Shown: positions 1 through 64,000 of the stretch, one piece after another
Position numbering within the stretch: position 1 is the first letter of the stretch
Layout of the letters: each line of letters begins with the position of its first letter
Assembly: GCA_016188915.1 (NCBI GenBank)
Contig: JACPGU010000002.1
Span: 85,287 to 149,286 of the forward strand
DNA: 64,000 nucleotides
Reading direction: 5' to 3'
Source of the DNA: Candidatus Microgenomates bacterium
GTDB taxonomy: Bacteria; Patescibacteriota; JACPGU01
The notes under the pieces: model-generated
Seen by the model: the letters and a program-made list of their open reading frames with translations, nothing else
Databases searched by the model: none
What the model was told of the DNA's origin: nothing
Program-made: the position numbers and the translations under genes

Positions 1-279
1 GCGAAAAAAAGAAAAGAGGCCGAAGAAGCTTTTGCCAAAGGCGGAAGAGAAGATTTGGCCCAAAAAGAAAAAAATGAAAGTGATATGCTCGCTCCCTATT
101 TGCCTGTCAGCAAAACAGAAGATGAGATAAAAACCATAGTAGCTTCTGTTATTAGCGAAACGGAGGGGGCGTCTATGTCTGATATGGGAAAAATAATAAA
201 AACAGTTATGGAGAAAGCAGGCGGAGAAGCGGAAGGATCAATCGTTAGCCGATTGGTCAAAGAATCTCTATCAAAATAA
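1..279 (+). CDS. GatB/YqeY-domain protein, C-terminal part (5' end lies outside window)
   Basis: Frame 1 is open from nt 1 with no upstream stop. The translation ...LAPYLPVSKTEDEIKTIVASVISETEGASMSDMGKIIKTVMEKAGGEAEGSIVSRLVKESL fits the conserved C-terminal half of YqeY/GatB-like proteins (YLP..LSeeE...V..vI.E.Ga...mGkvMk.vM.k..G.adG..v...Vk..L). Confidence 0.65.
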   Translation, partial: AKKRKEAEEAFAKGGREDLAQKEKNESDMLAPYLPVSKTEDEIKTIVASVISETEGASMSDMGKIIKTVMEKAGGEAEGSIVSRLVKESLSK

Positions 280-731
280 TGTCTTATCGTTTTATTTATT
301 TAGACAAAACTCAACAAAAAATACCCAGAAGGTATTTTTTGTTTGTTTTAGAAAAGTTTTTAAAAATTATGTTGCCCGGAAAAACCGTGGAAGTAAATCT
401 CATTTTGATTGGTCAATCGGCCATCAAAAAATTAAACTACCAATATCGTAAAAAAGATTATTCAACCGACGTTTTGTCGTTCCCCATAGATATCGTAACC
501 CCTAAAGAAAAGAAGAAATGCAAAGATTTAATTTTGGGCGATATTTATATAGCACCAGATTTTGTAAAAAAAATAGAATCACCAAAGAATAAAAAAGATT
601 TAATAAAAAAACTACAATTTCTTTTTTTACATGGACTGCTACATTTGTCCGGCTATGATCATGAAACTGATAGAAAAGAAAGGCGCTGGAATAAATTGGC
701 TAAAATGATTCTGCCTTCTCTTCATCGGTAG
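279..731 (+). CDS. ybeY: endoribonuclease YbeY (rRNA maturation factor)
   Basis: 150 aa. The zinc-binding signature HGLLHLSGYDHETD (H..H.LGYDH) is near the C-terminus. Size is typical for YbeY. Confidence 0.8.
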   Translation: MSYRFIYLDKTQQKIPRRYFLFVLEKFLKIMLPGKTVEVNLILIGQSAIKKLNYQYRKKDYSTDVLSFPIDIVTPKEKKKCKDLILGDIYIAPDFVKKIESPKNKKDLIKKLQFLFLHGLLHLSGYDHETDRKERRWNKLAKMILPSLHR

Positions 732-2103
732 GCTGTCCCAGATCTTTGGATTTTCCAACCAAAAATTTTGCCCTCCATGGCACATAGTGAGAGTCAAAAC
801 GTTCTTTTACTTTTTCTCCGTTGGTGTGTTCTATCGTTCTGGTAAAATACGCGTCCGCTCCGATATGGGCCGTGTCGGTTTGTTTCTCTACCCCAGGCTC
901 TAGTTCTGTTGTCTCTATCCTTATTGGCTCTCCTGGCTGGACATAATTATAAATAATAGGACTAGAGACTGCCACTCTTCGACCATCTTTTGTGCCATAA
1001 AAATCTACAAAAAGATTATTTCCTATTATTCTTGTCTCTACTAAAATATATTTGCCTGTATCGTTTTTGAATACCAAGTCTGGTTTTGGGTCATAAATAG
1101 TAGAGTCAAAACCGGCTGGCTCATAATAAGTCACTCGATAGGCATGCGCTGTTCTTTCTACGATAGGTAGTCCAGCGTTAATTGCTGCTCTGAAAAAGGT
1201 GGTCGATACCTGACAAAGCCCACCCCCATATTCCGGTATTGTCTTGTCTTCTTTGATCACTAATTCTGGCAAAAATCCTGTCTTTGCGCTGACTTCTCCT
1301 AGAGTCTGCATAAAAGAAAAATTTTCTCCAGGAGGAATAATAACCCCATCAAATATTTTGGCTCCCGTATTAATATTGTGGATTCTATTGGGCGGAGAGC
1401 CAGCAAAACTGCTCTCTCCGGTAGCTACCAATTCTTTAACTCCCATAGAATCAATTTCTCGATTAGAATTTTTGGCCTCAAGTAAATCTATGGTCAGTTC
1501 TATTTTTTTATCATTATGAGCTATGCTGTTTTCTATTAATTTAATATTTTTTTCTATTAACAGTTTCTGTCCATCACTGCTGATATTGAAAATGACTGCC
1601 TTGCCATTTTTCATCTCCAGTTTTCCATCTACCGGATCTTTATCTATGATAGCTGCCAATTCTTTAAGATATCTTTGAATTTTAAAATTATCTATAGAAT
1701 AGGAAAAATCTACATTATTTTTATAAATCAAAGACTTCACCTGAACGATAAAATTTTTGACAAAGTTTTCTTCTCTTCCATAATTGATTATTTTTTCTAC
1801 CGTACCCTTATCGTCCCACAAGAAGCCAATATCTGTTATCTTGACCTCTATTTCATTTTCGCCATAAGAAAGGATTATTTTTTCTGATAATTTTTTTTTC
1901 TTATCTGCCACCAAAGATTCTATCTCGCCGATATTTTTTTGGCTTACTAATATATCGTCAAAATATGTATTGGGCAAAACCTTGTCAGAAAAATTTATTT
2001 TAAAATAAGCGGAGAAAGCTATGGCGACAATAAAAAACAATACGACAACAACTCCTATAGAGATAAAAACAAATTTTGCTACATGAAAAAAAGTATTTTT
2101 CAT
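700..2103 (-). CDS. VanW-domain protein with N-terminal membrane anchor
   Basis: 467 aa with an N-terminal TM helix. The core VanW motif is ...GGGLCQVSTTFFRAAINAGLPIVERTAHAY... Its 3' end overlaps ybeY by 32 nt, so the genes converge. Confidence 0.7.
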   Translation of the reverse strand: MKNTFFHVAKFVFISIGVVVVLFFIVAIAFSAYFKINFSDKVLPNTYFDDILVSQKNIGEIESLVADKKKKLSEKIILSYGENEIEVKITDIGFLWDDKGTVEKIINYGREENFVKNFIVQVKSLIYKNNVDFSYSIDNFKIQRYLKELAAIIDKDPVDGKLEMKNGKAVIFNISSDGQKLLIEKNIKLIENSIAHNDKKIELTIDLLEAKNSNREIDSMGVKELVATGESSFAGSPPNRIHNINTGAKIFDGVIIPPGENFSFMQTLGEVSAKTGFLPELVIKEDKTIPEYGGGLCQVSTTFFRAAINAGLPIVERTAHAYRVTYYEPAGFDSTIYDPKPDLVFKNDTGKYILVETRIIGNNLFVDFYGTKDGRRVAVSSPIIYNYVQPGEPIRIETTELEPGVEKQTDTAHIGADAYFTRTIEHTNGEKVKERFDSHYVPWRAKFLVGKSKDLGQPTDEEKAESF

Positions 2104-2106
2104 AAA

Positions 2107-3303
2107 CTATTTATTTATGTCGCTTAAGATTTTTTCATACACAGCTAGGGTTTCTTGTGCCATTTTATCCCAAGAAAAATTCTTTATCCTTTCCTCTCCC
2201 TTTCTGATAAGCTGTTCTCTCAAGCCAACATCGGTAAATATTTTTTCTAATTTTTGAGCCATATCTCTTTCATCCATGGGGTCAAAATAGAGTGCCGCAT
2301 CACCACCCACTTCAGGCAGACATGTGGCGTCTGACATCACGACCGGCACATTGCTGGCCATTGCCTCCAAAGGAGGGATACCAAATCCTTCGGCCAAAGA
2401 AGCAAACGCGCTGGCACACGCGCCCGATAGCAAAGATTGATATTCGGCATCATTGAGCATATCGGTTAAAATGACTTTGTCGGAAAGTCCTTTTTCGCGA
2501 ACGAATTCTTCTAGATCAATATAAAACTTATTTTTTTTACCAATCAAAACTAATTGCGCTTCTGGCTGCTTTTGTAGAAAAAGAGAAAAGGCAACAACAA
2601 GTCTTTTTAGATTTTTGTGCGGAGCAGCATTGCCTATATAAATAAAATAAGGATAGTGAATGTTGAAGCGCTTTTTTAGATTTTCCAAAATTCTTTTACT
2701 GCCAAGTTTCGCGAAATCTTTATCTACTGACTCATAGGTCACCGCTACCGTATCGCTCTTTATATTATATTTTTTTATTATATCTTTTTTTGAATATTTA
2801 GTAGGCACAACGATTGCTTTCGCTCGTCTGATAGTATCTTTTATGGCCTGTTCATAAACAAAATGCTTGATTTCAAAAATAATCGGTGGCAATTTTGATA
2901 TTCGGAGTTTTTTTTGCATTGAGTAGGTAAGGTCATGAATCGTCACTACGTATGGCTTTCGATAAAAAATCGATTTATTAAAATGAGTAAAATGCATCAA
3001 ATCAAGACGTGCTTCAAGCCATTTTGGCAAAGTGAAAAATTGTTCAGAAAAACCATACCACCCCACATCAACAAGCACTTTTTTAAAGTGCTCATTTTTT
3101 GGCCGATACTCTCTGTACCCTTCGCTATTCAAAAAAATTACAAAGTTTAAATCTTTGTTATAAGGATTTTGCGCTCTATCCTTCGCATCAATAATTGATT
3201 CCAGGCCACAGATGAGCTCCCTCGTATATCTGCCAATACCGCCCGTTGATGTTGAATAAATACGAGCGTCTATGCCGATTGTGTAGCTATTTTTTTTCTG
3301 CAT
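2107..3303 (-). CDS. glycosyltransferase family 1 (GT4-type)
   Basis: 398 aa. C-terminal GT1 signature EGFGIPPLEAMASNVPVVMSDATCLPEVGGDAALYFDP (E-x7-E motif). Confidence 0.8.
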   Translation of the reverse strand: MQKKNSYTIGIDARIYSTSTGGIGRYTRELICGLESIIDAKDRAQNPYNKDLNFVIFLNSEGYREYRPKNEHFKKVLVDVGWYGFSEQFFTLPKWLEARLDLMHFTHFNKSIFYRKPYVVTIHDLTYSMQKKLRISKLPPIIFEIKHFVYEQAIKDTIRRAKAIVVPTKYSKKDIIKKYNIKSDTVAVTYESVDKDFAKLGSKRILENLKKRFNIHYPYFIYIGNAAPHKNLKRLVVAFSLFLQKQPEAQLVLIGKKNKFYIDLEEFVREKGLSDKVILTDMLNDAEYQSLLSGACASAFASLAEGFGIPPLEAMASNVPVVMSDATCLPEVGGDAALYFDPMDERDMAQKLEKIFTDVGLREQLIRKGEERIKNFSWDKMAQETLAVYEKILSDINK

Positions 3304-4501
3304 AATAAATATTATACAATACGATAGACAAACCTAGCAAAAACCAAAAATAAATCATCAGATCGTTTTTCCAAATGGTACTCTCAACCAATCCATGAGA
3401 CAAAACAGCCACCATGGAAGATAAGACCGAAATCGACAAAAGAAAATCTTTGGTCAATACTTTACTTAGCATTTTCAAAGATGATATTATCAGCCAGATA
3501 ATAGAGGCTACGCCCAATATTCCTATTTGTAGCCAAATATTAATAAGCATATTGTGTGGTGTAATAGCATGAGGGGTGACATATTCAGGATAATTTATTC
3601 TGCTTTTTGTATATTCCCCAAAGTAAGATTGAAAATTACCCAGTCCAACCCCCGCGATAGGGCTACCAACCCCTATCTCCCAGCTGGTGCGCCATATTTC
3701 TATTCTTATAGAATCAGACTTCTCTATACGACTACTGGGTATCACGCCAAATAAATAGAGTCCTTTTACTATAAAAAGCGCAACCAAAGAAAGCATTATC
3801 AAAGCACCCACAAAGCCAATCCAGCGATAGTGAAAAAACTTTTTTATGATTGTCCAGACAGCCAAAAAAACTAAAGCCACCAACAGCCCCATCCAGGCAC
3901 CTCTGGAAAAAGTAAGAAACAAACCAAACAATAAAACAAAAAGAGCTGCCCAGATAATCTTTTTATTTATTTTTTTATCGGACAAAAGCCCTATAAACAA
4001 AAATATCAGTGGCGTAATGTATAAAGATAAATAATTAGGCGAAGAAAAAATAGATCGCAATCTGCCGTCTTCTAAAAAATTCGGAATGCTAAAATAACCC
4101 AAAAAACCTATGCCCACTAATAAAACGCCAGAAGAGACAATTGCTAAAAAAGAATTGCATACCTCTTGGCGAGTTTTTATCAATGATATGAATAAAAAGA
4201 AAAATAATAAACTATCAAAAAAATATGCCTTAAAAATGCCCAAAGCCGATAATTTGTCTGGCGATACAAAAACTGCCGATATTCCAGACAACAAAAATAA
4301 AACTGCCGGTAAAAACAATTTGCTGGCAATTATTTTTTTTATAATATCGCCCGTTTTTCTATTCTTTATATTAATACCCAAAAATATAACGAAAGCTGTA
4401 TAAATCTCCAATTCTAAAATAGTTGAAGGAATATTAAAAATTTTTACCTTAATTAAATAAAGAGGCAAAGAAAAAAGAATTAAATAGATAAAATTTGCCA
4501 T
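3287..4501 (-). CDS. O-antigen ligase/Wzy-like polytopic membrane protein
   Basis: 404 aa with more than 10 predicted TM helices. Wzy_C-like motif FSRGAWMGLLVALVFL. Overlaps the downstream glycosyltransferase gene by 17 nt. Confidence 0.6.
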   Translation of the reverse strand: MANFIYLILFSLPLYLIKVKIFNIPSTILELEIYTAFVIFLGINIKNRKTGDIIKKIIASKLFLPAVLFLLSGISAVFVSPDKLSALGIFKAYFFDSLLFFFLFISLIKTRQEVCNSFLAIVSSGVLLVGIGFLGYFSIPNFLEDGRLRSIFSSPNYLSLYITPLIFLFIGLLSDKKINKKIIWAALFVLLFGLFLTFSRGAWMGLLVALVFLAVWTIIKKFFHYRWIGFVGALIMLSLVALFIVKGLYLFGVIPSSRIEKSDSIRIEIWRTSWEIGVGSPIAGVGLGNFQSYFGEYTKSRINYPEYVTPHAITPHNMLINIWLQIGILGVASIIWLIISSLKMLSKVLTKDFLLSISVLSSMVAVLSHGLVESTIWKNDLMIYFWFLLGLSIVLYNIYYAEKK

Positions 4502-5778
4502 TATTTTTCGTTATTTGATAATCTTTGAGCTATAAGTATCAATCCAATAATCACCCATACATGCATTATATAGATAGTAGAGAAAGTAGCATACTGCAGC
4601 AAAATAGCAAAAAAAGATAAGCTCAAAGCAAAGATCAGAGTCTTAATCCATCTATCGTGGGATCTGATATAGGAAAAAATCGATTGCCAAAATACAGAGA
4701 TAATAAAAAGTAAAAAAGCTAAAAATCCTATTGTTCCGATTTCTGACAAAATCTCTAAATATTGATTATTGACTATGGGCCAACCAGCTTCTGGCACATT
4801 GACGGGGTAGCCAGAAAAATAAGGCCCAAAATTACCAATCCCTATGCCAACCCAGGGGTTATGGCGAAAAGCATCTATCGCTACCGCATAAGACTCTTGT
4901 CTTTCCTTGATAGAGCCTCCCTGAAAAATTATATTGTAAGCTTTTTCATAGCTTTTGTCCCAAGAATACCCCCCGATTTTGCTGACCGCAAACAAAGAAA
5001 TGAAAAAAACTAATAGAGAAATAAGGAGAAGGATATAATTTTTTTTATGAAAAACAATTTTTGCTCGTAATATCAAAAAAACTATAAGCGCGATAGTCGT
5101 AGCTATTATACCGCCTTTAGAAAAAGTAAGTAGCAAACTCAACAAAAGCGTCAAAAAACCGATAAAAAACCATGTTTTGTTTTTCTTTTCATCGGAGAAA
5201 AAAGAAGCAGACAAAAAAATCAAAACTGGCGCTATCAAAAAATTGGCGAAATACAATGGTTCAATAAAAGTAGACTGTATCCTTGGCAAACCGAAAACAT
5301 TATGAGTATAACGATTAGATAGCCCAGTCAAATATTGCGGAAGCCCTAAAAGATCACCGCTAAATTGAAAAAATCCAAAGATAGCGGCTAAGATGGTCGT
5401 TCCTAGAAAGATAGCCAAGGCGACATTAAACTTTTGTTTGGAATCTATCGCTGACACTAACGCAAAAGGTACAAAAAACATAAATGTCGAGAATGCCAAA
5501 ACATGAATACCTCTATCTAGATTTTGCGCCACTGTCAAAGAAATCAATCCTGCCAGTAAAAAAACTAAATAAAAAATCAAACTCTTGGGGATGTATATTT
5601 TTTTATTAAGAAATAGAAATCGCCAGCTGATGATAAAAATCAAGGCTACAACAAAGATCTGGCTTAATCTAATGGTAAATCCAGCAAAATCAAAGCTACC
5701 AATTCTTTCCATTGGCAAAACAATAATAGTGGCTAGAGCTAGAAAAAAATCTATATTTTTAACAAAATATTTAATCAT
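4501..5778 (-). CDS. O-antigen ligase/Wzy-like polytopic membrane protein (paralog 2)
   Basis: 425 aa and polytopic. Motif FSKGGIIATTIALIVFL in a Wzy_C-like position. Confidence 0.55.
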   Translation of the reverse strand: MIKYFVKNIDFFLALATIIVLPMERIGSFDFAGFTIRLSQIFVVALIFIISWRFLFLNKKIYIPKSLIFYLVFLLAGLISLTVAQNLDRGIHVLAFSTFMFFVPFALVSAIDSKQKFNVALAIFLGTTILAAIFGFFQFSGDLLGLPQYLTGLSNRYTHNVFGLPRIQSTFIEPLYFANFLIAPVLIFLSASFFSDEKKNKTWFFIGFLTLLLSLLLTFSKGGIIATTIALIVFLILRAKIVFHKKNYILLLISLLVFFISLFAVSKIGGYSWDKSYEKAYNIIFQGGSIKERQESYAVAIDAFRHNPWVGIGIGNFGPYFSGYPVNVPEAGWPIVNNQYLEILSEIGTIGFLAFLLFIISVFWQSIFSYIRSHDRWIKTLIFALSLSFFAILLQYATFSTIYIMHVWVIIGLILIAQRLSNNEK

Positions 5779-6923
5779 TTTTGTCTTAACTCCTCAAAAC
5801 ACTCTATCAAACTATTGGTAGCAGAAAACCAAGTAAAATTTTTTACTTGCTCAAATCCTTTTTTTATCATTTCTTCTTTTAATATTTGGCTGCTCAAAAT
5901 ACTTTCAATGTTTTTACTTATTTTTTTGACATCATAGGGATCGGCGTACAGAGCTGCTTCTCCCCCAACCTCCGGCAAAGAAGAGTAATTAGAGGCTACC
6001 ACTGGAACGCCACAGGCCATCGCCTCTAATATAGGCAGACCAAAGCCTTCATAGAAAGAAGGGAAAACAAATACAGATGCTCCATTGTAAATAAATGGCA
6101 GATCAGATTCATCTACATAGCCGGTAAACGTGACTAATTTTTCAAGACCATACCTTTTAATCGTATCGCGGATTGGTTCTCCATATCTGATGTCTTCCTT
6201 GCCCGCTATTATTAATTGATAACGATCTTTTAGATCATCCGGCAGATAATAATAGGCCAAAACTAAAGCTTTTATATTTTTATGCGGCTCATTCCTCCCT
6301 ACATAGAGTATATAGGATTTAGTTACATTGAATTTTTCTTTTATAAAATCTTTAGTTTTTTTCTTATCCAAAACACGAAAATTATCAGAAACACCCATAG
6401 GAATTAATTTTATTTTTTTAGTAGGTACTTTGAATTGCCTGACTAGATCTCTCGATGTATTCATAGATATGGTGACTATTTTGGTCGCTTTGGCAAAAAC
6501 CATTTTGGGTGCTAGCCTAATGTAATGATACATTTTTCTAGTAAAGCTTTTTTGCATTCCTGGATAAAAAAAATGGATAAGATCAAACACAGTTATGATC
6601 AATCTAGTTTTTTTGAAAAATGGTGAGGCAAAATAGTATGGAACATAAAAAATATCCGTATTCCGATCTTCTAGTACTTTTGGCATATAAAATATGTTTT
6701 GCCATGTAAGCATGCCAAATGGGACAATGAATATTTTGCATCTTCTTTTGATATGTCGTAGATTATGTATGATAAAATCTTTCATTTCGATGCTATCAAA
6801 AATAAGAGCGTAGTCATTTTTTTTATCAAACACCAAAAGTTTTTTCAAGAGCTCCAAAACCACCCTGGCAATACCGGCAGGATTTTTATCTCTAATAATG
6901 CGACAATCAAAAGCTATCAACAT
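5775..6923 (-). CDS. glycosyltransferase family 1
   Basis: 382 aa. Signature EGFGLPILEAMACGVPVVASNYSSLPEVGGEAALYADP. Confidence 0.8.
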   Translation of the reverse strand: MLIAFDCRIIRDKNPAGIARVVLELLKKLLVFDKKNDYALIFDSIEMKDFIIHNLRHIKRRCKIFIVPFGMLTWQNIFYMPKVLEDRNTDIFYVPYYFASPFFKKTRLIITVFDLIHFFYPGMQKSFTRKMYHYIRLAPKMVFAKATKIVTISMNTSRDLVRQFKVPTKKIKLIPMGVSDNFRVLDKKKTKDFIKEKFNVTKSYILYVGRNEPHKNIKALVLAYYYLPDDLKDRYQLIIAGKEDIRYGEPIRDTIKRYGLEKLVTFTGYVDESDLPFIYNGASVFVFPSFYEGFGLPILEAMACGVPVVASNYSSLPEVGGEAALYADPYDVKKISKNIESILSSQILKEEMIKKGFEQVKNFTWFSATNSLIECFEELRQK

Positions 6924-6930
6924 ACATCTA

Positions 6931-8037
6931 TTATTTTAACAAAATATCTATCAGCGCCGAAGCGCTTTTCTCCCAAGAAAATTGTTTTGCTCTTGTTCGG
7001 CCAAGAGTTTTCAGCTGATTTTGTCTTTTCTTATCATTTAATAAATCTGATATCTGGGTGGAAAGTTTTTTTGTATCATATGGGTCACAGTAAATAACAG
7101 CGTCTCCGCCTACCTCCGGCAGAGATGAATTACCTGAACAAATCGTGGGGACGCCATAACTCATAGCATCCAACACCGGCAGACCAAAGCCTTCATAGAA
7201 AGAAGGGAATACGAACAAAGATGCGTTGGCATACAAAGAAGATAAATCTTTTTTGTCTGCATACCCCGTAAAGATAACATTGCCTTTTTTAATTTTTTTG
7301 ACCGCATCAAATACTTTTTGATATTGCCAACCCTTGCCACCAGCAACTATCAAATCATATTTTTCCAATAAATTGCCATTGATCATGGCGTAAGCATCTA
7401 TCAAAGTATTAATATTTTTCCTAGGCTCTATCGTCCCCACGAATAAAATATATGGCTTTCGGAGATTGTATTTTTTTGCTATAGAAGATAAATCATTATG
7501 TGTATTCGACACTAAAGAAACAGCTGGATAGATTACTTTTATTTTTTCTTCTGGTAGCCCATAGTATTTCATTATATCTATTTTTGAATTATGAGATATA
7601 GTCACTATGATATCGGCTCTTTTGGCAGAAGAAAAAACATTTTTTTTCAAAAAATACAAATTTTTCTTTTCCACAAATCGCGAGTGCACCAAATAGGTAG
7701 TATCCGGTATTAAAAGTATTTTTTTCTTGGACCAAATTGGAAAGTCAACAAAATTGGTAAAAAAGAAAACGTCTGTTCTCCCTATTAAAAAATTAGCAGG
7801 CGGAAAATGAAGAAATTTCCACAGAAAGTTAAAACCTCTTTTGACGATCCCGCCCAAAGAAAATATTTTTATATTTTTTCCTCTAGCAAAAAAGCCATCT
7901 CCTAAAAGTTTGTAGCAATTGCGATCATCAATATCGAACATAGCTTTGAGTATATTTTCTAGCAAAACACCCATGCCTGTTTTTTTCTTCGGAGCGACTC
8001 TTGTGTCTATTCCAATAATCATAATAATTCCTCCCAT
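6931..8037 (-). CDS. glycosyltransferase family 1
   Basis: 368 aa. Signature EGFGLPVLDAMSYGVPTICSGNSSLPEVGGDAVIYCDP. Confidence 0.8.
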   Translation of the reverse strand: MGGIIMIIGIDTRVAPKKKTGMGVLLENILKAMFDIDDRNCYKLLGDGFFARGKNIKIFSLGGIVKRGFNFLWKFLHFPPANFLIGRTDVFFFTNFVDFPIWSKKKILLIPDTTYLVHSRFVEKKNLYFLKKNVFSSAKRADIIVTISHNSKIDIMKYYGLPEEKIKVIYPAVSLVSNTHNDLSSIAKKYNLRKPYILFVGTIEPRKNINTLIDAYAMINGNLLEKYDLIVAGGKGWQYQKVFDAVKKIKKGNVIFTGYADKKDLSSLYANASLFVFPSFYEGFGLPVLDAMSYGVPTICSGNSSLPEVGGDAVIYCDPYDTKKLSTQISDLLNDKKRQNQLKTLGRTRAKQFSWEKSASALIDILLK

Positions 8038-9173
8038 TTTTTGCGCATCACATCAATAGAGAAAAATGATAGATATTTTTTTCTGGCCGCAAAACCAAGA
8101 GTATGATATTTATCAAAATCTTTTAATATTTTATCCAATATTGCCGTTAATTCTTTATCATCGCCAGGGCAAAAAAGAAATCCGTTTTCCCCATTGTCTA
8201 TTAGCTCAGGGATACCACCTAGACGACTGGCAACAATTATTTTACCTAAAGCCATTGCTTCCGCTATCGCTATACCGAAAGACTCTCTGGCAACGGACGG
8301 CAGCACAAATATATCAGCAATATTCAAAAGGCCATTTATATCTTTTTCATAACCAGCGAATACAACTCTATCTTGTACCCCCATTTTTTCAGCTAATTTT
8401 TTAAGATTAGAATACTCCGGCCCATCTCCTACTATCAAAAGATACAGGCTCTTTATATGGTATGAATTAGCAATAGATTTAATCAAAACATCAAATCCTT
8501 TTTCTTTATGCAATCTGCCGACAGAAACTACTATCTTCTCTTGGACATCAATGCCATTGGCTTTTTTTAGACTATTTTTTTCATCATCGTTTGTTATAAA
8601 AATTTTCTTTGGGTCTATGCCTTTATAGATAATTATCAATTGGTCAGTCAGTTTTTGATCTATCATCGCCAATTGGTTTTTCACAAAACTAGATACGCAA
8701 ACGATTCTGTCAACTGATTTCGCAGATTTTAAATAAAGGGGCAATAACATATTTTTTGAAAGCCACGGCACCGGATCCAAATGTTCTACCCAAATAACTT
8801 TGCATCCATTTTTTTTAGCGATATGAGATAGTAATATTTTCTCATTAAGCCCCTGTAATATCACTGTGGTATTACTCTTTTGCCATATTTTTTTTAAAAT
8901 GAAATAAAACCGAACAAAATAAAAGAAATAAAAAATAAGAAATAAAAAAGCATACCGCCTAGATCCTGCTTCTTGCCCCCAGTAAATTTTTTTAGTTTTT
9001 GCTCCTAAAATATTTGCTTCCTCAATCAAGGGCGAATAGTTGGAAAAAAGATGAGCCTTAAAACCACCATCAAGAGCTTTGGCCAAAATATCTAAAGTAT
9101 ATCTTTCTCCTCCACCAAAAGCTTGGGCAAATTTTAGAATAATAATATTTTTTTTCATAATTCTATATTCCAA
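8019..9173 (-). CDS. glycosyltransferase family 1
   Basis: 384 aa. Signature ESFGIAIAEAMALGKIIVASRLGGIPELI. Overlaps both neighbours. Confidence 0.75.
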   Translation of the reverse strand: MEYRIMKKNIIILKFAQAFGGGERYTLDILAKALDGGFKAHLFSNYSPLIEEANILGAKTKKIYWGQEAGSRRYAFLFLIFYFFYFVRFYFILKKIWQKSNTTVILQGLNEKILLSHIAKKNGCKVIWVEHLDPVPWLSKNMLLPLYLKSAKSVDRIVCVSSFVKNQLAMIDQKLTDQLIIIYKGIDPKKIFITNDDEKNSLKKANGIDVQEKIVVSVGRLHKEKGFDVLIKSIANSYHIKSLYLLIVGDGPEYSNLKKLAEKMGVQDRVVFAGYEKDINGLLNIADIFVLPSVARESFGIAIAEAMALGKIIVASRLGGIPELIDNGENGFLFCPGDDKELTAILDKILKDFDKYHTLGFAARKKYLSFFSIDVMRKKWEELL

Positions 9174-10575
9174 TAGTTTCCCTGATAGATTGCCTGGAAA
9201 TGGCTCCGGTCATAAGCAGAACCAAAGAATATATTATAATCCCGATAGCCAAAGTCAAAGCCAAATTGTAGCCGGCGAAGTAATACATCACACCACTCAT
9301 GGCAACTGCGGCCAAAAAAGATTTTGCGAAAACAGCCCAACGGGGAAAAACAGAAAAATACCTGATAGCAACTATCGTAGCGAGTGTACAGACAGTCAAT
9401 TCGGTAAAAATAGTGGCGACAGATGCTCCTATGTATGAATAGCGTGGAATAAGATAAAGATTACCAATGATATTTAAGAAAACACTTAATATGTATATTG
9501 GCACTAATTTTTTTTGAATATCGGCCGCTACGATAAAATAACCCATCATGGTGCCGAAAAAAATAATGAACATAGCGAAAGCAAGATATTGCAAAGCGAT
9601 AGCTGATTCGATAAATCCTTCCCCTAGAAGAAAAATAGAAATAGGTCGAGCCATAGTAAAAAATATTGCCAACAGCGGAAAGGCCATCAAGGAAATAAAA
9701 TCAAAAGATTTTTGAAAGCTAAATTTAAGGCGATAATCTTTTTCTTTGATATATTTTGTCACCATTGGAAAAACAGATCCCATAAACATTGCCGGAATAG
9801 TAATCAATATCTCAATTATTTTGTAGGCCGCGCCATAGATGCCCACTGTTTTGCTATCTTTCATAATAGACAGCATAACCGTATCTATTTTAAAATAAAT
9901 AAATCCAAGAATGATAATAGCGCCCAAAGGAAAAGCCTCTTTGATGATAAACTTCATATGGATAAGGTCAAAATTGAGTCTAAAAGTGAGGAATTTCCTA
10001 GAAAGCATCCAAGATATAGCGGCCAAGGAAAAATTTCCCAAGACATACGCCCAAACAAAATAGATAACTGGTAACTCCAAGTAAATACAAAGCATCACCA
10101 AAATGAATAAGATAAAACGGGAGACAACATCACTAACGACCAATCTGTCCATTCTGAGATTGCTCTGAAATATACTGACGAAAAGTTGATTGATACCAAC
10201 AAAAAAACTAGAAGCAGTACCAACCAAAATACCTATTTTTATATCATAAGTATAATTTGGCACCAACCAAGCGACTAAAGGAGCTATTAATAGCATAGAT
10301 GTCAAAATCAATCTCCAGACAAAAATAGTACCCATTATTTTTTTAGCCCTATCTGGATTTTTGGCCATTTCTTTTACCGCTACCGTATAAAGTCCCATAT
10401 CAGACAAAATAGCAAAAAAACCCAAGAAGGCGAAGATAGTGGTAAAGTCCCCATATTTATCTACGCCCAAATATCTTGCCATATAGGCCAGCATTACGAC
10501 CGCTATGCCCGTGGTCGTCGCTTTGCCAATAATCTGGATAAACAAATTGGCTGCTATTTTTTTTGTGCTACTCAT
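9163..10575 (-). CDS. polysaccharide flippase (Wzx, MOP superfamily)
   Basis: 470 aa with about 12-14 TM helices. The N-terminus MSSTKKIAANLFIQIIGKATTTGIAVVMLAYMARYLGVDKYGDF is typical of Wzx/polysaccharide biosynthesis proteins. Confidence 0.7.
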   Translation of the reverse strand: MSSTKKIAANLFIQIIGKATTTGIAVVMLAYMARYLGVDKYGDFTTIFAFLGFFAILSDMGLYTVAVKEMAKNPDRAKKIMGTIFVWRLILTSMLLIAPLVAWLVPNYTYDIKIGILVGTASSFFVGINQLFVSIFQSNLRMDRLVVSDVVSRFILFILVMLCIYLELPVIYFVWAYVLGNFSLAAISWMLSRKFLTFRLNFDLIHMKFIIKEAFPLGAIIILGFIYFKIDTVMLSIMKDSKTVGIYGAAYKIIEILITIPAMFMGSVFPMVTKYIKEKDYRLKFSFQKSFDFISLMAFPLLAIFFTMARPISIFLLGEGFIESAIALQYLAFAMFIIFFGTMMGYFIVAADIQKKLVPIYILSVFLNIIGNLYLIPRYSYIGASVATIFTELTVCTLATIVAIRYFSVFPRWAVFAKSFLAAVAMSGVMYYFAGYNLALTLAIGIIIYSLVLLMTGAISRQSIRETIGI

Positions 10576-11917
10576 GATATCTTTTTTTATTGTCAGAATA
10601 AGCTACAGAAAAACTGATGATGAGAATAAAAAGAAAAAATCCCTGTCTAATATCCCAAAGATAATGATCAAAAAATAAAGCCGGAAAAAGAGCCAAAATA
10701 GAAAAAGACAATGGCAATATGGTTTTTTTAATTAATTTCAGGACAAAAAAACAAAGACCGATGAGGGATAGGAAACCACCTACGCCTAATTCTGCCAACG
10801 TTAGAAGAAAAGTATTATGTACTGGCTGCACCACCCAGGTCGGATACCCGGTCAAAAGATACGCGACATCAATAGTAAAATTACCCAGCCCCACTCCTAA
10901 TATATTATCATTTATCATAATCAAAGCCTTATCTTGCAAAATAGAACGAATTTGAAAAGATTCTAGATTACCAGGATCAGAAAAATCCATCCTGCCAACT
11001 ATCAATGGGTAAGCGTATAACAACAAAGCTAGAATAATAGCCGATAAAGCATAAACTATTTCCAGATGTCTAGTTTTGTCTGATTTCTCATTATTCGCTA
11101 CTTTCATGGTCATATAGATAAAAGATGGCCACATCAAAAAAGCTATTATCCAGATCATTCTAGAAAAAGTAAACAATATCGCCAAAGAAAAAATAGCCGC
11201 TATCGCTAAATTAATATTTATCTGTCGCCATTTTTTTTGTTGAAATAAAAAATAAAAATTGAAAAAGCCAGCCACTAGAATAAAAAAAGCTAGAATATTT
11301 GGATGTGGCAAAGTACCATAAGCTCTAATATGTTTTATGCCGTCTAATGTTATTTTTGCAACGCCATTGTTGTCGGCAGAAATAAACTGCTCACCTAAAA
11401 AATGTAACCCCAAATAACCGTTATTAATGAATTGCCCAATGGCTATCAAGGATTGAATAAATACCGCATAAATAAAAATTTTTAGACACCATTCCAGCCT
11501 ATTAATATTTTTTATTTTGTTAAGAACAAAAAGATAAAGGATCGAGCCAAGACATAAAACAAAAACGTAATAAAGGCTTATAAAAAAATATTCGGCAGAC
11601 AAAATAGATATTAGAGAGAAAAACAATAAAGCCAAAAAAGAAAAAAAGACATATTTGTCCCCTATTTTTATTTTTATTTTGTTTTTTGTAATATTTATTC
11701 CCCAAATAGCCAGAGCCGCTACAAGCAATATATCAAAGCCGTACAAAGAATATGTCAAATACTCCATAAAATACCCTTCCAAATAAGAAAAGTCAGTATA
11801 AAACTCTAATCTCTTCCAGAAAGGCAAGGAAAATATAAATAAACAAAAAAAAGCATAAGAATAATCTATGCTATGGAAAGAATCTCTTATTTTAGTTTTA
11901 AGTAAAGACGGCTTCAT
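10568..11917 (-). CDS. O-antigen ligase/Wzy-like polytopic membrane protein (paralog 3)
   Basis: 449 aa and polytopic. Motif FSRMIWIIAFLMW. First gene of the minus-strand glycan operon. Confidence 0.5.
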   Translation of the reverse strand: MKPSLLKTKIRDSFHSIDYSYAFFCLFIFSLPFWKRLEFYTDFSYLEGYFMEYLTYSLYGFDILLVAALAIWGINITKNKIKIKIGDKYVFFSFLALLFFSLISILSAEYFFISLYYVFVLCLGSILYLFVLNKIKNINRLEWCLKIFIYAVFIQSLIAIGQFINNGYLGLHFLGEQFISADNNGVAKITLDGIKHIRAYGTLPHPNILAFFILVAGFFNFYFLFQQKKWRQININLAIAAIFSLAILFTFSRMIWIIAFLMWPSFIYMTMKVANNEKSDKTRHLEIVYALSAIILALLLYAYPLIVGRMDFSDPGNLESFQIRSILQDKALIMINDNILGVGLGNFTIDVAYLLTGYPTWVVQPVHNTFLLTLAELGVGGFLSLIGLCFFVLKLIKKTILPLSFSILALFPALFFDHYLWDIRQGFFLFILIISFSVAYSDNKKRYHE

Positions 11918-11949
11918 TGTCGCATTATAGCATAAAGAACAAAATATAA

Positions 11950-11975
11950 AAAGAGGGCAAAGCCCTCTTTTTATA
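11950..11975 (-). terminator. rho-independent terminator hairpin
   Basis: AGAGGGC-aaa-GCCCTCT is a perfect 7-bp stem with T-runs on both sides. It lies immediately 3' of the 29-aa micro-ORF on the minus strand. Confidence 0.6.
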
Positions 11976-12001
11976 AACTGCGAATGAACAAAGCCGCAAA
12001 A

Positions 12002-12091
12002 CTATCTTTTCTTTTTCTTGGTGGCCTTTTTCTTTGTCTTTCTCTTTACAGTCTTTTTCTTCGCAGCCTTTTTCTTTTTCTTTGCTGGCAT
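12002..12091 (-). CDS. 29-aa lysine-rich micro-protein (MPAKKKKKAAKKKTVKRKTKKKATKKKKR)
   Basis: Translated by hand because it falls below the track cutoff. ATG at 12091, TAG stop at 12002-12004, 62 percent Lys. It sits in a 275-bp gap between operons and is followed by a strong terminator. Confidence 0.3.
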   Translation of the reverse strand: MPAKKKKKAAKKKTVKRKTKKKATKKKKR

Positions 12092-12192
12092 ATTTTTATT
12101 TTACTAATATTTTATTTTTGTTTAATTTGATTCTATATTATCGCGACTAGGATAATTGTCAATACACAATTTTTATTTTTTTAAAAATAAAA

Positions 12193-12963
12193 CTATTCCA
12201 AATTTTTTACAATGATAAACAACAAAACAAGACCAAAAGCAAAAGAAATAAAATGAGCAAAAGCTCTCAGGGCATTATCGTTATGATCATTTTTTATTTC
12301 TGGTATCAGATCGGTTGTTGAAATGTAGATAAAAGTGCCAGCGGCAAAAGCTAATAGAAATTGATTGAAGCCAAAAAACCTTTCGGAAACAAAATAGCCG
12401 ACCAATCCTCCCACTACCGCGGAAAAAGCAGTCAGTATATTTATCGCCAATGCCTTTTTTTTCTTCATCCCTCTATATATCAAGATGCTCATATCTCCAA
12501 TCTCACTAGGAATCTCATGAAAAATTACCGCCAAAGTAGTAGAAACGCCCAACCCTGGATTAGTCAAAAAAGAAATAGCGATGATAGCGCCATCAATGGC
12601 ATTGTGCAAGATATCGCCCAATATTATCAAATAATTAGTTGATCTCATGGTTTCACAATGAGGATCGTGTTTGGTTCTATAACAATGATTCCATCTTAAA
12701 ATCTGATCTAACACAAAGAAAGTAGTAAAGCCATAAACTACAAAAACAAATATGTCTATTGTCTCTATATTGGTAAGGCCCTCCAAAGACTCAGGAATGA
12801 GATCAAAAAAAGCAGCTCCCAAAAGAGATCCAGCCGCCATAGTTACCAGAAAAGGCAAAACACGATCTAATGATTTTTCCTTAACAAAAAACAAAAAGAG
12901 ACCAGCTAAAGATGTCAGACTGATCAGAGCAGTGGCAATAATAGTAATCAATAAAGGATGCAT
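12193..12963 (-). CDS. zupT: ZIP-family divalent metal (zinc) transporter
   Basis: 256 aa with 8 TM helices. Motifs HNAIDG and VIFHEIPSEIGDMSILI, as in ZupT. Confidence 0.75.
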   Translation of the reverse strand: MHPLLITIIATALISLTSLAGLFLFFVKEKSLDRVLPFLVTMAAGSLLGAAFFDLIPESLEGLTNIETIDIFVFVVYGFTTFFVLDQILRWNHCYRTKHDPHCETMRSTNYLIILGDILHNAIDGAIIAISFLTNPGLGVSTTLAVIFHEIPSEIGDMSILIYRGMKKKKALAINILTAFSAVVGGLVGYFVSERFFGFNQFLLAFAAGTFIYISTTDLIPEIKNDHNDNALRAFAHFISFAFGLVLLFIIVKNLE

Positions 12964-12979
12964 GGCTTAAAAATTAAAA

Positions 12980-13663
12980 TTATTTTATTACATTTGGTAT
13001 TAATTTTTTCTCCCAATTGTCTTTGGTGATTTTTTCTAAATCTATGGCTTGCTTCATTGAGAAAAAACCAGATTTTGTCCTGATCAAGGAAATCAAAACA
13101 CCACCGGTATCCAAAATTTCTCCCAAATCGTTGGCTATACTCCTAATATAGGTACCCTTGCCACAAACGACTTCTATTGATAAAAAAGGCCAATGATATT
13201 TTTTTACCTTTATGCTAAAAATTTTTACCACACATAAAGGTAAAATTATTTTTTTGCCTTGACGCGCCAGATGGTAAGCTTTTTTACCTTTTATTTTTTT
13301 TGCTGAAAAAATAGGTGGTCTTTGTTTTATCTCTCCTAAAAATTTTACCATTTGATCGGTTATATCTTTTTGAGAGGGTATTTTTTTTGTTAAAACTGCT
13401 TCTATTTTTCCATCGCTATCATAGGTATCACTTTTTTTGCCGAATTCAATCATCGCTTGATAGGTTTTTTTGCTATCCATTAAATAACTAATATTTTTAG
13501 TTGCCGATCGACCTATCGCGCAAACCAGTACCCCAGAAGCTAAAGGATCTAGGGTACCAGCATGACCTATTTTTTTTACACCGGTAATCTGTCGCAATCT
13601 TCTGACAACCGCAAAAGAGGTAATACCTGATGGTTTGTTGATCGCTAAAAAGCCTTCCTTCAT
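12980..13663 (-). CDS. truB: tRNA pseudouridine(55) synthase
   Basis: 227 aa. Catalytic motif GHAGTLDPLASGVLVCAIGRSATK. Confidence 0.85.
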   Translation of the reverse strand: MKEGFLAINKPSGITSFAVVRRLRQITGVKKIGHAGTLDPLASGVLVCAIGRSATKNISYLMDSKKTYQAMIEFGKKSDTYDSDGKIEAVLTKKIPSQKDITDQMVKFLGEIKQRPPIFSAKKIKGKKAYHLARQGKKIILPLCVVKIFSIKVKKYHWPFLSIEVVCGKGTYIRSIANDLGEILDTGGVLISLIRTKSGFFSMKQAIDLEKITKDNWEKKLIPNVIK

Positions 13664-13664
13664 A

Positions 13665-14477
13665 TTATCTCACAAAAATTAAGAAAAATATTGCCGAAAG
13701 AACGATTCTATAAATACCGAAAATAATAAACCCTTTCTTTTCTACCAAGCCAACAAACCAACGTATTGCCAAAATAGCGGCAAAGAAAGAAAAAATAAAA
13801 GACAATGCTAGGGGCCAAATACTGGCAAAGAGCAATTCGTCAACATTATCTAATAAAGAAAAGGCAGTAGCGACCAACATAGTCGGTACAGCCAGTAAAA
13901 AAGAAAATTCCACTGCCAATTTCCTATTAAAGCCTATCAATTGGCCGGCAATAATAGTAGCTGCCGAACGAGATACGCCAGGGATAAAAGATAATATCTG
14001 TAAAATTCCCACGAAAACCGCCTGATTGAGATTTATAGTATCTATTTTTTCTGATTTAATTTTTAATTTATCGACAAAATATTTATCAAAAATTATTAAA
14101 AATATTCCACCCAAAAGCAGGGACCATAAGACCACCATTGTGTTGCCTAATAAATAATTTTTGATAAAAGGATAAAAAATAATACCAGCTATGCCAGTAG
14201 GAATAAAAGCTACCAATAATTTGGAGAGGACATGGCGAAAATCAAAAAGATAACGCCAATACAAAAAAATCACAGCCAAAATAGCGCCTGATTGTATCGT
14301 TATCTCAAAATTTTTGAGAAAACTGGAATCTTTCAGTCCCAAAATGTCAGCTGTCAGAATAAGATGCCCAGTAGAAGAAACAGGCAAAAATTCTGTCAGT
14401 CCCTCCACCAACCCCAAAATGATAGCTTGAATACTGTTCATAATCTCCTCCAAACAAAAATCGCCAGTTTCAAACAA
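13665..14477 (-). CDS. uppP: undecaprenyl-diphosphatase
   Basis: 270 aa and polytopic. BacA/UppP motifs EFLPVSSTGHL and FIPGVSRSAATIIAG. Confidence 0.85.
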   Translation of the reverse strand: MFETGDFCLEEIMNSIQAIILGLVEGLTEFLPVSSTGHLILTADILGLKDSSFLKNFEITIQSGAILAVIFLYWRYLFDFRHVLSKLLVAFIPTGIAGIIFYPFIKNYLLGNTMVVLWSLLLGGIFLIIFDKYFVDKLKIKSEKIDTINLNQAVFVGILQILSFIPGVSRSAATIIAGQLIGFNRKLAVEFSFLLAVPTMLVATAFSLLDNVDELLFASIWPLALSFIFSFFAAILAIRWFVGLVEKKGFIIFGIYRIVLSAIFFLIFVR

Positions 14478-14495
14478 AGCGACTTTTGCGCGCGC

Positions 14496-14897
14496 TTAAT
14501 TTTTTGATTCTTTTTTTGCTAAACGCCAGTGATAAAGATACATAGGCAAACCAACCAAAAGCATCGCTAGATTGTTGGCTGCCTGTTCATGACGGCTGGA
14601 AACAACATAATCTATTTTGCCTTGATCGCTTTGCCATTTTTCGTAATCGGCTAACCATTCATCGATATTGATCTTTTGCGCCTCTGTTATGTTTCTTTTT
14701 TCTTTGAGATTTTCTATCTCTTCTATATATGGCGTCGGTGGAGGCGAGTAAGCTAATTTCTGATCTTGATCGGCCTTAGTAAAAACATAGGCCTTCAGCC
14801 CCATGTCCAAAAAACTAATCAAACTAATGGCCATAAAAATAAGCCCCAGAAAAGAGAAAAAGTAAATATAGACAGTTTTTATTGTGCTTGTTTGCAT
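14496..14897 (-). CDS. hypothetical membrane protein
   Basis: 133 aa with TM segments at both the N- and C-termini. No recognisable motif. Confidence 0.4.
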   Translation of the reverse strand: MQTSTIKTVYIYFFSFLGLIFMAISLISFLDMGLKAYVFTKADQDQKLAYSPPPTPYIEEIENLKEKRNITEAQKINIDEWLADYEKWQSDQGKIDYVVSSRHEQAANNLAMLLVGLPMYLYHWRLAKKESKN

Positions 14898-14927
14898 ATT
14901 TTTTTATAATTATTACGATTGAGCGCA

Positions 14928-15119
14928 TTAACAACATTTGCATTTTCTGTCTAGCAATTTACCCAGACCCCCTAAAATAACAATAGATGGCCAGACAATA
15001 GCCACCAATTCAGAAGCCAAAACTCCTAATGTCCCTAGTAAAAAAGTAAGGCCGAAAAGAATTACTAATATCGGTCCAAAGCTATGATGCACGCAATTGC
15101 AAGAGCAACATTTTTCCAT
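14928..15119 (-). CDS. 63-aa two-TM mini membrane protein with terminal cysteine clusters
   Basis: MEKCCSCNCVHH...two hydrophobic helices...DRKCKCC. Nine Cys and two His are concentrated at the two ends. Confidence 0.4.
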   Translation of the reverse strand: MEKCCSCNCVHHSFGPILVILFGLTFLLGTLGVLASELVAIVWPSIVILGGLGKLLDRKCKCC

Positions 15120-15167
15120 ATAGTCTCCTTTGTTTTACTAATAACACAATCGACCCTTTGTTATTTT

Positions 15168-15674
15168 TTAATAATTTTTCAGTAATAAACCAACAGCTAC
15201 TCCTATTATTATGGCCAGCCCTCCAACCAAAAGCATTCTCCAGCTCAAACGCCAAATATTTTCTTTCAACAGTTTGGCGCTAGAAAAGCCTAGAACAAAG
15301 AGCAAGCCCAAAGAAACCGCGATAGAGATAACCAGCGCTATTTCGCTAGTCAAAATCAAATAAGGAGCTAAAACTATAAAACCAAAAAAACAATAAGATA
15401 ATAACATTGTCAAAGCTCCTTTGATGGAATTAGCAAAATAATCTTTTATCTTGCGGCTTTCCTCCAAAGAGCTCTCTGATAAAAAACTTCCTACCCCCAT
15501 TGAAAAAGCTTCTACGAAAATCAGTATGGCGCCAGTCAAAATAATATTGGTCCTATCAATACCGCTAGCCGCTACCCCAGCTAAAAAACCAACTGTAGAG
15601 ACCAGGCTATCTTCCACGCCAAAGATAAAATTGCGTGTAAAAATATCCCTGGTTTGCCTATTGTTTTTTACCAT
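15168..15674 (-). CDS. VIT1/CCC1-family (iron/manganese) transporter-like membrane protein
   Basis: 168 aa. FGVEDSLVSTVGFLAGVAASG resembles the VIT-family helix. Three or four TM helices. Confidence 0.55.
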   Translation of the reverse strand: MVKNNRQTRDIFTRNFIFGVEDSLVSTVGFLAGVAASGIDRTNIILTGAILIFVEAFSMGVGSFLSESSLEESRKIKDYFANSIKGALTMLLSYCFFGFIVLAPYLILTSEIALVISIAVSLGLLFVLGFSSAKLLKENIWRLSWRMLLVGGLAIIIGVAVGLLLKNY

Positions 15675-15687
15675 TTTTTTTGAATTT

Positions 15688-16611
15688 TCACTGATTTATT
15701 ATTTTTTGAAGGGTTTTGGCTTTAATTTGCCGGTCAGAGGGAGTATTCTCCAGTCTGTCTTGTATTTTGTCTTTGATTATATTTTGCTTCAATGGAACTT
15801 TCTGATTGTTCTGACACCATGGCGGCGTTGCCCATGGCCCTTGTGGCGGACAGATTTTACCAATCCACATAATAATTACCACGAGCAAAACAAATCCAAC
15901 GATAGAGCCAGTAGAAATCAAGACTATTTTGACTATTTTGGAAGATTCTTTTTTGTCAGTTTTTAGCTCTTTTCCTCCACTGCCATCTTTAGAAAACCTG
16001 TTGGACGATTGAGCTAATTCTTTTCTGTAAGTTTTTGCCCTTTCTATCTCATCATGAGATCGCAGAACCCGATAAACCTTGACATTATCAGGTATCCCCT
16101 TAAGATGTCTGACGCCTATTTCGGCGGAAGGCACTTCATTTTTATTCATTGAAAGATAAACAGAATCAGAAAAGTAGACTTCGTTGGTTTCTGCTATAGA
16201 TTCAATACGAGAGGCGATATTGACGGCTTCACCGAAATAATCATCTCCCCTGATATTGACCTCACCACTATTGATCCCTATTCTGATCTCCATTTTTTCA
16301 TCATCGGACTCTTTGGCATTGTATTGTAAGAGCTCTTCTTGAATTTTTACTCCGCACAAAACAGCGTTGGTCGGACTTTCAAAGACCACCATAAAAGCGT
16401 CCCCAATGGTTTTGACTATTTTCCCTTTGTATTGAGCAAAAATAGGGCGAATTAATTTTTCTTGAGAATCTATCAAAGACTCTATCTGTTCACGAGTATG
16501 GGTTGAGGTCCTAGAGGTGAACCCTTTCATATCAGTGAACATGATAGTGAGATGTTTTGTCTCCATGGCCCAATTATATAATAATAGTGCAAAAAAGCAA
16601 TCTGTGAGCAT
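15688..16611 (-). CDS. class III adenylate/guanylate cyclase with C-terminal TM anchor
   Basis: 307 aa. Cyclase motifs FTDMKGFTSRT and KTIGDAFMVVFESP...RIGINSGEV. A single TM helix (IVKIVLISTGSIVGFVLLVVIIMWIG) follows the catalytic domain. Confidence 0.7.
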   Translation of the reverse strand: MLTDCFFALLLYNWAMETKHLTIMFTDMKGFTSRTSTHTREQIESLIDSQEKLIRPIFAQYKGKIVKTIGDAFMVVFESPTNAVLCGVKIQEELLQYNAKESDDEKMEIRIGINSGEVNIRGDDYFGEAVNIASRIESIAETNEVYFSDSVYLSMNKNEVPSAEIGVRHLKGIPDNVKVYRVLRSHDEIERAKTYRKELAQSSNRFSKDGSGGKELKTDKKESSKIVKIVLISTGSIVGFVLLVVIIMWIGKICPPQGPWATPPWCQNNQKVPLKQNIIKDKIQDRLENTPSDRQIKAKTLQKIINQ

Positions 16612-16681
16612 TCTCGACTCTCTCTTGTAAATAGCACTCTTTTACGCTACAATATTTGAGATAATTCTTCAAAGAAAATAT

Positions 16682-16753
16682 TCCGCGGTAGCTCAATGGT
16701 GGAGCAATCGGCTGTTAACCGATCGGTTGCTGGTTCGAGTCCAGCCCGCGGAG
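16682..16753 (+). tRNA. tRNA-Asn (anticodon GTT)
   Basis: Hand-folded cloverleaf. Acceptor TCCGCGG/CCGCGGA, D-stem GCTC/GAGC, anticodon stem ATCGG/CCGAT with loop CTGTTAA, T-stem GCTGG/CCAGC with loop TTCGAGT, discriminator G. No CCA is encoded. Confidence 0.85.
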
Positions 16754-16764
16754 TTAATAACAAA

Positions 16765-16790
16765 AATAGACCATATGGTCTATTTTGTTT
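16765..16790. terminator. bidirectional rho-independent terminator
   Basis: Perfect 20-nt palindrome AATAGACCAT|ATGGTCTATT followed by TTTGTTT. It lies between the tRNA-Asn 3' end and the rpoD 3' end, which converge. Confidence 0.6.
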
Positions 16791-16809
16791 AATGCAATTT
16801 TTTGCGGTT

Positions 16810-17940
16810 TTATTTCAAATATTCTTTCAACATTTTGCTCTCGCGGTTGCGACGAAGCTTCAAAAGAGCTTTTGCTTCTATCTGACGGATACGCTCGCGC
16901 GTAACGCCAAACTCCCGCCCCACTTCTTCCAGGGTATGACTTTTACCGTCCTCTAAACCAAATCTCATATTGACGATTTTTTGTTCTCTCGGATATAAAG
17001 TTTTGATAACGCCTCGCAATTGTTCTCTTAAAAGCTGGTGGGTCGCCGCATCATCGGGAGACATGTTTTTGTCATCAGGAATAAAATCTGATAATTTGCT
17101 GTCCTCTTCTTCTCCCACGCTGGTTTCCAAAGAAATAGTACCCTGAGAGATTTTCAAAATATGCTGAACTTTTTCTACTTCCATACTCATTTCAGCGGCT
17201 ATTTCTTCTGGAGTAGGGTCGCGCTGCAACTCTTGCGAAAGTTGTCTCTGCACGCGCGTTAATTTGTTGATAGTCTCCACCATATGCACAGGAATCCTGA
17301 TAGTGCGTGCCTGATCAGCAATAGCGCGAGAAATAGCCTGTCTAATCCACCAGGTAGCATAAGTAGAAAATTTGTAGCCACGATGGTAGTCAAATTTGTC
17401 CACCGCCTTCATCAGTCCTAAATTCCCTTCCTGAATTAGATCTAAAAGTTGTAATCCTCTACCCATATGTTTTTTGGCAATAGAAACAACCAAACGCAGA
17501 TTCGCTTCAGCCAATCTCGCCTTGGCGCCTTCCTCGCTCTTTTCTATTTTTTTGGCTAAAATCACTTCTTCTTCCGATGTCAAAAGAGGAATTCTGCCAA
17601 TCTCCCGAAGGTACATTCTCACCGAATCATTAGAAATATCAGCCAAAGCCATTTCTTGTTGTTTGACTTGTTCGGAAGCATCATCTTCGACAACATCGGC
17701 TGATACTTCACTCTCTTCCGCATTCTCTTCTATGCCACCCTCAGCAACTTCTACTCCTTCTTCTAGCATCACTGAATAAATCTCGTCGAATTTTTCTAAA
17801 TCTTCTTCGGCAGCGGGAACAGCCGATAGAATGTCGGCCTGTGTCACAAATCCTTGGCTACGACCTTTTTCCAACAATTGCTCCAATTCTGGATCGGCCT
17901 TTATTTTACGTGACTCTTTGACGGGTTTTTTCTTAGGCAT
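16810..17940 (-). CDS. rpoD: RNA polymerase sigma-70 factor
   Basis: 376 aa. Region 2 reads [34 protein letters not shown] region 4 HTH is present. There is an acidic N-terminal region. Confidence 0.9.
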
Positions 17941-18036
17941 ATGTTCTATTTAATTTCTAATTAATCTATTTTCTTCCGTCTCCTAATAATAGTAGTAGTT
18001 TATATTTTTAGAGTTTAGGGTTTAGGATTTCTGACT

Positions 18037-19800
18037 CTATATAAGCTCTTGTAATTTTTTCAGCAATTCTTTTGTTTTTTGCTTATCATCTTTCCCTATC
18101 TGGACTATCTCTCTCTCAATCAATTGTCTTTGCCTTTTTTTATAATTAGCCACCAGCTGATCAACTAAAAATTTAGCATCTTTGGTAATATCATTTGGGG
18201 ACAATGAATCAAAAAAAGTCTGCGCCAAAAAAATAGCTAAATCAAATTCCTGTTTGGCCGAAAAATTATCTAAATTATCTTTGATTGTCGCCAGAAAAAC
18301 AGCCTCTTCTGCTATATTCTGATTATGGCAGGCTTCGACTATTTTGTAAAGATTTTTTGTTTTTTCTAGTGTGAAATAATCCTCTTTTATGCTGGAAAGT
18401 ATTTCTTCTCTTACTTTTCCATACAGAACCATCGCTGCTAACAAAATTTCTTCCGGAGATAAAATTATTTCTTGACTTTTTGATTGTTCTTTTTTTGTCT
18501 CGCGTGTCGGTGGATTTTTTACTTTCTGTAAGGCTTCTGCTATATATTTTTCATCCGTTCCTAAGTCCTGACTGATTTTTTTGAGCCAATATGATTTTTC
18601 TATTGGATCTGCTACTCGCGCTATTATCGGAATCATTTCTGAGGCAATCGATTTTTTAGAAGCTAAATCCTGCCCATCTTTATTTTTTTCACTGATTTGC
18701 TGATAATAAAACTCCACCAAATCTATGGGGTGCTCACTGGCATCTATCCAGAAAGAAGGGTTTTTTTGAATTAATTCGTCCGGATCTTTGGCTTTTTTAA
18801 TCAAAATAGCTTTGGCCGCGATATCTTCTGATTTGGTCATCTCCAAAGCTCTTTTGGCGGCCATTAACCCTGCCATGTCCGTGTCAAAACAAAAAGCAAT
18901 ATTTTTCGTATAGCGGGATAATATCTTCACTTGTTCAAAAGTAAGAGCCGTACCTGAAGCCGCCACCACATTATCCACTCCTGCCTGATGGGAAGAGATA
19001 ACATCTAGGTATCCTTCTACTATTATTGCCATATCTTTTGCGCGGATAGACTCTTTGGCGCGATCTAGCCCATAGAGGATACTGCTTTTATCATAGATTG
19101 GTGACTGGGGCGAATTAAGATATTTGGGGGGAGTAAATTTGGGATTATTATTTTCTTTAAATATTCTTCCTCCAAAACCAGCTATTTTTCCATTGATGCC
19201 AATAATGGGAAAGATGATGCGTTCTCTGAATTTATCAACTGTTCTGCCATCGGTATTTTTGGTAATTAGACCCACTTCTGCCATTTCTTTTTCGCTGTAT
19301 CCTTTTTTGGATAAAAAATCTCGTAAAAGTACTGGCTGATGGGAAGTATATCCCAGATTAAACTTTTCTATCGTCTCTTCTGTCAATTTCCTTTTCTCCA
19401 AAAGATACCTTAGGGCTTCTCTGCCAACGGAGGTTTGAAGCAGAATATAATGAAAAAACTTGGCAGCTATTTCGGTTATCGCATAAAGCCTAGTTTTGTG
19501 GTCTTTTTGAACAATATTCTGCCTTTCCAAAATAATTCCTGCTCGATCAGCCAAAAGATGAAGCGCCCCTACGAAATCCAAACCTTCTATTTTTTCAATA
19601 AAGGAAAAAATATCGCCGCCCTGATTGCAACCAAAACAATACCATATCTGTTTGTCGGGTGTCACCATAAAAGATGGCGTTTTCTCCTGGTGAAAGGGAC
19701 AATTGGCGCGCCAATTCCGCCCCGCTTTTTGCAAGGTAAGATAACCTGATATCAGGTCTACTACATCTATTTTTTGTTTAATCTCGTCAGTTTGATCCAC
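18037..19800 (-). CDS. dnaG: DNA primase
   Basis: 587 aa. Zinc-finger CPFHQEKTPSFMVTPDKQIWYCFGCNQGGDIFSF. TOPRIM region EGYLDVIS...DTDMAG. Sits upstream of rpoD in MMS-operon order. Confidence 0.9.
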   Translation of the reverse strand: MDQTDEIKQKIDVVDLISGYLTLQKAGRNWRANCPFHQEKTPSFMVTPDKQIWYCFGCNQGGDIFSFIEKIEGLDFVGALHLLADRAGIILERQNIVQKDHKTRLYAITEIAAKFFHYILLQTSVGREALRYLLEKRKLTEETIEKFNLGYTSHQPVLLRDFLSKKGYSEKEMAEVGLITKNTDGRTVDKFRERIIFPIIGINGKIAGFGGRIFKENNNPKFTPPKYLNSPQSPIYDKSSILYGLDRAKESIRAKDMAIIVEGYLDVISSHQAGVDNVVAASGTALTFEQVKILSRYTKNIAFCFDTDMAGLMAAKRALEMTKSEDIAAKAILIKKAKDPDELIQKNPSFWIDASEHPIDLVEFYYQQISEKNKDGQDLASKKSIASEMIPIIARVADPIEKSYWLKKISQDLGTDEKYIAEALQKVKNPPTRETKKEQSKSQEIILSPEEILLAAMVLYGKVREEILSSIKEDYFTLEKTKNLYKIVEACHNQNIAEEAVFLATIKDNLDNFSAKQEFDLAIFLAQTFFDSLSPNDITKDAKFLVDQLVANYKKRQRQLIEREIVQIGKDDKQKTKELLKKLQELI

Positions 19801-19942
19801 GAAATGGTATTAAGTATTATGTATCAAGTATAAAGCAATGTCCCCTAATTCAAAAACAAAAAGACCGCAGGGGCCTTTTTGTCTGTGTGTTTCGTATTCC
19901 TGTTGCTTAGTTTTTTAGTTTTTTTGTTGCTTAGTTGCCCTC

Positions 19943-20557
19943 CTATATCTTCCCCACCAGATCCAGCCCAGGCTTTAATGTTTTTTCTCCCGGGTGCCAA
20001 TTGGCGGGGCATACTTCTCCGCCGTTTTCACGAACGAATTTGGCTGCCTGCAATTTGCGAAGCAATTCATCCGCGGAACGCCCGACTGAATTGTCATGAA
20101 TTTCAATAGTTTTCAAAACGCCATCGGGATCTATCAGAAATGTCCCGCGCAGGGAGAGTCCTTCGCTTTCAATATAGGTGCCAAAAGCACGGCAAAGCGT
20201 GCCAGTCGGATCGGCCGCCATAGGAAATTTGATTGTGCCGATGGCTTTACTCTCGTCATGCCACGCTTTGTGGGTAAAGACCGTATCGGTGGAAACGGAA
20301 ATTACTTCACACCCTTCTTTTTGGAACTCTTCGTAGTGGTGGGAGGCGTCCTCCAGCTCGGTTGGGCAAATGAAGGTGAAGTCAGCCGGGTAAAAGATAA
20401 GTGCCAACCACTGGCCTTTGAAGTCAACAAGTTTGGCTTTTTTTATCTTGTCGCCCTGATAGTACTCGAAAGAAAAATCCACAATCTCGGCAATATCTTT
20501 GATGTTTTGATTGATTTGGATCATAGGAATTAAATTAGTAGTTATTTTGTCTATCAA
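19943..20557 (-). CDS. peroxiredoxin (AhpC/Prx1 family, 2-Cys type)
   Basis: 204 aa. Peroxidatic motif FTFICPTE and resolving-Cys region VCPANWHPGEKTLKPG. Confidence 0.85.
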   Translation of the reverse strand: MIDKITTNLIPMIQINQNIKDIAEIVDFSFEYYQGDKIKKAKLVDFKGQWLALIFYPADFTFICPTELEDASHHYEEFQKEGCEVISVSTDTVFTHKAWHDESKAIGTIKFPMAADPTGTLCRAFGTYIESEGLSLRGTFLIDPDGVLKTIEIHDNSVGRSADELLRKLQAAKFVRENGGEVCPANWHPGEKTLKPGLDLVGKI

Positions 20558-20629
20558 AAATTGTACTAAATATTTTGATATAAAACAACAGATATGATTG
20601 AGATTTTTAGTTTTTTGTGATTTAATGAC

Positions 20630-22240
20630 TTAGCAATTGGAGAGGTCGCATAGTGGCCTAGTGCGCCGCCTTGGAAAGGCGGTATATCCGCAAGGGTATC
20701 GGGAGTTCGAATCTCCCCCTCTCCGTTTATAGGGATAGATGTGCCTTTTCTGTATTATCAGGAAGGGTTTTTTTAGTATAATATCGAGTTTTTTGTTAGT
20801 CAAAGTGAAGTTCGAACCGATTGTTTTCAGGATTTGCTTTTTCGTCTCCATATTTCCAGTTTCAAACTTTATTTTGGTGTAATAAGAGAAATTAAACAGT
20901 TCCTCTACTAGTTCGAGCTGACAGTATTCTTTGTCCCTCCATTTGTTCTCTAGTGTTGTTATTTCTTGTTCTTCCTGTATTGTTTCTTTGGAGAATTTTT
21001 CACAATCCTCTGAAGTGAAAAATCCATTATCTTCCAATATCTGTCTTTTCAGATTATCCATTTTCTTTTTATTGCTTTGCCTGCGTTGCTGAAGACCTTT
21101 CAATATCTCGGTCTGAGTTTTTATCTCCTGATTGTTATGCTCTCTTGCATATTTCAAGACCCATTCCTTGAATTTATCAGAGATAGTTATACTATTTATG
21201 GTTTCTAGTAATTGCCTGTCGAGCTCTTTAGCTACTATGTATGGTTGGGAGCACTTTATCGCTTTGTTCTTTCTTGTGCAACGGTAGTAGGTGTAGTATG
21301 GGGTTTTAATGCGAGTTGCGTGGCGGTTCCTGTGTTCCTCTGCTGTTATCGAGCAACCACATTCGCCACATTGTATTAGGCCAGTGAAATCAAAGTCGTG
21401 CTTTTGTTTTCTTGGCTTACCCTTACTTCCTAGGGCATCCTGAATGTAATCAAACTCCTCTGGCGTTATCAGGGATATATGATGGCCTTGCTTAATGCTT
21501 CCTCTGTGCTTAATCATTCCGTAGTAGAACGGGTCGGTCAAAATCCTATAAAATGTGCTCCTAGACATTGGGCCACCACCCATTTTTTTAGTTCTTGGAG
21601 TTCGGTAGCCATACTCATTGTTTAGTGTTTCCAGAGCCTGTCTAACTTCGTATTTGTCATACAGGATTAGCTCTAACGACTTTCTTATTAGGTTAAATCT
21701 CTCAGGGTCGGGGATGGATTCACTCAATCCCTCTCCCCTAGAACCATCGTTAATATATCCTGCTGGTGCAGAGCCAGGCCTTAACCCTCTCTCGAACTTC
21801 TGCCTATACCCCCTCAGGATATCCTCACTTTTATTGTCGTTTTCTAACTTTGCCTGATTGCAAATCATACTAAAAAGAAATTTATCATTGGGGGTATTTT
21901 TGAATACTTGGTTTGGTGTTCTAATTTCAGCTATTTTACCCGAATCCATCAGGTATACCAACATCCCAGTGTCGACAGAATTTCTCGATAACCTGTTTGC
22001 ATTCCAAGTAAGAATACCGTTAGCTTTATTATGTTCGAATCCCTTAATCATATCATTGAACACTGGTCTGCCAGGCTTCTTGGCGGTGTGAGATTCCTGT
22101 AATGTATCGCAAATATGTAAACCAATCTTTTTTGACAATACACTTAACTCCGCTATTTGTGACTCAATAGAAGCAGCCTGCTTCTCTTCTTGCTCTGACG
22201 ATTTTCTTGCGTATAGAATATAATTTATTTTTTCTTCCAT
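20630..22240 (-). CDS. large serine recombinase (integrase), 3' end antisense to tRNA-Ser
   Basis: 536 aa. Resolvase-type catalytic N-terminus YILYARKSSEQEEKQAASIESQ. Central recombinase domain and a Cys-rich zinc-ribbon region (CGECGCS...YYRCTRKNKAIKCSQPY). The last roughly 30 codons lie entirely within the tRNA-Ser gene on the opposite strand. Confidence 0.85.
   Translation of the reverse strand: MEEKINYILYARKSSEQEEKQAASIESQIAELSVLSKKIGLHICDTLQESHTAKKPGRPVFNDMIKGFEHNKANGILTWNANRLSRNSVDTGMLVYLMDSGKIAEIRTPNQVFKNTPNDKFLFSMICNQAKLENDNKSEDILRGYRQKFERGLRPGSAPAGYINDGSRGEGLSESIPDPERFNLIRKSLELILYDKYEVRQALETLNNEYGYRTPRTKKMGGGPMSRSTFYRILTDPFYYGMIKHRGSIKQGHHISLITPEEFDYIQDALGSKGKPRKQKHDFDFTGLIQCGECGCSITAEEHRNRHATRIKTPYYTYYRCTRKNKAIKCSQPYIVAKELDRQLLETINSITISDKFKEWVLKYAREHNNQEIKTQTEILKGLQQRRQSNKKKMDNLKRQILEDNGFFTSEDCEKFSKETIQEEQEITTLENKWRDKEYCQLELVEELFNFSYYTKIKFETGNMETKKQILKTIGSNFTLTNKKLDIILKKPFLIIQKRHIYPYKRRGGDSNSRYPCGYTAFPRRRTRPLCDLSNC
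20639..20725 (+). tRNA. tRNA-Ser (anticodon GGA), class II with long variable arm
   Basis: Hand-folded. Acceptor GGAGAGG/CCTCTCC, D-stem GCAT/GTGC, anticodon stem CCGCC/GGCGG with loop TTGGAAA, 6-bp variable arm ATATCC-GCAA-GGGTAT, T-stem GGGAG/CTCCC with loop TTCGAAT, discriminator G. Confidence 0.85.
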
Positions 22241-22299
22241 ATACTTGTTGTTTATTTATATTATAGTTATTTTCCAAACAAAATAAAAGAGTTTTTGGC

Positions 22300-22530
22300 T
22301 TAATCAAGCGTAGTTTTTCGATGCTGTTCTCGGAATCTACTTTCTGACTTTATACTGCTTCCTATACCAACAACTGCTTTCGGCAAGCAATCGACCTCTT
22401 GTGGAGCGACTAACTGAAATATCTCTATCAGTTCTGCTCCTTTGCCCATAGCTTCACTGTCGGGGATAGTCTCTCCGAACTCTTCTTCCCAAATATCTTG
22501 TAATGCTCTTATGGACTCGTCTGACAACAT
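22300..22530 (-). CDS. hypothetical protein
   Basis: 76 aa, acidic, no motif. Confidence 0.3.
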   Translation of the reverse strand: MLSDESIRALQDIWEEEFGETIPDSEAMGKGAELIEIFQLVAPQEVDCLPKAVVGIGSSIKSESRFREQHRKTTLD

Positions 22531-22576
22531 TTCACTCTTCTTTCTCGTAATTTCTTACGGTTCTTTATAATAAAAA

Positions 22577-22605
22577 AATCTGGGTCAGTGCGGTGAACCC
22601 AGATT
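22577..22605 (-). terminator. hairpin terminator candidate, also one arm of an 11-nt inverted repeat
   Basis: AATCTGGGT-(11 nt)-ACCCAGATT. On the minus strand it is followed by TTTTTTTATTAT. Its loop GGTCAGTGCGG recurs inverted at 22655-22665 (CCGCACTGACC). Confidence 0.4.
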
Positions 22606-22953
22606 CTTTTAACTAAACTCAATTTAATTTAATTAAATTCAGTAAACATAAGTCCGCACTGACCTTGACTCTTAAAGTGTTAAGTTGCAGGCGGTAATAA
22701 AAAACCGTCCTGCTGATATCAAAAAAGCTTTCATCACGTGAGCAATATATGCTTCTTTGATTTTGGCAGAACGGCATTATAGCCAGTTCTTATAATGTCT
22801 TGTATTTTTGTTTAACTTTGCCTAGTTGTTAATTCTATTTTAACTCTCTGGGATAAAGCGTCAATAGCTTTTTTGGCTTATCTATGTGATAGTTTGGTAG
22901 AGTATTGAAGACTAGTCAAAATATCTGTGGAAAACTATAATGCGTTGACCTTA

Positions 22954-24249
22954 TTATATTCGTCGTTCTATAAATTTATCTTGAAACTTTTCAATAGTCT
23001 GGAACGACACTTCGTTGAAGTTAAATATCTTGAAAAGCTTTATGCATAAATCATTTGCTGTTTCTTTCCATAAAGACTTTAGTTTTACCGATGACACTCT
23101 TTCGTCCAAAGATACTACGGATTCACGACAAATATACCAATCGTAAAGCAAAATATTAAAGTCGTAGGATTTTAGCTTTCTATCTTCAGCACCGTAAAGT
23201 TTTATACCAATATCAATATCGCCATCGTAGTTTAGCTCATCTACATAAAACTGTTTAGAGAATAAGAGAAATTCTGTTATTGAGTATATGGCTCCTATAT
23301 AGCTTAATGCTTTGCCTGTGTCGGTTTCGTCCTGTTTTGCACCGTCTTCTCTTAGAGTGATTTTGTAAACAAAAAGACCGCTCTGGAAAAGACGGAAAGC
23401 TTCATAATGCTTTGGTTCAAATTTTGTCCACGACTGAACACCTTTTGAAAAGTTAGCAAAATCGTTTTTATCAAGATGTGGAAAATCCCACCCCCTCAAT
23501 TGAACTCTCTGGTTCTCAACTGCTTGTTTTACTTTGGTTATATCTGGAATTAAGTCTTTTTTATATTCGGTTGGTTTTACCACTATTTCCCAATATCCAT
23601 ATTTTTTTAACTCTTCTCCTATTTTTTTCTCGATATAGTCACTGGCTTCGACCAACTCATCCTTGTAATCGTCATTTTCTTCTGTATTGCTGGGTCTTCC
23701 ACTAAACAGTCGTCCAATCTGATTCAATAGAAAATCTCCTTTCTTGGTCATTGCCCTACCAAGTAATTCTCGCATTTCCGTTGAAGATGGTATGGCTTCG
23801 CTCGATCCCTTTTCCGTTCTAATATAAATGCCCCCATCTTTTAGTATCGGTTGCTGTTTTGTATTCTGATTACTCCTCTTGCATATTATTGGTTCTTCAT
23901 CGAATTCGGGTACTTCTATTATGACAAGGTTCTTTCCTTTATAAATAGGTCGTTGAACATAAACTGTAAATTTAGGGTCTGTATAACTATGCAATTTATT
24001 ATTAAAGGAAGTCTGGTCAAAGGACGCGAGATTCTCATCGGATAAACCCTCTACTGTGCCGTCATCCTTTATGCCAATAAAAATTCTCCCACCGTTTTTA
24101 GTGTTTGCCATCGCCAATATGTCTTTTATGACACCGAGATGACAATCTTTATCAGTGTTGCAATTAAAATCTTCCTTAAAGTCGACATTGGCTGTCTCTG
24201 CTCTCGATTTAAATATTTGCTCTAGCTCTTCTTCTGGGTATTGCGACAT
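22954..24249 (-). CDS. Schlafen-like AlbA_2 (putative DNA-binding) domain protein
   Basis: 431 aa. The N-terminal 120 aa, FKEDFNCNTDKDCHLGVIKDILAMANTKNGGRIFIGIKDDGTVEGL, match the AlbA_2/divergent-Schlafen pattern (E..EfK....DK...i.k.isAfANt.GG.l.iGv.DdG.i.G). The C-terminal 250 aa are unassigned. Confidence 0.55.
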   Translation of the reverse strand: MSQYPEEELEQIFKSRAETANVDFKEDFNCNTDKDCHLGVIKDILAMANTKNGGRIFIGIKDDGTVEGLSDENLASFDQTSFNNKLHSYTDPKFTVYVQRPIYKGKNLVIIEVPEFDEEPIICKRSNQNTKQQPILKDGGIYIRTEKGSSEAIPSSTEMRELLGRAMTKKGDFLLNQIGRLFSGRPSNTEENDDYKDELVEASDYIEKKIGEELKKYGYWEIVVKPTEYKKDLIPDITKVKQAVENQRVQLRGWDFPHLDKNDFANFSKGVQSWTKFEPKHYEAFRLFQSGLFVYKITLREDGAKQDETDTGKALSYIGAIYSITEFLLFSKQFYVDELNYDGDIDIGIKLYGAEDRKLKSYDFNILLYDWYICRESVVSLDERVSSVKLKSLWKETANDLCIKLFKIFNFNEVSFQTIEKFQDKFIERRI

Positions 24250-24409
24250 AAAGTTTCATTAATATCTCTATTTATTATAACACAAAAAAACAGGATTTGC
24301 CCTGTTATTTTTGTCCGAAAAAGAGTTGTTTAATGGACAGATGTTTTACTTTTACCTGTAAGGTTGAATAGCCACTATTTTCGATAGGGTTTTTTGGACA
24401 GGCGATATT

Positions 24410-25198
24410 TCATTTAATATCTATGTCGTCCATATCAATATCCATAAGCTCTCTAAATTTTTCGGCTATGCTTTTCCATTTACCTGCCGTTGGTTCGGAA
24501 ATATCTATTACTAACTCGCCATTAAGGTTTTTCTTTATATACTTATGTTTCTTGATTTTCTCATAAAAAATTACTTCCATAAATTCATTTAGTAAGCTAA
24601 GTGTCGTCTTGATAGCCATAAACACCCCATAATGATATTTCTCGTGTTCTTTTTTGTAACCACCACCAATCCAAAGTGTAGGATTTGTCTGGTCGAGATT
24701 TCCCTTGGGGGCAGTATGTAAGAGGCTTATATGCGAAATATAGTTGCTTAGTACTCCATACTCCTGCCCAGCCAATGGAATAGCTTTGGTGGCAATTGAG
24801 ATAGCCTTTGTAGAGTCATACTTATTCGATTTTAACTGTATCAGTTTGTCGGGGTTAGAATGTATATCAAAAGCAGAAGCCACTGTTTCTACTACCATTC
24901 TTAAGATTGTCTGTGGCTCCAAGATATGTCCTCTTCTAAAGATTTCTATTGCAGATATTATTGACCCAAGCCCATTCCATAAAAAAATAGCGGATTGAAA
25001 ATCTGCATCAGATAGAGCATTCTCTCCTTCAGAATCAATAAGACCGATAAGGGTTTCTAATGACTCGGCTATTTCTTCTGCGAGACCATAGAATATCTCG
25101 TCATAATTACTATCAAAATCTTGGGCGACAAGGTCGCTTTTTGACTTTATATGTCCCAAAACGGTTTCTGTTGTAATTGGTTGCCTAACCGTATCCAT
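24410..25198 (-). CDS. hypothetical protein (island cargo)
   Basis: 262 aa, no recognisable motif. Acidic C-terminus MDIDMDDIDIK. Confidence 0.35.
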   Translation of the reverse strand: MDTVRQPITTETVLGHIKSKSDLVAQDFDSNYDEIFYGLAEEIAESLETLIGLIDSEGENALSDADFQSAIFLWNGLGSIISAIEIFRRGHILEPQTILRMVVETVASAFDIHSNPDKLIQLKSNKYDSTKAISIATKAIPLAGQEYGVLSNYISHISLLHTAPKGNLDQTNPTLWIGGGYKKEHEKYHYGVFMAIKTTLSLLNEFMEVIFYEKIKKHKYIKKNLNGELVIDISEPTAGKWKSIAEKFRELMDIDMDDIDIK

Positions 25199-25223
25199 AG
25201 TAACATTATACTATTTTTATAGA

Positions 25224-25805
25224 CTATTTGAAACTAGAAATCGCATTTTGTACTGTCGATTTTGAGATGTTTACCATACTTGCTATTCTCCTAACAGACA
25301 ACCCTTGCTGTCTTAATTCACTTATCCGAACAATATCAATCTCTGATGCTGGTCTGCCTATTTTCTTTCCTTTTGCTCTTGCCTTTGCCATTCCTGCCCT
25401 CACCCTCTCTTGGATTATTGACCTCTCAAATTCTGCGAAAGCAGATATCATTGTGAACATTACCTTCCCTGTCGGTGTCGATGTGTCTATCGCCTCTTGA
25501 TAGCTCACAAAGTCTATTCCTAGCGAATTAAAGGTATCCAGAGAGGTTATGAGTTGCTTTGTGCTTCTACTGAACCTATCAAAGCGAAATACCACCACAC
25601 AATCAAATTTTCTCTTGTGAGCGTCATTTAATAGCTCCGTAAGGGCCGGTCTGTTTTCTTTGCTTCCGCTATCCGTATCAGTGTAGCTTCTGAATACCTC
25701 CCAGCCTCTATTTTTCACATACTCTTGTAATGGTATCAGTTGGGTATCGAGGTCTTGGTTCTTATCTGTGGTACTTATACGAGCGTAGATTGCAATTTTT
25801 TTCAT
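25224..25805 (-). CDS. small serine recombinase (resolvase/invertase family)
   Basis: 193 aa. Catalytic N-terminus IAIYARISTTDKNQDLDTQ. C-terminal HTH LSVRRIASMVNISKSTVQNAI. Confidence 0.8.
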   Translation of the reverse strand: MKKIAIYARISTTDKNQDLDTQLIPLQEYVKNRGWEVFRSYTDTDSGSKENRPALTELLNDAHKRKFDCVVVFRFDRFSRSTKQLITSLDTFNSLGIDFVSYQEAIDTSTPTGKVMFTMISAFAEFERSIIQERVRAGMAKARAKGKKIGRPASEIDIVRISELRQQGLSVRRIASMVNISKSTVQNAISSFK

Positions 25806-25844
25806 ATCTTGTGGTTAGTTATATTGCTATTGGCACAAAACAAA

Positions 25845-25866
25845 AGCCTCGCATTTCTACGAGGCT
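25845..25866 (-). terminator. rho-independent terminator (minus strand)
   Basis: AGCCTCG-catttcta-CGAGGCT. Followed on the minus strand by TTTTGTTTTG. Lies 3' of yidD. Confidence 0.55.
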
Positions 25867-26003
25867 TTATTGTTGAGTAATTTCTCTTTTCTATTTTTCG
25901 GTTTTTTCTTTTCGCTCCCCATAACCAAAATTATTGTATAGATTTAGTATAGAATATGAACTATCTGTGTCAATAGTTATTGTCTATATGAGGCCAAATA
26001 TCA

Positions 26004-26219
26004 CTATGGGTAATCTATACAGCTCTCGAAATTGTCTGGGCGACATCGGTTAATACGATTGAGGGCTTTTCTTGTCCCCATTGTCACTCCATACTTCTCA
26101 ATAGCCAATATGGCATAATCGGAACAAGTTGGATAAAAACGGCACTGTATCCTGCGTCTCAAAAGTGGCGAAATTGTCTTCTGGTAGACAACTATTAAGA
26201 ATATAACTAATTTTGACAT
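26004..26219 (-). CDS. yidD: membrane protein insertion efficiency factor YidD
   Basis: 71 aa. The RFYPTCSDYA motif and overall pattern are typical of the YidD family. Confidence 0.75.
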   Translation of the reverse strand: MSKLVIFLIVVYQKTISPLLRRRIQCRFYPTCSDYAILAIEKYGVTMGTRKALNRINRCRPDNFESCIDYP

Positions 26220-26220
26220 C

Positions 26221-26478
26221 CTATAGTTCGTGTGTTATTTCTTCTTTTTTTATAGCTCGAGAACCACATTTTGGGCACTTGCCAAGGTCTAGTGGCTTTT
26301 TGTCTGGGATAAATGCAGCGGGGCCACAACCAGAACAGCACGATGCAGATTTGCCACAATTCTCCATCGATTCGCCACACGACTGTGCCGCTTCCTGCTT
26401 ACCATAGAACCAGATATTCCCACAAGCACTACAGCTACATTTTGTTTCCTTTATGATTTTGGGCTTTGTTTTTTCCAT
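26221..26478 (-). CDS. zinc-ribbon protein
   Basis: 85 aa with four CxxC pairs (CSCSAC, CCSGC, CPKC). Its end abuts the yidD start. Confidence 0.45.
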   Translation of the reverse strand: MEKTKPKIIKETKCSCSACGNIWFYGKQEAAQSCGESMENCGKSASCCSGCGPAAFIPDKKPLDLGKCPKCGSRAIKKEEITHEL

Positions 26479-26522
26479 ATTTCGTATTTAGTTAATAATA
26501 TGACAGTTGGGCTATTATTATC

Positions 26523-28073
26523 CTATTTGCAGGGTTCGTGTAGGGTTCTACTGGGATATGCTTTCTGTACAGCTTCTAAACTCGGAAAAGATTGTAGATA
26601 TTTTGTAGAGAGATTCTTATAGGCCGAGTCTGTATCGCAATAATAAAGATATGCTGTGCCATAAGAGCTCGCATAATAAGTGTGTCCAGATGTGGTTTGC
26701 GGGGCAGGGACTGGAGTGGGCGTTACTGGTGCTGGCACAGGGCTAGTTGGTGCTGGTGTGGTGGTAGTTGGTGACGAACTTGTTGTATTGCCGCTACAGG
26801 TAGTCGAGCTCCATAATCCCTTCTGCCCACTTCTCGCTTGTTTCTCTGCTTCTTTGAACTCGGCTTGGTATTTATATGGGATATCGTATGTATATTCGTG
26901 AGCATACCCATCACCAATCATTTGCTTGTTAAAAAATGTGCCATTTTCAAGATAAACATAACGCAATAGCCGACCATATTTGTCCCTATCCCCTTGAGTC
27001 GCATCAGATTCAAGCTTAACTTTCTTCCCCGAAAGCAATGCCTTCGCTCTATTGGAAGCCTCAACACCAAAACACTGAACTGGTTTTCGAGGGTCAACAG
27101 TTTCAGGAGTATCTACACCTATTAGACGAATCGTTTCTGTCTTTCCGCTAACACTGGCCTTAAAAGTATCGCCATCCGTTACGGAAACAACGCCATAATA
27201 CTGTGTAGTGGTCTGGGTGGGCGTTGTCTGGTTGCTCTGGGTGTTTGAACCAGAAGATGACTGACTAGCGTCCGTTTTGTTGTCTTCCCCTGTTGTTTGG
27301 GATTCTTGATTTGCCTCCTCCTTCTTTGGTGGAGTATAGGTTATTTTTATATCCTTTCTGTCGCTTTGATTCCCTGCTTCATCTATAGCTATAAGATAAA
27401 AATTGTTCTCTCCTTCATTCAGGCTGACTGAATCAACGGTAATTTCTTCGCTGGATTCTCGTACCTCTTTAATTTTTTTGTTGTCTGAACCAAAAAGTTC
27501 TATTCTTGCGTTTTTCTCTGTTTTTCCTTTTATATCTGTCTTGTCTTTGTCGCTAGTAATCTCTGTATTTTCAAGTTCTATGTTTGGCTTTTGTGTATCA
27601 AGAATAATTTTTTTAGTAGCACTTTTATTTGTACTGCCATTACTGTCTGTTGTGCTTACATAAACTGTGTTTTCACCTTCATTGAGCGTAAACTCTCCAA
27701 AAATGAACTTTCCGTTGGAATCGGCAATCACTTCTTGGATTTCTTGATTATTTATCATAAGTTTCGCTTTTGTCCCGCTTTCAATATGGTAGCCAGAGAC
27801 AACAACCGCCTTTTGATTAGTCGGACTTTTTATTTCATCTAAAAAAGGTTGTCCTTTTGCCGACAAGGACATTATCAGAATCAAAAACACCACAACAACT
27901 ATGGTGGCAATGATTTTATAGACTCGTCCCCATTTGGTCTTCGCCCAAATAGTCCAGACAGCAATAAAGGGTAATAAGAGAATGATAACTGGTAGTAAAA
28001 CGATGATGGCTACAATGCCCCACCATTTTGCATACCATCCTCTTTTTTTGGTTTTTACTTCGGTGTTTTCCAT
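26523..28073 (-). CDS. membrane-anchored secreted thermonuclease (SNase-like) with Ig-like domains
   Basis: 516 aa. N-terminal TM helix, then two beta-sandwich-like regions, then an SNase core VSVTDGDTFKASVSGKTETIRLIGVDTPETVDP...RDKYGRLLRYVY. Ends in a Pro/Thr-rich linker and a Cys-containing C-terminus. Confidence 0.7.
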   Translation of the reverse strand: MENTEVKTKKRGWYAKWWGIVAIIVLLPVIILLLPFIAVWTIWAKTKWGRVYKIIATIVVVVFLILIMSLSAKGQPFLDEIKSPTNQKAVVVSGYHIESGTKAKLMINNQEIQEVIADSNGKFIFGEFTLNEGENTVYVSTTDSNGSTNKSATKKIILDTQKPNIELENTEITSDKDKTDIKGKTEKNARIELFGSDNKKIKEVRESSEEITVDSVSLNEGENNFYLIAIDEAGNQSDRKDIKITYTPPKKEEANQESQTTGEDNKTDASQSSSGSNTQSNQTTPTQTTTQYYGVVSVTDGDTFKASVSGKTETIRLIGVDTPETVDPRKPVQCFGVEASNRAKALLSGKKVKLESDATQGDRDKYGRLLRYVYLENGTFFNKQMIGDGYAHEYTYDIPYKYQAEFKEAEKQARSGQKGLWSSTTCSGNTTSSSPTTTTPAPTSPVPAPVTPTPVPAPQTTSGHTYYASSYGTAYLYYCDTDSAYKNLSTKYLQSFPSLEAVQKAYPSRTLHEPCK

Positions 28074-28297
28074 ATCGTTTGGTTATTTATAAACACAAAA
28101 AAGGTCACCTGAACTAGCGGTGTAACCTTGCGGACACACCCGCTATCCTTTCGGATAGTGACCTCAACGACGAAGTACCAGTCAGATGACCGTTCTTGTC
28201 GTTGAGGATTTCATAACCATACCTCAAATTACTTCGAGGGTTAGGTTAATACTCTAAATTGTAAATATACTCTATCATAAAAATCTACCAGAGTAAA

Positions 28298-28930
28298 CTA
28301 CCCATAAAACTTCCATTTCTTCTTTAATTCTTCTTGATAGCAGTCAAAGGATTCATCTTCATTTTCAATTAAAGACCATTGTGAAAACCAAAGTCGCACT
28401 CTTTTTTGTTTATCTTCTTCCGTTCCATCTTGCCATCCCCCAAACCTCTTTTTTCCTATAGCCGTATGGGAATCTATAAAAATTTCTTTTATCTCTGGAA
28501 AATTTTCATCCTTATCTATTTCGTCCACTACGATATTGGTCAGGTTATCTCCGAGTCTTGTCTTTTTATTCCTGCAAGCCAAAACTATTAGATTAACAAA
28601 GGGGAGAAATCCATCTCCCCCAAAGTTCGTTTTGAATACTGATAGGTTCATTCTTATTTCCAGTATCCCTGCCAACGTTAGTGCTGTTGTGTTTGCTAGT
28701 CCTATGTCCTCGTGGACTATCGTGTTTAATCGTCTGCTCAAATATTTTCCGTATCCTGAAGCGTAAAATATGTAAGCAAATTTACAAGCGTCTCTTTCGT
28801 CTCCCCTCCTGATACATTTCTGAAGAGCTGAAGCAACGAGGTCAAAAGTATATCCTTTATCTTCAAATTTCTTTGCCAATTTTATCTCCCATCCTTTTCC
28901 TGCTTTTTGTTTCTTTTCTTCTGCCATCAA
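28298..28930 (-). CDS. stand-alone RarA/MgsA C-terminal-domain (MgsA_C)-like protein lacking AAA+ module
   Basis: 210 aa. FDLVASALQKCIRRGDERDACKFAYIFYASGYGKYLSRRLNTIVHEDIGLANTTAL...LIVLACRNKK lines up with the RarA C-terminal pattern [47 protein letters not shown]...VYLACAPKS. Confidence 0.5.
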   Translation of the reverse strand: MMAEEKKQKAGKGWEIKLAKKFEDKGYTFDLVASALQKCIRRGDERDACKFAYIFYASGYGKYLSRRLNTIVHEDIGLANTTALTLAGILEIRMNLSVFKTNFGGDGFLPFVNLIVLACRNKKTRLGDNLTNIVVDEIDKDENFPEIKEIFIDSHTAIGKKRFGGWQDGTEEDKQKRVRLWFSQWSLIENEDESFDCYQEELKKKWKFYG

Positions 28931-29120
28931 TTTGTTTTAGTTATGTTTTTATTTTAGTTTATGTACCCACTGTGTCAATAGGATTTTAGCTTAACCAAGG
29001 GTCTTTTCTGCCATCACACAACATCGTGTACAACCCTTGCTGTCTTGAATGATGGGTTTGATTTAAGTCATTATTTGTGCGATAATACAAGCGAATTACA
29101 GGTAATAGCGTGTAAAAACA

Positions 29121-30569
29121 ATGTCAAATATAGACTCGCCTCAATATCTATCAAGCAAGGACATCGGAGTTTTGAAAAAAACCCTTGTCTCGTTTGCAAT
29201 CGACACATCAAAAGACAAACGAATCGGGCAACCCTATTTCCAGAACAATGAGCAATGGGAATTTTTCTATTTATACTTTAAAAAACACGCAGAGGAAGAT
29301 ATAAAGAAAATCTGTAGCAATATCATAAGCAATCATAAAGAGATTAAAAAGACGATATTTTTTGATGCAATCTACGATATATTCCAAAGAAATGTTTTTT
29401 ATGCTATTTTTCGAGGCGAATTCACCGCTGTGGCGTTAAAAACCGAGAAATTTGATGATGGCAGTATGGCTATTGACCTCGCTCCTCGTAAAGTGGGTTT
29501 AGATACATTCATTAAATATTCTGATGACTTAGCTATTCCGATTGTCGAGCACATAAACCAGCAGATAGCCAATAAAATATCTTTTTACAAGAATCATAGA
29601 GTGATAACGTGGGTGCCAGTTACCAACTTACGCATAGACAAAGATGTATGTTTTGAATTTGCCAATGTTAGTTTTATCTCTAAAGAGTGTCCCGCTCTTA
29701 CGGAAAATTTTGTAAAGTGGGTTAAAATGGATAAGTTTCGAGATGGCGAGAGGACAATGCTTAGAGATTCTGGAAATTTTGCTATTATAAAGTTCGAGGG
29801 CTGTTCAGCACCAAAAGCAATCTTTGATTTAAGTAGGCCATATTTCAATAAAGTGTTTGGTGTCCTCCGTCTATTGCTAGATTGGGCAGAGGTAGAAGGA
29901 GAACTTATAGGGACAAAGCAGTCATTGGAGACAGAATATACCGTGATTTATTCTGAGAGTAGTCACGATAACTCCACGATGACAGCAGTGATGCCAGAAA
30001 TAAATAGCGATTTCTTTATTGCAAGAAATGAATATTGGATACGTTGTCCGATAATTAGCAGTAAGAGCATTGAGCAAATATCGAACTCTCCTAACCTCAA
30101 AGCCACAAATGCGTTATTGGAAAGGGCATATAACAGTAAGAGTACCTCATTGGATAGCAAGATTTTTGACTCATTATTTTGGTATTCAGAAAGCTTAAAA
30201 CATTTTACTACTCCCCATAAACTTGTTGGATTTGTAACTGCCCTAGAGACTATTCTTACAAGCAATAAGCTAACAGAGGGTTTTTATGACAAATCAATAT
30301 CGGAAATGTTCTCAGAACGAGGAGCTATAGTGTTGTGCGATAGCTATGAAGATAGATTGGAAATGAAACGAAAACTAAAAGGGATATATCGCATAAGAAG
30401 TATATTGGTTCACGGTTCTGGAACGGGTAGCATATCAGATTCCGAAATCACCGATGCTCATCATCTAGCCACAGGCATTTTGTTGGGAGTCATTGACTTA
30501 GCGAACAAAGAGAATATTTCTTCAGTAGAAGAACTGAACGATTATTTTCAAAAAGTATTACTGTCCTAG
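29121..30569 (+). CDS. HEPN-like (Rx4-6H) domain protein, possible abortive-infection/defense effector
   Basis: 482 aa. The C-terminal alpha region carries KLKGIYRIRSILVHGSG (R-x4-H and R-x6-H). The N-terminal 300 aa are unassigned. Confidence 0.4.
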   Translation: MSNIDSPQYLSSKDIGVLKKTLVSFAIDTSKDKRIGQPYFQNNEQWEFFYLYFKKHAEEDIKKICSNIISNHKEIKKTIFFDAIYDIFQRNVFYAIFRGEFTAVALKTEKFDDGSMAIDLAPRKVGLDTFIKYSDDLAIPIVEHINQQIANKISFYKNHRVITWVPVTNLRIDKDVCFEFANVSFISKECPALTENFVKWVKMDKFRDGERTMLRDSGNFAIIKFEGCSAPKAIFDLSRPYFNKVFGVLRLLLDWAEVEGELIGTKQSLETEYTVIYSESSHDNSTMTAVMPEINSDFFIARNEYWIRCPIISSKSIEQISNSPNLKATNALLERAYNSKSTSLDSKIFDSLFWYSESLKHFTTPHKLVGFVTALETILTSNKLTEGFYDKSISEMFSERGAIVLCDSYEDRLEMKRKLKGIYRIRSILVHGSGTGSISDSEITDAHHLATGILLGVIDLANKENISSVEELNDYFQKVLLS

Positions 30570-30595
30570 GTTTAATACTATAAGCAACCACTATA

Positions 30596-31129
30596 TTAAC
30601 AGCTTCTCCTTATTCCCAGCTTTATTTCAAAATCTATAAGTGTCTTGGTGGCTTCTAAAGCAAATTTCAATGCTTTGTGCCTTGCTCTAAGAGGCATCTT
30701 GGTTGTTTCTTCGTAGTCTCTCCCTAATTCTTGGTACCTTTTCATAGCTTCTTGGCAAATCGCAATGAGTGATTTCAGGGAATCAAATTCCTGTTTTTCA
30801 TAAACAATTTTTATCTTTCTAAAAAAATATGGATTTCCACTAATAATTACTGCTGAATCTTGTGTTAAGAGATTATTTCTATAATTATTTATAACAGTGT
30901 GGGACGGGATACTTATATTGGGATAATTTATACGGTTGCTTCTAACCAAATACTCTAACTCTGACTTAACTTTTCTTGAAGAATAACCACCGATTACCAT
31001 TTGCCTTAATTCATCCTCTAGCTCCGTTGGGAGAGTAGCTATCTTATTTTTATACCCATAGTCCTTTAGCAGGAGCATTTCTGCTAAGTTATCGGTATTT
31101 CTTTTGATTTGTTCTTCGGTCATTTTCAT
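30596..31129 (-). CDS. hypothetical protein
   Basis: 177 aa, no motif. Confidence 0.35.
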   Translation of the reverse strand: MKMTEEQIKRNTDNLAEMLLLKDYGYKNKIATLPTELEDELRQMVIGGYSSRKVKSELEYLVRSNRINYPNISIPSHTVINNYRNNLLTQDSAVIISGNPYFFRKIKIVYEKQEFDSLKSLIAICQEAMKRYQELGRDYEETTKMPLRARHKALKFALEATKTLIDFEIKLGIRRSC

Positions 31130-31304
31130 ATTTTCTCCTGCATTTCCCGAACAGTTGTAAAGGGATAATTGTATTACCTCATATTTTTTGGTATTATTTA
31201 TGAAGTTTGTATATTAAATGACTGGGATTAGTATTGGCTCTAGCTCCATCAAAGAAATTCGAATGTCGTCCCAGAAGTCCCGTTTTTTGAAAAAAATGCC
31301 GAAA

Positions 31305-31990
31305 GAAAAGCGCGGGGCGTGATGCCCCGCGATAAAATGTATGCTTCAAGCGATCTGCGAGGGGCGCAGATTGCCCAAAACATTACGCGTAATGTCTTAG
31401 TTTTAGTTTCCACTTCACACTATCCCCATAGTGCTTTTTCACCTCTTAATGCTGGCCAGCCACGAAGTTGTGATAATTCTCGAGATCTGACCTTGTCGAA
31501 ATCGTGAAGGACCTGGTGTTGCCGTCACAATCAGAGGCCGTCAGGGTGTCTCCTTTGTGAACCACTTTTCCCCCCAAACAACCAATGATTTCCCTCTCTT
31601 TTGTAGCTTCCCATAAAATCGGGAGTTCTTCTTTCCGCCCTTCTCTTACTGTTCCTTGATCTTGAGTTCGCATGCTCTGAGCCTTTCTGGTTCGTCTGCC
31701 GTAGACAGACTATGGTTTTTTCCTTCCTACTGAAAGGAAAGCTCTACTCTCCCTTCAGGGATTAGCCCCGAGTTATTCCCGGTTTGTTTTGGGACTAATC
31801 CAGTGCCGATAGATCACCTCCTTGCGTTCTCCTTGAGATTTTACACCAGAGCCCAGAAAGTAGGCTTTTATTTTTAAGGTCGGAAAGGTGTTCGCAACAA
31901 CATGGAGAGAAAACTGTCAGAGCATGCGAAGGCGAGCCAGTTTTCTCATCCATGTGTCGCGAACCTGCCGGAATAATAATCTTATGTTAG
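31305..31990. ncRNA. candidate large structured non-coding RNA (identity and strand unresolved)
   Basis: This is an ORF-free stretch of about 0.7 kb with visibly higher GC than the flanks. It contains local hairpins GCGGGGC-gtgat-GCCCCGC (31311-31332), ATCTGCG-aggg-CGCAGAT (31352-31374), CCTTCC-tactgaa-AGGAAAG and GGATTAG...CTAATCC. It also has a perfect 14-nt long-range complement GTTCGCATGCTCTGA (31668-31682) with TCAGAGCATGCGAA (31918-31932), and a crossing complement ATTCCCGG (31781-88) with CCGGAAT (31964-70). Confidence 0.35.
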
Positions 31991-32015
31991 CAAAATAAGA
32001 GAAGAAAGTCAAGCC

Positions 32016-33497
32016 CTAGGGTAGATGCACGGCCTTGGCGGCGTAGGACCTGTGATCGTTGGCAACAATCACCACCAAATCTTCTTTTTTGGCCAATTTT
32101 TTGGTTTTGACGAAATGGGCGATTTCCGCCATCAACTTTTTCTCATTTTCCAGAAAAATCCCGTAGCCGGCCACTACCCCCCAAGAAAGAGCCAGTTGAT
32201 TGATGACTTTTTTGTCATGGGAGAGCGCCACCACGAAACATTGCGGCCTGGACTGCGATATCATCCGCGCCGAAAATCCTGTTTCGGTAAAGCAAACGAT
32301 GCATTTAGCCTTCACATTTTTGGCCAAGGCTTTCGCCGAAGGACCGATGATTTTTGGCGAGATGACGCGATGCGACTGGTTTTTCAAGGGTACCAGATTG
32401 GTTAGTGAAAAATTCTCAAAATTGAGCCTGCCAGTGCGGAAAAGTCCCTTCTCTGTCTCGCGAATGATAGAGGCCATCATTTTCACCGCCTTGATCGGAT
32501 AGGGCCCCATAGCTGTTTCTTCCGACAGCATCACCGCGTCCGTGCCATCCAGCACCGCGTTGGCCACATCGGAAACTTCGGCTCTGGTTGGCCTGGGACT
32601 GGTCATCATTGACTCCATCATTTGAGTCGCCGTAATGACCGGCTTGCCACTTGATACCGCGGCCGCAATGATTTCTTTTTGCGCCAAAGGCACTCTCTCC
32701 GGTGGCAATTCAATCCCTAGATCGCCACGAGCCACCATCACGCCATCGGCTTCCCGCAAGATGCTTTTGATACTGCTGTATGCGTGCGGTTTTTCTATTT
32801 TGGCGATGATTTTGACTCGCGAATCTTTGCGAATTTTGCGAATTTCTTTGCGAAGAATACGAATGTCTTCCGCCGACTGAACAAAAGAAAGCCCAATGAA
32901 ATCCACGTCGTGTTCCACTCCCCAGCGCAAATCGGCCAAATCTTTTTTCGTTAACGCGCCTATGGATAGATGAGCGTTGGGAATATTGATGCCCTTACGA
33001 GACAAAACCAATCCCCCGCGAACCACTTGCGCCTCGGCCATTCCTTTTGCTTTGCCGATCACTTTGAGCTCCACCATGCCGTCCATCATAAGGATTTTGG
33101 TGCCAATTTTTACCTCTTCGGCCAATTGTTTGTAATCAATGGGAAGAAAACCTTTTTTGAATTTGCCGAAACCTACCGAGATTTTCTCGCCTTCGGTCAA
33201 AACAACGCCTTTTTTCGGCAGATCGGCTCCCAAGCGAATCCGCGGCCCTTGAAGATCTTGCAAGATGGCCAGCGACTGATGGTCTTCGTTAGCAATACGC
33301 CTCAATTGATAAAGCCATTGCTCGAACTCTTCATATTTACCGTGCGAAAAATTAAACCGCGCCACATCAAGCCCGGCCTCAATCAAGGCTCTCTGCGTTT
33401 TTTCATCTTTCGTCGCCGGCCCGATGGTGGCGACAATCTTTGTGCGATTTTGGGAAATGTTCATTTTGTTTTTATTAGTTTCTCTATTGTGTTCCAA
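32016..33497 (-). CDS. pyk: pyruvate kinase
   Basis: 493 aa. KIVATIGPATKDEKTQRALIEAGLDVARFNFSHG, ...MVARGDLGIE and later motifs are present. Has a short N-terminal extension. Confidence 0.9.
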   Translation of the reverse strand: MEHNRETNKNKMNISQNRTKIVATIGPATKDEKTQRALIEAGLDVARFNFSHGKYEEFEQWLYQLRRIANEDHQSLAILQDLQGPRIRLGADLPKKGVVLTEGEKISVGFGKFKKGFLPIDYKQLAEEVKIGTKILMMDGMVELKVIGKAKGMAEAQVVRGGLVLSRKGINIPNAHLSIGALTKKDLADLRWGVEHDVDFIGLSFVQSAEDIRILRKEIRKIRKDSRVKIIAKIEKPHAYSSIKSILREADGVMVARGDLGIELPPERVPLAQKEIIAAAVSSGKPVITATQMMESMMTSPRPTRAEVSDVANAVLDGTDAVMLSEETAMGPYPIKAVKMMASIIRETEKGLFRTGRLNFENFSLTNLVPLKNQSHRVISPKIIGPSAKALAKNVKAKCIVCFTETGFSARMISQSRPQCFVVALSHDKKVINQLALSWGVVAGYGIFLENEKKLMAEIAHFVKTKKLAKKEDLVVIVANDHRSYAAKAVHLP

Positions 33498-34078
33498 GAA
33501 AACCCTCTCCCGGCCAAATAGCGCGTCATTTTCTCCCGTTGTTTACGATCCGCCATATCAGTCCAGACACGAGATTTTTTTTCAAAGGCCTGGTGGGCGA
33601 GAGACTCTTCTGTTTCGGTATCAATATTTTCCGCTAAAACCTGTTTTAAAATCTCATCAGCAATGCCTTTCTGTCGCAACTCCATCTGTAACGCTCTTTT
33701 GCCCTTTGGGTTAAATTTCGCCCGCTCTCTAATCCACATCTCGGCAAAACGCTGATCGTCAATCAAATTTAAATCTTTGGCTTTCTCCAAAGTCTGTGCA
33801 ATAACATTATCACTAAATTCCTTGCTTTTCAATTTGTTGATAACCTCTTTTTCTGACCTTTCCCTGCTTTTCAGGAAAAAAAGAAGCGCGTTCCACGCCT
33901 TGGCGCTTGTCTCCTCATTTTCCATCTTGGCCAAAAAATCTTCATCTACTTCCTGCCCAATTTTGAGTCCCAGTCGCGCCACCGCTCCTTCGTCCATCCC
34001 ACAATAAAACTCCCCGTCCAAGAACAGATTCCAGCGATCTTTACGCTTTTTTTGAGGAGAAAGATTGGTGATTTTCAT
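33461..34078 (-). CDS. recX: RecA regulator RecX
   Basis: 205 aa with a three-repeat helical pattern. ...KAWNALLFFLKSRERSEKEVINKLKSKEF...ELRQKGIADEI is typical of RecX. Confidence 0.7.
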   Translation of the reverse strand: MKITNLSPQKKRKDRWNLFLDGEFYCGMDEGAVARLGLKIGQEVDEDFLAKMENEETSAKAWNALLFFLKSRERSEKEVINKLKSKEFSDNVIAQTLEKAKDLNLIDDQRFAEMWIRERAKFNPKGKRALQMELRQKGIADEILKQVLAENIDTETEESLAHQAFEKKSRVWTDMADRKQREKMTRYLAGRGFSWNTIEKLIKTK

Positions 34079-34107
34079 GTAGTGGCAGTAAATAATTAAG
34101 TATATAT

Positions 34108-35349
34108 TTACAGGTTATTGCTAGAAGCGGCTTCAAAGTTCATTTTGCTTAATTGTTTCGTTGTTTTCTTGGTTAATTGGAACGCCGCGCAAGTCGCGAT
34201 CATGACGGCGTTGTCACCACAATAAATAGTATCAGGTATTAAGTATTGAGTGTTAGGTATGAGCTGCCGAATTTCCAGTCTCATTTTTTCTCGCAATCTT
34301 TTATTCGCCGCCACACCACCAGCGATGCTGATAGTTTTTGCCTTATATTTCTGCGCGGCCTTGATGGTCTTGGCGACCAAAACATCGGTGGCGGCTTCTT
34401 CGAATTCATAAGCGAACATTCTTTTTCTCGCTTCAGTGGAGGTCTCACCTCCAGCAAAGCCGGAGGAAAGACCTCCGCTTTCGCGTTGCCATGCATACAA
34501 AACTGCGGTTTTCAGACCAGAAAAAGAAAAATTGAAATCGTTGCTATCGAGCATTGGACGAGGGAGAACAATCGGAGATTTATGATTTAAGATTTCAGAT
34601 TTTGGATTTTCAATCTGCAATCCTGCCTCGCCGGCAGGCAGGCTACAATCTGCAATCTGCAATTTTTCACGATATTTTTCGGCTTCTGCCGAAACGACCG
34701 GTCCGCCCGGGTACGGCAACCCCAAGATTTTGGCGACTTTATCAAACGCTTCTCCCGCTGCGTCATCCAAAGTTTCTCCGAGTGTTTGATATTGGCCGTG
34801 ATCTTTCATTAAAATAAGCGAGGTATGACCACCAGAGACCAGCAATATAATTGCTGGAAATTCAAAATTATTAGCGTTTAGCGTAGAGCGCTTAGCGTCT
34901 AGTTTAAGATTTTGGATTTTGGATTTATTTGAGATTTGAGTTTTGAGATTTGAGATTTCGCAAACGAAGTTTGCGTAAATGTGTCCCTCCAGATGATTCA
35001 CCGGTATTAAGGGCTTCCCCCACGCCAGCGCCAATGATTTGGCGGTATTAACGCCTACCAAAAGCGAGCCGATCAGTCCCGGATAGGCCGTCACGGCGAT
35101 TGCGTCTATCTGCGAAGGTGTCACCTTCGCATCTTTGAGAGCTCGTTCCGCCACCGAGATTATTTTTTCTACATGGGCGCGGGATGCTACCTCCGGTACC
35201 ACTCCGCCAGTCAAAGCGTGTATATCTATTTGAGAGGAGACAACATTGGAGAGGATAATCGCAGATTGTGGATTTTTAATTTCAGATTGTAGCTCAACTA
35301 CTGCCGCCGCTGTTTCATCGCATGATGTTTCAATACCTAATATTTTCAT
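34108..35349 (-). CDS. tsaD: tRNA N6-adenosine threonylcarbamoyltransferase TsaD (with three in-frame insertions)
   Basis: 413 aa versus about 340 for typical TsaD. Motifs MKILGIETSCDETAAA, HLEGH, LLVSGGHTSL, GLPYPGG and FSFSGLKTAV are all present. The extra length comes from three repeat-derived insertions (see repeat features). Confidence 0.85.
   Translation of the reverse strand: MKILGIETSCDETAAAVVELQSEIKNPQSAIILSNVVSSQIDIHALTGGVVPEVASRAHVEKIISVAERALKDAKVTPSQIDAIAVTAYPGLIGSLLVGVNTAKSLALAWGKPLIPVNHLEGHIYANFVCEISNLKTQISNKSKIQNLKLDAKRSTLNANNFEFPAIILLVSGGHTSLILMKDHGQYQTLGETLDDAAGEAFDKVAKILGLPYPGGPVVSAEAEKYREKLQIADCSLPAGEAGLQIENPKSEILNHKSPIVLPRPMLDSNDFNFSFSGLKTAVLYAWQRESGGLSSGFAGGETSTEARKRMFAYEFEEAATDVLVAKTIKAAQKYKAKTISIAGGVAANKRLREKMRLEIRQLIPNTQYLIPDTIYCGDNAVMIATCAAFQLTKKTTKQLSKMNFEAASSNNL
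34573..34662. repeat. heptamer-repeat/palindromic mini-element, in-frame 90-nt insertion in tsaD (copy A)
   Basis: AGATTTcAGATTTtGGATTTt heptamers, then the hairpin CCTGCC-tcgcc-GGCAGG, then CAATCTGCAATCTGCAA. It encodes the 30-aa insert LQIADCSLPAGEAGLQIENPKSEILNHKSP, which lies between conserved ...EKYREK and IVLPRPM... Confidence 0.6.
34873..34965. repeat. heptamer-repeat/palindromic mini-element, in-frame 93-nt insertion in tsaD (copy B)
   Basis: TTAGCGTAGAGCGCTTAGCG palindrome, then AGATTTTGGATTTTGGATTTATTTGAGATTTGAGTTTTGAGATTTGAGATTT, then the hairpin CGCAAAC-gaag-GTTTGCG. It encodes VCEISNLKTQISNKSKIQNLKLDAKRSTLNA between HLEGHIYANF and NFEFPAIILLVSGGH. Confidence 0.6.
35263..35292. 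repeat. short related insertion in tsaD N-terminus (copy C)
   Basis: AGATTGTGGATTTTTAATTTCAGATTGTAG contains a direct repeat of CAGATTGT. It encodes LQSEIKNPQS, which is absent from canonical TsaD between the ETSCDETA and LSNVxxSQ segments. Confidence 0.4.
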
Positions 35350-35430
35350 ATTATTGTGTAGCGTATTATAATAGACACAGTATATTATATCAGATTATTG
35401 GTTTTCTTGCTTTAATAAGCTATAATACTA

Positions 35431-36333
35431 TTGACTATGTCAACCGACAACCTGTTGCAATCAAAACGATGGGCGGAATTTCAAAAAGCTCTGGGAAGAG
35501 AGGTTTTTTGGATTGAAGATGCTTTATTGATAAAAAATAATCTCCCAAAAAACAAATGTTATCTTTTTTGCCCCTGGGGTCCAGAAAAATTAAATCAAGA
35601 TTTTTTGTTTAAGGCAAAGCTTTTGGCCAAAAAAGAGAAAGCTATTTTTATTCGCGTGGAGCCACGGGCAGGATTTAAGACAAAGGGTTTAGGATATAGA
35701 ATAAAAAAAACAAAAGACATCCATCCAAAGAATACTTTGGTCCTAGACCTTACCCAGGGCGAAGAAGAGTTGCTCAAAAATTTAAAGCAAAAAACTAGGT
35801 ACAATATCAATCTGGCAGCTAAAAAGGGCGTAAAAATAGAGACAACAACTAACCCCGAGCATATAAAAGTTTTCTATAAAATTATTGAGCAAACCAACAA
35901 AAGAGATCATGTTCGCTCTCATTCTAAAGATTACTACAAAAAAATGCTGGAGTCTCTGGGTGATGATGGCATCCTAAGGCTTTATTTGGCTCGCTACAAC
36001 AATCAATACATTGCCGGTAATCTCATCGCTTTTTATGGCAATACTGCAACTTACCTCCACGGAGCTTCTTCTGATTCAGAAAGAAATGTCATGGCGCCCT
36101 ACCTTTTGCAATGGCAAGCGATTAAAGATGCCAAGGAATACGGATGTCAGTATTATGATTTTTTCGGTATCGCTCCTAATGATTCCGTCCGTCATCCCTG
36201 GGCAGGAATTACCAGATTCAAAAAAGGCTTTGGTGGAACGCAAATAAATTTTCCGGGAACATACGATGTGGTGATTTCTGGAGGATGGTATATGATGTAT
36301 AAAATCTTTAGAACTTTGAATAGGCTAAGATAA
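35431..36333 (+). CDS. FemAB-family peptidoglycan interpeptide-bridge aminoacyltransferase-like protein
   Basis: 300 aa with two GNAT-like halves. TRYNINLAAKKGVKIE...NLIAFYGNTATYLHGASS...LLQWQAIKDAKEYGCQYYDFFGIAP resembles FemX/FemAB proteins. Confidence 0.5.
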   Translation: MTMSTDNLLQSKRWAEFQKALGREVFWIEDALLIKNNLPKNKCYLFCPWGPEKLNQDFLFKAKLLAKKEKAIFIRVEPRAGFKTKGLGYRIKKTKDIHPKNTLVLDLTQGEEELLKNLKQKTRYNINLAAKKGVKIETTTNPEHIKVFYKIIEQTNKRDHVRSHSKDYYKKMLESLGDDGILRLYLARYNNQYIAGNLIAFYGNTATYLHGASSDSERNVMAPYLLQWQAIKDAKEYGCQYYDFFGIAPNDSVRHPWAGITRFKKGFGGTQINFPGTYDVVISGGWYMMYKIFRTLNRLR

Positions 36334-36344
36334 CAGAAAAATTA

Positions 36345-36470
36345 TAAGCTCTAAATCCTAAATTATAAAGAAATTACAAGGCCCGAATCAAAAAGCTTAA
36401 AATGATTTGGAGTTTATGATTTGGAGCTTTTTTTTAGAATTTAGATTTTAGAATTTAGAGTTTAAGCCCC
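36345..36470. repeat. intergenic copy of the heptamer-repeat/palindromic element family (copy E)
   Basis: GCTCTAAATCCTAAATT ... GATTTGGAGTTTATGATTTGGAGC ... AATTTAGATTTTAGAATTTAGAGTTTAAGC. It has the same GATTTGR heptamers and imperfect inverted arms. Lies between the femAB-like gene and holA. Confidence 0.4.
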
Positions 36471-36475
36471 CTCTG

Positions 36476-37420
36476 ATGCTTTATCTTTTTCACGGAGAAG
36501 ATGATTTTCTCTCTTCGCAGCAATTGCAAAGGCAAAAAAATAATTTCGTCACCAAACACGGAGATATCAATCTTTCGGTCTATGACGAAGATAATTTTGT
36601 TTTTGAAAATCTAGCCAATGATCTTTTATCTTCTCCTTTTTTGGGTGAAAAAAGATTGGTGGTAGCAGAAAATCTTTTGGGCGTTTGGAAAAAAGAAGAC
36701 AAAGAAAAATTTGAAAAAATTATACCAAAAATAGCCGATACCACTATCGTTATCTTTCACGAAATAAAAAAAACAGACAGCCGCAATATGCTACTAAAAT
36801 ATTTTTCAAAAGACAACATCAAAGAATTTGTTCCGATGGACCAACCCCGATTAAGAAACTGGATAGATGCTCAAATGAGAGAATCTGGCTATCAAATAGA
36901 GTCAAAGACAAGCTTTGTTTTGGCCAATCGCGCCGGAGGCAACACCCGCCAAATTTACCATGAAATACAAAAATTATTAGCCTACAAATTTGAAGAAAAA
37001 AAAATTACCGCTCAAGATGTGGGAATGATAGTCTCCGAGCAGATGAATACTAATATTTTTGATTTTTCTAATGCTTTAGCCCAAAAAAATCTCACCCTAT
37101 CAGAGAAAGTTTTGAAAAATATTAGCGATACAGGAGAAAGTACTTTTGGCATTATGTCGCTTATCTCCAAACAATTTCGAAATCTTTTAGGCCTCAAAAT
37201 AGCCCGAGAAGAAAAAATAGACCAAAACACTATTGCTGAAAAATTAGCTATTCATCCTTACGCCTTGAAAAAATCAGCCGAACAGCTCCACAATTTCAGT
37301 ATAGAGAAATTACTTCAGATATATCATGCTATCGCCGCCACCGATCTGGCTATCAAGACCGGCGAAATGGAAGAAAGTCTAGCATTGGATCTTTTGGTGG
37401 TGAAAATTTGCCAACACTAA
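36476..37420 (+). CDS. holA: DNA polymerase III subunit delta
   Basis: 314 aa. The N-terminus MLYLFHGEDDFLSSQQLQ and overall pattern are typical of HolA. Confidence 0.7.
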   Translation: MLYLFHGEDDFLSSQQLQRQKNNFVTKHGDINLSVYDEDNFVFENLANDLLSSPFLGEKRLVVAENLLGVWKKEDKEKFEKIIPKIADTTIVIFHEIKKTDSRNMLLKYFSKDNIKEFVPMDQPRLRNWIDAQMRESGYQIESKTSFVLANRAGGNTRQIYHEIQKLLAYKFEEKKITAQDVGMIVSEQMNTNIFDFSNALAQKNLTLSEKVLKNISDTGESTFGIMSLISKQFRNLLGLKIAREEKIDQNTIAEKLAIHPYALKKSAEQLHNFSIEKLLQIYHAIAATDLAIKTGEMEESLALDLLVVKICQH

Positions 37421-37429
37421 GAACTTTTC

Positions 37430-40213
37430 CTACATCCCCCAGTTTTTGCCCTCTTTGGTATCCACTATAAGTGGACATTTGAGCTCCAAAACGTTTTCCA
37501 TTATTTTTGAGATTTGAGATTTGAGACCTGCCCCGCCGACAGGATGGTTTGAGATTTTTCCATCGGGAATTTCAAAAACCAGTTCATCATGCACTTGCAA
37601 AATCATCTTGACCTCCGAATTTTTCGAGAGAATCTGCCGGTCTATCTCAATCATCGCCAGCTTAATAATGTCGGCGGCGGTACCTTGGATAGGCATATTA
37701 ATCGCCATCCTTTCGGCAGCTTTTCGAACTTGCACCACCGGTGAGAGGATGTCGGGTGTCGGGCGACGACGCCCGAGCAGAGTCTCCACATGCCCGTGCT
37801 CTTTGGCAAATTCTATCGTGTCATTCAGATAATCACGAACGCCAGAAAAATTTTCAAAATATTGGTCAATAAATTCTTTCGCCTCGGTCGGCGAAACACC
37901 GATAGATTGCGAAAGTCCGAAAGCGCTCATGCCATAAAGAATGCCAAAATTCACCACCTTGGCGGTGCGTCTCTGTTCTTTCGTTACTTTGTCGGCCGAC
38001 ACACCAAAGACCGCTTGCGCCGTCTCGGCATGAATATCACGCCCATCACGAAAAGCTTGGAGCATTTTCTTGTCCCCTGATAGATGCGCTACCACGCGTA
38101 ACTCAATCTGTGAATAGTCAAATTTGATTAAAACATGACCTTTTTCCGCCACGAAAGCGGAACGAATCTGTTGCCCCCATTCTTCAGAAGCGGGAATATT
38201 TTGGAGATTGGGGTCAATAGAGGAAAGGCGTCCGGTGGCCGCAATCGTCTGACTGAAATTGGTATGGATTCTCCCGTCCATGGGATTGACCGCCTTGGGG
38301 AGAGCTTCCAGATAGGTATTTTGCAATTTGGTCAGCTCTCGGTATTCCAAAATCGGCTCAATAATAGGATGCGCGCCTTTCAATTTTTCCAGTTCACCGG
38401 CAGCGGTAGAAAGTCCGGTTTTGTTTTTTTTCACAAACTCGGAAGATATTTTTAGTTTTTTGAAAAGCACTTCCGCGAGTTGTTGGGGAGAAGCGATATT
38501 GAAGTCCTCTCCTGCTAATTGATGGATTTGTTTTTCTGATTTTTTAATTTTTTCCGCGACAACCTGTGATATTTCCTTCAATTTTCCCGCGTCAATCCGC
38601 ACCCCCCACCACTCCATATCGGCCAGCACGGAAAGAAGGGGCATCTCCACATCGTAAAAAAGGTCGTTGGTCTTTCCCGTCAATCTTCCCTTCAAAACCT
38701 CGTAGAGTCGCCAGGTGAAATCCGCGTCCTCGGCGGCGTATTCGGTCGCCTCATTGACATCGGTTTCGGCAAAAGATTTTTGTTTGGCGCCGGCGCCAAT
38801 GAGCGCGGTAATCGGAATCATCTGATGACCAAATTCAATGAAAGCCATATTGTCCAACGAATGTCCGCGTCTGACCGGATCGAGACAGTAAGAAGCGAGC
38901 ATGGTGTCAAAATAAATCCCCGTCATCTTCACCCCCGCTTTTCTGATGGCGAGCATGTCGTATTTGATATTTTGGCCGATTTTTTTTATTTTTTCGTTTT
39001 CTAGAATGGGTCGCAAGGTCTCTAAAACTGATTTTTTCGGCAATTGTTGCCCTTTGCTGTGTCCAACGGGGATATAATATCCCTCGCCCGCTTTCCAGGA
39101 AAAAGAAAGGCCGACCAATTCGGAATCCAGCGCGCCGAGAGCCGATGTCTCGGTATCTATGGCAAATTCTTTCTGCTTTTTTAATTCTTTGAGAAATTCT
39201 CCGAACGACCGCTGGTCATTGACGAGAATATAGTTGTTATTTAATTTCTTAATTTCTTCTTTTTTTAATTTCTTATCAAAAAGGGTCAGCTCATCTTGTT
39301 TACTTACGCTTTTTGATCCCTCGCCCATCAGCTTCAGCAACCTCGGCATTAGCGAGCGAAATTCAAATTTTTGGAAAGTGGCCGTCGCTTTCCCGAAATC
39401 CACATCCGTCAACTCGCACGCGGGCAATACCAATTTGATCGGCGCTTCTCTGTTGATTGTTGCCAATTTTTGCGATAGATAAGCATTTTCTTTATCAGCC
39501 AGCAGTTTTTCCTTCACCGCATCCGAGAACCCAAAATCCTTGCCTCCCACCGCCTCGTAAACGCTATCTAATGTCTGGTATTTTTGCAAAAGGTCGGTTG
39601 CGGTCTTTTCTCCTATCCCCTTCACCCCCGGGATATTGTCCGAAGCGTCACCTCGAAGCGCCTTGTAGTCCACTACTTGCGACGGCGTCAAACCCATCTT
39701 TTCCACCACCCCTTTCTCATCGTAAACGATGGTGTCCTTGATGCCTTTTTTCAAAGTGTAAACGAAAGTATTGTCGTCCACCAGCTGCAAAGTGTCCATA
39801 TCGCCAGTCACAATATAGGTATCCACACCAAGATTTTTTTCGTCAATCTTGGCGCACAATGTGCCGATGATGTCATCGGCCTCAAAGCCCTGTAGCTCAA
39901 AAATGGGGATATTGAGCGAGACCAAAACCTCCTGCGCCATCGGGATTTGTTCGTACAGCTCATCGGGAGCTTTGACGCGAGTGGCCTTGTAGTCGGCGTA
40001 TTCTTCGTGCCGGAAGGTGGGCCCAGCCATATCAAAAGTAGCGGCAATATAGTCGGGCTTGGTATCCTCAATGGCCTTCAAAAGCGTGGAGGTAAAGCCA
40101 TAGACCGCCCCGATAGGTCGGCCGTCTCTGGTGCGAAGATTGGGTATCGCGTGAAACGCCCGATGCACGAGCGCGTTGGAATCGATTAAGAGAAATTTCT
40201 TGTTCTTGGGCAT
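37430..40213 (-). CDS. polA: DNA polymerase I
   Basis: 927 aa. Has a 5'-3' exonuclease N-terminus, a 3'-5' exonuclease-like middle domain and a polymerase domain with RRTAKVVNFGILYGMSAFGLSQ (motif B) and VHDELVFEIPDG (motif C). Confidence 0.9.
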   Translation of the reverse strand: MPKNKKFLLIDSNALVHRAFHAIPNLRTRDGRPIGAVYGFTSTLLKAIEDTKPDYIAATFDMAGPTFRHEEYADYKATRVKAPDELYEQIPMAQEVLVSLNIPIFELQGFEADDIIGTLCAKIDEKNLGVDTYIVTGDMDTLQLVDDNTFVYTLKKGIKDTIVYDEKGVVEKMGLTPSQVVDYKALRGDASDNIPGVKGIGEKTATDLLQKYQTLDSVYEAVGGKDFGFSDAVKEKLLADKENAYLSQKLATINREAPIKLVLPACELTDVDFGKATATFQKFEFRSLMPRLLKLMGEGSKSVSKQDELTLFDKKLKKEEIKKLNNNYILVNDQRSFGEFLKELKKQKEFAIDTETSALGALDSELVGLSFSWKAGEGYYIPVGHSKGQQLPKKSVLETLRPILENEKIKKIGQNIKYDMLAIRKAGVKMTGIYFDTMLASYCLDPVRRGHSLDNMAFIEFGHQMIPITALIGAGAKQKSFAETDVNEATEYAAEDADFTWRLYEVLKGRLTGKTNDLFYDVEMPLLSVLADMEWWGVRIDAGKLKEISQVVAEKIKKSEKQIHQLAGEDFNIASPQQLAEVLFKKLKISSEFVKKNKTGLSTAAGELEKLKGAHPIIEPILEYRELTKLQNTYLEALPKAVNPMDGRIHTNFSQTIAATGRLSSIDPNLQNIPASEEWGQQIRSAFVAEKGHVLIKFDYSQIELRVVAHLSGDKKMLQAFRDGRDIHAETAQAVFGVSADKVTKEQRRTAKVVNFGILYGMSAFGLSQSIGVSPTEAKEFIDQYFENFSGVRDYLNDTIEFAKEHGHVETLLGRRRPTPDILSPVVQVRKAAERMAINMPIQGTAADIIKLAMIEIDRQILSKNSEVKMILQVHDELVFEIPDGKISNHPVGGAGLKSQISKIMENVLELKCPLIVDTKEGKNWGM
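37506..37560. repeat. heptamer-repeat/palindromic mini-element embedded in-frame near polA 3' end (copy D)
   Basis: TTTGAGATTTGAGATTTGAGA, then the hairpin CCTG-ccccgccga-CAGG, then GATGGTTTGAGATTTTT. It encodes GKISNHPVGGAGLKSQISKI in the variable linker after VHDELVFEIP. The hairpin core CCTGCCYCGCCGRCAGG is shared with copy A. Confidence 0.55.
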
Positions 40214-40341
40214 AGATTATAGCTTTACTGGCTAGAATCTATTATACTAGATTGTGAAGAATATGAAAATGTCAGAACAGAGTTCCGATTAGCGCGGGAT
40301 AATGACTGTCTATAATACTCAATATACTGCCCTTATGCGAA

Positions 40342-40680
40342 TTGTCTTCGCATAAAAACGAGTTCTGCAAAATTAATTTTTATTTCTTTTTTATGAACAA
40401 TGAGTTACCGCCACACAATATTGAGAAAGGCTTTTCTCAGATCGAAGCCGAGATGAAGAAAAGAGGATTTGTTTATGCTGGATTAGAAAGTTTAACAAAA
40501 TTTAAGTTTAGCGATGGGGCCAAATTCAATGCTGTACCAACCCAAACAAAGGATGATGTTGTCGGCAAGTATATTCAGAAATATAAAAAGGAGGGTGTTG
40601 ATATTGAAATTGAGCTAATAGACAAGACCGGAATGGACGAACGACAACAATCCGTTTATGTATTTATAAGAAAGAAATAA
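40342..40680 (+). CDS. hypothetical protein
   Basis: 112 aa, no motif. Confidence 0.35.
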   Translation: MSSHKNEFCKINFYFFFMNNELPPHNIEKGFSQIEAEMKKRGFVYAGLESLTKFKFSDGAKFNAVPTQTKDDVVGKYIQKYKKEGVDIEIELIDKTGMDERQQSVYVFIRKK

Positions 40681-41068
40681 AAATTAACTTCGCAGAACAC
40701 GGCATATCTGGTTCGCTCCTGCCGTCGCTCACTTCTTCGCCCATCATTCTTCGCTTTCAGCTACGAATGACACGGACTACGAAGCGCACAGCGTCCATAT
40801 TTCAGGCTCTTTTCTACATTTAATATTGAAGGGGAGTCAGATACTAACTAGTTTTGGATATAATTGGATATGGTTAAAATATCCGATTAAAAAATTAGTT
40901 TTTTTCTTTTGACATAATATTAACTAAGTGCTGATATAGTTTATATTGCTATTCTTAATGTAAAAATGTAAACTAAAATTAAAGTATTTTTGGCTTGGGC
41001 ATTCACCCCCCCCTAATTCCCCTCTGCCCTTCGCCCAAAACAAAAATTTTACCTGTTCTTTAAAATAA

Positions 41069-41290
41069 TTGACGACAACTGCTGTTAGAAAAATAAAATC
41101 GCGAAAGGATATCACTGTGATTAGCGTAGATGACCTTCTCGACATGATAACAACCGAAGCCATAACACCACTCTCGCACGAGTGTCGCGTTTGTGGTCAT
41201 ATTTTTTCACCAGACGGAGAAGGGTGTCCTGTTTGCGGCAAAAACGGCGTAGCCTCACCTCTTCCCCGCCAAGATCACCAAAACAAGTAA
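41069..41290 (+). CDS. small zinc-ribbon protein
   Basis: 73 aa. CRVCGH...(12 aa)...CPVCG. Confidence 0.35.
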   Translation: MTTTAVRKIKSRKDITVISVDDLLDMITTEAITPLSHECRVCGHIFSPDGEGCPVCGKNGVASPLPRQDHQNK

Positions 41291-41420
41291 TTCGTCAATC
41301 TGTGGCAACTTGCTTACAAAAAAATATGGCTTTGGCCATATTTTTACTTACTTTAAAAACTTATCCTTAACCATCAAAAAGACCTTCTCCGAAGGTCTTT
41401 TTTGCGAAAAGCTAGAAATC

Positions 41421-41663
41421 TCACCGAAAATGTCGATGAAACAGCGGGCGACATAATACAAAACGACAACCGCCAGACCTTTCGATCCTGTCAAGATACA
41501 TGCCGACTTTGAGATTGGCTATTCTTAGTTCTCTATCTATTCTTTCGGCAAATTTTGGATCATCTCTAAGCTTTCTTTCATGTTCATTGAGAGCTTTCAC
41601 GATTTCGTTCATCTTTTCTGCCGATAATTCTCCTGACGAAGTTTTTAAAGGTCTTTTTCTCAT
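41421..41663 (-). CDS. hypothetical small protein (doubtful)
   Basis: 80-aa ORF downstream of the Mur ligase gene. The charged helical N-half looks plausible but the C-terminal tail is odd. No motif. Confidence 0.2.
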   Translation of the reverse strand: MRKRPLKTSSGELSAEKMNEIVKALNEHERKLRDDPKFAERIDRELRIANLKVGMYLDRIERSGGCRFVLCRPLFHRHFR

Positions 41664-41698
41664 CTTTCCCTCTCCTTAGCAGTAGTTTAACCTTCAAA

Positions 41699-43039
41699 CT
41701 ATCTCAAATATTTCAACACCACTTCACGATCGTTGAAAGGGACTATCTTGCCCATCACATTCATCCCGACCTCCGAACCTTTGCCGGTTATCACCACCAC
41801 ATCGCCATCGCCATGCGCCATCAGCAGAGCTTTCTCTATCGCGTGTTCGCGATTGATAATAATTTCATAATCCTCTCCTTCTTTTTTGTCGTTATCTTTG
41901 AAGCCATTCGCTATCTCTCTTACTATTCCATACGGATCATCAAAATAAGGGTCTTCGTTAGTTAGAATAGAATAATCAGCGTAACCCGAAACCACTTGCC
42001 CCATCGGTGCTCTTTTGCCCTTATCTCTCCCGCCACCACAAGCACCAAAAACAGCTACTATTTTACCTTTGTAAAGCGCTCTAATGGTAGCATAGAGGCC
42101 TCGCAAAGAATCGGGAGTCAGGGCATAATCAATGATGACATCATAGCCTTTTTTGCTAGATAATTTTTCCATTCGACCACTTACTCCCAAAAAATCCCCA
42201 AGATTTGCCGCCAAACTGTCCCAAGAAAAACCCGCCAAATGACCCACTGCTGCTGCTGCCAAAAGATTGTAGACATTTACCTCTCCCAAAAGAGGGGATA
42301 TGATTTCTGCCTTTTCTCCTCCCAGGCTTATATTAAAGGTCAATTCTTTTTGGCTTTGTTTTACATCGCTGGCTAAAATAACTTTTTCGGCAAAAAGAGA
42401 AGGTTTATTTTTTACTGAAAAGCCCATCTTGTAATCAGCGCCAAATTTCAAAAAGCTATCGGCATGCTGATCGTCTGTATTGGCAATGATAGTTTTTTTA
42501 GCCAATCCCGTCGCGGGAAAAGCTATTTTTTTCCTGGCAGATTTACCTAAACTGGCAAATATTTTTTGTTTAGCTTTTTTGTATTTTTCAAAACTGCCAT
42601 GCGACTCTATGTGCTCTGGCGAAAGATTGGTAAAAACCAATATATCAAAATTGATGCCAAAAACACGATGACTTGCTACCCCCTCAGATGACACTTCCAG
42701 CACAGCTACCCGGCAGCCGTTTTTGACCATTTTGGAAAGCATACTTTGCATTCCAAAACGCCCCAGCATTGTATTTTTGGTTTTGTTAATCCATTCTTTG
42801 TTGCCGATTTTAAAATTGGCCGTAGAGATCAAACCAGATCTTATCCCGCCCGACTGCAAAATCCAATGGATAGCATTAACCGTAGAAGTCTTGCCATTAG
42901 TACCGGTTACGCCAACAACCAATAGATTTTTGGAAGGATTGAGGTAAAAAAGAGCCGCCGCCAAAGACCAGGCAAAATAATACCAAGAAAAAACAAATCT
43001 TGGCGTAAAGCGCCGGATAAATTCTTTAATTTTTTTCAT
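41699..43039 (-). CDS. Mur ligase family protein (MurE-like) with N-terminal TM segment
   Basis: 446 aa. ATP-binding motif VGVTGTNGKTSTVNAIHWIL. Mur ligase middle and C-terminal regions follow. An unusual hydrophobic N-terminus FVFSWYYFAWSLAAALFYLN precedes them. Confidence 0.65.
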   Translation of the reverse strand: MKKIKEFIRRFTPRFVFSWYYFAWSLAAALFYLNPSKNLLVVGVTGTNGKTSTVNAIHWILQSGGIRSGLISTANFKIGNKEWINKTKNTMLGRFGMQSMLSKMVKNGCRVAVLEVSSEGVASHRVFGINFDILVFTNLSPEHIESHGSFEKYKKAKQKIFASLGKSARKKIAFPATGLAKKTIIANTDDQHADSFLKFGADYKMGFSVKNKPSLFAEKVILASDVKQSQKELTFNISLGGEKAEIISPLLGEVNVYNLLAAAAVGHLAGFSWDSLAANLGDFLGVSGRMEKLSSKKGYDVIIDYALTPDSLRGLYATIRALYKGKIVAVFGACGGGRDKGKRAPMGQVVSGYADYSILTNEDPYFDDPYGIVREIANGFKDNDKKEGEDYEIIINREHAIEKALLMAHGDGDVVVITGKGSEVGMNVMGKIVPFNDREVVLKYLR

Positions 43040-43118
43040 AATGCTATTCTACCTTTTTTTATAAAAAAAAGAAGCACTCTCGGCTCCCCCCTTAATCAGA
43101 TCAAGCCCAACAGAAACA

Positions 43119-43907
43119 CTACCAGCTTTTGCGTATTAACTCTTTGATTTTTTCTTCACTGGTCCGATAAACATTGTCCGAAAAATAGTAAGCGCCAGCG
43201 TAGGAAGAGAGCAAAATACCTAAAGCAACTACTAAATAGCCCAAAAAATATTGCGAGGAAAAAGAAACGACAAAACCATCGATTATAATAGCAAAGAAAA
43301 ATTTGACCGCAAAATATAGAAAGAAAGTTTTTTTGAATAGAGAGTGCCAGATTTTAAATGGCCAAACATTCAAAAGATAACGCAAGAAAAGATAGGAAAT
43401 AACCGCCCCCCAGATAAAACTCCATAAAACACTGGCGACTAAAGATCCCAGTCCAACATAAAGGATAAAGACATCAGGCAACGCTAAAGCGCCTAAAGCA
43501 CCAAAATTAATAGCTACCTTAGGATAAACTATTTGCCCGCCAAAATACTGAAAAACAAAAGTCAAAATAGTGACGATAGCAAAAGACAGCGCGCCATATT
43601 TGACAGCAGCCAGATAAAGCTCTCTCTCGCCCGGAGATACTTTGAGCAGTTTGAGCAGAGCGTATAAAACATCATCGGCTTTTTGACGATAGTTCCCTGA
43701 GCCACGCAAATGAGCACTAGGGGAAGAAAGGTCATCTGGCTGAATAACTATTTTTTTGTTTTTTTCATCGGCTTCTTCAATGAAAGCCAGCGCTTCTTCT
43801 ATCTCGGAGATAGCAATACCTTGCTTTAACAAGCCCTTTTTTAGCTTTTCGGTGCCATAATCATCTAGATTGTTTCTGATGTAGGCGATTAGTTCGCTGT
43901 CAGGCAT
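43119..43907 (-). CDS. hypothetical polytopic membrane protein
   Basis: 262 aa. A soluble 90-aa N-terminus is followed by about 5 TM helices. Confidence 0.45.
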   Translation of the reverse strand: MPDSELIAYIRNNLDDYGTEKLKKGLLKQGIAISEIEEALAFIEEADEKNKKIVIQPDDLSSPSAHLRGSGNYRQKADDVLYALLKLLKVSPGERELYLAAVKYGALSFAIVTILTFVFQYFGGQIVYPKVAINFGALGALALPDVFILYVGLGSLVASVLWSFIWGAVISYLFLRYLLNVWPFKIWHSLFKKTFFLYFAVKFFFAIIIDGFVVSFSSQYFLGYLVVALGILLSSYAGAYYFSDNVYRTSEEKIKELIRKSW

Positions 43908-43976
43908 AGGATAAAAATTAGATATTTGCCACTATTTTACCTTTTTTCGTAAAGTTTGGCAAAATCTTGAAAAAAA

Positions 43977-46055
43977 TTATTCCGGACGTAATTTTTCCAT
44001 CTCGGTTAATTGCTTCGGAGAAGTAGTGATAATTTGATCTTCAGTATAGGAAGCAGTCACCTTTATGGCCACATGATTGACCCCGGCAAAAAATAATCCC
44101 TCTCCCACACGCGACTCCAAAAGCAAGGCTTTTTCGCCTTCGGTCAGATTAAAAGTCGTCCCCACAGACTCAATAGAAGCAGGAGACTGTTTCAAAAGAA
44201 GTTGCATGGAAGAGTTCGTTACGATTGCCCGACCATATTTTGAGCCCAAAAAATCTTCCACATCTTGTGTTATGGTAGTCAGTCCCAAAAAATATTTGCG
44301 GGCTCTTTTGGCGATAGAAAAAATGAATTTGGCCGCGTCTTCGTTCTCCATCATCAACCATGCCTCGTCTACTATGAGCATTCTTTTTCTTCTCTCGGCC
44401 CTGACTCTGGCCCAAATGTAATCCAAAATCATATACATCGCAATCGGCCGAAGAGAGGTCTCCAAATCACGGATATTAAAAACCACGAAACCTTTGTGCA
44501 AATCAATATTGGTCGGTTTATTAAAAATCCCCGCGAAAGTACCAGAAACGTATTTTTCCATCCTTTGCGCTAAAGACAAACCATTTTGTGTTCTCAATAA
44601 TAGATTATACAAATCCCCCATCAAAGGAGCAGGGTTTTTTTGTGATTTGGGATCTTTGGTAATTCCCTTACTCATATAAACTTCCAATAGGGAGTGCTCT
44701 ATGATAGCGTCTTCTTCGTTATTCAATTTACCAAGCAGAAGGTTGATTAATCCTTTGACGGTAATAATAGTGGCACGCAAATTATCTTCTCCAATATCCT
44801 CCGTGGCATCATCAGCCAAAGGCGGGACATCAAATGGATTGATACGTTCATTGGAGGAAAGAGAAAAATTCAGATAACTGCCACCCACTATACGACAAAG
44901 ATTTTGATATTCATTTTCTGGGTCAATAACCATCACGTCTACCCCCAACATCATATAGCGCAAAGCTTCTAATTTTACCGCGTAAGACTTACCGCCTCCA
45001 GACTTAGCAAAAACTACTGAATTGGCGTTTTCCAGCTCCTCAAAGCGGTCAAAAATAATCAAGCCACGATTGTGCCTATTGATGCCGTACATGATGCCTT
45101 TATTGCCAGTTAAATCCATGGAAGTGAAGGGGAAGCTGGTGGACAAAGACCCCGTATCCATATTGCGACGAATGTCCAAAAGATCCGCGCCCTGTGGAAT
45201 GGTAGAGCGAAAGCCTTGTGCCATCTGGAAATTGGCCCTTTTGGTGTAGATAAGATTGCCGCCCAAGGTTGTCTCTATATTTTTGGTAATTAGCTCCAAA
45301 TCATCTAAAGTTTTGGCATAAATCGTAAAATAAAGGCAAAAATGAAATAATTTTTCCTCACCGCGCGAGAGTCTGTCGCGCAGATCTTCAATGTCTTGCA
45401 TGGCTGTTTCCAGCTCGGGATTTCTAACCAGACCCTTCTGCGCTTCAATAGACAGGGCAGATTCTACTTGGCCCGATCTTTTACGCAAAGTATCCAGTGC
45501 TCCGCGCGACTCTATCGGATAAATAAACATGCCGATATCAATGGTTTGATCAATATTGATAATGGGAGATAGCCAATTAGGGAAAATGTAGCGCGGATAA
45601 TTAAAAACGAAAAGAGTACGCACATAATAATCGTTAAGCATCAGATAGGAAGGCAAGGCCTGCAAGGAAGAAGGAGAGATTAAGTCACGAATAGAGGCCA
45701 AACCTTTTTCATAAGTTTCCTGCGCTTCTTTTTCTCTTTTTATTTGCTCTTGTTTTTTGTGTTCCGTCTCTTTTTGACGAGCCAATTCTTCAGGGCTCAT
45801 TTTTGGCCCAAACAAAGAAAATCCTTTTGGAGGAGACGCTGGCGATGGTGAAATAGGCGCGGGAGGAGGAGTAACCGGAGCAGGGCTTGGGCTAGAAGCC
45901 TTGGGAGCGCTCTGATAGGCCGAATAGATGCCAGCCGGAGCAGAAACAGGAATAGTAGAAGCAGGCGCGCTTTGTGGCGGCTTGATTGCGTCAAAAGTTT
46001 TTTGATTTTGGTTGTCTGGTTTTGATTCGGGCATAATCTCTCCACGATCTAACAA
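43977..46055 (-). CDS. VirB4/TraC/PrgJ-family type IV secretion ATPase-like protein
   Basis: 692 aa. Walker A VVFAKSGGGKSYAVKLEALRYMMLGVDVMVIDPENEYQNL. Walker B RKRMLIVDEAWLMMENEDAAKFI. About 100 aa of Pro/Ser/Ala-rich low-complexity N-terminus. Confidence 0.65.
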   Translation of the reverse strand: MLDRGEIMPESKPDNQNQKTFDAIKPPQSAPASTIPVSAPAGIYSAYQSAPKASSPSPAPVTPPPAPISPSPASPPKGFSLFGPKMSPEELARQKETEHKKQEQIKREKEAQETYEKGLASIRDLISPSSLQALPSYLMLNDYYVRTLFVFNYPRYIFPNWLSPIINIDQTIDIGMFIYPIESRGALDTLRKRSGQVESALSIEAQKGLVRNPELETAMQDIEDLRDRLSRGEEKLFHFCLYFTIYAKTLDDLELITKNIETTLGGNLIYTKRANFQMAQGFRSTIPQGADLLDIRRNMDTGSLSTSFPFTSMDLTGNKGIMYGINRHNRGLIIFDRFEELENANSVVFAKSGGGKSYAVKLEALRYMMLGVDVMVIDPENEYQNLCRIVGGSYLNFSLSSNERINPFDVPPLADDATEDIGEDNLRATIITVKGLINLLLGKLNNEEDAIIEHSLLEVYMSKGITKDPKSQKNPAPLMGDLYNLLLRTQNGLSLAQRMEKYVSGTFAGIFNKPTNIDLHKGFVVFNIRDLETSLRPIAMYMILDYIWARVRAERRKRMLIVDEAWLMMENEDAAKFIFSIAKRARKYFLGLTTITQDVEDFLGSKYGRAIVTNSSMQLLLKQSPASIESVGTTFNLTEGEKALLLESRVGEGLFFAGVNHVAIKVTASYTEDQIITTSPKQLTEMEKLRPE

Positions 46056-46069
46056 TATAACGATTTTAT

Positions 46070-46798
46070 TTATCCTATCTCCATCTCTTCTGGCAATTTT
46101 TCTATAATCTCGGCCTCCATCTGCGAAGGATCAATTAATTTTTGCGTCACCGCCTGATCGGGATTGTAGGTGCCATAAAAAAGCTCAATTAGGTCCTGGC
46201 TGACTAATTGCGAGATTTTTATACCCACTCCCTGCAAACCACTGGCCGTAGTAGCTACTTTTTGCATCAAATATTTTCTTTCATCAACAAAATTATTTAC
46301 AGCCACCGTCCCTTTGGCCCCAAAAAATCGACTCATTCCACCAATCTTGGCTACTCCGGCAGGATAATGGGAAATAACTACAAAAAATCTTTTTTGCATA
46401 ATGTTGGATTGCGTAATCAGCTCGCGAACATAATTAATATATTCTGCCATCTGCGTTCGCAAAAGCTCATTGGATTCTTGGTTTTTTCTTTCCTCAATAG
46501 TTTTCAAATAAACATCCAAATCCAGTCTCCTGGATTGCAATACTATCTGAATAGGAAAATCCAAAGAATTCAAAAAGCTTTGATAGCCATAAATAATAGA
46601 GTCGCGCTCTATCTCTGATTTCAATTCAAAATTGACTGCCGAACACATCAAAACAGCCTTCATACTACCGTCTTTTAGGATCAGAATGCCTTCGCGTATT
46701 TGATCAATATCTAAAAAAGACTGAGTGGCTGTGCTTTTTGCGGTCGATGCTTCCAGCGACGGATTGGTAATATTTTTTTGTGTTTTATTATCTGCCAT
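46070..46798 (-). CDS. hypothetical protein co-operonic with T4SS-like genes
   Basis: 242 aa, no TM helix, no motif. There is a 14-nt gap to the ATPase gene. Confidence 0.4.
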   Translation of the reverse strand: MADNKTQKNITNPSLEASTAKSTATQSFLDIDQIREGILILKDGSMKAVLMCSAVNFELKSEIERDSIIYGYQSFLNSLDFPIQIVLQSRRLDLDVYLKTIEERKNQESNELLRTQMAEYINYVRELITQSNIMQKRFFVVISHYPAGVAKIGGMSRFFGAKGTVAVNNFVDERKYLMQKVATTASGLQGVGIKISQLVSQDLIELFYGTYNPDQAVTQKLIDPSQMEAEIIEKLPEEMEIG

Positions 46799-46851
46799 CA
46801 GAATATTTGATTATTTGCCTACTTGATTAGTTGATTACTTGTTTGCTCCTA

Positions 46852-47478
46852 TCATTTCTTTGCTATCACGCCAGACAATGATGCCGCCAGATCTCGGAAG
46901 TCAGTGGTCTCTCTAGGGGTCACTGTCACATTTTCCAAAGCTTGCTCCAGGTCAGAAAAAACATCCTCCAAATCTTCTTCTATATTAGCATCTGCCACCG
47001 GGGCATTGGCAACTCCAACAATACGATCGGGGCTTATGCTACCACCTACCGCTCCGTGCGTATCCATAATGGTAGCCAATTCCGCCAAACGTGACTCTAT
47101 TATCCCGCTAGCCGCTTGACGGGCAATACCTTTTTTAGATTCTTCTGATTCAACCACTGACTGAGTTACCATATTTTTTACCCTTACCGATTTTTGCCAA
47201 GTTTTAATCTTCGGCTCTATAGTAAAAGCAGTAAAGAAAAGTAAAAAGTCCAAAAATGGCCTCTCATTAATTTTGACAAAGATCAAAGCGAAGCTCAAAG
47301 TAACCACCGGCAAAGCCAAAATAATGAAAAGGAGAAAGTTAGTAGAAGCAATAGCCAGATAAAGGACATAGGTAATCGCGCCACCCCCCACCATATACAA
47401 AAATTGCTTGAGCGTAAAGGGCCCGAATATTTTGTCTTCAATATCTATATTTTGCGGTATTTTATAATTGTCTTGCAT
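46852..47478 (-). CDS. PrgI/VirB3-like small two-TM protein
   Basis: 208 aa. The N-terminus ...KIFGPFTLKQFLYMVGGGAITYVLYLAIA is followed by a second TM helix, matching the PrgI-family pattern. The C-terminal 100 aa are acidic. Confidence 0.5.
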   Translation of the reverse strand: MQDNYKIPQNIDIEDKIFGPFTLKQFLYMVGGGAITYVLYLAIASTNFLLFIILALPVVTLSFALIFVKINERPFLDFLLFFTAFTIEPKIKTWQKSVRVKNMVTQSVVESEESKKGIARQAASGIIESRLAELATIMDTHGAVGGSISPDRIVGVANAPVADANIEEDLEDVFSDLEQALENVTVTPRETTDFRDLAASLSGVIAKK

Positions 47479-47505
47479 AAAAATTAACTAAAATCATTAC
47501 CTCGT

Positions 47506-50500
47506 TTATGGACCATAGTATATACCAGAAGTAGGCTGGCCTTGACTCGGTGGCTCTTTCTTTTTAGAGGCTGTTTTTTCTTGAACAGCTTTACCGCTAG
47601 CCAAGGTTCCGATATTTTTCTTTAATATTCCCTCTCTTGCCCAATCAATAGCCCTGGTAGTAGCGTCTATCTGCATTCTGATTTCCTCAGGATCAATCTG
47701 GTCAGTCTCTCGTCCGGCAAACTGCGGAGCAAAAACTTCTTTGGCTTTTCTAATCGCTTCAGAAAAATTATTCTGTAAATCATTAGTGATGCCCTGCATA
47801 TCATTCGTAATCTTTGTATACAACCCTTGTTCATTGCCTCCATACATCTGCAAAACTGATGGATTATCCAAAAATCCTTTTAACCGACTAGCGGCTTGCA
47901 ACTGCACATCATTTTTGCGACGAGCAAAAATCTGATCTAGATTGGAACGAATATTAACATTTTTCATAATCTTGGCCAGATCGCCAGCGTTATCACCTGG
48001 AGGCATCTCTAGATTCGCGTCCGACATATCCAGCTTTACATCAATACCATTTTCAGACAACACTTTGTTTATCTCGTCTTGGTCTCCGCTCATCATTGTT
48101 CTCTTAATAGCGTCTTTGGCGTCTTGAGAGATACCATTCTTTAAATTCATCAAAAACTGGTCTATCGTTCCATCTTGAGCAAACATATCACTTTTATTTC
48201 TAGCGCTAGCTTGCGCCAGATAACCCCATTGCTTGGATTCCAAAAGCCCAGTATCCATACTGCTAGCCTGCTGGCGTGGCATAGTAGTCAACAATTTTTC
48301 CGCCTCTTCGACAGGATTGAACCCCTCTGGAACGGGTTTGTATTTCTCTGGTTTGTCAAAGCCTTCTTCTCCGGCAAATTTAGATTGCCTTTTCATTTTC
48401 TCAACCGAATCCATAGTGATTCTATCTTCGCGGCTTACGCCCAAAGACTGGAAAAATCCTCTGGCTTCTTCTTGCCTTCTGGCGCCTTTTTCGCCGTTGC
48501 TTAACATCTGTAAGGCCTTCAAGGCAATGGCCCTTTCTTTATCGCTTTTATCGTTCATCAAAGTATTATACAGAGCCGAAGCAGCCACGCCCTGATCGGC
48601 TTTCTTCTGCGCTTCTTCTTTAATCTCCAACTCGGAGGCTCTCTTTGCCCACTTAGTAAAGGCACCTCTACTACTAGCCTTGCCAAAGGCTTTTTCTTGT
48701 TCTTTTTGAAATCTTTCGGCATTTTCTTCTATCATCTTGGGAGCGTTCTGGATAGTCAGTCCAGCGCTGGTGCCTTTTTTGGCTACTCTTGCCAATCCAT
48801 ATTTTAATTTTCCCCACCCACTAGAGTCTTTCAAATTGCCTTGATCGTCTTTGAACGTTTTGTCCAAATCCATAGAAGCCACTTTTTGTCTTTGTCCTTT
48901 GAGCCTTGCCCCCGCTGCTTTTTTCAAAGATTTAGCCGTAGCACTACCCAAAGGACCTTTTTTGCCACTAGCATATTCGGAAACCGCTTTCATAATATCA
49001 CCCCCCGCTTTCATCGGATAAGTGGCCGCGATATACAAGATCACTCCGGCTGTGATGAGTTGTAAAAGTCTCGGGGTGTCAGAAGTATATTCCGCATCAG
49101 GCAGAGGAGCTACCTCTAGCCCTGCCACAGCGATAGTTTTGGCCGCGACATACAAAAGCAGGGCCACCATCGGTCCCATCATCGCCCACTTCATAAACAT
49201 ATCCCACCATTTGCCGGTCTGCTCTTTGATTGCTTTGACCGGCGCGACATTAGCCAAATAGGGAATGGCCGAAAACATAAACAAAATATTCAAAACTATT
49301 ACCCGAACCCAAAGCAAAAGATATAGATAAAGCAAAATAATAGAAAAAGCCCAGGACAAAATAACTTGAACAAGGGCCGCGCCAAAAGTTTTATCGGCCA
49401 ATTGGTCAATAGTTTCCTTGCCCAGACCAAAAAGAGAATCTAAGGAAGCGCTGGAGCTAGTCGCATTTGGCTCGCCGAAAAGGAAAAAATTGGTCAAAAC
49501 ATTCATAAAAAGAATAATGAAATTGCAAATCGCCAAAGAAAAATTAACCAGTAAAATAGCTCCCACAATAGCCGGAATCATTCGACGAAACTGCCAAGTC
49601 TTCAAATCATAGCCAACAATATTAAGTAGTGCCATCGCCAAAAAAGAAAGCAAAAAGCCAATATTAATAATATTTCTAATAGTTCCCCAGACTTCCACTA
49701 CCTGATTATTACCTTCGGTCACCCCATAAACCAGCAGAACTTTTGACAAAAGCTCCGGATTGATCCAACCAAAAATAAATCTTTTTATCGCCAAAAGCAG
49801 AGACAAAAACCAACAACCGATACTGACAAAAACATCATGTTTTCCGGAAAACAATGTGAAAAAATTATAACTTGGCGGACAAGTATTTTTATTTGCTCCA
49901 GGCCCTAGTGGGTCTTTGCTCAAAGACTGTTCTCCTTTTAATTCCAATAATTCTTCTATTTCCTCCGATTTCTGAACAAAAGCTGTATATTCCGAACAAT
50001 CGCTTAGCGCCCCCGAACAAGAGCTATTGATAGCGGTTTGAGCCAACAATACGACTGTTTGCATATTGCTGATTTCTGTGGTTGCTTTTGTACAAGCATC
50101 TACTCTTTCTTGTGAAATTTCGTTGCCATCTTTGTCTTTGGCCTCATCGCCATTTTTAACAAAATAACAGAAATCTTTACTACTAGGTTTCCAGCGATCT
50201 CTTTCTGCCATAAAAGCCTCTGTGTCTGCCGTGCTAATATTTTTCAATTCTTCTGCTGTTTGCACTGCTCTGGTGTCCTCTACTATTTTTGAATAAAGAT
50301 CTTGCAGTTTTGTTATTGATTCTTTTTCTTCATCGGAAAGTTCATTTAACTGACTATAGGTCAAATTCTGAGGAGTATTGTCATAATAAGCCACCTGAAG
50401 ACCCCAATCTTTGAGAACATTTTCCATGGCAGAATCAAGCTGATTGGCATTTTGTCCTGTTATTCTTTCTACAAAAACCATCTTTGACTCATCTGTATAC

Positions 50501-50877
50501 AGACACTCTCTGGCTTTGTTGTCGTCTAGGCTTTCTATTTTATCTGTAGAGGGAAAACATACCGGCTCAATTTTGTTTCCCGTTGCCTGATTATAAAAAA
50601 GAGCATAACGAGCACCATCGGTTTGACTTTTCTCCCAAGTACAAGAAACCGAATAATCTCTTTTATATCCAGTGAGAAAATTACCCTTTTTGCCAATTAC
50701 TTCAAAAGAGCAATCTACAGAACCGAATTTATCTGGAGTACTTTTTAGTTCAGACAGCTTGTTAACCACTGCCAAAGCAGGATTTTGATTCAGCCCCGCC
50801 ATCAAAAAAGGCAACACCAAAAAGGTTGCCAAGACAATAAATATCGCGCGACGGATTTTTTGCCCTCTTTTACTCAT
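47506..50877 (-). CDS. VirB6/TrbL-like giant polytopic membrane protein
   Basis: 1123 aa. Signal peptide, then a 330-aa Cys-containing extracytoplasmic domain, then a block of at least 6 TM helices (LLLAIKRFIFGW...IVGAILLVNFSLAICNFIILFMNV...). A roughly 500-aa hydrophilic C-terminal domain follows. Confidence 0.55.
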   Translation of the reverse strand: MSKRGQKIRRAIFIVLATFLVLPFLMAGLNQNPALAVVNKLSELKSTPDKFGSVDCSFEVIGKKGNFLTGYKRDYSVSCTWEKSQTDGARYALFYNQATGNKIEPVCFPSTDKIESLDDNKARECLYTDESKMVFVERITGQNANQLDSAMENVLKDWGLQVAYYDNTPQNLTYSQLNELSDEEKESITKLQDLYSKIVEDTRAVQTAEELKNISTADTEAFMAERDRWKPSSKDFCYFVKNGDEAKDKDGNEISQERVDACTKATTEISNMQTVVLLAQTAINSSCSGALSDCSEYTAFVQKSEEIEELLELKGEQSLSKDPLGPGANKNTCPPSYNFFTLFSGKHDVFVSIGCWFLSLLLAIKRFIFGWINPELLSKVLLVYGVTEGNNQVVEVWGTIRNIINIGFLLSFLAMALLNIVGYDLKTWQFRRMIPAIVGAILLVNFSLAICNFIILFMNVLTNFFLFGEPNATSSSASLDSLFGLGKETIDQLADKTFGAALVQVILSWAFSIILLYLYLLLWVRVIVLNILFMFSAIPYLANVAPVKAIKEQTGKWWDMFMKWAMMGPMVALLLYVAAKTIAVAGLEVAPLPDAEYTSDTPRLLQLITAGVILYIAATYPMKAGGDIMKAVSEYASGKKGPLGSATAKSLKKAAGARLKGQRQKVASMDLDKTFKDDQGNLKDSSGWGKLKYGLARVAKKGTSAGLTIQNAPKMIEENAERFQKEQEKAFGKASSRGAFTKWAKRASELEIKEEAQKKADQGVAASALYNTLMNDKSDKERAIALKALQMLSNGEKGARRQEEARGFFQSLGVSREDRITMDSVEKMKRQSKFAGEEGFDKPEKYKPVPEGFNPVEEAEKLLTTMPRQQASSMDTGLLESKQWGYLAQASARNKSDMFAQDGTIDQFLMNLKNGISQDAKDAIKRTMMSGDQDEINKVLSENGIDVKLDMSDANLEMPPGDNAGDLAKIMKNVNIRSNLDQIFARRKNDVQLQAASRLKGFLDNPSVLQMYGGNEQGLYTKITNDMQGITNDLQNNFSEAIRKAKEVFAPQFAGRETDQIDPEEIRMQIDATTRAIDWAREGILKKNIGTLASGKAVQEKTASKKKEPPSQGQPTSGIYYGP

Positions 50878-50990
50878 TTGTTTTTATCTAAATTTTCCCA
50901 ACAAAAATCTTTCAGCAATATTACTTAAGTATAGCATAGCTCACCAGCTTTTGATAACTAATCTTTTTATGGCTAAAAACAGGCAAAATA

Positions 50991-51018
50991 TTGACATTAA
51001 TAAAAAACAAAGTAAAAT
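50991..51018 (+). promoter_or_regulatory. sigma70-like promoter candidate
   Basis: TTGACA (50991-96), 16-nt spacer, TAAAAT (51013-18). The RBS-like AAGGAAGG (51064-71) precedes the ATG at 51078. Confidence 0.35.
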
Positions 51019-51077
51019 AAGCTAACGGACAGGATTTGCTCTTTAACAGTCCGAATTCAAAAAGAAGGAAGGTCGCT

Positions 51078-51788
51078 ATGAAAAAAATGCTTTGGTTGTG
51101 TCGGCGCAATAAAGGAGAGGTTAGCTCTTCAATTATCATCCTGATGGTGATATTTTCGATTGTCGCGATTTTTTATTTCGCTACAAAATGGCAAAAGCAA
51201 GCAGAGTACACAGAGAGAAAAGAAAGGGCCGAAATGCTGGCCAGTCTCTCCGATGGTTCCATTCCGTCCGACATTCAAGAAAACAAGGTCCGGTTGAAAT
51301 CGTCGGATTATGGCTCCCAAGAATTCGCCGAAAGGTTGGTGGAAAAGAATCCCCACAAAGGCATCGTTGGTGGCACTCTTTACATGGAAGACGGGAACCG
51401 CTTTGTCAAAACCAATATTGACGAATCCATCACCGTTTTCAAAAATGTTCGGACAGGCACTCGCATCGCCTATATTCTCTACAATTACAAAGGCAATTTG
51501 GAGCCAGAGCGAATCATCCACTGCCCGAAATATAAACCTCGCCCCAATAATACAGGGTTTTATTCCGACCAGATCGACGAAGTCAGTGGCATTTATTCGC
51601 TCGGGATGCACTGGGGATGCAAAGCTATTGGCAGCGACGTCAGAATCGTCAAAGCCAAAGACGGAGAAGCATACACCGTCATCACAACCCCCGAACAGTT
51701 AAAGCCCGACACTTCTTACACCCTGGAGGTGCCAACGTTTGGCAGAATAGGCGTCCAGCGTCCATTGGTTCAATTTGCCAATCGCTAA
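51078..51788 (+). CDS. hypothetical secreted/membrane-anchored protein
   Basis: Preferred start at 51078 (MKKMLWLCRR... with an upstream AAGGAAGG), not the track start at 51036. An N-terminal TM or signal sequence is present. No motif. Confidence 0.45.
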   Translation: MKKMLWLCRRNKGEVSSSIIILMVIFSIVAIFYFATKWQKQAEYTERKERAEMLASLSDGSIPSDIQENKVRLKSSDYGSQEFAERLVEKNPHKGIVGGTLYMEDGNRFVKTNIDESITVFKNVRTGTRIAYILYNYKGNLEPERIIHCPKYKPRPNNTGFYSDQIDEVSGIYSLGMHWGCKAIGSDVRIVKAKDGEAYTVITTPEQLKPDTSYTLEVPTFGRIGVQRPLVQFANR

Positions 51789-51826
51789 AAAGCCATATTC
51801 ATAAACCTCATTGCCGTAATCATAAA

Positions 51827-51849
51827 ATACCCCCTCTCAGAGGGGGTAT
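51827..51849. terminator. bidirectional rho-independent terminator
   Basis: ATACCCCCTC-tca-GAGGGGGTAT, a perfect 10-bp stem, between converging genes. Confidence 0.65.
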
Positions 51850-51865
51850 TATTGTGTTTATCTTT

Positions 51866-52669
51866 TTACTTTTTTCTCCACAGCACCACTTGATTACGAC
51901 CATTGTTTTTTGCCCTGTATAGAGCTTCATCGGCACGGCCAATTAATTTTGGTATGAACATATCGGTGACAACAGTTTTGGCCAAATGCTGACCTTCTAC
52001 ATGAGCCACTCCGATACTAATCGTAAAGCTAATTTTTTTCTTACCAGTTCTATCAATGGCAAATTTTGTTTTGGCTACTATTTTGTTGATACGTTCGGCC
52101 GCGGTCATTGCCATGGCAGGTGTTGAATCGGGCAGAAGAATAGCAAATTCTTCACCGCCATAGCGAAAGACTGTGTCGGTACCACGCGCCTGTTTTTGAA
52201 GTAGACTGGCTAAATTCTTCAAAGCGATATCGCCGGCCAAGTGTCCGTATTTGTCGTTAATTTTTTTGAAATAGTCAATGTCAATCATCATCAAAGATAA
52301 AGTCATTGGCTCTTCCAAAAGTTTTTGAATCTGCAAATGTTTAGCACGCAAACGAGAAAGCTCTTTGGAGAGATTGTCTATAAAGGCACGACGGTTATAG
52401 ACCTGGGTCAACTCATCGGTCGTTGCCAAAGCTTCGTGCTCTTTGGCTCTCTCATCGGCCGAAACCGCCAAAACTCCCAGCCAAAACATCGCGTCTTTTT
52501 CTTTCAATTTTCCTTGATGAAAAAGAGTTAGAATGTCTTCCGGACGCATAGAAGAAAAATCTTCCGCCTTACGGCCAGAAAAAACTCTCGTTCCCAATTT
52601 CGTTGCCAACCCCTGCATACGACGAGAGGCCAAGAAAGATTTTTCAATTGTTTTGTTGGTGGTTTTCAT
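51866..52669 (-). CDS. diguanylate cyclase (GGDEF domain)
   Basis: 267 aa. Active-site VFRYGGEEFAILLPD and upstream LTQVYNRRAF. Confidence 0.8.
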   Translation of the reverse strand: MKTTNKTIEKSFLASRRMQGLATKLGTRVFSGRKAEDFSSMRPEDILTLFHQGKLKEKDAMFWLGVLAVSADERAKEHEALATTDELTQVYNRRAFIDNLSKELSRLRAKHLQIQKLLEEPMTLSLMMIDIDYFKKINDKYGHLAGDIALKNLASLLQKQARGTDTVFRYGGEEFAILLPDSTPAMAMTAAERINKIVAKTKFAIDRTGKKKISFTISIGVAHVEGQHLAKTVVTDMFIPKLIGRADEALYRAKNNGRNQVVLWRKK

Positions 52670-52914
52670 TTTGTTTTTGTTTGCTAAAAAAGAGGAGCCC
52701 TGGCCCCCCTTTATTTTTAGCTTGCCTCCATTATAGCACAGATATCGGCAATTGTCAATGGTTTTCTGATGTATCAGAACATATTTTTTCTGTTATAATA
52801 AAAATTGGCCAAATATAGCCATATTTAGCTATCTCTCTCTTTTATCTTTTCTAACCTATTATTATATGTTATGCTTTAATCAACACTATTTAATCATCAT
52901 CAAAAGGAGGGAAA

Positions 52915-54372
52915 ATGGAAAATCCTATTCAGCCGGAAAAGGAGCCGATGGTTCCGGTTGCGCCACCTATTTCACCGGAAATACCCCTGGCCCCCAAACC
53001 AATGGAAAGTTTTGCTCCGCCAACGGAAATCGCGCCGGAAGCGCCCACACCCAACATTCCACCTCCAGTAACAAAGGAAGCTTTCTCCCCTGGGCCAGAA
53101 AAACCGAAAAGGAAATTGGACAAAAAAATTCTTTTGATTTTAGGAGCTATTGTCGCTGGTATTATTTTGGTTTTGGCCATCTGGCTGGGAATAGCCTATT
53201 TCCGCGCCGCCACCGTAGAAATCAGTGTCAACGAAAATGGTTTTGATGTTCTGTTAGACCAGAGAAAAATAGCCACCAACGTAAACTCGCCGCACAAAAT
53301 AAAAGTAAAGCCGGGCAAACATACTATTGCTATCGTCAAAGAAGATTTTTTTTCCAGCAGTGAAAATGTGGAAGTGACTGGCACGGCCGGGAAAAAAACC
53401 TTGGTTTTTAGCCTATCGGCCAAGCAAACTATCGGAAAAATTTTGGACAAAGAAATATTTTTTCCCGCCTATGATAAAATTACCAACAGCCTGCTTTATT
53501 TTGACAAACAAGAAAGCGGCTATTTCATAAATAATTACAATCTGGATACGCAGACAGAGACTGTCCTCACAACCAAGCCGATAGCTAGTATAGAGAGTGT
53601 TTCTTGGTCGCCCACCTACAAACAATTAATCGTCAAGACAACTAATAGCCTCGCTCTGCAAAATGGGCTCTTAAACTATCTCCCAGAACATGGCGAAGGT
53701 ACCAAAATCAGCTGGCTAATCAATCTGGAAAGGGTTGATTTGGTTAATATTTCTGTTAAAAATTATCGTCCGAGCCTAGTCAATATCGCCTTTTCTCCAC
53801 AGGGAGACAAAATCGGCTATTTCTTCAAAAGCGCGGAAGAAAAAACTATCGCCAGCGCTGATTTGGACGGAAGCAATTTTGTCAGAATATTGATGTTGGC
53901 AACATTGGAATTTGAGCCAGCTATTTTGTGGTCTCCGGACGGACTAAATGTTGCTATTTTTAATCCCGACAGTCAATCGCCAGGAGATATTTTTCTTTTC
54001 AGTTTTGCCAGTCGCCTATCGACCAAAGTTACCAATGACGGCAAAGGAAATGAAGTTGGCTTTTCTCCGGACGGTAAAATGATTTTGTATAGATCAAACA
54101 ATCAATTGTGGTGGGCGGAAACAGCCGACTCAGACAAAACTCAAAGTCTGGGCACGGACGGTCATGTCAACACTAGCTCCTGGCTGGATAATGAAAGATT
54201 GGTAGTGGCCAATAACAATGAACTTTGGAAAGTAAAAATATCCGGCGAAAAAGAAGCATTAGATTACAAAAAATCTTCTCTGCCCGGCAATATAAAAAAT
54301 ATTCTGCTTGGTACCGGCATTCTGCTTCTAGTTAATGACCAGGGAGTTTTCAGCTTCTCTTTGACCGAATAG
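52915..54372 (+). CDS. TolB-like beta-propeller (PD40 repeat) protein with Pro-rich N-terminus and TM anchor
   Basis: 485 aa. Pro-rich 70 aa, then a TM helix, then repeated WSPDG/FSPDG blades (WSPDGLNVAIFNPD, FSPDGKMILYRSN). Confidence 0.5.
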   Translation: MENPIQPEKEPMVPVAPPISPEIPLAPKPMESFAPPTEIAPEAPTPNIPPPVTKEAFSPGPEKPKRKLDKKILLILGAIVAGIILVLAIWLGIAYFRAATVEISVNENGFDVLLDQRKIATNVNSPHKIKVKPGKHTIAIVKEDFFSSSENVEVTGTAGKKTLVFSLSAKQTIGKILDKEIFFPAYDKITNSLLYFDKQESGYFINNYNLDTQTETVLTTKPIASIESVSWSPTYKQLIVKTTNSLALQNGLLNYLPEHGEGTKISWLINLERVDLVNISVKNYRPSLVNIAFSPQGDKIGYFFKSAEEKTIASADLDGSNFVRILMLATLEFEPAILWSPDGLNVAIFNPDSQSPGDIFLFSFASRLSTKVTNDGKGNEVGFSPDGKMILYRSNNQLWWAETADSDKTQSLGTDGHVNTSSWLDNERLVVANNNELWKVKISGEKEALDYKKSSLPGNIKNILLGTGILLLVNDQGVFSFSLTE

Positions 54373-54393
54373 CTAATCTAATAATTTATTTCC

Positions 54394-55581
54394 GTGTCTC
54401 CCAGTCTGCAAAAAAAAATTGCCATCATTATCATTATTTTTGGCTTGCTTACGCCTATGCTCTGGCTAGTCTTGGCTTTCGGCGCAGCCAAAATTTTTCT
54501 GGATGTCGCCTGCAATTTTGAAGTAGCCTTAAGATTGGTCTTAAGCCAAGAGCAGGAGCAGGTAATGAAAACTCTTTGCCAAGAAGCCGAAGCAGGAGCC
54601 GGTGGCGATGATTATGCCGGCGGTATCGGTAATGAGTGTATAAATAAAGCCGGCAATATGCCGATTGAGTACAAGCCATTTGTAAAATCGGCCGCCGATA
54701 AATATCTCAACGGCGATCAAGCCAAAATTATCGCTATTGTGTTAAGAGAGTCCAATTGGAATCAATACGCCACTTCCCCAACTGGACCGGCCGGCATAGG
54801 GCAATTCGCGGCCAAGACTGCCATAGGCCTGGATTCTTTTCCCAACAAAAACTCTATCAAGACTATTCCAGAAAACATGCGCGGCGAAAAAAACATAAAT
54901 GCTCTATTGCAATCGGAGTACAAAAATGATGACCGCTTTAATCCAGAATATGCCATTATGGCGATTGCTGAATACATATCAGAAGGTCTTAGCGACTATA
55001 ATCAAGATTTTAGAATGGCTTACGCCAAACATTACAACAGAGAGCCAAATGGAAAAGATATAATAAATGCCGACATAGTTTGGAAAAATTATAATAATCT
55101 TTTAAATAATAATTCTTGCAATCCTCCCGAACCGCCCATACCGGGCAAAAATATTTTAGCAGGGACATATGTAACGATAGATTCTTTGCGATTGCCAAAA
55201 CTTTTCAAGCCTAGCCCTCCAAGACGCGACAGCCCTGAAGTAGATGCTAATTGCGCTGCCGCCGCAAAAGTAGTTTATGAAATTATTGACCAAGGAGATG
55301 ATAACGAAATTAATAAAAGTATCCTGATTACCGGCGCCCACGACCCTGATGGATCTTCCCATGTTTCGCAAGCTCACAAACGAGGTTTTGGACTGGATAT
55401 CGCCGGCGGTAGCCTCACCAAAAGTAATGCCCCGGGCATAACTAGCTCTCTGCTCGCCAGCGGATGGACGATCAAAGTAATAGACGAATACAATCACGCA
55501 ACCAAGATGAAAACGGGCAATCATATCCACGCAGAATTAGCTTGCCAACCGCCAGAAACAGAAAACAACACCACTACTTAA
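54394..55581 (+). CDS. SLT-domain lytic transglycosylase with C-terminal peptidase-like domain (possible VirB1/PrgK analog)
   Basis: 395 aa. N-terminal TM helix. SLT signature VLRESNWNQYATSPTGPAGIGQFAAKTA (E-S...S..GA.GlmQ). C-terminal ITGAHDPDGSSHVSQAHKRGFGLDIAG is reminiscent of M15/LAS-type peptidase metal ligands, but this is weak. Confidence 0.55.
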   Translation: MSPSLQKKIAIIIIIFGLLTPMLWLVLAFGAAKIFLDVACNFEVALRLVLSQEQEQVMKTLCQEAEAGAGGDDYAGGIGNECINKAGNMPIEYKPFVKSAADKYLNGDQAKIIAIVLRESNWNQYATSPTGPAGIGQFAAKTAIGLDSFPNKNSIKTIPENMRGEKNINALLQSEYKNDDRFNPEYAIMAIAEYISEGLSDYNQDFRMAYAKHYNREPNGKDIINADIVWKNYNNLLNNNSCNPPEPPIPGKNILAGTYVTIDSLRLPKLFKPSPPRRDSPEVDANCAAAAKVVYEIIDQGDDNEINKSILITGAHDPDGSSHVSQAHKRGFGLDIAGGSLTKSNAPGITSSLLASGWTIKVIDEYNHATKMKTGNHIHAELACQPPETENNTTT

Positions 55582-55589
55582 AACAAAAG

Positions 55590-55610
55590 GGGAAGGCCTA
55601 AAGCCTTCCC
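55590..55610. terminator. bidirectional rho-independent terminator
   Basis: GGGAAGGC-ctaaa-GCCTTCCC followed by TGCATTTTT, between converging genes. Confidence 0.6.
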
Positions 55611-55633
55611 TGCATTTTTCTCAAAAATTTGAT

Positions 55634-56662
55634 TTAATCATCAATAGTCTCTATGGCTTCTTCGTCGGAGACAACCTTCCAGCCCAATTGATTCAATACC
55701 ACCGAGGAAAGACTAAAGTATTCAGCCTCGCCTTCGGTTATCCAAGGAGGCTCTCCATCGGTTTCGGCAAGACAAAATGTTACAACATCCCACTGATCGC
55801 CAATTTTTTCCAAAAGGTAATGAATGATATGCGTTGGCTTCCCCTCCGAGGAAATTTCCGTCGCAGAAAAACTGAGAAAGTTATCCCCTTCCGCCCTGCC
55901 AGAGAAATTTAGATTTCTTTTCCCTCCTTCTTTTTGATAATACGCGAGGGTGGCCTCTTCGGGCAGAGATCGGCAAAATTCACAAATCTGTCCGCCCCTA
56001 TCGACCAATTCTTTCTCTAATAGCTCCAACAAATCGTCGGAAACGGCCCACCCGCCAAATTTACCGATGCCACTGTATAGTGGCTGAGTGCGATCGGAAG
56101 GATCTTTTATGTGAGCGGATATCCTGTATGCTCCGTCCAGCCTTTTGGCAAAGACATCCATATAGTAGGGCACCCACCAATTATCCCGAAAACGATCTTC
56201 GCTTTTGTAAAAAAGCAAGATTTCTTTTCCCCGATACTCCGGGAAAAGATCGTAGAAGATAAAAGCTCCTTCGTTGCCCAGATTGGCACCTAGAATGGTC
56301 TCGTTGTCACTTTCAATGTGCAAACGACAAATAATTTCTTCTGAGGGGGCTCTATTTGGTTGTGGAGCCAAAGAAAAAAATGCAGTGATTTTTTCCTTTT
56401 TTCCGTCATAGTCAATGTCGGCCTCAAAGCTTTTGTTCCAAAATCGTTTTTTCCAGATTTCCTTGGCTCCTTTGTTTCTGCCCATGTCTTGATAATGAGA
56501 GAACATATTCTCTCTGGCTTCTTCCCACAAAGGATATTGTTCTTTATAAATTTTTTCCCAAAGCTTGTCTTCGTTCAGCCCATTGATGGCGCCCAAACTG
56601 GGCGAACAGAAAAAAAACAATCCGGTAAAAAATACTGCAAAAACTGCCAACATTTTTTTCAT
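55634..56662 (-). CDS. hypothetical secreted protein
   Basis: 342 aa with an N-terminal signal peptide (MKKMLAVFAVFFTGLFFFCSPSLGA). No motif. Confidence 0.4.
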   Translation of the reverse strand: MKKMLAVFAVFFTGLFFFCSPSLGAINGLNEDKLWEKIYKEQYPLWEEARENMFSHYQDMGRNKGAKEIWKKRFWNKSFEADIDYDGKKEKITAFFSLAPQPNRAPSEEIICRLHIESDNETILGANLGNEGAFIFYDLFPEYRGKEILLFYKSEDRFRDNWWVPYYMDVFAKRLDGAYRISAHIKDPSDRTQPLYSGIGKFGGWAVSDDLLELLEKELVDRGGQICEFCRSLPEEATLAYYQKEGGKRNLNFSGRAEGDNFLSFSATEISSEGKPTHIIHYLLEKIGDQWDVVTFCLAETDGEPPWITEGEAEYFSLSSVVLNQLGWKVVSDEEAIETIDD

Positions 56663-56784
56663 CTCTTCCCTCCCTAGAGAATTTGGATTTTAAAAACTGC
56701 GCGTCTTGTTGTATAATAAAAACAAGATAAAAAACTTTTTTCATAATAACATATTATAAAACAAAAATCAATAAAAATAGCCCT

Positions 56785-57918
56785 ATGAGCAAAAAAAATA
56801 AGATCTTGCTAGCTATTATCATAGGCAGTTTCGCAATCGCTATTATTTTGGTTTACTTTTTCAGCAATAATAAAAAAAATATTCCGACCGACAATACTGA
56901 CCAAAATTCAGATAAACAAAGCACTCTTTCCGTAGAAAAAATAGCCGACCAAATAATGCTTTTCCCCGCGATTTCACCGGACGGAGAAAAGCTTTTTTAT
57001 TTTTCCGATGCCAATTCTCAATTTTTTTCTTTTAACTTAAAAACTAAAGAAAGTATTGCTCTCAGTGAAAGACTGGAGATTTTGCCGGAACAAATCTGGT
57101 GGTCGCCTCAACGAGACAAGGTGATTGTGCGATTCACCTACAACAAGGCAGTAGCTGAAAAATTTGAGGGTCCTTTTGCCGATTTGAATATGGCCGACAA
57201 CGATAATGCTGTTTGGCTATATGATCTACTCAATAAAAAAGCCAGTCGCTTGAGTAGTAATATAGAGAATATTGCCTGGTCGCCAGACGGTTCAAAAATT
57301 ATTTATCATTATGTGGATTTTGAAAATAATTTTGACAATATTGCCATCGCTAATCCAGACGGTTCCTCCTGGCGCAAATTAGCCGATGTTTCTTATCCTC
57401 TCGGAGCAAAATTGGGATTTATCTCCAGCGAAAAAGTATTTTATTATCAATATACCGGTAGCGAAAAGGAGGAAATCGCCCCCACTCAAAAAACAGAAAT
57501 CATGATAGCCGATATAGAGACTAACAAGACAGAAAAAATACTAGATGCCGAAAGTGCTACCGGCATTGTTTTTCCCAATAACAATAATTCTTTAGCAATC
57601 TACGAAAGAATCAAAGACGATAGTTTTTCACTTGGTATTTTTGATTTAGAAAAAAAAGAAGTAAAAGACTTGGATTTTTATGCCGATTTGGACAGAATAA
57701 CAATCTTAAACAGCAAATTAATCGCTATTTCGATTGATAATGAAAAAAATATTATTCATTCCATTGATCTAAAAACCGGAGCCAAAAATCAAATCATGAC
57801 CAATAAGCCACTGCCTCTTTCTGTTGACGATTGGCTATTTGACCAAGAGCAAGGTATCGTTTACTTTACATCTGGTTATTATCCTTATAGAATAAATCTA
57901 ACCAAAGACAACCTTTAG
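56785..57918 (+). CDS. TolB-like beta-propeller (PD40 repeat) protein, membrane anchored
   Basis: 377 aa. N-terminal TM helix. Blades with ISPDGEKLFYFSD, WSPQRDKVIV and WSPDGSKIIYHYV. Confidence 0.5.
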   Translation: MSKKNKILLAIIIGSFAIAIILVYFFSNNKKNIPTDNTDQNSDKQSTLSVEKIADQIMLFPAISPDGEKLFYFSDANSQFFSFNLKTKESIALSERLEILPEQIWWSPQRDKVIVRFTYNKAVAEKFEGPFADLNMADNDNAVWLYDLLNKKASRLSSNIENIAWSPDGSKIIYHYVDFENNFDNIAIANPDGSSWRKLADVSYPLGAKLGFISSEKVFYYQYTGSEKEEIAPTQKTEIMIADIETNKTEKILDAESATGIVFPNNNNSLAIYERIKDDSFSLGIFDLEKKEVKDLDFYADLDRITILNSKLIAISIDNEKNIIHSIDLKTGAKNQIMTNKPLPLSVDDWLFDQEQGIVYFTSGYYPYRINLTKDNL

Positions 57919-57928
57919 GTTTTAAGCT

Positions 57929-60900
57929 ATGGCCGATCTCTCAAACCAAAACAAAAATCCTAAAAATTCTACCGGTCCTGATATCAAGGGCTATGTTCAG
58001 GGTGCCAAATCAGCCGCCAGTATGACTCGTGGCCAAGAAGGCAAATCTAAAGAACAGATAAAAAAAGAGCGTGAAGAGGTTGGCGGAGCAACCCTAAAAG
58101 GCATCGCTGATTATAGTACTGGCGGAAAAGGGTCGAGCATCATTAGTAAATTTGAGAATGCTCCCCTGATCGGCCGTTTGATCAAAAAAAGAGAAGCTGA
58201 GCTAGGGAAAAAAATAGAAAAGCCCTTGGCCACTGCCGGCAAAGCTACCGGTTTGTCTAAAAAAAGTCGTGGCGCCACCTCTGTCGCCGAGCCAGAAGAA
58301 AACGAGGAAGAATCTTTTGATGAAGAAGGGAGTCTAGAAGAAGAGGAGGATTCTCGCGCCAATCAAGCCCGCCAAACGGCTGCTACCGCTGCTAAACAAA
58401 AAGCAAAGCAAGCCGCCATTCGCGCCACTATGCCCTATTGGGGTGCGGCTTGTGTTGTTTTGGTGATTTCTTTTTTGGTTTTTATGATTGTCTTGGGACT
58501 GATTAACGCCTTTGTTAATCATGGCTCTGCTGGTAAAACAAAAGGGCAATTGCTATCCAAGGGCGATCCTTCTGACGAAGCCCTCAAGGATCAAGTAATG
58601 GCTAACGCTGGTGAAGACGCTGCCCTGTCTCGTTCTATCGCTAGTCAAACAGAGTCTGCGTTGGCATCAGTACAGGGAATACTAGATGTCGCCAAAGAAA
58701 AAAATCTACCCGCCGTCCAAGAAGAAGCGCAAACTTTGCAAGCCGAAATATTGGCCTTGGGCACCGGGAATTCTTCCGCAGATAAAGCCAATATTGAAAG
58801 GCTCCAAAAAAGAGTCTCTATTCTACTAGGAGATAAAGAAGACTTCAAAGAAGCGTCTGAAAAAGTCAAAACCACCAACCCTGGACAAAATAAAGACGCG
58901 GTAGGTGATATGGAAAAATTAAGTCGCGTCCGAGAGGAGATGACCAAAAGCCCCGAAAGCAAACAAGGCCTGATTTTATTAAAAACTCAATTGCAAAAAT
59001 TAGAAACTATTGTCGCTACTACCGTTTCTTCCAAGTTGGTTATTTCGGAAAAAGATAAATATTATATTCGCTCCTATCAGGTAGACCGTCGCGTGTTAAA
59101 GGCTTTAAATTATTTGGTAACACCAATTAATCAGGGTGGCGCCGGATTTCGCAAAATAAAAGTGGGGCGGATTAAAAGCTCTTACGATTCGGAGGGGAGA
59201 AAGTTTTCTAAAGAATGGGATTTTACCACTAGCGAAGATCGCTCTGTTAGTCCACATTTTTCTGGTCAAGCTTTTGATGTGACGGCCATTGATTATGTGG
59301 ATAGAAGACTTTACAAAAAAGGCATTGTTAGAAAAAAAATCAAAAAGCTTCCCAGCAAAGATATTCTAGTAGCTCTCCAGTCTAACAAATCTGGTAAAGG
59401 CATTGGCAATTCCCTGACTAGTAGTGGCGAAACTTTTGGTTTGCTGGCCGAGGATGCCTCTACTTCAGTACTGCTTGCCCAAATCAGCGAGATGACCGGC
59501 TATAATCTAGAGGGGCTAGACGTTGGCAGCGGAAGCTTTGCTGACCTTACTAAAAATATTGGCTTGGCCATTTTGGCCGAAGAGCTAGGTTCTTCCATGG
59601 ACTCTGATCAAAGCAATGGTTCTTTTGAGGATTTGCTGAAAAATGTCGGGGCCGAAGCTATCGCCGACTGCCTGGATCTGCCAAAAAGTTCTTTTGATGT
59701 TTACGGAATAGAAAATTTGGCAGTCGGCGATAGCCAACTGGCAGCCCTGGATTTTGCCGGCAAACCAGCCGCCACACTAGAAGAAAATATCGGTCGCGCC
59801 CTAACCGAGCAAAGGCTCAATCTCGCTCCTGGCTCTTTGATTGGCGCAAGCTCTGAAGAAATATTAAAGAACCTAGGCAAAAGAAAATTGGAGAAAAATC
59901 TAGGGCTACCTAATCTTTCTCTGGAAAATATTTCTAATAATACCGACGTTGTCGCCCACATCGGCCAGATTGTCATTGAGCAAAGAATAAATCTACCAAA
60001 AAATAGTCTGAGTAGCAACAATCTACCTGATATAAAAAGTGCTCTTGGAGAAAAATTATTCCGTAACGCCTTTGCCATTAATCCGGCCTCTACTGATACT
60101 ATTTTGGGGCTAGATCCCAAGGGAACGAGATTGACTTTTGACTCCAACGACCCAGAGCTAGGAACATTAAAACAGATGAATGGAAAATACATTGTCGCGC
60201 CATCGCAAAAATTAGCGTCTGGACAATATTCTGTTCTTGATTACAAAAAAATGGTTGGGGCCAGCCTTCTTCAGACAAAAATCGGCTCTTTTGCCACATA
60301 CCCTATAGCCACAACAAAAATACTGCCTTTCTCCGGTATTATTATGGTCCCCTCTAGCTTGCTAGGCTCACAAAAAGACGAGGCGATGGACATGCCCGAT
60401 GGTAGTATCAAAAAAATATTGGAAGAAAAATCGAACATAGAGTCGGCACTGTCCGATATCGGTCTGGACGAAATAATCAAAAGGCTCACCGATAATAGCA
60501 ACGAGCGCGATGTTTTGTACCAATGGCATTCTCTCAACAAAAATCTGTCATCAGAAAAAAGAGTTGAGCTAGACACTATTGGTTTCCGTCCGACCATAAA
60601 TACTCCCTTAAAGAAAGCGTCTATTAGCGCCCTAGACGATTCTTCCTCTATCTCTTTGAACGCTGACAGTCTCGGCAATACTTTTAATCTTGTCAGTCGC
60701 TACGGGCCAACAGAAACAAAAATAAATGATAAAAAAAATCTTTCCAAGGCGGAGATATCTTCTCTGGACATAAAAATAGGAGAAAAATTGGCCAAAGACG
60801 AGCTGGAAAAATACAAAGATGACTATGAAAACGAAACGACTGATTCTTTCTTCGCCTATATCACCGAAAGCTATTTTGATGAGTCTCTAGCTCTGCCAGA

Positions 60901-63900
60901 TAATGCCCTGGAAGATATTTTACTAAATAACAAAGCAGGGGAGGTTTTTGCTCAAATAGGCAACAATAAAACCACTGTAATCAAAGAAACAAATGGTCTT
61001 TTGGGCAAAGGCGTGGGAGTAGATGCTCAGCTTGACAGTCTTTATCAAAAAAGAGCGCGACTAGAAGAAGATTTAGACTTTTTCAAATCAAATGCCGAAT
61101 CGGCAACAACAGATAAAGAAGAAAAAGAATATGAAAAAGAGGCCGATGCTTCTAAAAAAGAGCTGAATAAAATCAATAGCCAAATTCGTCTTTTAGAATA
61201 TGAAAAAGAAAGCCTCTACCAGGAGACACAAAAACAAGCCAAAGACAAGGTCTCTTGCTCTAAAAAATCCATCAGCTCTATCATTAATAATCAAGACACA
61301 GGTAGCCTAGTGGAAAGTATCGCCAAAATCGGCGCTTCTGTTTTGGAGTCCGATTTGGAATTACCGGCAGGCTCTCTGTCCGGCGCGCTGACCACTATCC
61401 AGGCCTTTGGCACTAAGCCAAAACCAGAAGAAGTCTCGGCTATCCAATTGCAATCCATTGGCATTCGTTATCTGGAAGATAGCCTGGGCTTCAAAAAAAG
61501 AGTCTTTAACGAACCAAATGTTTTGGGTGTAGTGATTTTGGCTGGCGGATATGATAAATTTTTTGCCAAACTTTTCCCTGGCAGATCGGGCAATGAAATG
61601 GCCAAAAAACTACCAGTAGAAAGTAATCCGGCCTATTTCAAAGCAGCCGGCGAAGATCTAGACAAAAGACTCGGGATTGGACGGGGCGCAAGCTATGATT
61701 TCTTGACCACAAAGATAAACACGGCTGAGTTTACTGCTATGGTTGGACGAGCCTATTTGGATAGCACTTCGTCGGATAGCCTAAACGGCACTGTTAACAC
61801 CACCAATTTTGGTTCTGTCATTAACTCAGACAATATTATCTCTCTTTTGGCCGGTAACGCCAAAGACATTGGACTAAAAATTGGCGCTACCTATGTAGAA
61901 AGCGGACTGGAATTACCACCAGGCACTGTCACCGGCATTATCCATGGCGCCGATAGCTCTTGCCAAGACTTCAATGTCTCTTTGGGTTGCATAGAAAATA
62001 TTTTGGCTGCCGCCGGCAAAGACAAATTAGCAGGTTTTATGGGTGTCTATGAAGATATCTCGGCCAGCGACAATAGCAAAGAAAAGATAGCCCAAAATAA
62101 AATTGAGAGCGCTCTTGGCGGATCTTTGCCGGCTGGCTGGTTTGAAGGAGAAAGTCTTTTGGATATCAAAAATAATGTTACTAAAAAACAAAATTTAGAC
62201 GCTCGCTATGTGGACCAACAAATATTACAGGCCTTCGGTTTTGATACTAAAAATCCGAATTTTAATTTAAATGTTTTACGGCAAATAGATTTTTTACAAA
62301 ATACGGATTACTACAATGTCGCCATTAATGTAGACCGCAAACTGGGATTGTCTGAGGGTACCTCCGCTAAATTATTCCGAGATAATATCTCGGTCACCAA
62401 TTATAAAAAGGAAGTTTATTCTAATTATGCCGATGGCCGCATAGACGAGTTGGGCAAAAATCTTTTAGGGGAAGACGCGCAAAAAATAATGGAAAAGTTT
62501 GATCTTCGTCCAAGCGAACTCAAGGATCTCTTGAAAAATCCCGACGACCTCAAAAATAGAGCCATATTTAATGCTATTCCAGCGCGCGAGATGAGCCTTC
62601 TTTTTGGGCTAGGGCTGGGAGACAAATTACCCATACCGATAGAAGGCGAATTCACTGCCAATTTCGCCCAAAAACAAGTAGAAGAAACCCTAGGACTTAG
62701 CAATGGTTCTTTCTCTCCCGATCGTCCCATTAGCGAAGTAGCCAAAATCAATGGAGCAAAAAATTTCGCTCGTGCTTTCAGGATCACTATACCATCCGAC
62801 AAAAAAACCGATGCCGAGGTCTTACAATTTCTAAATAGTGACGTTTTCTCGGGCGGTGCCTATTGGCAATTGCCCACCACCGAGTTTTTGACTGGCAATA
62901 TTGATGCCGCGCTCAAACTAGACAAAGCAGGGAGGATGACCCAAAAGCTTTTGTCTGGCTCTTTGTCTATCGCCAATTATCTTGAGAGCGTTCGCCAAAA
63001 TCAATTCAAAAAATTAGACACTGACGGCTTTTTGGGATTTTTGGCCAGTAATAATATAGAAGAATTGGGCAGTATCCCTACCTATATTGCCACTGCCAAA
63101 ACAGCTCTTGATTTAATAAAAAACCCCGATGCTCTAAAAACACCGGGCACACAACTTCAGATTCTTTCCGCTTTGAAAAATTCTGCTGGCATTGACTTGG
63201 ACGACAAATGGGGGCTTTCTCCTGGCACTCTAGAAAATTTCATTGCTAACCCCAAAGAGGGCCGCGGCATTTTGATTTCCGAGGGAATTCGCATGTTGGG
63301 CGAAGAACAATTCTTGGACGACCCGAAGGCCCAAATAGCTTTGTCTCTCGCCTATAATTACTTGATTCCGAATAAACCAGGAGCGGTCGGAGATGCCCTG
63401 GGCCGCCTAATCAGTGAGACCAATCCCAATCAAAACAGTTGTGGCGTTATCCCGACACAGACCATTCAAGAAGATTTCAGCTTAGGACAAACTAGTGTCT
63501 GCCAGTTTAGTCTGATGAATACTTTGCAAAACAGAATAAACAAACTCACAGACGAGATGGTCCCGGGAGACAATAATGGGGTAAAAGTGCCCATCAACGA
63601 TCTGACTAATATTATCAATGGCGACATGCGCTCTCTTTCTGTCATCGGCATCGCCTTTACCGTCAATTCTGTCAATGCCACAAAAGACCCCAACGGGGAA
63701 AGCACAGGAATTATCCCGGCTGGCTTTCAGGTTAGTTACGAAGAAATCAAGGGTGCTATTTGGGGAGACACGGGCAAGAGGCAGGATGTTTCTAAAAAAA
63801 CATCGAATGATTATTTCGCCAACAATGCCTTCCTCTTGGCTAGCAATCCCGAGGCCTACCAAAAAGGCCTGGACGAAGCCATTAACGAAGCGCAAGACAA

Positions 63901-64000
63901 AGTAATCCCAGATGCTAGGCGCGACCTGCAATTCAAATATGTTGACGCTCAGGTGGCTGCTCTTTCCAGTAAGCTGGTGGGCAATGAGGTTGTTCCGCCT
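57929..64000 (+). CDS. giant protein (at least 2024 aa, 3' end outside window), single N-proximal TM segment
   Basis: Hand translation from the ATG at 57929 found no stop through nt 64000 (2024 codons); an in-frame TAA at 57923-25 lies just upstream. The track lists only short antisense ORFs across these 6 kb. The ORF is missing from the track presumably because there is no stop within the window. It starts 11 nt after the TolB-like gene. One TM helix at about aa 165-195 (MPYWGAACVVLVISFLVFMIVLGLINAF). The rest is hydrophilic with coiled-coil-like stretches. Confidence 0.6.
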   Translation, partial: MADLSNQNKNPKNSTGPDIKGYVQGAKSAASMTRGQEGKSKEQIKKEREEVGGATLKGIADYSTGGKGSSIISKFENAPLIGRLIKKREAELGKKIEKPLATAGKATGLSKKSRGATSVAEPEENEEESFDEEGSLEEEEDSRANQARQTAATAAKQKAKQAAIRATMPYWGAACVVLVISFLVFMIVLGLINAFVNHGSAGKTKGQLLSKGDPSDEALKDQVMANAGEDAALSRSIASQTESALASVQGILDVAKEKNLPAVQEEAQTLQAEILALGTGNSSADKANIERLQKRVSILLGDKEDFKEASEKVKTTNPGQNKDAVGDMEKLSRVREEMTKSPESKQGLILLKTQLQKLETIVATTVSSKLVISEKDKYYIRSYQVDRRVLKALNYLVTPINQGGAGFRKIKVGRIKSSYDSEGRKFSKEWDFTTSEDRSVSPHFSGQAFDVTAIDYVDRRLYKKGIVRKKIKKLPSKDILVALQSNKSGKGIGNSLTSSGETFGLLAEDASTSVLLAQISEMTGYNLEGLDVGSGSFADLTKNIGLAILAEELGSSMDSDQSNGSFEDLLKNVGAEAIADCLDLPKSSFDVYGIENLAVGDSQLAALDFAGKPAATLEENIGRALTEQRLNLAPGSLIGASSEEILKNLGKRKLEKNLGLPNLSLENISNNTDVVAHIGQIVIEQRINLPKNSLSSNNLPDIKSALGEKLFRNAFAINPASTDTILGLDPKGTRLTFDSNDPELGTLKQMNGKYIVAPSQKLASGQYSVLDYKKMVGASLLQTKIGSFATYPIATTKILPFSGIIMVPSSLLGSQKDEAMDMPDGSIKKILEEKSNIESALSDIGLDEIIKRLTDNSNERDVLYQWHSLNKNLSSEKRVELDTIGFRPTINTPLKKASISALDDSSSISLNADSLGNTFNLVSRYGPTETKINDKKNLSKAEISSLDIKIGEKLAKDELEKYKDDYENETTDSFFAYITESYFDESLALPDNALEDILLNNKAGEVFAQIGNNKTTVIKETNGLLGKGVGVDAQLDSLYQKRARLEEDLDFFKSNAESATTDKEEKEYEKEADASKKELNKINSQIRLLEYEKESLYQETQKQAKDKVSCSKKSISSIINNQDTGSLVESIAKIGASVLESDLELPAGSLSGALTTIQAFGTKPKPEEVSAIQLQSIGIRYLEDSLGFKKRVFNEPNVLGVVILAGGYDKFFAKLFPGRSGNEMAKKLPVESNPAYFKAAGEDLDKRLGIGRGASYDFLTTKINTAEFTAMVGRAYLDSTSSDSLNGTVNTTNFGSVINSDNIISLLAGNAKDIGLKIGATYVESGLELPPGTVTGIIHGADSSCQDFNVSLGCIENILAAAGKDKLAGFMGVYEDISASDNSKEKIAQNKIESALGGSLPAGWFEGESLLDIKNNVTKKQNLDARYVDQQILQAFGFDTKNPNFNLNVLRQIDFLQNTDYYNVAINVDRKLGLSEGTSAKLFRDNISVTNYKKEVYSNYADGRIDELGKNLLGEDAQKIMEKFDLRPSELKDLLKNPDDLKNRAIFNAIPAREMSLLFGLGLGDKLPIPIEGEFTANFAQKQVEETLGLSNGSFSPDRPISEVAKINGAKNFARAFRITIPSDKKTDAEVLQFLNSDVFSGGAYWQLPTTEFLTGNIDAALKLDKAGRMTQKLLSGSLSIANYLESVRQNQFKKLDTDGFLGFLASNNIEELGSIPTYIATAKTALDLIKNPDALKTPGTQLQILSALKNSAGIDLDDKWGLSPGTLENFIANPKEGRGILISEGIRMLGEEQFLDDPKAQIALSLAYNYLIPNKPGAVGDALGRLISETNPNQNSCGVIPTQTIQEDFSLGQTSVCQFSLMNTLQNRINKLTDEMVPGDNNGVKVPINDLTNIINGDMRSLSVIGIAFTVNSVNATKDPNGESTGIIPAGFQVSYEEIKGAIWGDTGKRQDVSKKTSNDYFANNAFLLASNPEAYQKGLDEAINEAQDKVIPDARRDLQFKYVDAQVAALSSKLVGNEVVPP

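Follow-up and report, generated by a model that had tools for sequence, protein, structure and literature searches.

A stand-alone RarA/MgsA C-terminal-domain gene beside a divergent gene for a candidate ApeA-like HEPN RNase in a recombinase-bearing region of Candidatus Microgenomates bacterium

ApeA (Ec1-Ec4ApeA; PDB 9hxb-9hxn; Pfam PF18739) is a single-gene abortive-infection (Abi) system whose product cuts tRNAs in the anticodon loop (bioRxiv 10.64898/2026.01.26.701840). The protein forms a doughnut-shaped oligomer, its tRNA anticodon cleavage is triggered by a ligand, it protects against phages, and the R502A substitution in Ec2ApeA abolishes defense (bioRxiv 10.64898/2026.01.26.701840). 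The ApeA/BMEI1217 family has been associated with restriction-modification (R-M) systems, and HEPN domains are common as the toxins of toxin-antitoxin systems (PMC3710099). A second group of described proteins, RarA, MgsA and WRNIP1, are clamp-loader-clade AAA+ ATPases (PDB 3pvs) that consist of the Pfam domains AAA, AAA_assoc_2 and MgsA_C. Proteins of the stand-alone MgsA_C kind are already represented in two PHROG families, phrog_33349, which is labeled 'ATPase', and phrog_16866, which is listed as of unknown function.

An earlier note on a 64,000-nt stretch of a Candidatus Microgenomates bacterium contig (the window) had drawn attention to two neighboring genes, here termed gene A and gene B. 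The ORF list agreed with its description of a divergent pair of 210 and 482 amino acids, and the two ORFs were found to be separated by 190 bp (Table 1). The 209-aa form of gene A, which starts one codon inside, corresponds to NCBI protein HYV44_01675 of Candidatus Microgenomates bacterium. On balance, and with moderate confidence, we favor the explanation that A and B are independent neighbors in a recombinase-bearing variable region, B being a single-protein HEPN RNase of the ApeA kind and A an orphan gene of phage type.

Table 1. Features in and around the divergent gene pair, numbered from the first letter of the window.
Feature	Position	Strand	Remarks
Large serine recombinase (phage-integrase type)	20630..22240	-	Pfam Resolvase, Recombinase, Zn_ribbon_recom
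tRNA-Ser	20638-20726	+	abutted by the large serine recombinase gene
Schlafen/AlbA_2 protein, 431 aa	22954..24249	-	Pfam SLFN_AlbA_2, E 4e-20; PADLOC PDC-S50, E 9.1e-12
Small serine recombinase (resolvase/invertase type), 193 aa	25224..25805	-	Pfam Resolvase, E 2.3e-46
SNase protein, 516 aa	26523..28073	-	Pfam SNase, E 3e-27, and Big_13; PADLOC C3a212 'SNc+LTD', E 3.8e-47
LOOT RNA (Rfam RF03000)	28119..28247	-	74.2 bits against a gathering threshold of 46.4; full-length model match
Gene A	28298..28930	-	210-aa ORF with TTG start; ATG at 28927 gives 209 aa
Divergent intergenic region A/B	28931..29120	.	promoter-like sites in both directions and one copy of a 17-nt exact repeat
Promoter-like site for A	28978-28951	-	TTGACA-16-TAAAAT, 11/12 consensus matches
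17-nt exact repeat, one copy	29030-29046		in the A/B spacer
Promoter-like site for B	29058-29086	+	TTGATT-17-GATAAT with TG; consensus match only
Gene B	29121..30569	+	482-aa ORF; candidate single-gene abortive-infection RNase
HEPN domain of B	30138..30569	+	about aa 340-482; conserved W354, E376 (ALE motif), Y423, R426, S427 and H431
Putative R-x4-H catalytic motif of B (codons of R426-S-I-L-V-H431)	30396..30413	+	aligned to Ec2ApeA R502-N-L-I-V-H507
177-aa ORF	30596..31129	-	convergent with B; no family assignment from Pfam, NCBIfam, PADLOC or PHROG

Judged by sequence comparison, gene A is a stand-alone homolog of the helical, collar-like C-terminal domain of RarA/MgsA and belongs to a phage-associated family. 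As a single sequence, A matched Pfam MgsA_C (PF12002) below threshold (score 18.1 bits, cut-off 27 bits; E 0.0027; residues 61-87 only), and no AAA domain was found in it with Pfam. When A was combined with five homologs, all of which carry precomputed PF12002 matches, the resulting profile matched the C-terminal chains of RarA/MgsA over profile positions 9-153, with E-values from 1.6e-15 to 4e-9. Foldseek searches with the AF2 model of A returned RarA/MgsA C-terminal fragments as all 20 of the top 20 matches, RFC chains ranking after RarA. Both PHROG families were also matched, phrog_33349 at E 6.7e-12 (residues 6-191 of A on positions 4-183 of the 239 in the profile) and phrog_16866 at E 3.9e-08. 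The family profile, the Foldseek result and the phrog_33349 match make the MgsA_C assignment firm despite the weak single-sequence Pfam score. The earlier note had called this domain the lid of RarA; we take it, from the Pfam architecture AAA / AAA_assoc_2 / MgsA_C, to be the helical domain that follows the AAA+ lid, not the lid itself, and to resemble the clamp-loader collar.

The profile, Foldseek and PHROG results, together with a tblastn search that found no AAA+ remnant in the window, upheld the claim that A carries an MgsA_C-type domain alone, with neither an ATPase nor an upstream remnant. A decayed fragment of a full-length rarA, the ATPase half of which had been lost, was the alternative raised in the earlier note, and both the normal location of the domain at the RarA C-terminus and the weak Pfam match of A would suit it. 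This alternative is effectively refuted. The best tblastn match to 30 RarA N-terminal modules had an E-value of 0.1 and was located elsewhere, leaving no AAA+ remnant in the window, only 190 bp are available upstream of A before B starts, and A is preceded by a near-consensus promoter-like site of its own. Moreover, the closest relatives of A are 121 intact, stand-alone ORFs of 150-260 aa, against which it scores twice as high as against full-length RarA (median 54 vs. 27 bits), and one of its two signature motifs, SALQKCIRRG, is a conserved motif of the family's own (the other is HEDIGLAN).

The premise that the MgsA_C fold occurs only inside RarA had to be given up. A search for ORFs homologous to A recovered 162, of which 121, a lower bound for the family, stand alone (<=260 aa), mostly on phage or prophage contigs; viral contigs hold 78 of these 121. 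In ~57 loci, terminase large-subunit clusters were found at positions +2 to +4 from the A-family gene, with small-terminase-like genes at +1. Near A itself, neither terminase nor other phage structural genes were found in the window, and no homologs of the other genes of its island were found near A-family genes. More than 120 phage and prophage genes that encode the RarA C-terminal domain alone, beside terminase genes, make up an unstudied phage family that may touch the host replication-fork or recombination machinery; a literature search on MgsA_C found nothing relevant. A remote possibility is that this widespread family is a phage tool that hetero-oligomerizes with host RarA and disables it.

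The same loci bear on whether A could be one half of a split RarA-like ATPase, with its AAA+ partner encoded elsewhere in the genome and a role in replicating or recombining host or mobile-element DNA. A 306-aa AAA protein is encoded directly upstream of the A homolog P0003 (locus L003), and a P-loop or clamp-loader-like gene occupies position -1 in ~10-13 of the 121 stand-alone loci. However, the AAA protein of L003 belongs to the classical AAA/AAA_lid_3 type rather than the RarA type, most stand-alone loci have no adjacent ATPase, and none was found near A in the window; we consider a split ATPase quite unlikely. Sequence relationships place A, as an orphan, in a phage gene family whose products comprise nothing of RarA but its helical C-terminal domain; the closest relatives of A are stand-alone. 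A would then serve as an oligomerization or adaptor module. Where a neighboring gene encodes a clamp-loader-like ATPase, the module may pair with that protein; alternatively, it may dock onto host RarA or replication-fork proteins. A probably arrived on a mobile element, separately from B.

Three parts were distinguished in the product of gene B: a helical region near the N-terminus (~aa 12-98), a middle region of mixed alpha/beta structure (~aa 100-280) and, at the C-terminus, a HEPN domain resembling that of ApeA. Its AF2 model had a mean pLDDT of 72, with values mostly >80 in the C-terminal domain. Searched as a single sequence, B gave no relevant match to Pfam, NCBIfam or PADLOC models, phmmer found no match to it in the PDB, and its N-terminal 330 residues match nothing known. 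The earlier note had recognized a HEPN-like C-terminus from an R-x4-6-H pattern in YRIRSILVHG (residues 423-432). Approximately 1.2 occurrences of this pattern are expected by chance in a protein of B's composition, so the motif alone proves nothing. R426 and H431 did not vary in sets of 63 and 30 distant relatives, and the R, H, Y and E residues were likewise invariant across relatives despite a mean column identity of 15-27%. A profile built from 30 diverse relatives of the HEPN domain (A4) was compared to the PDB, where the seven best sequences were all ApeA variants (E 8.9e-07 to 8e-04) and only ApeA was significant. These matches fall in two stretches, the 'ALE' helix and the catalytic helix, and in the second the Y-x-x-R-S-x-x-x-H of the B family aligns with Y499/R502/N503/H507 of Ec2ApeA. 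A full-length ApeA sequence, sought for a profile comparison of the N-terminal domains, was recovered neither by tblastn of plasmids and phages with a fragment of Ec2ApeA, which gave no match, nor by a word-indexed search of proteins. Among the relatives of B, the HEPN families of Pfam and PADLOC were the commonest weak matches; some relatives matched Pfam HEPN_Apea, HEPN_MAE_28990 and HEPN_RiboL-PSP, and some the PADLOC HEPN-type models DzbB, CARF_HEPN, Cas13-ApeA (in 1 of 63) and Csx1/Csm6. HEPN_Apea (PF18739) itself reached E <= 1 in only 3 of the 30, with a best value of 9.2e-05. These comparisons show, at the level of sequence, that the C-terminal 140-150 residues of B correspond to a HEPN domain in which the invariant R426 and H431 (with Y423, S427 and E376) occupy the catalytic positions of ApeA. 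The HEPN-like C-terminus was thereby confirmed through the A4 match to ApeA, and the concern that the R-x-H motif might not align to HEPN catalytic positions was not borne out, since it aligns with R502/H507 of Ec2ApeA.

The full-length B family comprises only 6 clusters at 50% identity, while its C-terminal domain is common to 931 proteins. Scans for B-family loci yielded none on genome contigs, none on viral contigs, and on metagenome contigs only the contig that was already known, so the genomic context of B rests on exact-sequence look-ups. Most contigs of the full-length family are 1.5-4 kb long, and three informative, independent neighborhoods were available besides this genome. The B homologs in these are flanked by abhydrolase/VanY (L001), by SET and a pyrophosphatase-like gene (L167/L168), and by tRNA_edit and a B12-binding gene (L169); the neighbors differ in every informative locus and no conserved partner was seen. 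A more distant relative (P0017) is located in an island with an HpaII restriction-modification system, Vsr, RhuM, Fic and KilA-N, in agreement with the R-M association of the ApeA family (PMC3710099).

This context was also weighed against the idea that B serves as the toxin in an addiction or stabilization module for the mobile region, its antidote being an unrecognized neighbor such as the 177-aa ORF or a small RNA. B does lie in a recombinase-bearing, low-GC block, HEPN domains are common toxins (PMC3710099), and the end of the 177-aa ORF, to which no function could be assigned, is 26 nt from the stop codon of B. Nevertheless, neither a homolog of that ORF nor any other conserved partner was found beside B homologs, a convergent layout is atypical for toxin-antitoxin pairs, and an N-terminal region of 330 residues, as in B, typifies sensor-effector fusions rather than minimal toxins. 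An addiction toxin is in our estimation unlikely. Homologs of the 177-aa ORF were not found near A-family genes either.

The earlier note had proposed that A and B could form a two-component toxin/abortive-infection module or another defense pairing. In such a module, the MgsA_C-only protein would control the HEPN nuclease as its antitoxin, sensor or regulator. The genes are adjacent, divergent and 190 bp apart, and promoter-like sites for both are present in the spacer, these being consensus matches only and no commoner in the scanned region than in shuffled sequence. HEPN toxins often occur with partners, and the HEPN-MNT pair is established. In addition, RarA-family proteins bind SSB (PMC5389604), and DARNA, another HEPN defense protein, is reported to sense viral SSB-bound ssDNA (bioRxiv 10.64898/2026.02.22.705581), which makes an SSB-linked sensor conceivable. 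Against a module, a B-like or HEPN ORF (A1 or A4 profile) was found within 6 kb of the A-family gene in 0 of 160 loci, and an MgsA_C gene (A2 profile) was found at none of the B-family loci L001, L002 and L166-L170, the informative, flanked ones included. The context of the A family is one of phage packaging and DNA-modification genes, not of defense, and genes A and B have a divergent arrangement instead of that of a co-transcribed pair. Furthermore, the ApeA proteins, which are the closest characterized relatives of the HEPN domain of B, are single-protein systems, so no partner is needed to explain B. A literature search on RarA together with HEPN found nothing relevant, and the proposed functional pairing has only the adjacency of A and B in this one genome behind it. 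We regard a two-gene module as very unlikely, and a new two-component system is not supported.

Given the tiny B family and the three informative neighborhoods, a lineage-specific partnership of A and B, though improbable, could escape a test by co-occurrence alone. For example, a phage-derived RarA collar-domain protein captured beside an ApeA-like HEPN RNase might now cooperate with it as a decoy or sensor of phage interference with RarA/SSB-type fork proteins. Alternatively, it might serve as an antitoxin confined to this lineage. Co-occurrence analysis would miss such a sensor-effector pairing, because the full-length B family has so few members. It would be a new pairing of sensor and effector if true, but we hold it to be highly improbable and retain the explanation of two independent neighbors.

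The surroundings of the two genes are those of a mobile region, with a large serine recombinase by tRNA-Ser, a second, small resolvase, a Schlafen gene whose product matches the candidate defense model PDC-S50, and a GC content of 0.36-0.37 in two low-GC blocks vs. 0.40-0.46 in the flanks. The large serine recombinase and tRNA-Ser likely mark the left boundary of a region that is variable or integrated. A repeat of the tRNA-Ser 3' end at 31618-31639 was considered as an att site and rejected, as it comprises 11 exact bases only, which is chance level for 13 kb. Large serine integrases need no long repeats. The LOOT RNA follows the stop codon of A and precedes the SNase gene, all three being on one strand; the literature search on the LOOT motif found nothing relevant. 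The 516-aa SNase protein has a hydrophobic N-terminus, as judged by eye, followed by Ig-like domains and a staphylococcal-nuclease domain. The 190-bp divergent spacer could in principle permit co-regulation of A and B. A resolvase remnant was also sought in this spacer and discarded, tblastn of the resolvase against 28800-29300 having returned nothing beyond the 17-nt identity.

As a single-protein RNase of the ApeA kind, B would dimerize via its HEPN domain to create a composite active site, and the N-terminal and middle regions (aa 1-330), which are specific to its family, would hold the nuclease off until a cue of infection is sensed. Activated B would then cleave host RNA, which in ApeA is the tRNA anticodon loop, such that the infected cell is arrested and the infection aborted. 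Should B prove active, the range of ApeA-type single-protein HEPN immunity would include the CPR bacteria, which are ultra-small and depend on a host, and at least one more, unrelated sensor region would be shown to be coupled N-terminally to the ApeA-like HEPN module. The ~930 uncharacterized proteins with a B-type HEPN domain, which escape the Pfam and PADLOC thresholds, represent a pool of candidate defense genes overlooked by current annotation.

The homology of A to RarA/MgsA/WRNIP1 covers their C-terminal helical domain, including the conserved motifs S-A-L-Q/H-K-x-I-R-G and E-D-I-G-L-A-N. Unlike these proteins, A has no AAA+ module, lid, Walker motifs or arginine finger and, on this evidence, cannot be an ATPase; it also differs from RarA in having ~25 additional N-terminal residues and a divergent C-terminal tail. 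The proteins of phrog_33349 and phrog_16866 resemble A in size (~180-240 aa) and in their stand-alone architecture, and the label 'ATPase' on phrog_33349 is not justified by sequence. In phages, the genes of these two families lie upstream of the genes for the small and large terminase subunits and are often preceded by glucosyltransferase-like, ParB-like or methyltransferase genes, whereas A is placed between a HEPN gene and the LOOT RNA/SNase gene. The HEPN-MNT (HepT-MntA) toxin-antitoxin system is unlike the present pair in that B has three times the size of a minimal HEPN toxin and A is not an MNT; no MNT nucleotidyltransferase was found near B, the neighboring ORFs having no NTase-type Pfam match. 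With respect to ApeA, B is shorter (482 vs. ~590-620 aa), has ~30 residues between the two conserved stretches of its compact HEPN domain vs. ~100 in Ec2ApeA, and falls below Pfam HEPN_Apea and every PADLOC model, while similarity to the N-terminal and Mid domains of ApeA, which form the ligand pocket with HEPN, is undetected rather than excluded. In both proteins, however, the HEPN domain is C-terminal and preceded by a long non-catalytic region, and the gene stands alone in variable neighborhoods, one relative of B lying in a restriction-modification island. B and ApeA also share the helix motifs (A)LE and, after it, Y-x-x-R-[SN]-x-[IV]-V-H-[GT]-G, in which the catalytic R and H are aligned.

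Gene B, a 482-aa ORF lying divergently from gene A (a 210-aa ORF resembling the C-terminal domain of RarA/MgsA), carries the sequence YRIRSILVHG at residues 423-432. Independent support for this motif was needed because an R-x4-6-H pattern is expected ~1.2 times in gene B by chance. Pfam, NCBIfam and the PDB contained no match to gene B itself, and its PADLOC matches were only noise. A word-indexed protein search returned two full-length relatives with 35-36% identity and did not return the protein's own sequence; the exact protein is recorded in Logan, on a contig from run SRR12113420. When 1.84 billion representatives were searched exhaustively with a profile, six full-length clusters emerged, together with 931 proteins (E <= 1e-3; most 400-450 aa) whose similarity is confined to the C-terminal 140-170 residues. 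Among 63 of the latter, with a mean column identity of 15%, the motif's Y, R and H never varied and W, E, A, R and S hardly did, and an alignment of 30 HEPN-domain sequences showed E376, Y423, R426 and H431 (gene B numbering) to be invariant. When the profile of these 30 diverse relatives was compared with the PDB, the seven best sequences were all ApeA antiphage proteins (Ec1-Ec4ApeA; E 8.9e-07 to 8e-04), each matched in two stretches, the 'ALE' helix and the catalytic helix. In the alignment with Ec2ApeA, residue-by-residue counting places the family motif Y-x-x-R-S-x-x-x-H over Y499, R502, N503 and H507. The HEPN-like C-terminus suspected in the earlier note was thus borne out: the region is a predicted HEPN domain, with R426 and H431 on the catalytic positions of ApeA. 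The condition that the note had set for dropping the HEPN call, an R-x-H motif off these positions, did not hold. The weak Pfam and PADLOC matches that recurred in distant relatives were to HEPN families (HEPN_Apea, MAE_28990, RiboL-PSP, DzbB, CARF_HEPN, Cas13-ApeA and Csx1/Csm6). Almost none of the ~930 proteins with this domain reach the thresholds of either database, and the family is effectively unannotated.

Gene A alone scored 18.1 bits against Pfam MgsA_C (PF12002), below the cut-off of 27, over residues 61-87, while RarA/MgsA C-terminal chains made up five of its six phmmer matches in the PDB. Five homologues of 180-221 aa were found in a 5.8-billion-protein set, all with a precomputed PF12002 assignment. 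A profile built from these and gene A matched RarA C-domain structures (E 1.6e-15 to 4e-9) over positions 9-153, corresponding to residues 247-388 of E. coli RarA. The AF2 model of gene A was poor (pLDDT 56); a Foldseek search with this low-confidence model placed RarA/MgsA C-terminal fragments in all of the top 20 positions, followed by RFC clamp-loader subunits. Gene A also matched phrog_33349 over nearly its full length (E 6.7e-12), as well as phrog_16866. A truncated rarA was considered as an alternative; however, tblastn with 30 RarA N-terminal modules found no AAA+ remnant anywhere in the window. Because of this and the profile, Foldseek and PHROG matches, a truncated rarA was ruled out, and sequence comparison identifies gene A as a genuine stand-alone MgsA_C-type protein lacking an ATPase module, as had been noticed earlier.

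Pattern scans confirmed by tblastn located A-family loci in species-representative genomes (194) and IMG/VR viral contigs (98), of which 80 each, 160 in total, were analyzed. The A-family profile matched 162 ORFs; 121 were <=260 aa (78 viral, 43 genomic) and 33 were full-length RarA (>=380 aa). In comparisons with gene A, the stand-alone group gave a median of 54 bits, twice that of full-length RarA (27 bits). When neighbors were clustered, ~57 loci had large-terminase clusters between positions +2 and +4, and small-terminase-like genes occupied position +1; glucosyltransferase-like (phrog_842), ParB-like and methyltransferase genes lay upstream. A P-loop or clamp-loader-like ATPase was directly upstream in only ~10-13 loci. 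The stand-alone MgsA_C family is an uncharacterized phage gene family, of which gene A is one more member. Such genes were common in phage and prophage DNA, including the IMG/VR contigs L086-L165 and many of the loci L006-L054. The PHROG label 'ATPase' for one of these families is unjustified, since the ATPase domain is absent from it. One of the loci with an upstream ATPase, L003 (7065-9643), has its stand-alone MgsA_C protein (P0003) between a 306-aa classical AAA/AAA_lid_3 ATPase upstream and an Amidoligase_2 protein downstream; with the JetC/JetD pair of Wadjet and an RHS/HNH toxin next to them, the three genes may constitute a conflict module of their own.

Genes A and B are separated by a 190-bp spacer with promoter-like sites, near-consensus for A (TTGACA-16-TAAAAT) and weaker for B, and the earlier note had proposed that they could form a two-component toxin/abortive-infection or defense system. 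None of the 160 A-family loci, taken with flanks of up to 6 kb on each side, had a match to the full-length B-family or HEPN-domain profile, and the remaining island genes in the window had no homologs near A-family genes. From the B side, the comparison covered L001, L167, L168 and L169, three independent neighborhoods in all, with L002, L166 and L170 being too short to count, and no MgsA_C match was found in any of the four. In L001, the B homolog has a co-directional unrelated fragment upstream and abhydrolase and VanY genes downstream; in L167 and L168, SET and pyrophosphatase-like genes lie upstream; and in L169, on a 36-kb contig, the gene is flanked by tRNA_edit and B12-binding genes and, on its opposite side, by small ORFs and TrmB. 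Since linkage was found from neither side, adjacency in one genome is the only evidence for an A-B module. The two-component interpretation is unsupported, while the observation itself and the domain interpretation held up.

Features of the A/B region and its flanks, in window coordinates
Feature	Position	Strand	Remarks
Left flank			rpoD, dnaG, peroxiredoxin gene, tRNA-Ser, in that listing
tRNA-Ser	20638-20726	+	Lies left of the region
Large serine recombinase	20630-22240	-	Resolvase, Recombinase, Zn_ribbon_recom; abuts tRNA-Ser, mechanical ORF overlaps tRNA
Schlafen/AlbA_2 protein, 431 aa	22954-24249	-	PADLOC PDC-S50 candidate defense model, E 9.1e-12
262-aa protein	24410-25198	-	No family match; next after Schlafen/AlbA_2 gene
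Small resolvase	25224-25805	-	Second recombinase of region
yidD, then zinc-ribbon ORF			Between small resolvase and Ig-SNase gene
Ig-like + SNase protein, 516 aa	26523-28073	-	PADLOC C3a212 'SNc+LTD', E 3.8e-47; membrane-anchored (hydrophobic N-terminus judged by eye from translation)
LOOT RNA (Rfam RF03000)	28119-28247	-	Full-length; 74.2 bits vs gathering 46.4; E 4.4e-12
Gene A, 210 aa	28298-28930	-	ORF list; product NCBI HYV44_01675
Gene B, 482 aa	29121-30569	+	ORF list
177-aa ORF			No assignment; follows A and B in the order after LOOT RNA
Right flank			pyk, recX, tsaD

The recombinase abutting tRNA-Ser and the second, small resolvase suggest that mobile DNA has integrated in the interval from tRNA-Ser to pyk. 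GC content was 0.372 in the recombinase block, 0.361 in the A-B-177 block, 0.408 from yidD to the SNase gene, and 0.40 and 0.46 in the flanks; together with the gene pattern, this is consistent with mobile DNA having been inserted once or twice, with inferred boundaries. A weak repeat of the tRNA-Ser 3' end at 31618-31639 (11 exact bases) was within chance expectation. A 17-nt sequence, ACAACCCTTGCTGTCTT, is repeated exactly and in direct orientation: the copy at 25298-25314 falls within the small resolvase gene, in its 3', HTH-coding portion, and the copy at 29030-29046 lies in the spacer separating genes A and B (E 5.8e-04 in a blastn-short search of the window); similarity did not extend beyond the 17 nt and a protein-level remnant was not found. 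The Schlafen/AlbA_2 gene with its 262-aa neighbor may be another defense gene or gene pair. The Ig-like/SNase protein may be an extracellular nuclease that scavenges nutrients, or may serve in defense. The LOOT RNA, lying between the gene A stop and the SNase gene start on the same strand, could serve the SNase gene as a 5' leader or be an independent small RNA. The description of the motif drew on metagenomic sequences of OP11/Microgenomates type; a search for the LOOT motif in the literature library consulted found no paper. The window comes from a Candidatus Microgenomates (CPR) bacterium.

A distant B relative of 412 aa (P0017), sharing the middle and HEPN regions, lies in a classic defense island (L172, 1412-8556) with HpaII-type methylase and endonuclease, Vsr, RhuM, KilA-N and RhuM-Fic genes, in agreement with the restriction-modification association recorded for ApeA (PMC3710099). 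According to its preprint, ApeA provides abortive infection as a single protein and cuts tRNAs in their anticodon loops; its HEPN-mediated dimers assemble into decamers or dodecamers, it is switched on when a ligand binds in a pocket that its N-terminal and HEPN domains enclose, and R502A abolishes defense (bioRxiv 10.64898/2026.01.26.701840). We lean towards gene B being a stand-alone ApeA-like sensor-effector and gene A an unrelated phage-derived module. By analogy with ApeA, the HEPN domains of B would dimerize to form an R426/H431 active site, its N-terminal and middle regions would keep the nuclease inactive until an infection-derived cue is bound, and the activated protein might then cleave cellular RNA, most likely tRNA, and so abort infection. 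Gene A, judged only from its RarA C-domain homology and phage context, would be an oligomerization or adaptor module unrelated to B.

The novelty is modest, namely a variant ApeA-like, putative HEPN defense protein in a CPR bacterium and one more uncharacterized phage-family member. Gene B has in common with ApeA the HEPN type and the alignment of the catalytic R and H. In contrast, it falls below the Pfam HEPN_Apea and PADLOC thresholds, is ~110 residues shorter, and has no long insertion separating the two conserved stretches of its HEPN domain; the narrow full-length B-family profile matched no more than 22 residues of ApeA, at E 1.6, and had no match for the N-terminal 330 residues. For its sub-threshold scores, the E of 1.6, the shorter length and the missing insertion, we do not file gene B in the ApeA family, and say instead that it probably works like ApeA and shares its type of HEPN domain.

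Follow-up and report, generated by a model that had tools for sequence, protein, structure and literature searches.

Introduction

The closest described systems to the locus reported here are the mRNAs of hok, tisB and other type I toxins, whose leaders occlude their own ribosome-binding site. Large structured non-coding RNAs (ncRNAs) such as GOLLD, ROOL, HEARO and OLE form a second group for comparison. A long GC-rich gap between genes is a classic signature for finding structured ncRNAs, and the known large ornate RNAs normally retain recognisable blocks at far greater evolutionary distances than those considered below. Invertons form a third group, and 14-bp inverted repeats around a segment of the size seen here are typical of them in PhaseFinder-type surveys.

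Here we analyse a segment of about 0.7 kb within a window of 64,000 nucleotides (the whole stretch of DNA under analysis) from a Saccharibacteria/Patescibacteria bacterium. A preliminary description had proposed it as one large ornate ncRNA of the GOLLD/ROOL/HEARO kind. Our results point instead, tentatively and at a little under an even chance, to a small minus-strand transcription unit specific to its lineage, in which an orphan small gene has its own promoter, a structured leader that occludes its start, and a terminator.

Locus and genomic setting

The segment lies in an 886-bp gap between the pyruvate kinase gene (PK) and a 177-aa orphan ORF (Table 1). The slot at 31300-31990 has a GC content of 0.473; the window as a whole stands at 0.393, and the other intergenic gaps, mostly 70-280 nt long, at 0.19-0.39. 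No other intergenic gap of the window is both long and GC-rich, and the marked shift in base composition reported previously was evident in our data. Along the sequence, GC runs at 0.29-0.38 up to ~31200 and then at 0.44-0.49. This shift largely reflects the passage from an AT-rich island (GC 0.375) to the core (GC 0.44). Between PK and the 177-aa ORF, the longest ORF of the two strands has 75 aa (31446-31673, minus strand; hereafter ORF75), in agreement with the earlier statement that none is longer. Elsewhere in the window, the ORF-free stretches at 58-64 kb are a single plus-strand frame of at least 2025 codons that runs off the window, and they were rejected as further cases.

Table 1. Window coordinates of the genes, signals and predicted RNA elements at and around the segment.
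Feature	Position	Strand	Description
tRNA-Ser(gga)	20638-20726	plus	followed by the AT-rich island
193-aa resolvase/invertase-type gene	25224-25805		6 kb from the segment
177-aa orphan ORF	30596-31129	minus	far border of the gap that holds the segment
Degenerate copy of the tRNA-Ser(gga) 3' end (right-hand attachment-site remnant)	31262-31290	plus	aligned to the tRNA-Ser at 20638-20726 and to tRNA-Ser plus spacer of L001
3' part	31445-31300	minus	146 nt, z = -4.5
Intrinsic terminator (predicted)	31302-31331	minus	8 G-C pairs (CGCGGGGC/GCCCCGCG), 5-nt loop, then CUUUUCUUUC; hairpin 31331-31311
3' untranslated hairpins	31342-31434	minus	31434/31417 (7 bp); 31382/31342 (17 bp, interrupted)
Palindrome	31377-31398	minus	AACATTACGCGTAATGTT; competes with the 3' untranslated hairpins
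ORF75	31446-31673 (stop included)	minus	75 codons; MRTQDQGTVREGRKEELPILWEATKEREIIGCLGGKVVHKGDTLTASDCDGNTRSFTISTRSDLENYHNFVAGQH
ORF75 part	31673-31446	minus	228 nt, z = +0.9
12-nt complement, one mismatch	31631-31642 with 31876-31887	minus	outer helix round the leader domain in the full-length MFE; crosses A/A'
Box A'	31667-31680	minus	UCAGAGCAUGCGAA; contains the ORF75 AUG (31673-31671)
Leader	31977-31674	minus	304 nt, z = -6.0
Multi-branched leader domain	31683-31860	minus	five enclosed hairpins; MFE and base-pair probabilities
Leader stems	31801/31759; 31758/31730; 31710/31694		11 bp; 13 bp; 7 bp
16S-tail-like sequence	31812-31823	minus	GATCACCTCCTT; minus-strand reading AAGGAGGTGATC, AAGGAGGUGAUC; 12-nt perfect complement of the canonical 16S 3' tail
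P1	31890-31964	minus	interrupted hairpin (10+6+10 bp; 26 bp) at the 5' end of the predicted transcript; inverted repeat; -41.9 kcal/mol, z = -7.4
Box A	31917-31930	minus	UUCGCAUGCUCUGA; in the P1 apical region; perfect complement of box A'
Sigma70-like promoter (predicted)	31984-32012	minus	consensus scan: -35 TTGACT (32012-32007), 17-nt spacer, extended -10 TGcTAACAT (31992-31984)
PK	32016-33464	minus	pyruvate kinase gene; Pfam PK and PK_C

The island consists of the ~10.6 kb of AT-rich DNA that follows tRNA-Ser(gga), and its cargo includes a large serine recombinase, a Schlafen/AlbA_2 protein, a small resolvase, an SNase-Ig protein and a LOOT RNA. At its right-hand end stands a degenerate copy of the tRNA 3' end (Table 1), and the spacer that follows this remnant (GTTTTTTGAAAAAAATGYCRAAAGAAAAG) is the same as the spacer after the intact tRNA-Ser in a related genome, L001. 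The remnant and the shared spacer therefore place the segment outside the island, on its core side. Integration of the 10.6-kb island at tRNA-Ser explains the GC-rich island/core-junction context of the segment. The tRNA and mobile-element neighbourhood given in the preliminary description is real, with the correction that, relative to the attachment-site remnant, the segment belongs to the core side. The same remnant shows that the 177-aa gene arrived later, with the island, and a giant attenuator for that gene was rejected on these grounds; its protein had no match in viral contigs.

Relatives of the locus

A scan for PK across 185,579 species genomes returned L001, a Candidatus Saccharibacteria MAG (91% amino-acid identity), followed by L002, a Patescibacteria MAG (56%), and then by Bacteroidota (~43%). 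No further close PK, whether full-length or fragmentary/C-terminal, was found in 5.8 billion proteins, and L001 is the only relative with a PK above 56% identity. Exact-protein look-ups recovered only an identical Logan contig (L081), assembled from SRR12113420, which matches the window at 100% over 7,982 nt; it confirms the sequence and offers no variation.

In L001, PK is followed by 40 nt, a near-identical promoter (GGGCTTGACTTT..TTATTTT..TATAAT at 3704-3735), ~870 nt, a terminator with a shared tail, and tRNA-Ser. The terminator tail and spacer (CTTTTCTTTYGRCATTTTTTTCAAAAA(A)CGG) are kept, and the sequence of the stem differs. In L002, PK directly adjoins tRNA-Ser without any slot. The 4-fold degenerate sites of PK are only 52% identical between the window and L001, and neutral DNA would therefore be unalignable anyway. 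Since neutral sites are saturated and the promoter and tail are nonetheless kept, these two elements are under selection, and the interior is not, at least at the level of sequence. Specifically, comparison of the slot interior with L001 gave only the tail by blastn, noise by global alignment, a Smith-Waterman score equal to the shuffle mean, and nothing by tblastx.

The architecture of the L001 slot is the same: promoter, a 245-nt leader (z = -2.6), an ORF of at least 128 codons (z = +0.4), a structured 3' end (z = -5.8) and a terminator. The ORF of L001 has a poor codon-usage score and is unrelated in sequence to ORF75. We see here a variable slot beside a tRNA integration site, in which two sister genomes keep promoter and terminator around unrelated cargo.

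Transcription signals and RNA structure

The minus strand carries the predicted signals of a sigma70 unit, with -35 and -10 hexamers at 16-18-nt spacing and a GC-rich hairpin followed by a U-run. The promoter begins at the final base of the PK stop codon, and transcription would start at about 31977. No terminator was found between the PK stop (32016) and 31331, and no plus-strand promoter-like site was detected inside the segment by a consensus scan, which could miss one. Few genes in the window use a Shine-Dalgarno sequence, and many have TATAAT 5-8 nt before the ATG. Most genes here are leaderless or have short AU-rich leaders, and a structured leader of 300 nt is atypical among them.

Folding of the 680-nt stretch gave z = -5.2 on the minus strand and z = -2.6 on the plus strand, compared with -2.9 to +1.7 for 32 stretches taken from the window as controls. 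Only the first 304 nt (5') and the last 146 nt (3') show excess structure, and the unstructured middle is exactly ORF75 (Table 1). A structured RNA element is probably present at the segment. At the 5' end, the apical region of P1 (~21 nt) is predicted to be only weakly paired, and box A within it has a mean unpaired probability of 0.74. Boxes A and A' form a 14-nt perfect complement with 236 nt between the arms and a duplex energy of -25.2 kcal/mol. An inverted repeat of 14 nt occurred in 0 of 1000 dinucleotide shuffles (maximum 13), and a longer perfect one (16 nt) was seen in 1 of 90 other 686-nt stretches of the window; the complement is more than chance. As a nested helix it costs 14.5 kcal/mol relative to the MFE, and the pairing would therefore need a loop-to-linear pseudoknot.

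With regard to the multi-branched leader domain, its closing helix joins CUUUCUGG (31860-31853) to CCAGAAAG (31690-31683) with p about 0.85. The 3' strand of this helix is the purine-rich AGAAAGG (31688-31682), which ends 8 nt before the ORF75 AUG. The sequence resembling the 16S 3' tail, mentioned earlier at about 31818, is present at 31812-31823. Judged against the canonical 16S 3' tail it is a 12-nt Shine-Dalgarno match that is unique in the window, where the next-longest match among 77 GGAGG sites has 8 nt. No AUG, GUG or UUG lies at initiation distance from it, and it is mostly paired in our model (GGAG with CUCU, GUG with CAC). An origin as a 16S fragment was rejected, given that only 12 nt match and that no SSU hit was obtained in Rfam. 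A MITE was likewise rejected, the 14-bp repeats having no target-site duplication and no other copies.

The structural observations of the preliminary description are all present in the sequence. Its several local hairpins, perfect or nearly so, were recovered, including the interrupted 26-bp P1 and the terminator stem, as was its 14-nt perfect long-range pairing (31667-31680 with 31917-31930; absent from all 1000 shuffles). The second, crossing complement that it had counted as evidence exists over 12 nt, with one mismatch. Such a complement is at chance level (we estimate ~0.5 expected in a region of this size) and alone is no evidence.

The small open reading frame

An open frame of the length of ORF75 is not unusual in purine-rich sequence, and we estimate ~0.3 to be expected per strand. 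We scored its codon usage with a model trained on 28 long ORFs of the window, which gave log-likelihoods per 90 nt of 4.4, 5.9, 7.0, 3.2 and -0.4. Real genes have a mean of 5.2 (sd 2.8) on this scale, and stop-free wrong frames a mean of -1.7, with the 95th percentile at 4.2 and the 99th at 6.85. ORF75 thus scores within the range of real genes, its first three 90-nt steps are above the 95th-99th percentile of stop-free wrong frames, and the score drops at the 3' end. AlphaFold2 run on the single sequence returned four strands and a helix with pLDDT 78-86 for residues 28-73 and pTM 0.50; an antisense control ORF reached pTM 0.29 and was confident only for a lone helix. This moderately confident model is a beta-rich domain with an amphipathic C-terminal helix. 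The predicted product is hydrophilic, with no transmembrane or hydrophobic helix to be read from its sequence.

No homologue of ORF75 was found by a word-indexed search or in Pfam (E<=10), PHROGs, PADLOC and PDB sequences, and Foldseek gave no significant fold match against PDB and BFVD. The slot-encoded protein is a singleton in a cluster look-up. The gene calls on the Logan contig include a 61-aa ORF of the plus strand at this place and omit ORF75.

Searches for known RNA families and homologues

At gathering score, Rfam matched only LOOT and two tRNAs in the whole window. When 31100-32100 was searched at E<=10 with permissive filters, we obtained only noise and sub-threshold sRNA matches (ar9, ncS025, Hrs12 and others; E 0.4-1.3), all of them anchored on the terminator hairpin. 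The covariance models of GOLLD, ROOL, HEARO, OLE, raiA and the other large ncRNAs of Rfam were without a match both at gathering score and at E<=10. Neither strand matched RNase P RNA, tmRNA, SRP or 6S (Rfam, with ARAGORN for tmRNA), and Rfam gave no match to group I or group II introns, riboswitches or T-box leaders.

These results bear directly on the preliminary description, which had failed to match RNase P P4 motifs or the tRNA-like end of tmRNA; Rfam and ARAGORN were likewise negative. The Rfam check that it suggested, with RNaseP, tmRNA, GOLLD, ROOL, HEARO and introns included, brought up no relevant family. It had also named a pseudogene as the outcome that would speak against an RNA, and six-frame translation together with tblastx against the L001 slot revealed no protein similarity in a shifted frame. 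The homology search of relatives that it envisaged yielded no alignable homologue in any collection searched. Specifically, blastn searches with the slot, run on the retrieved loci, the remainder of the window, phages and plasmids, matched nothing beyond the L001 tail, and two exact 21-24-mers had no match in viral contigs. A scan of metagenomes for the promoter pattern returned 91 chance matches, none with PK or slot similarity. A covariance model of the leader domain, searched without filters, had no match in L001 or L002, and its only other match was a trivial terminator hairpin at 11946-11974. The literature on LOOT and on Saccharibacteria ncRNAs provided nothing useful.

The proposal of one 0.7-kb ornate ncRNA of the GOLLD/ROOL/HEARO kind is not supported: Rfam gives no match, the middle is coding-like and unstructured, and the corresponding slot in L001 is unrelated. 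Considering how long large ornate RNAs normally keep their blocks, the lack of recognisable blocks in L001 counts against one here. We advise against filing the segment under GOLLD/ROOL-type RNAs, and with one carrier genome no RNA family can be defined.

Proposed working of the unit and alternative explanations

In the reading that we tentatively favour, the unit lies between PK and the ancestral tRNA-Ser(gga) site, and the sigma70-type promoter right after the PK stop would start a transcript of ~680 nt. Its first ~300 nt would form a very stable leader made of P1 and the five-hairpin domain, followed in order by ORF75, two or three hairpins and the intrinsic terminator. We infer from the predicted fold that the leader may keep ORF75 from being translated. 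The closing helix of the leader domain would sequester the purine-rich stretch just upstream of the AUG, and the exposed box A in the P1 loop could pair with the AUG-containing box A' as a loop-to-linear pseudoknot. ORF75 could then be translated only after refolding or processing, or with a trans-acting factor, and the buried 12-nt Shine-Dalgarno without a start codon may be a standby or decoy site for ribosomes. Speaking for this reading are the minus-strand promoter and terminator, the conservation of promoter and terminator tail in L001, the outlying and three-part folding pattern, the codon usage and predicted fold of ORF75, the pairing around its start and the like architecture of the L001 slot. 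Speaking against it are the lack of a credible homologue of ORF75, its unremarkable length, the drop in codon score at its 3' end, its absence from the Logan gene calls, the atypical leader, and the poor codon score and unrelated sequence of the L001 ORF. If right, this would be an example of translation controlled through a long leader, in an episymbiont with an ultra-small genome whose starts are otherwise leaderless or short and AU-rich.

It is possible, if fairly unlikely, that the segment encodes a stand-alone lineage-specific structured ncRNA on the minus strand, comprising either the whole 680 nt or the ~300-nt 5' domain, with ORF75 being fortuitous. In that case the perfect 12-nt Shine-Dalgarno and the 14-nt loop left exposed would serve as functional sites of RNA-RNA or RNA-ribosome contact. 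Such an RNA would be consistent with the unit having its own promoter and terminator, with the gap being the only intergenic one of the window that is both long and GC-rich, and with the folding of the 5' domain (z = -6.0). It would also accommodate the perfect 12-nt Shine-Dalgarno that lacks a start codon, unique where few genes use such sequences, and an ORF75 that has no homologue. Against it stand the empty Rfam search, at gathering score and at E<=10, and a middle third that is coding-like and has no excess structure. The L001 slot shows no similarity in sequence or structure, where known large ornate RNAs would have kept conserved blocks far longer.

We consider it unlikely that the segment has no dedicated function, being a 3' UTR or read-through tail of pyk, or decaying or replaced DNA by a tRNA hotspot, with hairpins that are incidental or only stabilise the pyk mRNA. 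With no terminator from the PK stop to 31331, pyk transcripts probably do traverse the segment. The site is an integration hotspot, L002 passes from PK to tRNA-Ser without a slot, and the slot interior is wholly different in L001 with both flanks conserved. However, the promoter is conserved despite saturated neutral change, the folding z-scores lie far beyond the background of the window, and the 14-nt complement is absent from 1000 shuffles. An idle gap of 886 bp would also be unusual for a compact genome, in which the other gaps are mostly 70-280 nt.

A rather improbable further proposal is that the ~300-nt 5' domain is a new lineage-specific riboregulator of Saccharibacteria, a highly structured RNA whose 14-nt loop would pair with the start codon 250 nt downstream and whose buried, perfect 12-nt Shine-Dalgarno would be a decoy in a genome where most genes lack such sequences. 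If true, this would point to translation being controlled through capture or standby binding of ribosomes, or through titration of the 16S 3' tail.

Very unlikely, in our view, is the explanation of ORF75 as a pseudogene remnant, left over from the gene of an Ig/cadherin-like repeat surface protein and lying across the junction of two repeats. A phmmer search of ORF75 against 1.84 billion representatives gave 21 hits at E<1e-3 (best 1.9e-18), all of them large He_PIG/Big_9/Cadherin_4/Big_7 repeat proteins with 3-29 matched stretches each, which have the motif L-T-A-S-D-x-D-G-N/D-x-x-x-F-T/S in common with ORF75. ORF75 scored 13.3 bits against an HMM made from one hit's repeats, compared with a maximum of 5.3 in 2000 shuffles, and as the source of this HMM was the best of 1.8 billion sequences the figure is subject to the winner's curse. 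The phmmer E-values are inflated because near-identical repeats, 3-29 per protein, are summed; single repeats reach only ~20-32 bits against ORF75 in pairwise BLASTP (32% over 59 aa). The curated Pfam models for He_PIG, Big_9 and cadherin-like domains miss ORF75 even at E<=10, and tblastn of all 21 proteins against the window produced one match, at E = 0.007. A six-frame search of the slot with an HMM of Ig-like repeats found no further repeat remnants in other frames, ORF75 being the sole match, and a PDB search of ORF75 is topped by designed repeat proteins as well. The phmmer similarity is probably chance similarity inflated by repeats.

The least probable explanation weighed here is an inverton, in which the 14-bp repeats would bound an invertible 264-bp switch that a serine recombinase of the island flips to alter the region upstream of ORF75: repeat length and segment size are typical, one repeat overlaps the ORF75 start codon and a resolvase/invertase-type gene of 193 aa lies 6 kb off (25224-25805), but the segment has no promoter-like site inside, L081 as the only other assembly of the locus has the same orientation, one repeat falls precisely within a long hairpin's apical loop, as would suit a role at the RNA level, and the recombinase belongs to a later-arriving island and is not adjacent.

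Comparison with known systems

Among the described systems, invertons have in common with the segment the perfect 14-bp inverted repeats, here round 236 bp directly upstream of an ORF, and the presence of serine recombinase genes nearby. They differ in that the segment has no internal promoter, that the window and L081 show one orientation, and that the recombinase is not adjacent.

The large ornate RNAs GOLLD (RF01998), ROOL (RF03087), HEARO (RF02033) and OLE (RF01071) resemble the segment in its GC-rich gap near a tRNA and a mobile element, and in its strong predicted structure with multi-stem junctions. Unlike these RNAs, the segment has neither a covariance-model match nor conserved blocks in its nearest relative, and its structure comprises only 304 + 146 nt with a coding-like 228 nt in between. 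It also has no IscB/TnpB gene or prophage context on its core side.

With regard to hok/tisB and the other type I toxin mRNAs, the segment has no relation to them in sequence or in Rfam, and the proposed mechanism comes only from folding prediction on a single sequence. In contrast to the hydrophobic peptides of type I toxins, the ORF75 product is hydrophilic and has no transmembrane helix, and no antisense RNA gene or promoter was detected at the segment, in a consensus scan that could miss one. What the two have in common is the predicted organisation: an own promoter, a long and very stable leader, a small ORF and an intrinsic terminator. Both the AUG and the purine stretch of the segment have predicted complements upstream, one of them at long range (~250 nt), which may correspond to the sequestering pairing of the hok/tisB type, and a single-stranded or decoy ribosome-binding element is predicted upstream of the start that would be occluded. 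The best-supported reading of the arrangement is that of a new instance of an already known kind.

An integrated island at tRNA-Ser(gga)

An AT-rich island of approximately 10.6 kb (20638-31290) was found inserted at the 3' end of tRNA-Ser(gga), and the corresponding site is empty in L001, the Candidatus Saccharibacteria MAG that is the closest relative. Several orphan ORFs are also part of the island cargo, in addition to the features listed below.

Coordinates of the tRNA-Ser(gga) gene and of features within the island
Feature	Position	Strand	Remarks
Large serine recombinase	20630-22240	-	
tRNA-Ser(gga)	20638-20726	+	
Schlafen/AlbA_2 protein	22954-24249		PADLOC PDC-S50
Small resolvase/invertase	25224-25805		
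SNase + Ig-like protein	26523-28073		
LOOT RNA, full-length	28119-28247	-	Rfam RF03000, 74 bits vs. gathering score 46.4
Orphan protein, 177 aa	30596-31129	-	
tRNA 3'-end copy, degenerate	31262-31290		

Within the island, the LOOT RNA is bordered by the SNase gene on one side and, on the other, by a 210-aa ORF with a weak PHROG match ('ATPase'). The 177-aa protein fell into a single 90%-identity cluster with the 175-aa MBI2448251.1 from a 'Candidatus Microgenomates' MAG, and this clustering suggests that the island or its cargo is mobile between candidate-phyla-radiation lineages. CCGTTT was present at both island junctions. The spacer that separates the terminator from the tRNA (or from its remnant) carries, beside the island junction, the near-palindrome TTTTTTGAAAAAAA, both in the window (31302-31290 region) and in L001 (4560-4585). 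It is possible that this near-palindrome forms part of the serine-recombinase attachment site.

Gene starts and open frames

Across the gene starts of the window (e.g., 3303, 11917, 25198, 35349, and 40213), Shine-Dalgarno (SD) sequences were absent from most genes, with a strong SD in only ~4 of 36. Many genes have a TATAAT box 5-8 nt upstream of the ATG, which implies that these would be expressed from leaderless mRNAs. The pyruvate kinase gene probably starts at ATG 33464 (482 aa, as in L001) and not at TTG 33497, which was taken from a mechanical ORF list. The apparent lack of ORFs at 58-64 kb is false, because a single frame (57926-64000, + strand) that stays open for 2025 codons or more and continues past the window end was missing from the list of the ORF tool.

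The interval downstream of pyruvate kinase in L001 (3704-4585) holds a 245-nt leader followed by an ORF, 128 codons long or more, which has a strong SD yet a poor codon score and is broken by an N/poly-C assembly artefact at ~4368-4440. Compared with the window, the promoter and terminator tail of this interval are the same, while its cargo is unrelated.

Follow-up and report, generated by a model that had tools for sequence, protein, structure and literature searches.

The locus raises a simple question: are the runs of 7-nt units and short hairpins found in the essential genes tsaD and polA, and in the spacer between femAB and holA, copies of one mobile element, or did they arise where they stand? 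A preliminary description of the 64-kb window, by which we mean the whole stretch of DNA analysed here, took them for five copies of a single mini-element moving as a unit. All five sites were present at the positions given below; the single-element reading was not supported, the hairpin being found at only two of them.

Loop inserts in tsaD and the polA copy

The tsaD gene (34108–35349, minus strand) encodes a tRNA t6A transferase subunit of 413 aa which was 100% identical to NCBI TsaD P0001, and no relative above 69% identity was found in the databases searched. The closest named TsaD was from candidate division CPR3, and the window was syntenic with CPR MAGs. Four loop inserts make the protein approximately 75 aa longer than the bacterial TsaD proteins of known structure. 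An alignment to PDB structures placed them, relative to Salmonella TsaD (337 aa), at residues ~21–30, 128–156, 224–259 and 293–305; none of these loops is present in the solved TsaD structures. An AlphaFold model (pLDDT 79, pTM 0.81) had a confident core and dropped below a pLDDT of 50 only at residues 23–25, 132–153, 235–257 and 295–302, that is, at the insert sites. Absence from solved homologues and low predicted confidence both support the earlier proposal that repeat-derived, frame-preserving inserts occupy loops of essential genes.

Copy A, of about 91 nt or 13 heptamer slots, begins with the plus-strand units AGATTTA, TGATTTA, AGATTTC, AGATTTT and GGATTTT followed by CAATCTG and CAAT (34573–34621; pattern matches, with a TRF call at 34576–34602), which on the coding strand, in a codon alignment with the closest relative, L001, read ...ENPKSEILNHKS. 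A 21-nt hairpin module, CCTGCCTCGCCGGCAGGCAGG (34622–34642, plus strand), then follows, in which a 7-nt loop separates the heptamer CCTGCCT from its reverse complement AGGCAGG, and after it comes a right array of CTA, CAATCTG, CAATCTG and CAAT (34643–34665, plus strand; TRF 34646–34663, period 7, 100% matches). The CAATCTG array that the module splits stays in register across it, and the module itself encodes LPAGEAG.

Copy B had been described as a GATTT-type array, which was correct for its GATTTTG/ATTTGAG part but overlooked a second, unrelated heptamer of TTAGCGT type (CGCTAAN on the coding strand) at 34871–34902 (plus strand, TRF). In the codon alignment the CGCTAAN array was 21 nt, or three units, longer than the L001 sequence, which has a single CTAAACG, and judged from this alignment it is a local in-frame expansion of a sequence present once in L001. 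The second part (34903–34958, plus strand, TRF) held 2.7 units of GATTTTG and 4.6 units of ATTTGAG, read on the coding strand as AAATCTC/AAATCCA and translated as EISNLKTQISNKSKIQNL, where residues 132–153 have the low pLDDT. At this site L001 has AAACACA/AAATTAC arrays, and its TsaD loops orthologous to the window inserts hold AAACACA/AAATTAC and ACTCAAC arrays, units other than those of the window, which points to turnover in place. Sequences and peptides of the relatives in the same TsaD loops differ from those of the window, and conserved lineage-specific loops, the ordinary explanation that the preliminary description had allowed for, were ruled out on this ground. Adjoining copy B, a hairpin CGCAAAC-gaa-GTTTGCG (34959–34975, plus strand) lies on the conserved YANF codons; in the same position L001 has another hairpin with a 13-bp stem, formed from its own codons. 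Hairpin potential was also kept across orthologs at 35111–35131, with two compensatory pair changes.

The third copy in TsaD (35257–35293, plus strand; families D3, I12 and I17; pattern matches 35264–35289) consists of CAGATTG, TGGATTT, TTAATTT and CAGATTG and encodes LQSEIKNPQSA, which adds 8–10 residues compared to most homologues, appears as an 8-residue gap in the 3zet structure and coincides with the pLDDT dip at residues 23–25. These three inserts were those listed in the preliminary description, which had missed a fourth at 34435–34479 (minus strand, inverted repeat I4), where two small GC-rich hairpins of GGAGG-n-CCTCC type encode GGLSSGFAGGETS. This site corresponds to a gap in the PDB TsaD proteins and to the low-confidence residues 295–302, and a diverged version was present in L001 and P0003.

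The polA gene (37430–40213, minus strand) encodes a DNA polymerase I of 927 aa, 80% identical to L001 PolA. Its left array, TTTTTGA, GATTTGA, GATTTGA and GA (37503–37526, plus strand; TRF 37506–37526, 100% matches), is three units of TCTCAAA on the coding strand, translated as LKSQISK. It is followed by a module copy, CCTGCCCCGCCGACAGGATGG (37527–37547, plus strand), sharing 17 of its 21 nt with the tsaD copy and translated as HPVGGAG, and by a right flank, TTTGAGATTTT, of about 1.5 units (37548–37558, plus strand; register analysis), so placed that the module is bordered on both sides by in-register TCTCAAA units. Relative to the Klenow fragment the protein has exactly seven extra residues, 'SNHPVGG', and at the module site it is also 7 aa longer than PolA of L001, L003, L004 and L006. 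About 13 codons were replaced and seven added, and in these alignments the event is not a clean insertion. Perfect 20-nt palindromes, not the same in the two relatives, stand at this site in L001 and L004; they have added no length (in L004 the protein is one residue shorter), which is the outcome that template switching would produce.

Heptamer arrays in the window and across the lineage

TRF and a lag-7 scan located period-7 arrays at 34576–34602, 34646–34663, 34871–34902, 34908–34926, 34927–34958, 36432–36464 and 37506–37526, and a weaker period-7 run at 35257–35293. Among periods 3 to 12, period 7 alone yielded any 21-nt segment with 18 or more self-matches. The pattern (GATTTNN)x3 with up to two mismatches was matched 16 times in the 64 kb, always on the plus strand and always inside 34577–37529, against a shuffle mean of 1.3, and 0 of 100 shuffles reached 16; nine of the 15 window arrays of period 7, 14 or 21 lay inside 3.3 kb (binomial P about 1e-8). 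The similarity between sites was far above that in shuffled sequence, and chance similarity of AT-rich DNA was ruled out by these controls. Intergenic arrays were also present in the rpoD/dnaG gap, as TTTAGAG, TTTAGGG and TTTAGGA (18007–18034, plus strand), and upstream of dnaG, as a GTATTAA-type array (19807–19835, plus strand) whose unit family also builds intergenic hairpins in L003 and L004.

The femAB–holA intergenic element (36345–36464, plus strand; inverted repeat I1) has 25-nt arms which are 84% complementary, the left one with CTAAATC and CTAAATT and the right one with TTTAGAA, TTTAGAT, TTTAGAA and TTTAGAG, together with an inner hairpin and then T8, and the whole folds as one long hairpin (DNA, -15.7 kcal/mol, z = -2.6; RNA, -36.3 kcal/mol). 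This spacer is 143 nt in the window compared to about 6 nt in syntenic L001, where the element is absent, and array hairpins occupy it in the window, L003 and L004, each of the three having its own unit. Intergenic arrays form such array–loop–inverted-array hairpins, several of them followed by T5–T8. From this anatomy of hairpin plus T-run they would probably be terminators or RNA-stabilising hairpins; none of them was picked up in a scan for consensus terminators.

To take a census beyond the window, 161 kb comprising the window and five relatives was compared with Markov controls. Period-7 arrays numbered 70 against 5.2 in the controls, period-14 arrays 11 against 1.2 and period-21 arrays 7 against 0. 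This clade had 43 arrays per 100 kb, where 21 other CPR loci had 7.2 and 52 loci from outside the CPR had 5.2, every locus being anchored on tsaD and the control panel consisting of loci whose TsaD was at most 46% identical among the matches listed, with no close relatives; in Saccharibacteria loci the density was about 0. On these sequence counts the heptamer arrays are a lineage-wide and genome-wide trait of this CPR lineage, built from many different units, and the same features were found in independent NCBI, JGI and ENA assemblies. A typical array has 4–5 units and spans about 30 nt. Among 68 arrays the recurrent units were AAGTATT (7), AAATCTC (6) and AAATCTT (5); these are exact canonical counts, as single-linkage clustering at one mismatch chained nearly all units.

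The arrays are unevenly distributed, 40 of 88 lying in non-coding DNA, which makes up 10–24% of the DNA. A consensus unit with stops in both orientations was found in 20/34 intergenic arrays compared to 8/34 genic ones (Fisher P = 0.006), a difference that would reflect a selection filter. Perfect hairpins with a stem of at least 10 bp numbered 30 against about 2 expected, several of them inside genes, and a GC-containing hairpin lay within 30 nt of 12% of arrays compared to 2.7% of random placements.

The 21-nt hairpin module

The preliminary description had noted that tsaD copy A and the polA copy have a hairpin in common, and this was borne out by two exact matches of CCTGCCYCGCCGRCAGG in the window (34622–34638 and 37527–37543) with none in shuffles. 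The two modules are 2.9 kb apart, one in a TsaD loop and the other near the PolA C-terminus, and as had also been claimed they share orientation and frame, giving LPAGEAG and HPVGGAG. The module, CCTGCCT-CGCCGGC-AGGCAGG, has the form 7+7+7 and thus fills exactly three heptamer slots, keeping the register of the array where it is inserted. It is stop-free in all six frames and, being 21 nt long as well, it never breaks a reading frame.

The exact 21-mer was found in more than 120 metagenome contigs, which is a lower bound, and 72 of 80 loci among the matches listed had a GC content below 0.5. Of the 82 listed copies, 47 (57%) were located in long ORFs; each of the six frames was represented, neither strand was favoured (26 forward, 21 reverse), and the host genes include IleRS, PheT, LepA and MutL. 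Apart from a weak T at -2, C at -1 and pyrimidine at +1 the flanks were unconserved, with at most 0.32 bits at positions -15 to -1 and no GTAG. In L004 an identical 17-mer occupies the same TsaD loop, inverted and flanked by the heptamer AATATCC. The idea of a dispersed element stands for the hairpin, with its 17-mer in L004, its many contigs and over half of its copies in long ORFs; the arrays vary by site.

Both window modules and the L004 module lie inside arrays, and heptamer flanks in register across the module were seen in nine copies compared to 0–1 at other offsets. Only about 15–23% of module copies touch an array, which makes the two classes separable, and their origins may be unrelated. 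Exact 7-nt direct repeats around the module were found four times against 0.12 expected, with no excess at 3–6 or 8 nt, and in 19 of 81 copies the flanking repeats matched at 5 or more of 7 positions; such repeats could be a 7-bp target duplication made by an enzyme or could reflect insertion into an existing array. No fixed terminal sequence was found at module or array sites. The module family was present 3–4 times in 161 kb, compared to 88 arrays. A viral scan returned four matches, of which L207 alone looks CPR-like. A role as a DNA uptake signal was considered and rejected by reasoning, since copies add 21 nt and do not originate by substitution, and occur at roughly 1 per 30 kb.

Origin of the repeats and relation to known systems

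The reading we prefer, to which we give a probability of about 0.6, is that two nested and very small classes of repeat are tolerated in essential genes, arrays arising by slippage and template switching together with a module that is copied, instead of five copies of one transposon. Arrays would form where they stand and be remodelled there, 7 nt at a time, through replication slippage and template switching. To survive in a gene an array would need a net length change that is a multiple of three (three units, for example, are 21 nt or 7 aa), a unit free of stops on the coding strand and a permissive surface loop. The module is a genuine dispersed repeat, with copies at different loci and in many low-GC CPR-like genomes. 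It would be copied over short distances, through template switching or gene conversion at a fork-stalling hairpin, or alternatively be mobilised in trans by an enzyme. The effect on the protein would be the addition of neutral or nearly neutral disordered loops, with the catalytic motifs intact. Slippage alone leaves unexplained the narrow array length of about 4–5 units, and also the recurrence of a few units across loci and genomes, which from the sequences looks like array dispersal.

It is unlikely that a non-autonomous element of RPE/MITE type, a cassette of ~90 nt with a central hairpin between heptamer arms, has transposed as a whole into genes and spacers. The arm–core–arm layout of copy A and the intergenic element, the lack of the femAB–holA element in L001, the five GATTT-type sites on one strand within 3 kb and the recurrence of unit families across genomes would all suit such transposition, but the hairpin is at two of five sites, the arms vary both from site to site and among orthologs of a site, one array has expanded locally, and in its many contigs the module has unrelated flanks and usually no array beside it. 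Terminal inverted repeats of fixed sequence are also lacking, sequence was replaced in the PolA event instead of being cleanly interrupted, and clustering within 3 kb is contrary to genome-wide transposition. Alternatively the module might be an ultra-small mobile element whose enzyme duplicates a 7-bp target, with the footprints of insertion and excision building the arrays. The specifically 7-nt direct repeats around the module, its own 7+7+7 form, the association of arrays with hairpins and the conservation of its sequence across many genomes would be expected of such a 7-nt-step system. We nevertheless regard it as quite unlikely given the great excess of arrays over modules in the 161 kb, the equally good explanation of the flanking repeats by insertion into existing arrays, the inverted array pairs that footprints leave unexplained, and the cyanobacteria and Beggiatoaceae, which have heptamer arrays and for which no such module is described. 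When 30 of the window's roughly 60 ORFs were scanned with Pfam, neither a mobilising enzyme nor a RAYT was found; the scan gave just two serine recombinases, which belong to an unrelated island.

Selection for function, with the inserts acting as binding sites (for heptamer-binding proteins of cold-shock type, for example), RNA structures, regulatory hairpins or adaptive disordered linkers, is in our view very unlikely. Hairpin potential was kept while the sequence changed at the femAB–holA spacer, the PolA site, the YANF-adjacent hairpin and 35111–35131, and regulatory roles have been proposed for heptamer repeats, with CspB binding reported (PMC4679880; bioRxiv 10.1101/2022.06.06.494920). 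Against this, the inserts differ in peptide between relatives and disorder is predicted for them, copies of the module stand in either orientation and in any of the six frames, its host genes have unrelated housekeeping functions, and an Rfam search of 34–38 kb matched no family even at E up to 1. That the features are ordinary low-complexity loops, chance similarity or an assembly artefact is scarcely credible: the genome is AT-rich (GC 0.33–0.48) and TsaD length varies in many CPR, but all chance controls were exceeded widely, independent assemblies repeat the features, and low complexity based on codons would not be expected to show a period of 7.

Among known repeats the closest kinds are the cyanobacterial STRR/SDR repeats and the RPEs of Rickettsia, with STRR/SDR, by comparison of their described features, being the closer analogue. 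STRR repeats, reportedly described by Mazel et al. in 1990, have the canonical cyanobacterial units CCCCAGT, TTGGTCA and CAACAGT. Like the repeats found here, STRR and the TAACTGA-type repeats of Beggiatoaceae, cyanobacteria and Bacteroidetes are short tandem arrays of 7-nt units, with several unit families per genome, many loci, intergenic enrichment and stop-bearing units kept out of coding regions, and slippage or horizontal spread has been proposed as their origin. Here, in contrast, the host belongs to the CPR/Patescibacteria, the units are different and AT-rich, about half of the arrays are in-frame inside essential genes, and intergenic inverted array pairs form long hairpins; TAACTGA repeats lie mainly just upstream of start codons, a pattern that differs from the present one. 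The small dispersed repeats (SDR) of Nostoc are said by Elhai et al. (2008) to be hairpin-capable, 21–27 nt long and present in hundreds of copies, nested in other repeats including heptamer arrays, and too small to encode anything. The module resembles them, by description only, in falling in the 21–27 nt range, in its many dispersed copies with unrelated flanks and in its nesting in heptamer arrays, and differs in being exactly 21 nt, built as 7+7+7, stop-free in six frames, often intragenic and present in many different CPR-like genomes instead of one genus. To our knowledge its sequence is unrelated to Nostoc SDR.

RPEs are 100–150 bp long with a family consensus and have no tandem heptamer substructure. 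According to the account attributed to Ogata et al. (2000) they are palindromic and lie in-frame at surface positions of protein-coding genes, essential ones included, leaving the protein functional. The parallel with RPEs drawn in the preliminary description holds for the outcome, in-frame colonisation of genes without disruption, the tsaD and polA ORFs being intact; it fails for size and structure, and probably for sequence. Here the shared unit is 21 nt, the remainder consists of variable, locally expanding arrays and the taxon is unrelated. No paper linking RPEs with CPR was found in the literature searched.

The REP/REPIN sequences mobilised by RAYT (TnpA-REP) transposases are short GC-rich imperfect palindromes of ~20–35 nt for which movement via single-stranded hairpin intermediates has been proposed (PMC3116915; PMC6006769). 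The module is likewise a short GC-rich palindrome dispersed in many copies, but REP are extragenic, whereas most module copies lie inside ORFs, and it lacks an adjacent conserved 5' motif of GTAG type. The tandem repeats of Borgs are described in PMC9879509 as recent, fast-evolving, derived from local sequence and adding disordered protein regions, with amino-acid repeat units of 4, 8, 12 or 17 residues. On that account they share with the present repeats the formation of disordered protein segments from fast-evolving local tandem repeats, and differ from the fixed 7-nt period seen here, which is not a multiple of 3, on bacterial chromosomes. Of the sources on heptamer repeats (PMC4679880; bioRxiv 10.1101/2022.06.06.494920), the former cites Mrazek et al. 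for heptanucleotides outnumbering other long simple repeats in the majority of prokaryote genomes and for slippage, with ~7 nt contacting the polymerase, as their proposed cause.

The preliminary description had thought these repeats undescribed for such genomes, and in agreement with this the literature searched for CPR together with heptamer, RPE, MITE or in-frame repeats contained nothing relevant. If our reading is correct, heptamers occurring also in a very distant lineage would favour a mechanistic cause, a property of polymerase or replication, over a lineage-specific function. A bolder and improbable version of the story would be a hitherto unrecognised repeat-writing system working in 7-nt steps in one CPR lineage, in which the 21-nt hairpin is the smallest known mobile element, spreading across CPR genomes into essential genes in any frame, while an enzyme or an unusual property of the replisome lays down heptamers around it or duplicates them there and core proteins receive a steady supply of new disordered loops.

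If our preferred reading is true, the repeats would be part of the reason why core proteins in some CPR bacteria exceed their homologues in length and variability (TsaD spans 342 to 487 aa), and odd metagenomic peptides such as KSQISNLKSQ, NPKSEIRNPKS, LPAGEAG and SLPRRQAG would be translated repeat DNA and not functional motifs. The heptamer puzzle of cyanobacteria and Beggiatoaceae would extend to a distant, genome-reduced lineage, and the 21-nt module would be a marker that can be tracked across genomes to find what copies it. The inserts would also amount to a natural experiment on the tolerance of TsaD, Pol I, IleRS, PheT, LepA and MutL to insertion, one that shows the birth of new disordered loops.

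Heptamer repeats at the tsaD-polA locus

The 3-kb repeat region contains tsaD (34108-35349, minus strand, 413 aa), a FemAB-family gene (35431-36333, plus strand), holA (36476-37420, plus strand) and polA (37430-40213, minus strand, 927 aa). The TsaD protein was 100% identical to an NCBI protein entry and its best named relative was candidate division CPR3 bacterium; the GC content of the window ranges from 0.33 to 0.48. TRF and a lag-7 self-match scan revealed heptamer runs at every site listed in the preliminary description, and among periods 3 to 12 strong 21-nt self-matching windows were obtained for period 7 only. The pattern (GATTTNN)x3, with at most two mismatches, gave 16 matches in the 64-kb window, all on the plus strand and all within 34577-37529, compared with a mean of 1.3 in shuffled sequence where 0 of 100 shuffles reached 16. 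Nine of the 15 period-7, -14 or -21 arrays of the window were located within 3.3 kb (binomial P about 1e-8), and the hairpin CCTGCCYCGCCGRCAGG was present in exactly two copies, at 34622 and 37527, and in none of the shuffles. No Rfam family matched the region. The repeats had been described as five copies of a single element resembling the Rickettsia palindromic elements (RPEs), inserted in frame in tsaD and polA and between genes; they are real and more widespread than was thought, but the five sites do not represent one element.

Alignment with 25 homologues showed that TsaD carries extra residues at four sites, which relative to the solved Salmonella TsaD (337 aa) correspond to residues of about 21-30, 128-156, 224-259 and 293-305. 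An AlphaFold model of the protein (pLDDT 79, pTM 0.81) had a core near pLDDT 90, and values below 50 were confined to residues 23-25, 132-153, 235-257 and 295-302, which are the insert sites. PolA was exactly 7 residues longer than the Klenow fragment, at 'SNHPVGG', and was also 7 residues longer than PolA of four relatives; the insert site is C-terminal of the motif-C strand (QVHDELVFE), close to the C-terminus. One of the peptides predicted to cross the inserts is LPAGEAGLQIENPK.

In the syntenic relative GCA_964355795.1 (L001; TsaD 69% identical by BLASTP, PolA 80%) codon alignment revealed period-7 arrays of other units, AAACACA/AAATTAC and ACTCAAC x4.4, in the same TsaD loops, from which the CCTGCC hairpin was absent. 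The window gene is 21 nt longer owing to three CGCTAAN units at 34871-34902, matched by a single heptamer of this kind in L001, and this is a local in-frame expansion. Immediately after the conserved YANF codons a hairpin is present in both species but is formed in each from its own codons, as CGCAAAC-ttc-GTTTGCG in the window and as CGCGAATTTTATC-tcc-GATAAAATTCGCG, with a stem of 13 bp, in L001. The PolA site of L001 is without heptamers and contains a perfect 20-nt palindrome of its own (AGACAGAGCG/CGCTCTGTCT), while that of a second relative, L004, has another (GGGCAGAAAA/TTTTCTGCCC); neither palindrome is accompanied by a gain in length, L004 being one residue shorter. Between femAB and holA the window has a spacer of 143 nt, compared with about 6 nt in L001; in L003 (a further relative) and L004 this spacer contains array hairpins built of yet other units.

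A number of other features were observed in the window. A full-length match to LOOT RNA (RF03000) was located at 28119-28247 on the minus strand (74 bits; gathering score 46). A large serine recombinase ORF (20630-22240, minus strand) runs at its 3' end into a tRNA-Ser(GGA) gene (20638-20726, plus strand) and is followed by a Schlafen/AlbA_2 protein, a small resolvase (25224-25805) and a staphylococcal-nuclease-domain protein; the segment 20630-28073 looks like an island integrated at a tRNA gene. Type-IV-secretion-like genes (TraG P-loop ATPase, PrgI) and a large glycosyltransferase/Wzy/polysaccharide-export cluster were found at 43977-47478 and 2107-11917. An intergenic heptamer array at 18007-18034 reads TTTAGAG TTTAGGG TTTAGGA and so includes the plant-telomere unit TTTAGGG; this match is probably a coincidence.

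Heptamer arrays in the lineage

This lineage of CPR (Patescibacteria-type) bacteria is characterised by heptamer arrays. In a 161-kb sample consisting of the window and the tsaD regions of five relatives, TRF detected 70 period-7 arrays versus 5.2 in Markov controls, 11 versus 1.2 for period 14 and 7 versus 0 for period 21, with a smaller excess for periods 8 and 9. In a panel of named genomes anchored on tsaD, the array density per 100 kb was 43 in this clade, 7.2 in other CPR bacteria (n=21 loci) and 5.2 in non-CPR bacteria (n=52 loci); it was near 0 in Saccharibacteria and intermediate in Wildermuth-, Davies-, Magasanik- and Spechtbacteria.

Arrays were either genic (47) or intergenic (40), with the non-coding share of the DNA being only 10-24%. 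The genes which contained arrays included those for TsaD, PolA, aminoacyl-tRNA synthetases, FemAB and MurE-like proteins. Between genes, an array is typically followed by a loop and a reverse-complement array to give a long predicted hairpin, and T5-T8 was located directly 3' of several of these. Units which contain stops in both orientations when read in tandem made up 20 of 34 intergenic arrays and 8 of 34 genic arrays (Fisher P = 0.006); their lower frequency in genes bears the mark of filtering by selection. The usual array was 4-5 units long and certain units recurred across genomes (AAGTATT 7, AAATCTC 6 and AAATCTT 5 among 68 arrays).

A 21-nt hairpin module

The hairpin module is built of three heptamers, CCTGCCT, CGCCGGC and AGGCAGG, with the first and third being reverse complements of each other. 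The hairpin and four further bases occupy exactly 21 nt in each of the window copies, equivalent to three heptamer slots, such that the register of the flanking array is kept. The tsaD copy reads CAATCTG CAAT-CCTGCCTCGCCGGCAGGCAGG-CTA CAATCTG and the polA copy, on the coding strand, TCTCAAA-CCATCCTGTCGGCGGGGCAGG-TCTCAAA x3. The corresponding TsaD loop of L004 (TsaD 57% identical) contained an identical 17-mer, inverted with respect to the gene, translated as SLPRRQAG and surrounded by an AATATCC array. Descent can hardly account for this arrangement.

The exact 21-mer CCTGCCTCGCCGGCAGGCRGG was found in at least 120 metagenome contigs, and module statistics were based on the 80 metagenome loci listed, with 82 copies. 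GC content was below 0.5 in 72 of the 80 loci listed, and flanks at these loci were unconserved, with T at -2, C at -1 and a pyrimidine at +1 favoured only weakly. Long open frames contained 47 of the 82 listed copies, in all six frame/orientation combinations, and Pfam analysis identified class I aminoacyl-tRNA synthetase (IleRS-like), PheT, LepA and MutL as host genes. The GTPase domain of the LepA host was 54 residues longer than the profile; in the LepA/EF4 of metagenome locus L102 (Ga0190315_1008066) about 54 added residues of this domain consist of heptamer-array peptides and the 21-nt module (…KSQISNKFKNSNIKNSFKIQNSCLAGRQAKFKIPDS…). At L115, also a metagenome locus, the module is in TsaD loop 4.

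Heptamer arrays house about 15-23% of the listed copies. In-register heptamer flanks across the module were observed for 9 listed copies versus 0-1 at other offsets, and exact 7-nt direct repeats flanked 4 versus 0.12 expected, while 19 of 81 copies had flanking 7-nt repeats matching at 5 or more of 7 positions; flanking direct repeats of other lengths showed no excess among the listed copies. An exact module adjoins a TTTTTCC heptamer array at 3742-3762 of an IMG/VR contig classified as viral (L207, GC 0.39). Three other viral matches were GC-rich and probably unrelated. In at least four of the metagenome contigs retrieved (L099, L111, L148 and L158) the module also forms part of a longer recurrent palindrome (…GTCATTCCGAAG/GTCATTGCGAGG…CTCGCAATGAC…).

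Perfect hairpins with a stem of 10 bp or more numbered 30 versus about 2 in controls, and several were intragenic. One, TGCGAAGGTG-t-CACCTTCGCA, with a 10-bp stem, is within the tsaD coding sequence at 35111-35131, and its pairing is kept in L001 by two compensatory pair changes. A GC-containing hairpin within 30 nt of an array was 4.6 times commoner than for random placements. L003 and L004 each have two copies of their own perfect palindrome family within polA, indicating that other small hairpin modules act like the CCTGCC module. Those of L003 (6023-6050 and 6243-6262) are translated VATIHELSL and GAIHELPVQ and those of L004 (5433-5462 and 6953-6972) VGAEDFLPLQ and VGAENFLPK. A period-8 array, TTAATTTC x4.4, is located within polA at 39241-39275. 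Close to this site a hairpin-type 'SVGADNNLP' insert occurs in L001 and palindromes of the GTAGGGGC...GCCCCTAC type occur in L003 and L004, so that PolA seems to have a second hot spot for insertions here.

Related repeat systems and possible origin

The arrays are closest to the short tandemly repeated repetitive (STRR) heptanucleotide arrays of cyanobacteria and the heptamer repeats of Nostoc, as well as to the TAACTGA repeats of Beggiatoaceae, cyanobacteria and Bacteroidetes. The module is closest to the Nostoc small dispersed repeats, which are reportedly of 21-27 nt (Elhai 2008). RPEs are closest in outcome, with in-frame colonisation of genes in both cases, but differ in size and structure. 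Membership of the REP/RAYT family was rejected because the module is not extragenic and the 5' motif is absent. We found no published description of such repeats in CPR bacteria; as literature coverage was incomplete, priority cannot be claimed.

We infer that all data would be covered most simply if replication slippage and template switching occurred at a high rate in this lineage. Such events would generate 7-nt tandem duplications, would turn sequence into palindromes with length unchanged and would copy short hairpins to nearby or ectopic sites, with selection in genes retaining only those which are stop-free, a multiple of three in length and in surface loops. Long simple repeats in most prokaryote genomes are reported to favour 7 nt, which was attributed to the length of DNA contacting the polymerase (Mrazek et al., summarised in PMC4679880). 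Slippage and template switching do not account for the narrow array length, the recurrence of a few units or the fact that the 21-nt module is perfectly conserved in many genomes. The module may be copied by an enzyme, as this conservation and the 7-nt flanking repeats together would allow; a scan of 30 window ORFs gave no candidate mobilising enzyme. To those who specialise in CPR genomics or bacterial repeats the finding would come as a moderate surprise, and the 21-mer provides a tractable marker toward the mechanism.
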